A stretch of DNA of 20,000 nucleotides from an uncultured virus (IMG/VR IMGVR_UViG_3300047561_001544) (lineage: Duplodnaviria > Heunggongvirae > Uroviricota > Caudoviricetes), in the IMG/VR virus record IMGVR_UViG_3300047561_001544. One strand, given 5' to 3'. Position 1 is the first letter of the stretch. Each line of letters opens with the position of its first letter. This document shows positions 1 through 20,000 of the stretch, piece by piece. The notes beneath the pieces were generated by a model. It was not told the DNA's origin, made no database searches, and saw nothing but the letters and a program-made list of their open reading frames with translations. A program made the translations under genes and the position numbers.

Positions 1-1
1 A

Positions 2-478
2 ATAAAATCCTATGAGCAAGCTTTTCTTGAAACTATAGAAAATATTTTAAGAGTTCAGTGGTTTTTAAAATCAAACAATATTTCATATAAAATGTTAAAT
101 GGATGGGATATATTAACTTATGGTGAAATAAAACCTTTAAGAGAATTTGGTATTAATGAATATGGAATTGCAGATGAAATTAATATTAATGGAAGTCAAT
201 ATTTGGATGATAACTATGAAAGTATTAATAATAATTTAATTATTGATAAATTTAAATGGGTACAACCTTTATGGGATTTAATTGATTGGAATAACTACTG
301 GACATATAATGATGATAAAATTAAATATGGTGGCATTATACAATGGGTAAAAAGAAATTTGCCAAAAGAAATTTGGCATCCGCATGATGGAGATTTTCAT
401 CCACATCAAAAAGCTCATGAATTATTTGCAGATTATGCGATAAAGAACATTTTTCGGGAAATCTATGAAGAAAATTAA
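2..478 (+). CDS. 5'-truncated SGNH/GDSL-hydrolase-like phage protein
   Basis: The frame of ORF 92..478 is open back to position 2 (IKSYEQAFLETIENILRVQWFLKSNNISYKM...), so the gene starts upstream of the window. C-terminal DGDFHPHQKAHELFA resembles the SGNH block V DxxHP motif. Confidence 0.55.
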   Translation: MKSYEQAFLETIENILRVQWFLKSNNISYKMLNGWDILTYGEIKPLREFGINEYGIADEININGSQYLDDNYESINNNLIIDKFKWVQPLWDLIDWNNYWTYNDDKIKYGGIIQWVKRNLPKEIWHPHDGDFHPHQKAHELFADYAIKNIFREIYEEN

Positions 479-591
479 ATTTATTCTATATAATATATAT
501 TATTTCTTTACAGATTATAAAAAATTTAAGATAAATAGAAAAATAAATAAAATGCAAAAAAAATATCCAAATATATACCCTCTTTACTAAT

Positions 592-1584
592 ATGAAAATA
601 TTGCCTTCTAAATCTATTTATTATGATAATGTTAATTTAGTTGCACAGCCGACCGAAGTAAAATCTCGTAAAGATATTCCACAAGAGTTAGAGAGAATTA
701 TGGTTAGTCCAATGCAGTCAATTGTTGGGCCAATTTTTGCGAAAAAAGCCCTTGAACTCGGGCTTTCGGTTTGTTTGCATCGTTTTAATTCAACAATTCA
801 AGAACGGTTAAAGTTAATTAATGATGTATTTATGAATATGACCGACCCAAATATGGCGAAAAGAGTTTGGGTTTCAGTAGGATTAAAAGATTTAGAATAT
901 ATAGAAGCTATTATACATCAAGGAGTAGAGAATATTATTATTGATGTGGCTAATGGATATATGTCTGACGTAATTGAATTTGCGTCACAGATCTTTCATA
1001 AATCGGACAAACGAATTAAAAAAATTATGCTAGGTAATATTCATAGCGATACTATTCTTACGGATTATCAGTACCTTTCTATTTATTTAGGTATTCCAAT
1101 TTATTTTCGTTGCGGGATTGCTAGCGGTAGTGTTTGTAATACTAGCGGAATGACTGGATACAATCGCGGCCAAATTACGGAAATTAATGAATGTGCAACT
1201 TGGGTTGATTCTACTAATAGTAATTTAATTTTAGTTGCTGATGGAGGAATTGCTAATCCAGCTTGTGCAGCTAAGGCTTTTGGCGCAGGAGCGGAATATG
1301 TAATGATGGGCGGTTATTTTGCACATGCTAAAGAGTCTCAGCACGTTATTGATGAGATTTATAAATTTTGGGGTGGTGCTTCAGAATTTCAACAAATAAT
1401 GTCTAAAGGAACGGCTGAACGTCATAGTGAAGGCAAAGAACAGGATATTAATAAAGATAATCTTTTAAACTTGGATAAACTAGTTTCTGATTTATGGGGC
1501 GGTATTAGTAGCGCAGTTAGTTATAGCGGACATAAAACTCTCACAAAATTTATTGGAAATGCGGTGTTTGAGATTAAAGAATAA
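592..1584 (+). CDS. guaC: GMP reductase / IMP dehydrogenase family TIM-barrel enzyme, no CBS domains
   Basis: Motifs YYDNVNLV, SPM, LHRF, IDVANG, catalytic-loop GIASGSVCNT, ADGGI, AKAFGAGAEYVMMGG, SEG and GGISSAVSYSG. Length of 330 aa is typical of GMPR. Confidence 0.85.
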   Translation: MKILPSKSIYYDNVNLVAQPTEVKSRKDIPQELERIMVSPMQSIVGPIFAKKALELGLSVCLHRFNSTIQERLKLINDVFMNMTDPNMAKRVWVSVGLKDLEYIEAIIHQGVENIIIDVANGYMSDVIEFASQIFHKSDKRIKKIMLGNIHSDTILTDYQYLSIYLGIPIYFRCGIASGSVCNTSGMTGYNRGQITEINECATWVDSTNSNLILVADGGIANPACAAKAFGAGAEYVMMGGYFAHAKESQHVIDEIYKFWGGASEFQQIMSKGTAERHSEGKEQDINKDNLLNLDKLVSDLWGGISSAVSYSGHKTLTKFIGNAVFEIKE

Positions 1585-1590
1585 AAATAT

Positions 1591-1677
1591 GGAAGCGTAC
1601 TCAAGCGGTTTACGAGAGAAATTTACTAAATTTCCGAGGTCTAAAAGCCTCCGTGGGTTCGAATCCCACCGCTTCCT
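1591..1677 (+). tRNA. class II tRNA-Ser, anticodon ACT (ACU), no encoded CCA
   Basis: Acceptor GGAAGCG/CGCTTCC; D arm CTC..GG..GAG; anticodon stem GAAAT/ATTTC with loop TT-ACT-AA; long variable arm GAGG..CCTC; T arm GTGGG-TTCGAAT-CCCAC. Confidence 0.88.
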
Positions 1678-1683
1678 TTTTTA

Positions 1684-1711
1684 TTGATATTTCTTAAAAA
1701 CTTTCTATAAT
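1684..1711 (+). promoter_or_regulatory. sigma70-like promoter
   Basis: TTGATA-N16-TATAAT, 8 nt before ATG 1720. Confidence 0.55.
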
Positions 1712-1719
1712 AAGTAAAA

Positions 1720-1914
1720 ATGGAGACTTACTACATAAAATTAACCTTTAAAGGTCGTTATTTTGATATAGGAATAACCCCTGTTGAGTACGATGGTTAT
1801 GATATTGAAGTACGTGTAAAAGAAAAATTATCTGGAGATGATTTTCGATCTTTACGACAATATCTTGAAAATGAAGGATATTTTGAAGCCGCACGAAATT
1901 TTTTAAAAATATAA
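1720..1914 (+). CDS. hypothetical protein, 64 aa
   Basis: ATG ORF directly behind a promoter, with protein-like composition. Confidence 0.7.
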   Translation: METYYIKLTFKGRYFDIGITPVEYDGYDIEVRVKEKLSGDDFRSLRQYLENEGYFEAARNFLKI

Positions 1915-1925
1915 AAATACTAAAT

Positions 1926-2204
1926 ATGAATATAGAACCCTTAGAAGTCAAACTGGTAAAGTCTTCAAAAATTGAAGATGGGGATATTGTAATTATAAAA
2001 ATAGATTCAGAAGATAAGAAAAATTTTGATACAGATAATATCAAAAGTTTGTATAGTCAGATAAAAAAAATGTTAGGAGATAAAAATCTTTCTATATATT
2101 TCTTTCCAAAGAATCTTGATATAGACTTTATAAAAACTCAAGTAGAGAATATTGAATCAAATAAAGATAAAATTAATAATGAAATCGAAACTCCAAATAA
2201 TTAA
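1926..2204 (+). CDS. hypothetical protein, 92 aa
   Basis: ATG ORF packed 11 nt after the previous gene. Confidence 0.7.
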   Translation: MNIEPLEVKLVKSSKIEDGDIVIIKIDSEDKKNFDTDNIKSLYSQIKKMLGDKNLSIYFFPKNLDIDFIKTQVENIESNKDKINNEIETPNN

Positions 2205-2418
2205 AAATATAATTTTACTTTTAATAGTAAGTATAAATAATATTTACAGTCAAGAGAATAAACCATTTGCTTTTATATCCTCCGTTGGTACTTCTGTAAG
2301 ACAGTCGGAATTACAAGCTTTTAACGTAGCCTATATGAATAATCTAAGAGTAGTATCTGTGAGTAATTCGAAACAGGGTAATATCTGGACATCTATAGTA
2401 AAAGTTGTTTCAAAATAA
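2179..2418 (+). CDS. small exported protein with N-terminal signal peptide
   Basis: Likely start at ATG 2179: MKSKLQIIKNIILLLIVSINNIYS-QENKP has a basic N-region, hydrophobic core and possible cleavage site. Confidence 0.6.
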   Translation: MKSKLQIIKNIILLLIVSINNIYSQENKPFAFISSVGTSVRQSELQAFNVAYMNNLRVVSVSNSKQGNIWTSIVKVVSK

Positions 2419-2421
2419 TTT

Positions 2422-2571
2422 ATGAAAATTAAAGAATTAATTAATTTACTTGAAGAAGAAAACCCCAAAGCCAAAGTAATTTTTGAATTTGAGGGCGAAG
2501 AATTGATTGTTGATGAATGGGATATTGAATCCAGCGATAATCTTGTAGTTGTTAAATTGGTAGAAAAATAG
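2422..2571 (+). CDS. small acidic protein, 49 aa (MKIKELINLLEEENPKAKVIFEFEGEELIVDEWDIESSDNLVVVKLVEK); not in the ORF track
   Basis: Translated by hand from ATG 2422 to TAG 2569-2571. Fills the gap exactly and has the common phage 'M(T/K)xKELIxxL..P.A.V' N-terminus. Confidence 0.7.
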   Translation: MKIKELINLLEEENPKAKVIFEFEGEELIVDEWDIESSDNLVVVKLVEK

Positions 2572-2572
2572 A

Positions 2573-2601
2573 TTGACGCGTTCGTAAAAATTCATTAATA
2601 T
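2573..2601 (+). promoter_or_regulatory. sigma70-like promoter
   Basis: TTGACG-N17-TAATAT, 8 nt before ATG 2610. Confidence 0.65.
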
Positions 2602-2609
2602 TCACGTAT

Positions 2610-2915
2610 ATGAAAAAACGTGGTAGAAAAGCTGGAAGCGGCAGTTTCATGCAAGTATCGCTTGAAGAACTCAATCGTGTACTAAAACCCAACGCGCGCG
2701 TTGTTATCTGGAGTCGTTACGGCCAGATGCTCGGAATTGAGGGCAAGAAGATCGAGGCAAACTACGATACTCTCGTGGCGGCAGTTAAGGGTGGCACTAC
2801 AGAAGTTGAAATCGAAACTTTTGGCGCGCAACCCGTAGCCAAACAAGAAGTTAAAAAACAGGACAATACGGAGGAACTCATCCCCAAGCCTTCGGTTTCT
2901 TTTGAGGTGTTTTAA
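2610..2915 (+). CDS. hypothetical protein with basic AT-hook-like N-terminus, possibly DNA-binding
   Basis: Starts MKKRGRKAGSGSF, has its own promoter, and uses GC-richer codons than its neighbours. Confidence 0.7.
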   Translation: MKKRGRKAGSGSFMQVSLEELNRVLKPNARVVIWSRYGQMLGIEGKKIEANYDTLVAAVKGGTTEVEIETFGAQPVAKQEVKKQDNTEELIPKPSVSFEVF

Positions 2916-2916
2916 A

Positions 2917-3117
2917 ATGAAAACTTTTATTAAAATCTTCTGGCCGTTTACCGTTTCGATTTGTATTATGATAATTGGCGCATTTATAATGGGCATTCCA
3001 ATTTCCATTCTATGGAATACTTTTTGCCCTAAAGTGTTCGGCGTAACTAGAATTGACTGGGTAGATGGGGCAATGCTTTATCTTTTGTGCAATCTTCTTT
3101 TTAAAAAGATCGATTGA
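2917..3117 (+). CDS. small membrane protein
   Basis: Likely start at ATG 2917. Two hydrophobic segments separated by LWN..P.VFG. Confidence 0.7.
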   Translation: MKTFIKIFWPFTVSICIMIIGAFIMGIPISILWNTFCPKVFGVTRIDWVDGAMLYLLCNLLFKKID

Positions 3118-3142
3118 CACGCCAATAAAAATCTATTAATAT
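3114..3142 (+). promoter_or_regulatory. sigma70-like promoter
   Basis: TTGACA-N17-TAATAT, 6 nt before ATG 3149. Confidence 0.7.
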
Positions 3143-3148
3143 TCAAAC

Positions 3149-3418
3149 ATGATCACTAAAAAAGACTATACAAAAGATGGTAAACATCCCGAAGATGTTA
3201 TCTATAAGGAAATGGAGTTTCGTAGCGAGGTTAATAAAATGCTCGTGCAGAGATTCGAGCAACTTGTAGTTGATTTGCGTCTTACTGCTGATGGCGCTGA
3301 TTATCTTATGAATTATTTTGATAATTATAGTTTCTTGTATGATAACGAGGAGATACTTGAATTTGATGAGTTTTTGTCTGAAAATTATGGTATTGAATAT
3401 GGGGATATACATAAATGA
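3149..3418 (+). CDS. acidic hypothetical protein, 89 aa
   Basis: ORF behind a promoter, ending where the next gene begins. Confidence 0.7.
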   Translation: MITKKDYTKDGKHPEDVIYKEMEFRSEVNKMLVQRFEQLVVDLRLTADGADYLMNYFDNYSFLYDNEEILEFDEFLSENYGIEYGDIHK

Positions 3419-3663
3419 CTGATGAACTTACAATTAAAGTAAAGGCAAGTTCATGGGCGCGTGTTACGCGCGAACGTGATGAAGCGCGCGCTGAGTGTTT
3501 AGAACAGTGCCGTTTGCTTGCTATGAGTGCGGATCGTGAGGCTAAACTACTTGGAGAGCTTGAGCGCGCAAAAAAATCCCTAGATCATTCTACATGGGTT
3601 CATGGCGCTTGTAATCCGCCGTCTCCAGATTGGCAGAAGTCTAGAGATTCACAAATGTATTGA
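3415..3663 (+). CDS. coiled-coil hypothetical protein with an ERDEAR motif
   Basis: Helical RERDEARAE...ELERAKK segment in a tightly packed ORF. Confidence 0.65.
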   Translation: MTDELTIKVKASSWARVTRERDEARAECLEQCRLLAMSADREAKLLGELERAKKSLDHSTWVHGACNPPSPDWQKSRDSQMY

Positions 3664-3688
3664 CACATTCTCCCAAATGGTATAGACT
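3660..3688 (+). promoter_or_regulatory. sigma70-like promoter
   Basis: TTGACA-N17-TAGACT, 8 nt before ATG 3697. Confidence 0.65.
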
Positions 3689-3696
3689 TGGGAATA

Positions 3697-4098
3697 ATGA
3701 AAATCCGAATCAATAACATCGGTGCAGAGAAAGTTGCATACATTGGTAAGCCTCCCAAAGATGCTGATCTGGAGATCTCCATTGTCAAGTATCATCCAAA
3801 CAGATACTATGGAGAGCTAGAGCCTTATATACAAGGTGGTTGGATAGATTGTGGCAGCTACATTGAGTCCCAAGTTCTAGGGACTATTCACAAAAATTGC
3901 TTCGATAGTCCAGAGACAAATTATGTCATAGCATCTTTAAAGTACAACAAGAAGGAAGATTACACTGAGTTGACTTCAGTTGCTGATAGGTTACTATACA
4001 TTGAGAATGAAGACAAAGAGAACTTCTGGGAGGTTTATAGGTTAGCTGATAAAGAGATGATGAAAAAATTTAGTAATGAACAAGAAGATTCCATATGA
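3697..4098 (+). CDS. hypothetical protein
   Basis: The TTG at 3688 overlaps the -10 box, so ATG 3697 (MKIRINNIGAEK) is preferred. Confidence 0.7.
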   Translation: MKIRINNIGAEKVAYIGKPPKDADLEISIVKYHPNRYYGELEPYIQGGWIDCGSYIESQVLGTIHKNCFDSPETNYVIASLKYNKKEDYTELTSVADRLLYIENEDKENFWEVYRLADKEMMKKFSNEQEDSI

Positions 4099-4567
4099 TT
4101 TAAGTTCAGAAGAAATTGATGAACTAAGAAAAAGAAAAAAAGAAATAAGTGATTTTGTTTTTGAACAATTTAAATTAAATAAAATGAAAAGAGAAATAAA
4201 ATTTAGAGTCTGGGACAAAAAGAATAAAGGCTTTTGTCATAAGGTTCATGAAAATTTCGATTTGATTTATGCTGATGACATATGGTATATTCTAGGTGGA
4301 AAAGCTCTAGATAATAATTTTGTAATGCAGGAATACATTGGACTAAAAGATAAGAATGGCAAAGAGATCTATGAGGGTGACCTTATTAATTTCTTTTGTG
4401 ACTATACTATGGATCTTGGTGATAGGGATGTAATTGAATACAAAAATCAAGAAGTTTATTATGATGAGAGACTTGCTGGATTCTATTTTGGTAAAGATGG
4501 ATTCCAAATGCTTGATAAAATCATGCCTGAGACTTTAGAGGTTGTTGGTAGCAATAATGAATTTTAA
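4076..4567 (+). CDS. YopX family protein; domain begins at Met 4184
   Basis: MKREIKFRVWDK, MQEYIGLKDKNGKEIYEGD and LEVVGS are YopX signature motifs. Confidence 0.88.
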   Translation: MNKKIPYDLSSEEIDELRKRKKEISDFVFEQFKLNKMKREIKFRVWDKKNKGFCHKVHENFDLIYADDIWYILGGKALDNNFVMQEYIGLKDKNGKEIYEGDLINFFCDYTMDLGDRDVIEYKNQEVYYDERLAGFYFGKDGFQMLDKIMPETLEVVGSNNEF

Positions 4568-4838
4568 AGACATTCATAATAGACAGATAAACAAGGGCGA
4601 TAAGGTTCTGGTTTATATTCAGAAATATGCGCGCGCGCACGTTGGCGAGAATGTTTATGAAGTCGATGCGTCGAAACCATATCCAGTAGCCGATGTGCCA
4701 ATGGCGCGTGGGCGCGTAGAGTGGGACAAAGATTTTAATAGTTTTGTTGTGCGTTATGATTGGACTTGTGACTCTTGGAAACATAAATCCGCCTCTCAAA
4801 TGGAGGGCGGTAATTATGCTTACGAAATTATTGATTAA
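4557..4838 (+). CDS. hypothetical protein with a YopX-like 'KD..NRQINKGDKV' start
   Basis: ATG 4557 overlaps the end of the YopX gene. Confidence 0.65.
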   Translation: MNFKDIHNRQINKGDKVLVYIQKYARAHVGENVYEVDASKPYPVADVPMARGRVEWDKDFNSFVVRYDWTCDSWKHKSASQMEGGNYAYEIID

Positions 4839-4845
4839 ATTTTAA

Positions 4846-5085
4846 ATGCGATACAGAATTAAACAAGTAGAAAAGTACGGAGAAAAATACTTCTATCCTC
4901 AGTATAAGAAGTTTCTTTTTTGGAGAAGGTTTGTCTGGTGGGGGGGAGAAGATGGATATACACCTAAAACAGTTTGGTACAAATATAAGGAAGAAGCTCT
5001 TGAGGCAATTGAAAAAGATAAAATAGAGCGAAGAGAGGAATCTCTTGAAGTTCCTAAAAAAACTATATATCATTACGTAGATTAA
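4846..5085 (+). CDS. hypothetical phage protein, 79 aa
   Basis: MRYRIKQ...FYPQYKKFLFW...EEALEAIE is a pattern common in small phage proteins. Confidence 0.7.
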   Translation: MRYRIKQVEKYGEKYFYPQYKKFLFWRRFVWWGGEDGYTPKTVWYKYKEEALEAIEKDKIERREESLEVPKKTIYHYVD

Positions 5086-5104
5086 TAATATAAAAATTAA
5101 CAAT

Positions 5105-5326
5105 ATGAAAATTGAAATTACAGACGATAGCGTAGATGAAATCATTTTGAATGGATTAAAAGAACAGAGGGATTTTATGTCTTCAGATTTAAAAAAATTA
5201 AAAAAGATTAAAAATCCAAAGCGTTACGTTCAAGAGGATATTGTATATCATACCAACTGCTTGCAGGCTTTAAAGACGGTAATCGCGCACTATAGTCCAA
5301 GCAGCAAGGTTCTGGGGGATTATTAA
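5105..5326 (+). CDS. hypothetical protein, 73 aa
   Basis: Packed ORF abutting the next start codon. Confidence 0.7.
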   Translation: MKIEITDDSVDEIILNGLKEQRDFMSSDLKKLKKIKNPKRYVQEDIVYHTNCLQALKTVIAHYSPSSKVLGDY

Positions 5327-5587
5327 ATGAAATATAAATTTGTAGAAACACAGGGCTGCCTATCTTCTGGCTTCACTATTAATGATGAAGAAATACAGGA
5401 TGTGCCCAGAGAAAAACAAAAAGAAATTGTAGATTATCTTTGCGAACAGATCAAAGACGGTTTCGCTAATGGAAGCATCTCCGTGCTAGATATCGTAAAG
5501 ACATTCGAAGTGCATTACAATGGAATAGAAAAAAATCGTTGCGAGACATGCGGCGACAGAGTATCTTGGGAGATTTGGGAGCTATGA
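5327..5587 (+). CDS. hypothetical protein with C-terminal CxxC (CETCGD)
   Basis: Packed ORF with an ATGA overlap to the next gene. Confidence 0.7.
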   Translation: MKYKFVETQGCLSSGFTINDEEIQDVPREKQKEIVDYLCEQIKDGFANGSISVLDIVKTFEVHYNGIEKNRCETCGDRVSWEIWEL

Positions 5588-5940
5588 AAGAAGATATTAA
5601 TGAATTAAAAACGCTTTTAAAAGTCATGGAGCAAGCTAAACACGCCACCTTGCAGCGCGAAGGTTTTGCCGTGGAAGAGCGTGATAAGGCGAGAGAGCTT
5701 TTCCAAACCGCGATGGAACTTGCCAAAAAATATAAAGACGAGCGAGACGATGCAAGGCTTGAATGGGATCATTGTCTGAATCTAGCAAATAAACTTTTAA
5801 AAGAGCGTGACGAATACAAAATCGGACATGATCGTTACGAAAAATTGCGCCGATTAAATTTGCAACAAATTAAAGAGTTGTATTTAAGAAATTTGCGAAC
5901 TGCAGAACATTTTGATACGCTTGTAGATAAGTTAAATTGA
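5584..5940 (+). CDS. coiled-coil protein with repeated ERD(K/D/E)A motifs
   Basis: ATG 5584 lies in an ATGA overlap. Contains EERDKAR, DERDDAR and KERDEYK. Confidence 0.7.
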   Translation: MKEDINELKTLLKVMEQAKHATLQREGFAVEERDKARELFQTAMELAKKYKDERDDARLEWDHCLNLANKLLKERDEYKIGHDRYEKLRRLNLQQIKELYLRNLRTAEHFDTLVDKLN

Positions 5941-6335
5941 ATAAAGTAATTACAGTTGATTTTGACGAAACCTTAGCTGTTAATTCATCAACAGCTTGGG
6001 GAGGAACTATGCTTGTTCCTGTAGAGCGTATTGTCAAATTTATTAAATCAAAAATTGATTCTGGATTTCATGTTTATGTTGTTACCTTCCGTAATTGGAA
6101 TAATAAAAAAGAAATTATTGACTTTTGCAAAGCATATGATATTAAAATTAAAGATGTTATTTGCACAGAAGGAAAGACTAAAACAGAATTTATAAAACGG
6201 CTAAATAGTTCTTTGCATATTGATGATCATGTTGAAACTTGCACACTATTAACTATGGCTGGGATTGAAGTTCTGCTTGTGGATTGGGATCAAGAAAAAA
6301 ATAATTTAATGGCACAACATTTTAATAAAATATGA
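5937..6335 (+). CDS. HAD-superfamily hydrolase/phosphatase
   Basis: Motif I VDFDETL, motif II VVTFR, motif III Lys (GKTK), motif IV HIDD. Confidence 0.8.
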   Translation: MNKVITVDFDETLAVNSSTAWGGTMLVPVERIVKFIKSKIDSGFHVYVVTFRNWNNKKEIIDFCKAYDIKIKDVICTEGKTKTEFIKRLNSSLHIDDHVETCTLLTMAGIEVLLVDWDQEKNNLMAQHFNKI

Positions 6336-6514
6336 TAACTGATAAACAAAGATTAGATTGGTTACAACAAGGGCATGAGATTATAGCTCTTATATCTAAA
6401 GATGGAAAAAGCACTGTGTTCACAAGCAATTTTGTAGAACAAGATTGGGCCGAGTTTGAAAGCGTTAGAGACGCTATTGATTTTGGAATTAATTACAATA
6501 AAAAATTGCTATGA
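6332..6514 (+). CDS. small phage protein, 60 aa
   Basis: TDKQRLDWL...SVRDAID pattern with ATGA overlaps on both sides. Confidence 0.7.
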   Translation: MITDKQRLDWLQQGHEIIALISKDGKSTVFTSNFVEQDWAEFESVRDAIDFGINYNKKLL

Positions 6515-6675
6515 ATAACGATATACAAGCCGAGATTGAACGCCTACACGATCTACTCAAAACACAAGAAGAATCTATGAGCGTTCTTCTTTCTAATTAT
6601 GAGCATTTAAAAGCGCGCGTTGTGGAGATCGAACAATTCTTGCACAGAAAAACAAAAACTTCTCGTTGTTGTTAA
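6511..6675 (+). CDS. small coiled-coil protein, 54 aa (MNNDIQAEIERLHDLLK...SRCC); not in the ORF track
   Basis: Translated by hand. ATGA overlap upstream and TAATG overlap downstream. Confidence 0.65.
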   Translation: MNNDIQAEIERLHDLLKTQEESMSVLLSNYEHLKARVVEIEQFLHRKTKTSRCC

Positions 6676-6839
6676 TGAATTATTACTCTGAAACCATATT
6701 CAATATCGTCTGGAATCTAGAGAATATTCTTAAAAAAGATCCTGACTATACTATTAGTCCAAATGACGTAGAGATGCTTGACAAGGCGTCAAAAATAATA
6801 CATAATGTTATTAAGCAATTAAAAGAAAGAAATTCATGA
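6675..6839 (+). CDS. small protein, 54 aa (MNYYSETIFNIVWNLENILK...ERNS); not in the ORF track
   Basis: Translated by hand. TAATG and ATGA couplings at its two ends. Confidence 0.6.
   Translation: MNYYSETIFNIVWNLENILKKDPDYTISPNDVEMLDKASKIIHNVIKQLKERNS
6778..6806 (+). promoter_or_regulatory. possible internal sigma70-like promoter
   Basis: TTGACA-N17-CATAAT, about 30 nt before ATG 6836. Confidence 0.5.
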
Positions 6840-7270
6840 AAGAAGAACTCGAAATCCAACTAGTAAGTAAGTATCCAGACATTCTGCGCGATTATAAGGG
6901 CGACAAAATGGTAACCTGTATGCATTGGGGTATGGAATGTCAAGAGGGTTGGTATGACCTTCTTGATAGACTAATGAATAAATTAAACTTTATTTCTAAA
7001 AGACTGGGTATTCAAGTCATAGCCAATCAAATCAAGGAAAAGTTTGGTACTCTTCGTTTCTATTATACAGTTATTATTAAAGATGAGAAGGCTGTTGACG
7101 ATACAACTTTTGATATTGTTAGCGATATTGTTTCGTCGGCAGAGAGGCAATCAGAAAATACTTGTGAGTCGTGCGGCAAGCATGGTGAGCTATGCACAAA
7201 CGGTGGGTGGCTTAAAACGTGCTGCCCAGAGTGTGCGACTGAAAAAGGATATACTCCTACTGATGCATAG
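6836..7270 (+). CDS. conserved phage protein of the KEKFGxLRFY type with a C-terminal Zn-ribbon
   Basis: ECQEGWYDLL, QIKEKFGTLRFY, CESCG and GWLKTCCPEC. Confidence 0.8.
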   Translation: MKEELEIQLVSKYPDILRDYKGDKMVTCMHWGMECQEGWYDLLDRLMNKLNFISKRLGIQVIANQIKEKFGTLRFYYTVIIKDEKAVDDTTFDIVSDIVSSAERQSENTCESCGKHGELCTNGGWLKTCCPECATEKGYTPTDA

Positions 7271-7345
7271 ATTTTTTAATTAGCCACAATAAAAAATTAC
7301 TAAAATATATTGAATATAACTTTATTTTATAATAATATATAATAT

Positions 7346-8203
7346 ATGTATATACTAATTTTAGGTAAAGGGTTTATTGGAACCAGTATTTCCAAATATT
7401 TTAAACGTAATAATATTGAGCATAAGATTTACTCTCAATCTGAATTAGATTATACTAATACAAATATTTTTGAAGAGTATCTTAAAAATAATAATCAAAA
7501 TATTAGATGGGTTATTAATTGCTCAGGTTATACTGGAGTACCAAACGTAGACGCATGTGAAGACACCAAAGAGCTTTGCTATGCTTACAATGTTATTTAT
7601 CCTATGCAGGTTGTTAGAACTTGCCATAATCTAGATGTACCAATAATACATATTGGTTCTGGATGTATTTATTCTGGCTACGATAAAGATTATAATGAAA
7701 ATGACACGCCAAATTTTGGTATTTACTCTAACGAGTCTTCATACTACTCAAAGTGCAAACATATTTTTGAGACGTTTGCTAAAGATTTTAATTGTTATAT
7801 TTTTAGAATTAGGATTCCTTTTACAGAAACTCTAACAAGAAAAAATTATTTTAGTAAAATACTGGCGTATGACTCTCTTATTAACGAACTTAATTCAGTA
7901 ACCTCTGTTAATGATTTTAATAATTTTATAGTGAGGTTTATGGCAGTTAAACCAAAATATGGTATTTATAATGTTGTTAATCCACAACCTATTAAAGCAG
8001 AAGATGTTGTTAGTTTGCTTGAACTTCATGGTTTAAAAAATCCAAACTGGAAATTCATAAAGCTTAAAGACCTTAATACAAAGGCTAACAGATCGAATTG
8101 CGTATTATCAACAGATAAAATAAATAATCTTGGTTTGCAACTTCCTAATACAAACGACTCATTAGTTAGGGATATGGTTGCTTTAGCACGTTCACAGGAT
8201 TAG
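7346..8203 (+). CDS. RmlD-like NDP-sugar reductase (3,5-epimerase/4-reductase-type SDR)
   Basis: LGKGFIG Rossmann motif, INCSGYTGVPNVDACE, SGCIY, YSKCK (YxxxK), RIRIP, GIYNVVNP and RSNCVL. Confidence 0.85.
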   Translation: MYILILGKGFIGTSISKYFKRNNIEHKIYSQSELDYTNTNIFEEYLKNNNQNIRWVINCSGYTGVPNVDACEDTKELCYAYNVIYPMQVVRTCHNLDVPIIHIGSGCIYSGYDKDYNENDTPNFGIYSNESSYYSKCKHIFETFAKDFNCYIFRIRIPFTETLTRKNYFSKILAYDSLINELNSVTSVNDFNNFIVRFMAVKPKYGIYNVVNPQPIKAEDVVSLLELHGLKNPNWKFIKLKDLNTKANRSNCVLSTDKINNLGLQLPNTNDSLVRDMVALARSQD

Positions 8204-8260
8204 AGTTTAAGACTTATCTATATTAAAAAAATTGTTCAATAATAAATTGTAAAAAAACTC

Positions 8261-8288
8261 TTGTAAACTGTAAAAATACTGGTATATT
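8261..8288 (+). promoter_or_regulatory. sigma70-like promoter with extended -10
   Basis: TTGTAA-N16-TATATT with TGn just upstream of the -10, 6 nt before ATG 8295. Confidence 0.5.
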
Positions 8289-8294
8289 GACAAT

Positions 8295-9233
8295 ATGAAC
8301 TACTTCGATGAAATGGTGGGTCAAGAAAAGACTAAAAACATTTTGGGCTTTTACATTGACGCTTTTGAAAAAACTGAACTCCTACCCAACTTGTTTATTG
8401 TTGGTCAACGCGGACAGGGTAAAACAATGCTTGCAACTCAGGTTGCCAAGAATTTGCGCTCTACAAGTTTGGGGCGTGTTAAGCCGATGCTCACAATCAA
8501 CTGTTCCACGTTGAAAAACGTGCGCCAATTTATTGAAGACATTGTGCTTCATTATGTGCGCGATCAACACATCACGCTTTTCTTTGACGAGGCTCACGAA
8601 ATGCCAACCCAGGTTCAAACCTGCCTGTTGACAGTCTTGAACCCGAATAAAAACAACATGAATACTCTTCGTTTCGAAGATTACCATATTGAATTTGATT
8701 TCAAGAAGGTTAGTTTTATCTTTGCGACGACTGATCCTCAAAAAGTTATCACTCCTCTCAAAGATCGTTGCAAAATGATCCACATGGAAGAGTATAAGTA
8801 TCAAGACCTTGCTAAGATTATTGAAGATAATAGCGAGGACGTTACTTACTGCCCCGAAACGCTTGAAGATATTGCGAGTGTTTGCCGTGGTAATGCGCGT
8901 AACGCTACCCTCATGGCTAAAGATAATATTATTCAGTATGCGCGCCGACATGGCGTGACTGATATTGATAAGGCTATTTGGGGAAAAATCAAAGATATTC
9001 TTGGAATTTTGCCGCTGGGTGTCGAAAATACCGAGTTACAGATTCTAAAAGTTCTCAAGGACAAGTATATTTGTTCGCTCACAAATTTGAGTGCGGTTAC
9101 TGGTCTTTCGACAAACGCAATCCGTGCAGAGTTTGAATTGTATCCGCTCAAGCATAGTCTTATGGAAGTGGCACAGGGTGGTCGCCGTTTGACACCTAAA
9201 GGCCGCGAGTATCTTGAAAAGATTGGCGAATAA
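8295..9233 (+). CDS. ruvB: RuvB-like AAA+ ATPase (Holliday junction branch-migration motor family)
   Basis: FDEMVGQE, Walker A GQRGQGKT, Walker B LFFDEAH, sensor 1 FATT, arginine finger PLKDRC, sensor 2 RGNAR, and C-terminal winged helix ending GRRLTPKGREYL. Confidence 0.85.
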   Translation: MNYFDEMVGQEKTKNILGFYIDAFEKTELLPNLFIVGQRGQGKTMLATQVAKNLRSTSLGRVKPMLTINCSTLKNVRQFIEDIVLHYVRDQHITLFFDEAHEMPTQVQTCLLTVLNPNKNNMNTLRFEDYHIEFDFKKVSFIFATTDPQKVITPLKDRCKMIHMEEYKYQDLAKIIEDNSEDVTYCPETLEDIASVCRGNARNATLMAKDNIIQYARRHGVTDIDKAIWGKIKDILGILPLGVENTELQILKVLKDKYICSLTNLSAVTGLSTNAIRAEFELYPLKHSLMEVAQGGRRLTPKGREYLEKIGE

Positions 9234-9249
9234 ATAATAGAAATAGCTA

Positions 9250-9278
9250 TTGACAAACTATCAAAATACATATATACT
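9250..9278 (+). promoter_or_regulatory. sigma70-like promoter
   Basis: TTGACA-N17-TATACT, 6 nt before ATG 9285. Confidence 0.75.
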
Positions 9279-9284
9279 TTATAA

Positions 9285-9809
9285 ATGATGAAAACTGAAA
9301 ATAATATAAAGCTGGTTCCAATCAATAACCTTCAACGTGGGGATAAATTTCAAATCCCTTCTGTTAAGGACACAATGCGCGACTTGACCTTTATCTCTTC
9401 TACGGATACGAGTACGCTTATCGAGGGTCAGAAGCGCGACACTATTAATGATAACTGGAAAGGTTTCCGATTCCATGTTTCTAATGGAGTCATGGTTCAA
9501 CTTGTTGACAAGTTTGAAGAAAATTTTATGGAAAACACAAACACTGCGACTGCTACGGCAGAGCAAAATACAGGAGAGGCTTCCGCGCCCAAGCGCAGGG
9601 GTCGCCCCTCCAAGGCAAAGCTCGCCTTCAATCAACTCAAGGGGGTTGCTGGTGAGTTCACGGTTAGGGACGTTGTCGAGAGCAACGATATCAAGGAGTA
9701 CGAGGTTCACAATTTGATCCGCAGCGCGGTTCAGAGTGGGAAGGTTCGTGTGGTCAAGGAGCTTGTTGGTGGGCGTGGTAAGCCCCGCAAGGTCTACAAA
9801 CTGGCCTAA
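9285..9809 (+). CDS. putative DNA-binding protein with AT-hook and C-terminal winged-helix-like domain
   Basis: KRRGRPSK AT-hook after a T/A-rich linker, then FTVRDVV...GKVRVV..GRGKPRKVYKL resembling a wHTH wing. Confidence 0.7.
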   Translation: MMKTENNIKLVPINNLQRGDKFQIPSVKDTMRDLTFISSTDTSTLIEGQKRDTINDNWKGFRFHVSNGVMVQLVDKFEENFMENTNTATATAEQNTGEASAPKRRGRPSKAKLAFNQLKGVAGEFTVRDVVESNDIKEYEVHNLIRSAVQSGKVRVVKELVGGRGKPRKVYKLA

Positions 9810-9825
9810 GTGTAATCAAGGATAA

Positions 9826-9896
9826 GCCTGGTTAGTTTAATGGTAAAACGGTTGATTTGTAATCATCTGACGCCAGTTCGATTCTGGCACTGGGCT
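9826..9896 (+). tRNA. tRNA-Thr(TGT), no encoded CCA
   Basis: Acceptor GCCTGGT/ACTGGGC; D arm GTTT/AAAC; anticodon loop TT-TGT-AA; T arm GCCAG-TTCGATT-CTGGC. Confidence 0.9.
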
Positions 9897-9914
9897 CATT
9901 CTATTTAATAAACT

Positions 9915-10196
9915 ATGATTAGTAAGCACGTTAATGAGATCCTAGAAGTTTGTAGGGAAAACTATCGTACCATCAAATGCGTAGAAGCTCTACATGATTC
10001 GTACAAGAAATTCGAAATTGAATCGAGTAATCTTTATCCTGATTTGGAATCCAAAGATGTTTTTATTCTAAATAATAATAAAGTCTTTACTACTGATGAT
10101 CTAGAGTTTGCAGAGATTATGAATCTTAATGGTAACCAAGTAGTATTTTTGGGGAATTATCGTTTCTTCTTTGAAGATAGTGTATTTAATATTTGA
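9915..10196 (+). CDS. hypothetical protein, 93 aa
   Basis: ATG ORF filling the space between two tRNAs. Confidence 0.65.
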   Translation: MISKHVNEILEVCRENYRTIKCVEALHDSYKKFEIESSNLYPDLESKDVFILNNNKVFTTDDLEFAEIMNLNGNQVVFLGNYRFFFEDSVFNI

Positions 10197-10206
10197 TAGC
10201 ATTAAA

Positions 10207-10280
<74 letters not shown>

Positions 10281-10291
10281 TTTTTATTAAC

Positions 10292-10834
10292 ATGGCACAT
10301 TTAGATCAACGTATATTTTGTGAATCAATTAAAACCAAATTGTCACATTACTTTTCTAATAAAAAAGTATTAGACATTGGATCGCTCGATATTAATGGTA
10401 ATAATCGATTTTTATTTCAAAATTGTGATTATACAGGTGTTGATATTGGTCCAGGTTTAAATGTTGATGTAGTTTCATTAGCACATGAATTTGATATGCC
10501 GAATAATACTTATGATGTCATTATATCTACAGAAGCTTTTGAACATGATATGTATTATGATTTAAGTATTAAAAATATTATTAAACTCTTAAAAAATAAA
10601 GGATTATTTTTATTTACCTGTGCTACGACTGGTCGTCCAGAACATGGAACAATTAATTTTAGACAGGAAGACTGCCCTCTAACGAAGGAGGACGAAAACT
10701 GGTCTCAATATTATAAAAATTTAACAAAAGAAGATTTTTTAAAAATTAAAAACTTTGAAGATTCTTTTGATACTTATAATTTTTATACTAATAATAATAT
10801 GTGTGACTTATACTTTTATGGAATCAAAAAATAA
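10292..10834 (+). CDS. class I SAM-dependent methyltransferase
   Basis: Start moved to ATG 10292 because the track start lies inside tRNA-Pro. Motifs VLDIGS, YTGVDI, YDVIISTEAFEH and LLKNKGLF. Confidence 0.85.
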   Translation: MAHLDQRIFCESIKTKLSHYFSNKKVLDIGSLDINGNNRFLFQNCDYTGVDIGPGLNVDVVSLAHEFDMPNNTYDVIISTEAFEHDMYYDLSIKNIIKLLKNKGLFLFTCATTGRPEHGTINFRQEDCPLTKEDENWSQYYKNLTKEDFLKIKNFEDSFDTYNFYTNNNMCDLYFYGIKK

Positions 10835-11402
10835 TTTTACAAATTCAATAATCGAAGAATTTTCAGAATTTATTTCTGATGAAGAATCTAATAAATTGAT
10901 AGAATTGGCAGAAATAGATCTAAAAAAAATGACAGTTTTAGGAGAAAGTTCCCCTAATGATTACAGAATTGCTGAAGGAACTTGGTTATCAAACGACCAA
11001 GAACCAATGAAAATGATCAGATATAGAATCTCCCAACTTCTGGATATTAATCCAGAAAATATGGAAGCGACCCATATTGTGAAATATAATGTTGGAGGTG
11101 AGTATAAAGTTCATCATGATTTTTTTCATACAAATACTGATTATTCAGAGTCAGCATTGAAGCGCGGTGGTCAAAGAGTTTATACAGCATTAATTTATTT
11201 AAATGATAATTTTACAGGAGGGGAAACAGAATTTCCAAAACTTAATATAACAGTAAAACCAGAAAAAAATAAACTGGTAATTTGGAAAAATTTAAAAGAT
11301 AATGATGAATTAAATATGGATAGTTTACACGCTGGACTTCCCGTGAAATTAGGATGTAAATATATTTTAATAATTTGGATTAGGAAAAATAAATTTATCT
11401 AA
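10818..11402 (+). CDS. prolyl 4-hydroxylase-like 2OG-Fe(II) oxygenase
   Basis: Likely start at ATG 10818. EFISDEE..LI, E..HIVKY..GGEYKVHHD (HxD), GGQRVYTALIYLND..GGETEFP and SLHAGLPVKLGCKY match the P4H alpha-subunit catalytic pattern. Confidence 0.88.
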   Translation: MESKNNFTNSIIEEFSEFISDEESNKLIELAEIDLKKMTVLGESSPNDYRIAEGTWLSNDQEPMKMIRYRISQLLDINPENMEATHIVKYNVGGEYKVHHDFFHTNTDYSESALKRGGQRVYTALIYLNDNFTGGETEFPKLNITVKPEKNKLVIWKNLKDNDELNMDSLHAGLPVKLGCKYILIIWIRKNKFI

Positions 11403-11408
11403 TTTTTA

Positions 11409-12047
11409 TCATATATTTAATAATTGAATATCTTGATTAATTAAATTTAAATCACGAGAATCCTTTAAACAAGCGTAATGTATAAAAAAACTTTCTATTT
11501 TTTTATTTGTAGAGTGATCAATACAATTATTCCATTTCCATCCGATATCAAAAGTAGGAATTTCAAATTCTGAAATATTATAATTTATATAAGTTTGTTC
11601 GGCATAATTATCTACTAAATAATCTTTTAATAACAATAAGTTTTTATGCAAATGTGAAAAAACAATAACTCCAGTATTAAAATATTTTTTAACGACATTA
11701 TTATTTTCTTTTATTAAAATATTTTGTAATAGTCTTTCTGGAAAATACTGCCCCTCTTCTAAAATTCCTACCTTTTCTTCGGGTACATATTCAAAAATAT
11801 TGGGAGCTATATTTAAATTAATTAAAATATCTATATCAATATAACAAATTCTTTTATATTTTTTTAAAAATTTATAAATTGCAAATTTATTATACTGTTT
11901 AATTTTAAAATTTAATTCTTCGTTTAAAATAATAAAATCAATATTATATTTTTTTGCGTACTCCTTCATAAAAGGAACGGTTAATTCCGATACTTTTTTA
12001 AAATTATCCCCTATGCATAAAGTAATAATAGCGTAATCTGAATTCAT
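11409..12047 (-). CDS. GT-A glycosyltransferase, GT8-like
   Basis: YKRICYIDIDILI (DxD), YFNTGVIVF, EQTYINY, KWN and FIHYA. Confidence 0.8.
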   Translation of the reverse strand: MNSDYAIITLCIGDNFKKVSELTVPFMKEYAKKYNIDFIILNEELNFKIKQYNKFAIYKFLKKYKRICYIDIDILINLNIAPNIFEYVPEEKVGILEEGQYFPERLLQNILIKENNNVVKKYFNTGVIVFSHLHKNLLLLKDYLVDNYAEQTYINYNISEFEIPTFDIGWKWNNCIDHSTNKKIESFFIHYACLKDSRDLNLINQDIQLLNI

Positions 12048-12076
12048 AATTTTAAGTCTAAGTGCATAATTGATAT

Positions 12077-13141
12077 TTATATTAATAAATTATGATAATA
12101 TGAAAAAACTGATTCAATATCTTCATATTTATTAGAATTTTTTAAAAATAAATTAAGTTTAGGTATTTTATATGTTTCGAATAGAAAATTTTGAATTCTT
12201 TTAATATCTAAAGATACTAATTTTTTATTTGAAAAATATTCATTTATTTTTTTAAGATTACCTTCGTCTGTTAAATTAAATTTTGAATGATTTATATACC
12301 CTGGCAATGATTTTATATTAAAAATTTCTGAATCGTCAAAACAAAAGCCTATTTTATTTAATAAATAGACTTCCAACATATAAGTATATACAATTAATTT
12401 CTCATTTTTAATAAAATTATGGCAGGCGCGTATTTTCGGAGTTAGTCCTTGCCAGTTGTCCATATTGAAAAATAACATATCAAAAATATATTGCTGATTA
12501 CATGCTTCAAATAAATTCATTAATTCGGGGTGATAACTAATAAAATAATTTACCCATAAATTTTGTTCTGGGACTAGATTATAAGAACTTAAATTTAAAA
12601 AATTAAAATTAACTATTTTAAGTAAGTCCTCTTTTTGGCCAAAATAAAATTTATCATTCCAAAAAAATACGGCTGGAACGTAATGAGATAGTGCTGCAGG
12701 GTGTTGCGCTAAACCAATTTTATAATTTAATCCATAAGCCCTATCTAAATTAATAAACTTACTCGGATTTGTTTCTAATAATTTTGTAACATTTTTAAAA
12801 TTAAATCCGTCAACGTGTGCAGATTTATCGGTTCGAAGCTTTAAAACAAAAGAGTCATCTGGACATAATTTTAAACCTGAGTGCGTGGTAATAAACTGTT
12901 TTAAATAGTTTCCTTTTATTTTTAAATTCAAAGTTGATTCGTGTTCTTTATTTTCAATAACAATAATTTTATATTTTTTTAATTCAGATAAAATTTCTGG
13001 AAATAAAAATAAATCGTTTTCCCAAGTCGATAGTATTATATTTTCAATAAGACCCTGCTCTTTAGCTTTTCCTAAAAAATTAATATTATCTTTTAAAACT
13101 GTAGGATTTCTAATTTTTCCACATATAATTGCCCATTTCAT
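12077..13141 (-). CDS. WavE-like polysaccharide synthesis protein
   Basis: IICG, IILSTWE, NYLKQFITTHSGL, VLKLRTD, DKFYFGQKEDL and VPEQ resemble WavE-family motifs. Confidence 0.65.
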   Translation of the reverse strand: MKWAIICGKIRNPTVLKDNINFLGKAKEQGLIENIILSTWENDLFLFPEILSELKKYKIIVIENKEHESTLNLKIKGNYLKQFITTHSGLKLCPDDSFVLKLRTDKSAHVDGFNFKNVTKLLETNPSKFINLDRAYGLNYKIGLAQHPAALSHYVPAVFFWNDKFYFGQKEDLLKIVNFNFLNLSSYNLVPEQNLWVNYFISYHPELMNLFEACNQQYIFDMLFFNMDNWQGLTPKIRACHNFIKNEKLIVYTYMLEVYLLNKIGFCFDDSEIFNIKSLPGYINHSKFNLTDEGNLKKINEYFSNKKLVSLDIKRIQNFLFETYKIPKLNLFLKNSNKYEDIESVFSYYHNLLI

Positions 13142-13926
13142 TATTTATTTATATAATATAGATACGCTTTGTCTTTAATTAATTTAAATTTTTTATTTTC
13201 AATGAATGCACCATCTTTTAATAAAGGCGTACGAGTTTGTTCAACAGACCAATGTTTAAAATTTTCATTATATAATTCATGAATGAATTTTCTATTAAAA
13301 AAATTATTATAATCGATACTATATAGTTTAGTTGTTTGATTATTATGATAAAAAATATGATTAGTATTATTTTTTACTAAATACCTATCATTTATCTTTA
13401 ATATTTTATAAATACTATTTGTATATACTCCAGGACCAGTCATAATATGAATATCATTTATTCTATTATCTATTGGAATAGGTTGTCTTTTCATCCAAAT
13501 ATTTTTAGTGATCTCCTCTATTATTTTTTCTAAAATGATATGTTTTTTATTAAAAATCAGTACCCATTGCGCAAAATAAGGAGAATCTTCTTTACTGATT
13601 AAAGCGTCTAAATCAGTATCAATTAGTTTGTCCAGATTTTGCTCACAAAAAGTATCAATATCGATATATACACCACCGTAATAATATAATACTAAATATC
13701 TCCAAAAGTCTGTTTTCGCAACCATTATATTTAATTTATTGAAAGCTTCCCAAATTTCTTTTGGATAATTTGTTTTAACAAAATCGTGAATATCATCATC
13801 ATTAAATAATAGATGTGCATAATTTGGATTATAATATTTAATTTTATCTATTCTAGTCTTAACAGAATTGACCACCTTTGTATAGTCCTTCTGCCTCCAT
13901 GTTTGAAATATTTGTTTGGGTATCAT
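13141..13926 (-). CDS. GT32 / OCH1-like glycosyltransferase (DXD sugar-binding family)
   Basis: MIPKQIFQTW, KTDFWRYLVLYYYGGVYIDID and TGPGVYT. Confidence 0.88.
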   Translation of the reverse strand: MIPKQIFQTWRQKDYTKVVNSVKTRIDKIKYYNPNYAHLLFNDDDIHDFVKTNYPKEIWEAFNKLNIMVAKTDFWRYLVLYYYGGVYIDIDTFCEQNLDKLIDTDLDALISKEDSPYFAQWVLIFNKKHIILEKIIEEITKNIWMKRQPIPIDNRINDIHIMTGPGVYTNSIYKILKINDRYLVKNNTNHIFYHNNQTTKLYSIDYNNFFNRKFIHELYNENFKHWSVEQTRTPLLKDGAFIENKKFKLIKDKAYLYYINK

Positions 13927-13950
13927 ACACTTTTTAATTAAAATATATAT

Positions 13951-13970
13951 TTATATTACATGTAATATAA
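13951..13970. promoter_or_regulatory. 20-bp perfect palindrome between divergent genes
   Basis: TTATATTACATGTAATATAA equals its own reverse complement and lies in the 61-bp gap between starts 13926(-) and 13988(+). Confidence 0.7.
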
Positions 13971-13987
13971 TTATTCTACAGTAATTT

Positions 13988-14965
13988 ATGATAGATATTC
14001 TTTTTGAAGATACTAATTTTGTCCCAGTCAATACTAAAAAAATTGTAAGATATGGGGAGGTGCTTAGTCCACCAGTTATAGCTTATGACTATATTAATAG
14101 TACTAATAATACTAAAAATATAGACGTTATAGCTCTAGACTCTTCCGAGAGTAATTGGAAAATAGAATTATTAAAACAATCTTTTTTAGAATATAATCAA
14201 AATAATTTGAATTTAAATTTAACAATATTAAATACTAAAAATATTTCTAAACAGTTGGCCTCCTTAAAAAATTATTTATATAATTCAAATTTTAATAGTG
14301 AATATGTATTATTAATAGATTCTAATTTTTTATTTACAGATTGTTTAAATAAACTAACTTTTAATAAAGAGTTTTTTGGTTCAAAACCTTTCTGTCATAT
14401 AAGTACAGAGGGTTCTTTTTGGAACAATACGATTGATTTAGTTTTATTTTTAATTAAAACTGCGGAATTTTATAAAAAAAATTTAAACGCTAACATAAAT
14501 ATAGATAAATTAAATTTTTATAAGGTATATGGTTTCCCGATGTATTTTAAAACAGATTTTTTAAAAAATATAATAAGTAGGTGGGAGGGCTTAACAAATT
14601 ATTTTTATTTTAATGACCATATTGATAATAATTTACATAAAAATGAATTAGCATGCCTATACGCACTTTCTTTTTGTCTTATCGAGCGTAACTTAATTAG
14701 TGATGAGACGCTAGACATTTCCTATATTACCTCTGAGCATTCAAATTTTAATATTAATTATTTATTATATAATCATAGAAATAAGTTAATATCTAACGCA
14801 ACAAAAGTTAAAATTTTTGATTCGAAGACTTATAAACCTTGGAGTTTAATAAATTATACTGTAGATAGTATGGATTATACATCAATTAAAATTTTTATTG
14901 AAGTATTTAATTATTTAATTTTCAAAAAGACGGGTATTGAGAAAGCGACTATAATTCCGGTGTAA
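13988..14965 (+). CDS. divergent paralog of the downstream HPAT/SERGT-like glycosyltransferase
   Basis: Collinear blocks shared with 14977..15888: NWKIELLKQSFLEY vs NWQTNVLYESFLEY; YVLLIDSNFLF vs YIILLDPDFIF; FPMYF..FLKNIISRW vs CPYII..LLSKIIDRW; LYALSFCLIE vs MYAFSFALAE; IFDSKTYK vs VFGKRSYK; C-terminal IIPV vs IIPY. Confidence 0.7.
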   Translation: MIDILFEDTNFVPVNTKKIVRYGEVLSPPVIAYDYINSTNNTKNIDVIALDSSESNWKIELLKQSFLEYNQNNLNLNLTILNTKNISKQLASLKNYLYNSNFNSEYVLLIDSNFLFTDCLNKLTFNKEFFGSKPFCHISTEGSFWNNTIDLVLFLIKTAEFYKKNLNANINIDKLNFYKVYGFPMYFKTDFLKNIISRWEGLTNYFYFNDHIDNNLHKNELACLYALSFCLIERNLISDETLDISYITSEHSNFNINYLLYNHRNKLISNATKVKIFDSKTYKPWSLINYTVDSMDYTSIKIFIEVFNYLIFKKTGIEKATIIPV

Positions 14966-14976
14966 TAATATCAAAT

Positions 14977-15888
14977 ATGCACAAGTATACAGTAATTGTT
15001 ACAAAAAACAATAGTGATTATATAAATTGGCAAACAAATGTTTTATATGAATCTTTTTTAGAATACCATAAGAACGATAAAAATTTTAAATTTATAGCGC
15101 TAGTTTCAAAAGATCAAAAATATTTAGAAAGTCCAAATTATCCATATATTTATTTTAATCATATTAATGTATTAAATAATGATAATTATATAGTTTATAA
15201 TAGAATTCTTAGTTTGAGGGAATATTTAAGAAGTATTGAATTAAGTGAGAATCGTTATATAATTTTATTAGATCCAGATTTTATTTTTTTAAAAAAATTT
15301 GATTTAGATATCAGTACAACAACCGCACAATTTTGTAGTTATTTAATAAATCATGAAGTTCTTAATTTTTTTCAAAAAACGTACGAGTCCGATGTAAAAG
15401 ATTTTTATTGCCCAGTAGCCTGTCCGTACATTATAAATGAAGTCCTTTTGTCAAAAATAATTGATAGATGGTTAGAATTAGCAGTTGATTTCAGAACAAA
15501 TAATATTAAAGATAGTCCGTTATACCAAAATTGGATATGTGAAATGTATGCTTTTTCATTTGCGTTAGCTGAAAATAAAATCCAAGTAGATATTAAAAAT
15601 TTTTGCGAATCTCCTCCAGGAGGTGATTATATATCAAATGAAAATTTAATTTTTTATCATTATTGCTATGACATTAGACATAATAAAACTAATCAACTAG
15701 TATTCGGGAAAAGATCGTATAAATTTGGACATTATATAGATCTTAATGGTCTAGAATATAATATTGGAAAAGACTCTTATAATTTCATTTCAAATTTTAA
15801 TTATTTCACTAAAAAATTAGGAGCTAAAGAGCAAGTTGAAGAAAAGTTTAATAAAGCATTTCTAACGCCACAAATTATTCCATATTAA
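14977..15888 (+). CDS. hydroxyproline O-arabinosyltransferase / peptidyl-serine galactosyltransferase-like (GT95/GT96) glycosyltransferase
   Basis: YINWQ, DNYIVYNR, LLDPDFIF, WICEMYAFSFALA, FYHYCY and FGKRSY occur in the order of the plant HPAT/SERGT1 motifs as recalled (WQ, YxxxN(R/K)P, (E/D)xD, WxxEMYxY, HY, FDKR). Confidence 0.72.
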   Translation: MHKYTVIVTKNNSDYINWQTNVLYESFLEYHKNDKNFKFIALVSKDQKYLESPNYPYIYFNHINVLNNDNYIVYNRILSLREYLRSIELSENRYIILLDPDFIFLKKFDLDISTTTAQFCSYLINHEVLNFFQKTYESDVKDFYCPVACPYIINEVLLSKIIDRWLELAVDFRTNNIKDSPLYQNWICEMYAFSFALAENKIQVDIKNFCESPPGGDYISNENLIFYHYCYDIRHNKTNQLVFGKRSYKFGHYIDLNGLEYNIGKDSYNFISNFNYFTKKLGAKEQVEEKFNKAFLTPQIIPY

Positions 15889-15946
15889 TTATAGAGTATC
15901 AGGCTATTCTTAAAAATAAACGGTATAAATTAGTGTAATAAATTAA

Positions 15947-16285
15947 ATGTATAAGTATAAAGGCGTAGTTATAGAAGTTCACGATGGAGACACTTTAACT
16001 GCTGATATTGATTTGGGTTTTGGTGTTTGGTTAAAAAATCAAAAGTTTCGTTTGGCTAAAATTAATGCGCCAGAACTTAAAGGGGCAACTGCCGTTGCCG
16101 CTGCTGCCGCAAGAGATCGGTTAGCACAACTTGTTTTAAATAAAAATGTCACTATCAATACCAATCACGATCAAAAAGAAAAATTTGGCCGCTGGTTGGC
16201 GACTATTCTGATAGAAGAAGATAAAAATTTAATCGAAGTAAATGGAAAACTTATTGCAGAAGGATATGCTAAAAGTTATAATTGA
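15947..16285 (+). CDS. thermonuclease (staphylococcal nuclease-like)
   Basis: VHDGDTL..DIDLGF, RLAKINAPE, EKFGRWLA and VNGKLIAEGYA. Confidence 0.9.
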   Translation: MYKYKGVVIEVHDGDTLTADIDLGFGVWLKNQKFRLAKINAPELKGATAVAAAAARDRLAQLVLNKNVTINTNHDQKEKFGRWLATILIEEDKNLIEVNGKLIAEGYAKSYN

Positions 16286-16306
16286 TTTTTAAGTGTAATA
16301 AAACTT

Positions 16307-16705
16307 ATGCCAATTGAAGATACAGATATTCCGACTATTGATAATAAAGCGGACTTTCAAATTGATAATTAGGTTGAACGTTTTTATGTTTATCGTGTGA
16401 CTTCTGCACCCAGCGTAACTCCCGACATAAGAGGTTTAAGATTTTATAAATTTAATCAAAAGTATCTTAGATTAGACACTTTTATTAGTGAAGATGGCAA
16501 TTATTACATTTCAGCATATTCAAGCGGCGGAACTACTGGATATTGGGTAATAGGCACAATAATCGGGGATAGTAGCGGTGGAGCAAATCGTTTTAGTTCT
16601 ACATTCAATGTTACTTTTTTACCGTATGGTAGTAGTCCTATAGACACAAGTTATAGTAGTCTAGCTGGAACATTATTACTATCAAAAATAACAAGTAACG
16701 AATAA
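16307..16705 (+). CDS. beta-rich, possibly virion protein interrupted by an in-frame TAG at 16370-16372 (readthrough, pseudogene or sequence error)
   Basis: ATG 16307 is in frame with track ORF 16397..16705, separated by a single TAG. It is preceded by AAGTGTAATA at the same spacing as the thermonuclease gene. Confidence 0.6.
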
Positions 16706-17098
16706 ATTAATTAAATTAGGCAATTACAGGTTAATTTAACCACCACAACCCCCCACGGTTACCCACATTAAACCATAAAAACACCTTTACTACAGAGATA
16801 GTAGAGGTACAAGACTTTAATACATTTTAATATGATTATTTTAACCAAATGGGAAGAAAAATGCTTGCAAATATTAACATTTATCGTTAGTATTGTAGAC
16901 GTTGCGAACGAGACCCTCTACAGAGTAAAACACAAGAAATACTATAGGATAAGTAAGTAGAATATAAAGACATAATAAGGAATAATAGAGTTTTAATATA
17001 AATGATTTAATATTAGAAATAGAACTATCCTATTTATATAATTAAAATAATAAAAGTGTGACAAAATGTCTCACTAAAAAAACGACACGAAAATAAAT

Positions 17099-17332
17099 AT
17101 GAGCAACACAATCAAAAATAACATAAAAAACTTGTATTACTCTGTACGTTATAGTAATTTTGTCGGTCGCGCACTGTATTTGCGTGGGTTGCGCGTGAAA
17201 ATAATCAGTACGATAATCTTTATAGTATTATTCTTTTCTATTTGTATTGTATTTGAATTGGCCTATCCGCGAACGATGGGCAACCAAATAAACGGTTTAA
17301 TTAACGAATTATTTTGGCTGGGTATTAAATAA
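17099..17332 (+). CDS. small membrane protein
   Basis: Single strong hydrophobic segment IISTIIFIVLFFSICIVF. Confidence 0.5.
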   Translation: MSNTIKNNIKNLYYSVRYSNFVGRALYLRGLRVKIISTIIFIVLFFSICIVFELAYPRTMGNQINGLINELFWLGIK

Positions 17333-17450
17333 AAATTCATTTTTAATACAGTTTATTAGGTTTTGCATAGGGGTTTATACAAATTTGCGAACGAAAAGTG
17401 GCGAAATAATGATATTAATTCATTTAAATGCATTTTTATTAAATTTGTGA

Positions 17451-17479
17451 TTGACTTTTGGCGAAATAAGTAGTAATAT
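17451..17479 (+). promoter_or_regulatory. sigma70-like promoter
   Basis: TTGACT-N17-TAATAT, 6 nt before ATG 17486. Confidence 0.65.
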
Positions 17480-17485
17480 ATAAAC

Positions 17486-17641
17486 ATGACAGTAAAACAT
17501 CTTAAAAAAATTATTCAGGATATTCCTGATAATGCCCTGATTACTATCACTGGGGAGGACAGCGACGGTATTCTTGTAGAGGAGTTCGCATCGTTTATTA
17601 AATATGACGAAGAGATTAATCAACTCTATATTAGTTATTAA
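17486..17641 (+). CDS. small protein, 51 aa (MTVKHLKKIIQDIPDNALITITGEDSDG...ISY); not in the ORF track
   Basis: Translated by hand. Has its own promoter and the common 'MTVKxL...PD.A.I' phage N-terminus, like 2422..2571. Confidence 0.7.
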   Translation: MTVKHLKKIIQDIPDNALITITGEDSDGILVEEFASFIKYDEEINQLYISY

Positions 17642-17654
17642 TGAATCCGAATTT

Positions 17655-17720
17655 GCGAAATAAACGCGGCGAAATAAACGTTTTACAAGATAGCACATTT
17701 GCGCACATTTCAGCACAGTC
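17655..17720 (+). repeat. short direct repeats upstream of uvsE
   Basis: GCGAAATAAACG at 17655 and 17669; GCACA at 17693, 17703 and 17713 (10-bp period). Confidence 0.7.
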
Positions 17721-17728
17721 CAAAATGT

Positions 17729-17757
17729 TTGACGCGCGCGCCAAAACCTGCTAGCAT
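17729..17757 (+). promoter_or_regulatory. sigma70-like promoter with extended -10
   Basis: TTGACG-N17-TAGCAT with TGC immediately before the -10, 5 nt before ATG 17763. Confidence 0.7.
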
Positions 17758-17762
17758 AGGTT

Positions 17763-18674
17763 ATGTTCAGAACTGGATACTGTTGCATCAACCTTAGTAT
17801 GGCTGACAAGTTTCGCACCATGCAGTTGAGTTGGGCTAATAGAAATAGGAAAGAGGATGTTGTAAATAAGTGGAAAGAAGTAGTAATACATAATTTTAAT
17901 TTACTTACTAGAATTATTAATTGGAACATTGCAAATAATGTGTTCTTGTATAGGATTAGTAGCGATCTTGTTCCTTTTGCTGACCATGAGGATTGGCGCT
18001 ATCTTTGGACAGAGTTCATGGCCGCGCCTGAGACCGCGGATTTGCTAAAGCCCGCGCGCGAAATAATCAAAACATATTTGGCTGGTGGCGGCCGCTGTAG
18101 TATACACCCTGGGCAGTTTGTATCCTTGGGATCTGTGAAAGAAGATGTGCGAAATAAGTCTATAGCGCACCTGGAATATCATGGGGAACTCCTAGATCTA
18201 TTAGAGCTACCAAAGAATCATGATTGTCCTATTAATATTCATATTAGTAATGGAACAAAAGATTGTGAAATAATAGCTAATAATGTAAAAAATTCTTTAC
18301 GTTTGCTTTCCCCGAGTGTAATAAAGAGGGTCGTCTTCGAAAATGAACAACATGGATGCTGGCACCCCCAAAATATTAGGAAATTTTTTCCGAACGTACC
18401 CATTACATTTGATTACCATCATTTTAGGATTAATGATGGTGGTATCACCCTGGATGAAGCAATCAGAATTACAAGCGAAAGTTGGCCAAATAATGAGCCC
18501 ATCCAGCATTACAGCGAAGGACGCGCCCATGAGTTGGACCCAGCGCATAGCGACTACGTTAGAGTTCTCCCAGTAAGTCAATACGATATTGAGGTAGAAG
18601 CCAAGCAGAAAGACCTGGCTATAAAACCTTTTCTTAATCATAGAAATAAATTTATTAATGGAATCCTATATTAG
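17763..18674 (+). CDS. uvsE: UV DNA damage endonuclease
   Basis: GYCCIN, FRT, LYRISSDLVPF, SIHPGQFVSLGS, LEYHGELLD, INIH, VFENE, ITFDYHH, QHYSE, AHSDY and IEVEAKQKDLA. Confidence 0.93.
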   Translation: MFRTGYCCINLSMADKFRTMQLSWANRNRKEDVVNKWKEVVIHNFNLLTRIINWNIANNVFLYRISSDLVPFADHEDWRYLWTEFMAAPETADLLKPAREIIKTYLAGGGRCSIHPGQFVSLGSVKEDVRNKSIAHLEYHGELLDLLELPKNHDCPINIHISNGTKDCEIIANNVKNSLRLLSPSVIKRVVFENEQHGCWHPQNIRKFFPNVPITFDYHHFRINDGGITLDEAIRITSESWPNNEPIQHYSEGRAHELDPAHSDYVRVLPVSQYDIEVEAKQKDLAIKPFLNHRNKFINGILY

Positions 18675-18677
18675 GGA

Positions 18678-18705
18678 TTGATTTTTTCCAAAATAAGTAT
18701 ATAAT
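18678..18705 (+). promoter_or_regulatory. sigma70-like promoter
   Basis: TTGATT-N16-TATAAT, 6 nt before ATG 18712. Confidence 0.55.
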
Positions 18706-18711
18706 AAGTAT

Positions 18712-18984
18712 ATGGAAAAATACGTTGTCAAAGTAATTAATGTCTTCTCAAATTTTATCCCAGTAGAGGCTACAAGCGAAGATGAAGCGCGCGAAAAAGC
18801 GAAAGAAATTATTCTAAATAATGAGAATCAGGGTAAATTACAACATATATATGAGAATACCCTGCCCCCAGAGAATTGGGGCGTGATTACCCAGGATCAG
18901 TTTAATAAGATGAAGGAGGAGTTCTTAGCCTCACAAGAAACGGAAGATAGTAATATTATTACTCCGAGTATTATCACTCCATAA
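18712..18984 (+). CDS. DpnD/PcfM-like small phage protein
   Basis: KYVVKV...VEATSEDEAREKAKE motif. Confidence 0.6.
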   Translation: MEKYVVKVINVFSNFIPVEATSEDEAREKAKEIILNNENQGKLQHIYENTLPPENWGVITQDQFNKMKEEFLASQETEDSNIITPSIITP

Positions 18985-19016
18985 ATCTTTTATTATTAAA
19001 AAGTTACGCCTGGGGC

Positions 19017-19045
19017 TTGACACGGGGGTAAGAAACCCTTATAGT
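19017..19045 (+). promoter_or_regulatory. sigma70-like promoter
   Basis: TTGACA-N17-TATAGT, 8 nt before ATG 19054. Confidence 0.7.
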
Positions 19046-19053
19046 AGGGTCTT

Positions 19054-19617
19054 ATGGCAAATCATTGCGACAACTACCTGCAGGCCCCAGATGGGGACGT
19101 TTCACTATTAACCGATTACGTATCCTACCGTAAGGACGGCGGCGCTATCGACGTATATCTGGATTTCGAAAAGATCCTACCATACCCCAAACCCATCAAG
19201 GATTCATTGCACTTGTGGGACGAGGGCGCGTCTAAGAAGGACAGGGACAAAGCCAAAAAAATTAATCAGGCTATGACTGGTTATGATTCTTGGTATGAAT
19301 GGGGCGCTGAGAACTGGGGAACCGCACAGAATTCTTTCGACGGTTGCGTGAATGAGGATAGCATTAGTTTCATGACAGCATGGACTCCCCCTATACAGGC
19401 GATTGTCGAACTGTCCAAACAGATTGGTCGCCCACTGCGCATGCTCTATGACGAGAGCGGCATGGACTTCTGTGGCGAACTCCTGGCCCAGCCAGACGGA
19501 ACGTTTGTGGACAACGTATATTCCCCACGTAGTAAAGCGCCCAAAGAGATTAGGGAGAGCTTTTTTATTGACGAGGAGGCCGAACTAGACAAAGCTTATG
19601 AAAATAGAAATAAATAA
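19054..19617 (+). CDS. YubB/Api92-like (DUF1281-type ferredoxin-fold) protein
   Basis: MANHCDNYL, LDFEKILPYP, SWYEWGAENWGT, FMTAWTPP and YDESGMDFCG. Confidence 0.8.
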   Translation: MANHCDNYLQAPDGDVSLLTDYVSYRKDGGAIDVYLDFEKILPYPKPIKDSLHLWDEGASKKDRDKAKKINQAMTGYDSWYEWGAENWGTAQNSFDGCVNEDSISFMTAWTPPIQAIVELSKQIGRPLRMLYDESGMDFCGELLAQPDGTFVDNVYSPRSKAPKEIRESFFIDEEAELDKAYENRNK

Positions 19618-19741
19618 TAAACTAATTGAAAAGGTTTCCGATTATCTCATCGAGAACGGATGGGACGCACCAGAAACCGCTGAAGAGTGGGCCGAATACA
19701 TAGAGGATTGTATCCGCCAGTCAACAGATAACATAGACTAA
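19598..19741 (+). CDS. small acidic protein, 47 aa (MKIEINNKLIEKVSDYLIENGWDAPETAEEWAEYIEDCIRQSTDNID); not in the ORF track
   Basis: Translated by hand. Fills the gap between 19617 and 19760. Confidence 0.6.
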   Translation: MKIEINNKLIEKVSDYLIENGWDAPETAEEWAEYIEDCIRQSTDNID

Positions 19742-19759
19742 TCGAAAGAAAAAAATATT

Positions 19760-19969
19760 ATGGCTAAATATCAAAAAGTAACATTGGAACTCAATTACGT
19801 GGTCCGCGATGACGACCAATCCATGCAAGAGCAGGCCAAGCAGTGCCTCTACGAAGACATCATGAACCTCGTTAAGTATAACGAACTCTATGATGCGATC
19901 ACTCTTGAAGACGCTCCCAACGCCAAAGAGGAAGACATCCCCGAATTCCTTCTGGAGAAAATCGCGTAA
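19760..19969 (+). CDS. acidic hypothetical protein, 69 aa
   Basis: ATG ORF followed by another TTGACA at 19979, whose -10 would lie outside the window. Confidence 0.7.
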   Translation: MAKYQKVTLELNYVVRDDDQSMQEQAKQCLYEDIMNLVKYNELYDAITLEDAPNAKEEDIPEFLLEKIA

Positions 19970-20000
19970 CTAACACGCTTGACAAACAACTGAATACATA

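Follow-up and report, generated by a model that had tools for sequence, protein, structure and literature searches.

A phage gene predicted to encode tRNA-Ser with an ACU anticodon belongs to a widespread family of such genes in phages and Patescibacteria

In the review literature, tRNA genes with ANN anticodons are termed 'prohibited' in bacteria and are said to be likewise missing from phage tRNAs (Ehrlich et al., 2021, PMC8007984), and seven two-codon-box ANN anticodons are described as universally absent, the cases in GtRNAdb being only sporadic (Raval et al., 2026, bioRxiv 10.64898/2026.05.15.725136). This has raised the question of what selects against such anticodons. Natural tRNAs described as having an unmodified A34 include Mycoplasma tRNA-Thr(AGU) and, in some Firmicutes, Leu(AAG) and Thr(AGU) (Ehrlich et al., 2021; Raval et al., 2026). 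The ACU anticodon itself has been engineered in E. coli in an M. jannaschii Tyr or an E. coli Ser backbone (PMC11066159; Raval et al., 2026). In these two studies, an orthogonal ACU tRNA reassigned AGU at 9.4%, with AGC and AGA below detection and AGG at 0.36%, and its cDNA carried nothing but T at position 34, with no sign of inosine (PMC11066159), and an over-expressed Ser-tRNA(ACU) improved growth with a low likelihood of mistranslation (Raval et al., 2026). A search of the literature for a natural tRNA-Ser(ACU) returned no description, and the main text of Morgado and Vicente (2019) makes no mention of one.

We analyzed a 20,000-nucleotide stretch of DNA (the window) from an uncultured virus of the Caudoviricetes (IMG/VR record IMGVR_UViG_3300047561_001544) that carries a gene predicted to encode such a tRNA. 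The four-box A34 tRNAs of Mycoplasma and Firmicutes resemble it in encoding A34 outside Arg(ACG) in AT-rich genomes, but reading all four codons is harmless there, whereas ACU belongs to a box divided between AGY(Ser) and AGR(Arg). The engineered tRNAs share its anticodon and are functional, undeaminated, nearly exclusive to AGU and not costly, though their backbones differ. Bacterial and phage tRNA-Ser(GCU) are like the window tRNA in their class II build, GGA start, 16-18-nt variable region and loop of the form U33-N-C-U-A37-A38. The window tRNA has A34 rather than G34, so it would be expected to read AGU only instead of AGU and AGC, and it differs from phage tRNA-Ser(GCU) in its U73 and its C10-U11-C12 D stem.

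ARAGORN calls the gene as a class II tRNA of serine type at 1591-1677 on the plus strand, with the anticodon ACT (A34-C35-U36) at gene position 35 (window 1625-1627) within the loop T-T-A-C-T-A-A (1623-1629). The Rfam tRNA model RF00005 matches the same span over its whole length (model positions 1-71) with 46.1 bits against a gathering score of 29 (E 3.7e-7). All seven acceptor pairs form between GGAAGCG (1591-1597) and CGCTTCC (1670-1676). The D arm TACTCAAGCGGTTTACGAGA (1598-1617) has a 3-bp stem of CTC (1600-1602) with GAG (1614-1616), which pairs C10-U11-C12 with G23-A24-G25, and the anticodon stem consists of 5 bp between GAAAT (1618-1622) and ATTTC (1630-1634). A variable region of 18 nt (1635-1652), with GAGGT/GCCTC as its 5-bp stem, is followed by a T arm (1653-1669) of the form GTGGG/TTCGAAT/CCCAC. 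The discriminator is T (U73, position 1677) in place of the usual G73, and no CCA is encoded after it. A minimum free energy fold recovers the acceptor, anticodon, variable and T helices at -28.4 kcal/mol (z -2.83), a value equalled by 2 of 200 shuffles. The clean cloverleaf with G1-G2-A3, a long variable arm, ACT and T73 that the first-pass annotation had described is thus borne out by ARAGORN, RF00005 and the fold. We predict with high confidence that the gene specifies a functional tRNA and that its ACU anticodon is genuine.

The rarity of ANN anticodons in the literature is the sole argument that this might be a dead gene or a GCT anticodon altered by assembly or sequencing error. An identical 87-nt gene is present in another, independent IMG/VR contig (57 kb, CheckV estimate 33% complete; loci L002, L014, L039 and L388) with diverged flanks, where the adjoining GMP reductase has 89% protein identity to that of the window; the relative thus has ACT, not GCT. 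More diverged members of the same sub-lineage also retain ACT while their stems change compensatingly, and the intact acceptor and other stems of the window gene argue in the same direction. One such member (G015, 147 kb) has the tRNA order Asn-Arg-Leu-Ser(act) ... Thr-Pro, as in the window's relative. We therefore regard a dead gene or error as extremely improbable; judged by the copies in its relatives, the ACU gene does not result from an error, nor from a mutation private to this phage. A contig from sequencing run X1 also spans positions 934-1663 with 0 differences, though this run may be the source sample of the window. Only two runs, both of a single freshwater-metagenome sample that is perhaps the source, contain at least half of the sampled words from 600-2600, and no RNA run was listed as containing the stretch.

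To place the gene in a wider context, we scanned IMG/VR with a pattern consisting of the ACU loop followed by class II spacing and a T loop, and ran ARAGORN on each of at least 119 loci. Among the matches listed, 112 of the 119 loci contain a class II tRNA-Ser(act), amounting to at least 97 distinct sequences; no class II Ser(act) was called in L028, L043, L046, L073, L098, L109 and L114. Across these 97 listed viral sequences, 1918 of 1940 cells of the acceptor, D, anticodon and T stems are paired (0.989, compared to 0.708 when 3' partners are shuffled), in a set that was prefiltered for at least six of seven acceptor pairs and in which the search pattern itself dictates two of the T-stem pairs. 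At least two types of Watson-Crick pair occur at 18 of the 20 stem positions. The acceptor starts with GGA in 83 of the 97, and the variable region is most often 18 nt long both among these (52/97) and among the genomic sequences listed from a scan of prokaryotes described below (49/78). The loop T-T-A-C-T-A-A is common to the distinct Ser-type tRNAs among the matches listed, 97 of them viral and 77 genomic. The window tRNA fits this family in its class II build and in a loop, U32-U33-A34-C35-U36-A37-A38, that is kept in diverged relatives. Going by this pattern of pairing and conservation, the Ser(ACU) gene is real and under selection.

Several clusters around these loci contain further unusual tRNA genes. 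A tRNA with a CTA anticodon (amber-reading type, which ARAGORN names Pyl) lies about 140 nt after the Ser(act) of L006 (3202-3274), in a 214-kb record whose cluster of 15 tRNAs includes Leu(aag). L007 (2972-3041) and L009 (2978-3047) contain a 70-nt GCT tRNA with a shortened D arm and without a long variable arm, and the same clusters encode tRNA-Ser(aga), another A34 serine tRNA (L007 4802-4879; L009 1140-1217). An A34 tRNA-Thr(agt) directly follows Ser(act) in a 75-kb viral contig (L091 216-290). In the complete 233-kb phage record G004, ARAGORN reports a tRNA with a four-base anticodon, gaga (L144 9012-9086), and the tRNA-Ile(tat) of G015 (L440 1032-1125) is unusual for an Ile tRNA in its length of 94 nt, with an encoded CCA and a long extra arm.

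We next scanned with position 34 left open, using the pattern CGGTTTNCTAAACCG and running ARAGORN on at least 120 loci. The 120 matches listed comprise 59 Ser(gct), 17 Ser(act), 19 Arg(cct) and 11 Arg(tct) genes, along with 14 loci with no tRNA. ACU thus accounts for 17 of the 76 AGY-type Ser tRNAs with the CGGTTTNCTAAACCG stem among these matches, and this one anticodon stem occurs with G34 as well as with A34. When position 34 was masked, the nearest neighbour of 11 of the 13 distinct ACU sequences among these matches was another ACU sequence, compared to a mean of 2.7 after label shuffling; a count of 11 was never reached in 2000 shuffles. This clustering of ACU with ACU indicates that A34 has been inherited through divergence rather than arising sporadically. 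The two ACU sequences nearest to a GCU gene may represent separate origins.

A scan of prokaryotes with the ACU pattern (one genome per species, at least 120 loci) extended the family beyond phages. Ser(act) was called in 84 of the 120 genome loci listed, and 35 of the 57 such loci with titles listed carry the names of Patescibacteria lineages (Saccharibacteria, Paceibacterota, Microgenomates and others), record titles that we take to denote CPR lineages. Contigs of 0.7 and 1.17 Mb are among these loci. A Ser(gct) gene lies within 150 nt of Ser(act) in 7 of the 84 loci listed. The Patescibacteria tRNAs share the loop and class II build of the window tRNA; they differ from it in being chromosomal, in having G73 and often a D arm of the form TCGCATAGTGG, and in sometimes adjoining Ser(gct) or Ser(tga). 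Some MAGs labelled Planctomycetes, Verrucomicrobia or Flavobacteriales contain copies of Ser(act) that are of the phage type.

Cultured phages also encode the tRNA. The first eight Ser genes examined from cultured phages were all tga or gct, with no act among them. A G73-CCA query (L025) led to Ser(act) genes, called by ARAGORN, in Salmonella phage Munch (MK268344), Klebsiella phage fENko-Kae01 (OR228459) and Erwinia phage Hallingskeid (PQ464590), all of which were deposited merely as 'tRNA-Ser'. Like the window gene, they encode class II tRNAs with ACT, and they belong to large AT-rich phages; unlike it, they fall outside the U73/A73 lineage, have another D arm and show no DNA similarity to the window tRNA at E 1e-5. 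The earlier description of ACU as a normally absent anticodon therefore agrees with the reviews but does not hold for IMG/VR phages, Patescibacteria and three jumbo phages. By its structure and loop, the window tRNA belongs to a natural tRNA-Ser(ACU) family that is widespread and for which we found no published description.

Within this family, the window tRNA departs from the majority in features that bear on serine identity. Of the 97 distinct viral Ser(ACU) sequences listed, 88 have G as the discriminator, 6 have T and 3 have A; the 77 distinct genomic ones listed all have G. A set of 46 distinct sequences of phage Ser(GCU) contains 43 with G, 3 with A and none with T. G73 and C11-G24 are identity elements of E. 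coli tRNA-Ser, as are G1-C72, G2-C71 and A3-U70. The window tRNA has the three acceptor pairs and a variable arm of serine length (18 nt with a 5-bp stem), but T at 1677 in place of G73 and U11-A24 in place of C11-G24. Pair 11-24 is C-G in 88 and T-A in 8 of the 97 listed viral sequences.

A scan of viral sequences with a 22-nt D-arm motif that is neutral with respect to the anticodon, GTACTCAAGNGGNNNACGAGAG (lineage mark GTACTCAAGYGG...ACGAGAG), returned 18 loci: nine Ser(act), one Ser(tga) with G73 and eight Tyr(gta) with A73. The motif outside the window's lineage is thus that of phage tRNA-Tyr(GUA), and nine of the ten Ser-type loci have ACT. The nine Ser(act) loci (T73 in eight, A73 in one) represent six distinct sequences, five with T and one with A, and never have G73. 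In the acceptor, anticodon and variable stems, members of this sub-lineage diverge through compensating substitutions, which argues that both ACT and a non-G discriminator are maintained. In a sister phage (G032, 177 kb), the Ser(tga) gene adjoining Ser(act) also has U73, followed by an encoded CCA, and U73 thus appears to be a trait of the Ser tRNAs of the window's lineage in general. This Ser(tga) (L442 1609-1696) additionally has a G1-U72 wobble pair. The first-pass annotation was right to single out T in place of the usual G, which our comparison identifies as a trait of a small phage lineage rather than a quirk of a single gene (88 of the 97 viral sequences listed have G). Taken together, U73 and a Tyr-type D arm are, on the family alignment, a lineage-specific change of the serine identity set.

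A host group with U73 in its own tRNA-Ser was not found in samples centred on Bacteroidota, in Pelagibacterales or in samples centred on Verrucomicrobiota. G73 is present in 14 of 14 Pelagibacterales Ser tRNAs and in all but L444 among 36 distinct Bacteroidota-centred and 25 distinct Verrucomicrobiota-centred Ser tRNAs. L444, present in two cellular samples, is a Ser(gga) that has U73 followed by an encoded CCA; it lies on a small contig (C120) of a Verrucomicrobiales MAG (G038). The same MAG has a contig with a phage-type Ser(act), and L444 may be binned phage DNA.

Since G73 and C11-G24 are missing from the window tRNA, we infer serine charging from its variable arm, its acceptor stem and the AGT/AGC exchanges described below, and serine identity is therefore less secure for this tRNA than for the G73 majority. 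A sub-lineage charged ambiguously or with an amino acid other than serine, with AGU recoded, would agree with the lack of G73 in six of six distinct ACT sequences and with a D-arm motif common to eight phage tRNA-Tyr genes. Recognition by TyrRS and LeuRS relies on A73, and that by TyrRS on U35 as well; neither base is present in the window tRNA, which shares only the D-arm motif with phage tRNA-Tyr and is otherwise unlike bacterial-type tRNA-Tyr in that its anticodon is ACU and not GUA, its discriminator U73 and not A73, and its variable region 18 nt rather than 13-15 nt long. The G1-G2-A3 acceptor start and a variable region of 18 nt match the Ser family, the Ser(UGA) of the sister phage shares U73 followed by CCA, and AGT aligns with AGC nine times between orthologues, as expected of synonymous Ser codons. 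We consider non-serine charging very unlikely on these grounds.

The orthologue comparison also bears on a further suggestion of the first-pass annotation, that AGN decoding might be altered. In 22 orthologous ORF pairs (2630 aligned codons, with a few antisense ORFs included) from the window and its relative, AGA stands opposite CGN in 10 cases and opposite AGG and AGC in one each, in addition to the nine alignments of AGT with AGC. AGA thus exchanges with CGN Arg codons and AGT with AGC, and altered AGN decoding is not supported by these swaps.

Codon usage suggests a role in decoding AGU. A count over 5408 codons in 33 greedily chosen ORFs of the window gives AGT 92, TCT 84, TCA 59, AGC 31, TCC 29 and TCG 21, such that AGT is the commonest Ser codon and outnumbers AGC 92 to 31. 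We compared 14 ACU phage records (20-kb coding stretches) with 14 GCU records (14-20 kb). The ACU records have a GC content of 0.31-0.40, compared to a median of 0.42 for GCU records (Mann-Whitney p about 0.001-0.002), and an AGT/AGY ratio of 0.63-0.85 with a median of 0.73, compared to a GCU median of 0.545 (Mann-Whitney p 0.0014), where the 14 ACU records are not phylogenetically independent and several have near-identical tRNAs. The ACU phages show no AGT bias beyond their general bias for U-ending codons (AGT/AGY minus AAT/AAY, p 0.30), and a cruder test on the GC of short non-tRNA flanks found no difference between ACU and GCU loci (p 0.89).

The tRNA sets of these phages have a similar orientation. 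The tRNAs encoded by the window's relative (G001) and the complete 233-kb record G004 all serve codons ending in A or U, with Arg(tct), Leu(taa) and Ile(tat) among them, and neither set contains Ser(gct). Three tRNA genes are called by ARAGORN in the window and matched by the Rfam tRNA model: in addition to Ser(act), these are tRNA-Thr(UGU) at 9826-9897 and tRNA-Pro(UGG) at 10207-10280, both on the plus strand. Thr(UGU) and Pro(UGG) are part of a phage set reading A/U-ending codons. No tRNA-like Ser(GCU) turned up in a pattern search of five ACU records with a completeness of 95% or more, the matches being non-tRNA sequences about as numerous as in a reversed control; atypical loops would be missed by this pattern. 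Within the scope of these searches, ACU is the only AGY reader encoded by the ACU phages examined.

Whether A34 would stay unmodified determines which codons the tRNA could read. Deamination by a host TadA would yield ICU, reading AGU, AGC and weakly AGA. The substrate context of TadA is U33-A34-C35-G36, as in tRNA-Arg(ACG). The window loop has U36 instead of G36 and presumably shares U33-A34-C35 and A37-A38 with tRNA-Arg(ACG), a likeness that would favour deamination. A TadA homologue is present in 88% of bacteria with a non-ACG A34 tRNA. In one E. coli study, YAMAT-seq data are interpreted as showing Phe-tRNA(AAA) (pheV-AAA) converted to IAA, and an engineered His AUG tRNA is cited as inosine-modified (Raval et al., 2026); these two cases are what keep host deamination in play. 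The engineered ACU tRNA argues against it, having only T at 34 in cDNA and leaving AGC and AGA unread (PMC11066159). ICU would moreover place serine at AGA, a frequent Arg codon of the window (60 in 5408 codons). A search for TadA in four ACU phage records (G001-G004) found none, only deaminase-fold proteins of the dCMP-deaminase type (TadA model NF008113 at 20 bits, compared to a cut-off of 150). We therefore consider deamination of A34 rather unlikely. An unmodified A34 tuned to AGT appears to be the best fit among the three explanations offered at first, given the AGT-rich phages and the engineered tRNA (PMC11066159).

Another of those explanations was escape from anticodon nucleases. In a broader form, a host anticodon nuclease or other tRNA-targeting defence would cut or deplete host tRNA-Ser(GCU) during infection, and the phage tRNA would take its place while itself going unrecognised. 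Such escape is plausible in general, as ApeA cuts Ser tRNAs among others, and ACU being the sole AGY reader encoded in the phages examined would be in keeping with it. Our literature search found no nuclease specific for tRNA-Ser(GCU), the ApeA example being Ser(GGA). Ser(ACU) is also present in Patescibacteria chromosomes, with 7 of the 84 loci listed lying within 150 nt of Ser(gct), and these chromosomal copies do not represent a phage-defence setting. Decoding explains the tie to AT-rich, AGT-rich genomes more simply. Escape as the main benefit is consequently unlikely in our assessment.

The surroundings of the gene are those of an AT-rich phage (GC 0.23-0.42 in 2-kb bins). The window encodes phage-like proteins, including a YopX protein, a RuvB-like AAA ATPase, UvdE, an SNase homologue and several glycosyltransferases, together with many small ORFs without a family assignment. 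Searches against known phages returned little: a blastn search with the tRNA as query gave no match at E 1e-5 among 50,697 phage records, positions 1-8000 matched phage records only in a 59-nt YopX fragment, and tblastn with two window proteins identified no relative above 30% identity and no close cultured phage. An ORF at 10223-10834 overlaps tRNA-Pro, and its 5' end is probably not a gene. The region 10755-15888, with a GC content of 23-26%, contains a 2OG-Fe(II) oxygenase (10755-11402), three minus-strand glycosyltransferases (11409-13926) and a protein of the hydroxyproline O-arabinosyltransferase (HPAT) family (14977-15888). The combination of oxygenase and HPAT suggests a plant-like path of protein hydroxylation and arabinosylation in the phage.

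Immediately upstream of tRNA-Ser(ACU) on the same strand lies a gene of the IMP dehydrogenase/GMP reductase family (592-1584; Pfam accession PF00478, E 3.7e-29). Its stop codon ends only 6 nt before the tRNA, which makes co-transcription of the two genes likely. A consensus search of 400-2400 found no promoter-like site between them. The best match within that interval, a consensus match only, is TTGATA-16-TATAAT (1684-1711, plus strand, 11/12 positions), directly 3' of the tRNA and upstream of an ORF that starts at 1720.

These observations lead us to propose the following course of events. The tRNA would probably be transcribed together with the upstream GMP-reductase gene, its ends would be processed by RNase P and a 3' nuclease, and CCA would be added by a host enzyme. 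Host SerRS would then charge it with serine by way of the long variable arm and the G1-C72/G2-C71/A3-U70 acceptor stem. A34 would most likely stay unmodified, and ACU would read AGU through three Watson-Crick pairs and hardly AGC, AGA or AGG. The phage would in this way have a dedicated decoder for its most used Ser codon, which the host's single tRNA-Ser(GCU) would read only by G:U wobble. We consider this mechanism as a whole, a serylated AGU-specific decoder with unmodified A34 in an AGT-rich phage, to be somewhat probable. More tentatively, and at a little under even confidence, Ser tRNAs with unmodified A34 in a split box may be a selected, widespread AGU-only tool of AT-rich phages and Patescibacteria, from which the window's lineage has dropped G73 and the canonical Ser D stem.

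The existence of hundreds of natural, structurally conserved Ser(ACU) genes suggests that an A34 two-codon-box anticodon considered 'universally absent' is allowed and kept. The anticodon kept in nature is the same one that proved harmless or beneficial in E. coli (PMC11066159; Raval et al., 2026). With these genes deposited only as 'tRNA-Ser', analyses of phage codon supply miss the possible reading of a single codon. The cultured Salmonella, Klebsiella and Erwinia jumbo phages provide natural material for studying A34 modification, the strictness of AGU reading and the avoidance of AGA/AGG misreading. The U73 lineage likewise offers a natural test of the need of SerRS for the discriminator base. 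If our reading is true, host SerRS would recognise a U73 tRNA by its variable arm and acceptor stem only, or U73 may allow the tRNA to evade a host factor.

Follow-up and report, generated by a model that had tools for sequence, protein, structure and literature searches.

A phage gene of the plant HPAT/SGT1 glycosyltransferase superfamily and its possible role in plant-like protein glycosylation

Introduction

The available parts of PMC8012813 and PMC8476585 assign the glycosyltransferase families GT95 and GT96 to plants and algae, and those of 10.1101/2022.10.26.513895 describe hydroxyproline (Hyp) O-arabinosylation as specific to plants. What would an enzyme of this kind do in a phage? The question is raised by one gene in a 20-kb stretch of DNA from an uncultured virus (the window, 20,000 nucleotides), in which the original prediction had read motifs of the plant families HPAT (GT95) and SERGT1 (GT96).

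The phage setting of the window holds: 10 of its 22 proteins match PHROG families, YopX and three tRNA genes are present, and relatives occur among the IMG/VR contigs. The exact 50-nt sequences from both window ends have no match in the viral contig set. Our literature searches gave no paper on HPAT-like enzymes of phages or bacteria, nor on the Pfam family PF23452 (HPAT). The term 'GT95' in PMC9900821 is a locus tag only and was set aside.

Results

The gene is a single ORF with exactly the predicted coordinates, and its protein has all six predicted motifs in the predicted order, a match that at the sequence level is well beyond chance.

14977..15888, plus strand: HPAT/SGT1-superfamily glycosyltransferase, 303 aa (ATG start, stop included; PF23452)
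15019-15033, aa 15-19: YINWQ
15187-15204, aa 71-76: YIVYNR
15265-15279, aa 97-101: LLDPD
15532-15561, aa 186-195: WICEMYAFSF
15655-15669, aa 227-231: YHYCY
15703-15720, aa 243-248: FGKRSY

Against PF23452 the protein scores 78.2 bits (E 9.4e-22; curated gathering cut-off 23.9), the match running from residue 4 to residue 245 of the protein and from position 1 to position 257 of the 307 in the profile. The prediction had been staked on a significant profile match to HPAT or SERGT1, and this one establishes genuine homology of the gene to both plant families. PF23452 is present also in 12 of 12 further metagenome homologs (37-64% identity), and W18, Q19, Y71, R76, D101, W186, M190, H228, Y229 and K245 are invariant in the 13 sequences. 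A search with the clade profile yields 388 representative clusters at E≤1e-3. Neither the protein nor its tandem paralog (below) has a matching family in PHROGs or NCBIfam. By its sequence, the protein is a member of a phage-associated branch of the HPAT/SGT1 superfamily (PF23452).

The AF2 model of the protein (pLDDT 88.4, pTM 0.87) has a GT-A nucleotide-sugar transferase fold, as is predicted for GT95 (PMC8476585, available text). In VIA-align, glycogenin (Z 15.9), WbbM and LgtC (15.4 each), the AgtA-type Skp1 glycan galactosyltransferase 6mw8 (14.9), UGGT (14.7) and GlyE (13.4) are matched; over about 200-240 residues, glycogenin, WbbM, LgtC, UGGT and LARGE1 give Z of 15.9-13.8. Foldseek returns GT6 and GT8 enzymes at E of about 4e-8, and the fold searches returned no solved HPAT or SERGT1 structure. 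Going by the model, the protein is nearest in fold to retaining GT-A enzymes, of which several have proteins as their acceptors.

No hydrophobic segment is found in the protein, whose top Kyte-Doolittle 19-residue mean is 1.23, and no N-terminal anchor, the first modelled beta-strand starting already at residue 3. The DxD motif is D99-P-D101. Hence the product is predicted to be a soluble, cytoplasmic, metal-dependent (DxD) GT-A glycosyltransferase.

Some of the six motifs had been taken for HPAT-type and others for SERGT1-type. This mosaic dissolves, the six being a core common to the whole superfamily: WQ, YxxxN[RK], DxD, WxxEM, HY and K[RA]xY, all in the window protein. In a 28-row motif table they recur in plant HPAT, both SERGT1 domains and bacterial homologs; the last motif is missing from SERGT1 domain 1, and three paralog-clade rows show eroded versions. 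One Pfam model, PF23452, spans both plant families, with 395 bits for the Glycine protein P0136, 418 for the Avena protein P0066 and 134 for the plant SERGT1 P0108. In its details (DPD, HYCY, KRxY), the window protein is closer to the bacterial set than to plant HPAT (EPDH, HYTY) or SERGT1 (DADM, HYG).

Nor is the family mainly plant, algal and otherwise eukaryotic, as had been assumed, since a pattern scan shows homologs in 37 genomes from many bacterial phyla. A first scan of genome contigs with the window-clade patterns had confirmed 0 of 164 pattern stretches. Against clade HMMs, the window protein scores 144 bits with the bacterial, 126 bits with the plant-HPAT-holding and 44 bits with the SERGT1 clade.

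In a careful unrooted tree of 61 rows, the phage clade and the HPAT clade are supported at 100/99 each, and a clade of HPAT with SERGT1 (98/88) excludes the phage clade. The AU test rejects a joint clade of phage with HPAT (p 0.00115, at a cost of 51.4 log-likelihood units) and of phage with SERGT1 (p 0.0003), for groups named post hoc after the tree was seen. On the deep-branching position and the bearing on the origin of both families that had been proposed, the unrooted tree shows only that the phage clade is outside the clade uniting plant HPAT and SERGT1. The window protein falls outside the CAZy phylogenetic grouping of GT95 by the tree and the AU test, and outside that of GT96 by the AU test and the 44 versus 144 bits. 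The label 'eukaryote clade' is anchored by few names: Glycine, Avena/Alopecurus, Coleochaete, one EukProt transcript (30 proteins) and the named plant SERGT1 relatives.

The HPAT-like gene is the closing gene of a low-GC island, and a methyltransferase and a prolyl 4-hydroxylase (P4H) homolog adjoin the island edge.

7346..8203, plus strand: RmlD-like NAD-dependent sugar-nucleotide reductase/epimerase (PF04321, E 3.9e-18)
10223..10834, plus strand: SAM-dependent methyltransferase, possibly a sugar methylase (phrog_32762, E 4.1e-48; PF13489)
10755..11402, plus strand: P4H homolog, a 2OG-Fe(II) oxygenase (PF13640, E 2.3e-16)
11409..15888, no strand: low-GC island with five glycosyltransferase genes, 4.5 kb (by GC)
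11409..12047, minus strand: GT8-family glycosyltransferase (PF01501, E 2e-8, 34.6 bits)
12077..13141, minus strand: WavE-like glycosyltransferase (PF07507, E 8.4e-7, 29 bits, cut-off 27)
13141..13926, minus strand: glycosyltransferase with DXD sugar-binding region, Gly_transf_sug (PF04488, E 2.1e-18, 67.2 bits)
13988..14965, plus strand: degenerate tandem paralog of the HPAT-like gene, 325 aa (hhalign, blastp)

The island has a GC content of 22.8% (20.7-23.8% in its individual five genes) versus 34.5% in the remaining window; the P4H homolog, at 28%, is nearer the flank than the island. Homologs of the methyltransferase in Synechococcus phage S-CBS4 and Pontimonas phage phiPsal1 adjoin annotated glycosyltransferases. 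The RmlD-like protein reaches 68 bits against TIGR01214 (rmlD), far under the cut-off of 224, and its gene is a possible, loosely linked supplier of the donor sugar.

The paralog ends 12 nt upstream of the HPAT-like gene. The two proteins are related by hhalign (probability 98.6%, E 8.3e-16) and by blastp (24% identity, E 5e-5), and the paralog has no Pfam family above cut-off. Its motifs are eroded to NWK, DSN for DPD, CLY for EMY and NH for HY, and the YxxYNR segment is absent.

The P4H homolog lies 3.6 kb upstream of the HPAT-like gene and starts at either TTG 10755 or ATG 10818. In PDB, 9 of 9 matched sequences at E≤0.01 are prolyl 4-hydroxylases, 3itq being the best (E 1.2e-29), and the catalytic HxD...H...K is intact in the alignment with 3itq. 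Oxygenases of the P4H type are, however, widespread in phages of marine and fresh waters, with 104 phage records matching the one in the window, so its position near the HPAT-like gene could be coincidence.

A PF13640 gene or domain accompanies the HPAT-like homolog also in bacteria, in 22 of the 37 loci fetched (flanks ≤8 kb). Six of them came from phmmer with the window P4H and 16 were confirmed by Pfam; the local phmmer iteration had stopped at 6/37, which the Pfam-based search marked as an undercount. L015, one of 17 further candidate loci, was not confirmed for a P4H-type oxygenase. Such PF13640-type matches number only 0-9 per bacterial genome. The counts are not independent, about 16 loci being of one alphaproteobacterial operon type and four of one fusion type.

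In the latter four loci, a single protein of about 1,170-1,195 aa unites the HPAT-like with the P4H-type domain, and P0031 has the architecture HPAT, PF11397 and PF13640. The operon in Hyphomicrobiales-type genomes combines O-FucT-like, 2OG-Fe(II) oxygenase, PF11397 and HPAT-PqqD genes, and of the alphaproteobacterial operons inspected over their whole length, 6/6 have an HPAT-like protein with a C-terminal PqqD domain. In RiPP pathways, PqqD serves as the recognition element that binds the peptide. Poly-proline ORFs beside the bacterial homologs were set aside as uninformative, since chance frames of this kind are expected in DNA of 55-73% GC.

The reading that we favour, with a probability of about 0.55, is that the HPAT-like enzyme carries out the first step of O-glycosylation on a protein or peptide, with Hyp as the probable site. 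For the only PF23452 relatives that have been characterised, the acceptor is Hyp or Ser in a peptide (PMC8012813, available text). The enzyme would attach the first sugar to a side-chain hydroxyl, most likely that of 4-hydroxyproline made by the island-edge P4H homolog or, alternatively, that of serine beside prolines. Elongation and capping of the glycan would then fall to the GT8, WavE-like and Gly_transf_sug enzymes and the methyltransferase. The degenerate paralog may, speculatively, be a non-catalytic helper or an acceptor-binding subunit.

The island might instead remodel a glycan of the host cell envelope (LPS core/O-antigen, capsule or teichoic acid), for example blocking superinfection, the acceptor of the HPAT-like enzyme being a sugar or lipid. 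The Pfam names of its GT8, WavE and Gly_transf_sug families refer to LPS or oligosaccharide synthesis, LgtC and WbbM are among the top structural matches, the RmlD-like gene lies 7 kb upstream, and the low-GC island resembles a swappable accessory cassette. We consider this unlikely, given that all the characterised PF23452 members act on peptides and that the links and fusions of prokaryotic homologs to P4H-type domains, PF11397 and PqqD are unexpected for envelope-glycan enzymes. Moreover, the three proteins tested, namely the HPAT-like protein, its paralog and the P4H homolog (from ATG 10818), are without the membrane segment usual for undecaprenyl-linked acceptors.

For the favoured protein glycosylation, the target is probably a phage protein, and candidates come from related phages. 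Scans of viral and metagenome contigs gave only L001 (the same as L003), L002, L043 and the short L004 as further phage contexts. Within about 2 kb of their HPAT-like gene, L001 and its relative L043 each encode a Cys-rich protein of some 268 aa that has an extensin-like Ser-Pro stalk and ends SPPPPPPPPPSPPPLPPPPPT or SPPPPPSPSSPSSPPTIPPPPPT. Against the favoured reading, the whole 20-kb window is without an acceptor rich in proline or serine, and L002 has no proline-rich one. The PF13640 gene is absent from the L001 record (86% complete), and the sole one in the L002 record is about 19 kb away from the HPAT-like gene.

DUF6065, a conserved neighbour of the HPAT-like gene in L001 and L043, was considered as a substitute hydroxylase for phages that have no P4H and rejected: its AF2 model (pLDDT 80.1) matches dUTPases at Z 10.2-8.5. 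No oxygenase fold was matched by the model, no PDB sequence by the protein, and nothing was found in the literature.

Around the HPAT-like gene, the window and L001 hold mostly genes of nucleotide and DNA metabolism, such as GMP-reductase-like, HAD phosphatase-like, SNase, UvdE and dCMP deaminase genes. This wealth, together with the dUTPase- or dCTP-deaminase-like fold of DUF6065 (Z up to 10.2), would suit an island that glycosylates hydroxylated bases of the phage DNA against restriction, the hydroxyl coming from the 2OG oxygenase or another enzyme. Phage DNA glycosylation is indeed known, with arabinose included (PMC13326640, available text).

Such a role seems improbable to us. In tblastn against 50,697 deposited phage records, the window protein, the L001 protein and the bacterial-type P0033 match nothing, so no relationship to the known phage DNA glycosyltransferases is detectable. 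The pathway described in the available text of PMC13326640 makes the hydroxylated base with a thymidylate-synthase homolog, none being named by Pfam among the window ORFs scanned, and that text has no mention of HPAT or hydroxyproline. Besides, the PDB matches of the oxygenase are prolyl hydroxylases only.

The HPAT-like genes of the syntenic L001 and L043 are 32% identical versus 59-96% for the flanking genes, which suggests fast turnover of the HPAT-like gene. This difference, the GC break at the island edges and the degeneration of one of the two paralogs would fit a drifting accessory 'moron' from a foreign low-GC cassette, unlinked to the P4H homolog and with an acceptor that is a small molecule or unpredictable by homology. 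The ORF is intact, however, its AF2 model is confident, and 35 columns are invariant over the 13 homologs, including D101, W..EM and HY. This conservation indicates purifying selection on an active enzyme, and we regard mere drift as highly doubtful.

Discussion

Among known systems, the plant HPAT1-3 (GT95) share with the phage protein the PF23452 domain and all six motifs, and the P4H gene near the phage enzyme parallels the plant order of hydroxylation and then glycosylation. The plant enzymes are Golgi type II membrane proteins (PMC8012813, available text), whereas the phage protein is soluble and without an N-terminal signal anchor. It also differs from them in having DPD and HYCY rather than EPD and HYTY and in forming a separate clade. 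No UDP-arabinose mutase or UDP-xylose 4-epimerase is named by Pfam among the window ORFs scanned.

The plant SERGT1/SGT1 (GT96), a peptidyl-serine alpha-galactosyltransferase, belongs to the same superfamily. In common with it, the phage protein has a true DxD, and the tandem pair of domains in SERGT1 (residues 32-277 and 393-658) has a parallel in the two tandem genes of the phage. SERGT1 is, however, one polypeptide, about 820 aa long, in which a hydrophobic segment lies at the C-terminus and the motifs read YPAINK, DADM and HYG, whereas the phage protein is a single 303-aa domain. The second phage copy appears, from its motifs, catalytically degenerate.

The Skp1 hydroxyproline glycosylation of Dictyostelium and Toxoplasma is cytoplasmic and uses the P4H PhyA, the GT60 enzyme Gnt1 and later transferases including AgtA. 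The phage set is similar in its soluble cytoplasmic enzymes, with a P4H first and several glycosyltransferases after, and 6mw8 is among the best folds for the phage protein. Likewise, PF11397 and a P4H-type domain accompany bacterial relatives of the window gene, in operons or as fusions, while no PF11397 gene is named by Pfam among the window ORFs scanned. The difference is in the presumed initiator, which in the phage would be HPAT-like and not GT60.

Viruses are known to glycosylate their own proteins. The chlorovirus PBCV-1 modifies its capsid with soluble glycosyltransferases of its own, one of which (2p6w) has the GT-A fold in common with the phage protein (Z 11.8), although the transferase families differ from those of the phage island. 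Mycobacteriophage virions are glycosylated by virus-encoded glycosyltransferases as well. To our knowledge, a hydroxyproline linkage is not reported for either system.

A further likeness is to the uncharacterised bacterial HPAT-PqqD operon: the bacterial HMM gives the window protein its best score, and DPD/HYCY/KRxY, a P4H-type oxygenase and further transferases are shared. The phage protein differs in being without PqqD, in its partners (GT8, WavE-like and Gly_transf_sug) and in its clade, which is separate at 100/99.

A wider reading goes further. Phages would have a plant-like but cytoplasmic pathway of their own, in which a P4H acts on prolines of a phage protein, probably a virion-associated one, the HPAT-like enzyme adds the first sugar, and the remaining island transferases and the methyltransferase make a capped oligosaccharide. 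The superfamily would have begun as a prokaryotic peptide-modifying family, linked to P4H and fused to PqqD (an RRE), ancestral to the plant GT95 and GT96. As a whole, we put this forward tentatively and with some doubt.

In summary, the phage probably glycosylates a protein in a plant-like manner, which would be new for phages. If this is true, the Hyp/Ser glycosylation chemistry reaches prokaryotes and their viruses, and phage proteins may have a new decoration that bears on how the host is recognised or how stable the particle is. The soluble phage and bacterial branch would offer small, easily expressed enzymes for structural work on the superfamily and a way into the question of where the plant enzymes came from.

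Motif set and family of the HPAT-like gene

The HPAT-like gene is a single ORF that fits its coordinates exactly, begins with ATG and encodes 303 aa. All six motifs of the original prediction are found in it and in the order claimed, so the motif observation is real and chance is excluded.

HPAT-like gene and its motifs
14977..15888, + strand, HPAT-like gene
aa 15-19, YINWQ
aa 71-76, YIVYNR
aa 97-101, LLDPD
aa 186-195, WICEMYAFSF
aa 227-231, YHYCY
aa 243-248, FGKRSY

The profile match to the HPAT family, proposed along with the motifs as their check, is significant. PF23452 ("Hydroxyproline O-arabinosyltransferase family" in Pfam) covers residues 4-245 with a score of 78.2 bits (cut-off 23.9; E 9.4e-22). 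A word-indexed protein search gave 12 further metagenome homologs of 37-64% identity, and PF23452 is present in 12/12. Their 13-sequence alignment with the window protein (A1) has 35 invariant columns, among them W18, Q19, Y71, R76, D101, W186, M190, H228, Y229 and K245. Residues D99-P-D101 form the DxD motif.

Modelled with confidence by AlphaFold2 from A1 (pLDDT 88.4, pTM 0.87), the protein has a GT-A fold beginning at residue 3, with disorder limited to the last 19 residues. The Foldseek top ranks are GT6 and GT8 enzymes (E about 4e-8, TM about 0.5), and a structural search against representatives gave glycogenin (Z 15.9), WbbM (15.4), LgtC (15.4), the Skp1-glycan galactosyltransferase 6mw8 (14.9), UGGT (14.7), LARGE1 (14.0) and GlyE (13.4). 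These top matches are retaining enzymes, which fits the retaining chemistry of HPAT and SGT1.

No hydrophobic segment is found in the window protein (maximum 19-residue hydropathy 1.23), so it is predicted to be soluble. In contrast, plant SERGT1 and several relatives from the named-eukaryote clade have clear membrane anchors. According to the review PMC8012813, HPAT1-3 founded GT95, GT95 is related to GT96, and these enzymes reside in the Golgi as type II membrane proteins.

A shared superfamily core

The single Pfam model PF23452 spans both plant families. It matches the Glycine max protein P0136 (395 bits) and the Avena protein P0066 (418 bits) over its full length and scores 134 bits on P0108, whose close relatives in many plants carry the name peptidyl serine alpha-galactosyltransferase. 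Plant SERGT1 consists of two tandem domain copies (residues 32-277 and 393-658), of which the second is matched better by the phage-clade profile in P0108 and other plant SERGT1 (37 vs 20 bits).

In a 28-row motif table, the six motifs are common to the plant HPAT, SERGT1 and bacterial rows, with SERGT1 domain 1 lacking the last motif only, and motif erosion is confined to three paralog-clade rows. Hence the proposed mixture of HPAT-like and SERGT1-like motifs does not hold, all six being the shared core of the superfamily. When the details of the motifs are compared, those of the window protein are nearest to the bacterial set.

Motif details across the superfamily
Plant HPAT: YxVxNR, EPDH, HYTY
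SERGT1: YPAINK, DADM, HYG
Bacterial homologs: YxPYNK, DPDC, HYCY, DKRxY
Window protein: YIVYNR, DPDF, HYCY, GKRSY

Subclade HMMs scored the window protein at 144 bits for the bacterial clade, 126 for the clade holding plant HPAT and 44 for the SERGT1 clade. In PMC8476585, GT95 is predicted to have a GT-A-like fold and GT96 a novel one; the latter is hard to square with the clear homology of SERGT1 to the GT-A-type HPAT.

Distribution and phylogeny

Against 1.84 billion cluster representatives, the A1 profile found 388 at E<=1e-3, 107 at E<=1e-10 and 11 at E<=1e-30. A pattern scan of prokaryotic genomes (one per species), built on an alignment of bacterial-like members, gave 87 stretches, 37 of which were confirmed as homologs. 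These 37 lie in Chloroflexota, Actinomycetota, Gemmatimonadota, Rhodothermales, Planctomycetota (with the isolate Kolteria novifilia Pan216), Nitrospirales, Acidobacteriota, Myxococcales, Alphaproteobacteria and Gammaproteobacteria. Therefore the family is not mainly eukaryotic.

In 50,697 deposited phage records, tblastn found no relatives of any of three different members used as queries. Members are carried by three IMG/VR contigs, L001, L002 and L043. No report on phage or bacterial GT95, GT96 or HPAT members and no paper on PF23452 or DUF6065 was found in the literature open without subscription.

Two trees, a quick one with 130 domain sequences and a careful one with 61 (IQ-TREE, LG+C20 PMSF), agree. 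Of 167 proteins, 39 that the profile covered only in part were removed before the first tree, with P0136 restored via its Pfam coordinates; three redundant SERGT1 proteins were also left out of the quick tree. The window protein falls in a 14-row phage clade (100/99), whose other members are the metagenome proteins resembling it, the proteins of L001 and L002, and the paralog from the window together with the paralog's relatives. Plant HPAT (10 rows) and SERGT1 (6 rows) each form a clade at 100/99. A 24-row clade (98/88) unites HPAT and SERGT1, includes every named eukaryote sequence and leaves out the phage clade.

Constraining the phage clade to join HPAT lowers the log-likelihood by 51.4 units (AU p 0.00115), and constraining it to join SERGT1 lowers it by 59.0 units (AU p 0.0003). 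These groups were named post hoc in an unrooted tree, composition is skewed in many rows, and unnamed metagenome proteins make up most of the rows. Strict GT95 or GT96 membership is excluded by this result, and the age of the branch, proposed to be deep, is not addressed by the unrooted tree.

Surroundings and the glycosyltransferase island

With 32% GC the window is rich in AT, and its gene content resembles that of an accessory or replication region from a large uncultured phage. PHROG matches in 10/22 ORFs include a dehydrogenase, a clamp-loader-type AAA protein, a methyltransferase, an oxygenase and nucleases, and Pfam adds GMP-reductase/IMPDH-like, YopX, RmlD-like, RuvB-like AAA, SNase and UvdE. 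Of the nearest Atlas clusters, most are viral (Uroviricota) and one is bacterial. The sole DNA-level match in deposited phages is the tRNA-Pro gene, 96% identical to that of the Synechococcus phages S-IOM18 and S-8S29. Five of the genes listed here are of accessory metabolism and repair, and the relatives of UvdE are mainly from jumbo phages.

Genes around the island
592-1584, GMP-reductase/IMPDH-like protein
1591-1677, tRNA-Ser (ACT)
5937-6335, HAD-type phosphatase-like protein
7346-8203, RmlD-like reductase
9826-9897, tRNA-Thr (TGT)
10207-10280, tRNA-Pro (TGG)
15947-16285, staphylococcal-nuclease homolog
17763-18674, UvdE UV endonuclease

The HPAT-like gene is the last of five transferase genes in a low-GC island, 11409-15888, with sharp borders (22.8% GC vs 34.5% elsewhere in the window). 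Three of the island genes are from families usually tied to LPS synthesis, which counts against a protein acceptor.

Island genes and the two genes directly upstream
10223-10834, SAM methyltransferase, upstream
10755-11402, 2OG-Fe(II) oxygenase, upstream
11409-12047, - strand, GT8
12077-13141, - strand, WavE-like
13141-13926, - strand, Gly_transf_sug with DXD region
13988-14965, + strand, unnamed ORF (paralog), 12 nt before the HPAT-like gene

The paralog matches the A1 family at an hhalign probability of 98.6% (E 8.3e-16), has 24% blastp identity to the window protein and is a true homolog. Its motifs are eroded (NWK for NWQ, DSN for DPD, CLY for EMY, NH for HY), the YxxYNR segment is deleted, and its relatives P0149 and P0083 show comparable erosion. 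The paralog is probably non-catalytic.

Link to prolyl 4-hydroxylases

All nine PDB sequence matches of the window oxygenase at E<=0.01 are prolyl 4-hydroxylases (P4H), the best being 3itq/5hv0 (E about 1e-29), and its HxD, distal His and Lys align with the 3itq positions. Read from TTG 10755, the ORF shares 80 nt with the methyltransferase gene, and its product would have a very hydrophobic N-terminus (hydropathy 3.20), which may be a mere effect of AT-rich sequence; from ATG 10818, a soluble enzyme is predicted.

The bacterial HPAT/P4H link is evidence independent of the window. At least one PF13640 match occurs in 29/37 bacterial genomes with a homolog vs 2/14 control genomes. Although matches are few (0-9 per genome), 22/37 fetched loci (flanks <=8 kb) contain PF13640, 6 of them found by phmmer with the window P4H and 16 confirmed via Pfam from 17 further candidates. 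These 22 loci are not independent: apart from three singletons (Acidobacteriota, Myxococcales, Acidimicrobiia), they fall roughly into an operon type of Alphaproteobacteria and a fusion type.

In the fusion type, HPAT-like and P4H-type domains share one protein of about 1,170-1,195 aa (L019, L021, L035 and L039, ORFs starting near 8.0 kb). The metagenome protein P0031 (1190 aa) joins HPAT, PF11397 "GlcNAc" and 2OG-FeII_Oxy_3, and further representatives have the HPAT-like domain fused to O-FucT (PF10250) or Nucleotid_trans (PF03407).

The conserved operon type, read gene by gene at about 3.9-9.2 kb in each of L020, L023, L024, L030, L033 and L041, has the gene order ~700-aa protein, 2OG-FeII_Oxy_3, PF11397 (5/6, all but L041) and HPAT-like protein, the last with C-terminal PqqD in 6/6. 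The ~700-aa protein has a weak O-FucT match, below cut-off, in 4/6. The Skp1 hydroxyproline GlcNAc-transferase belongs to PF11397, and PqqD serves RiPP pathways as their peptide-binding recognition element; these partners indicate a peptide acceptor. The operon looks like an undescribed RiPP-like pathway of peptide hydroxylation and glycosylation. In the literature open without subscription, no paper was found on RiPPs with prolyl hydroxylase and glycosyltransferase, and work on phages with P4H, hydroxyproline and extensin yielded no report of phage or bacterial members.

The window P4H-type gene is matched in 104 phage records, and such genes are common in aquatic phages, which counts against a P4H-linked role. 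The L001 record has no PF13640 gene, and the one in L002 is about 19 kb from its HPAT-like gene.

Candidate acceptors and the DNA-modification alternative

In L001, 7164-7970 (+) encodes a cysteine-rich 268-aa protein with C-terminal SPPPPPPPPPSPPPLPPPPPT, about 2 kb upstream of the HPAT-like gene. The syntenic L043 has a 37% identical homolog at 8144-8950 (-), ending in SPPPPPSPSSPSSPPTIPPPPPT, ~2 kb from its HPAT-like gene. Both ends are extensin-like Ser-Pro runs; the two contigs are related and count as one lineage. The two proteins have no Pfam or PHROG family, and each is preceded by an unannotated ORF (923 or 941 aa). No such acceptor ORF is found in L002 or in the window, and its absence from the window counts against hydroxyproline glycosylation.

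The HPAT-like genes of L001 (10001-10888) and L043 (5641-6525) are only 32% identical, their flanking genes 59-96%, and the L043 gene is inverted relative to its neighbours, which points to gene replacement or very rapid evolution at this locus. In two Gemmatimonadota loci, a long ORF containing Ser-Pro and poly-Pro runs (L009 9712-10887, -; L014 9710-10672, -) is located ~1 kb away from the HPAT-like gene; at 70-73% GC such frames could be spurious. In L002, the HPAT-like gene is embedded in a replication module of bacterial type (DnaB, primase, PolIII alpha, ThyX, RecA-like), with GT2-like, GDP-mannose 4,6-dehydratase, two Methyltransf_24 and GT1-like genes within 10 kb (1396-6176 and 16592-18301).

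Modification of DNA is kept alive as an alternative role, as nucleotide-metabolism genes abound around the HPAT-like genes and, in L001 and L043, the conserved neighbour DUF6065 (PF19541; L001 10885-11709, L043 4482-5324) has a predicted dUTPase or dCTP-deaminase-like fold (pLDDT 80.1, best Z 10.2). However, the arabinosyl-cytosine pathway described in PMC13326640 begins with a thymidylate-synthase homolog, and the window protein has no detectable relative in the deposited phages. The same predicted fold ruled out DUF6065 as a hydroxylase.

In summary, the window protein is a genuine member of a soluble, phage-associated branch of the HPAT/SGT1 superfamily that is neither GT95 nor GT96 proper. 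With its homology, fold and gene context established, and with acceptor, donor and linkage as we infer them, it most likely starts the O-glycosylation of a protein or peptide, acting after a prolyl hydroxylase.
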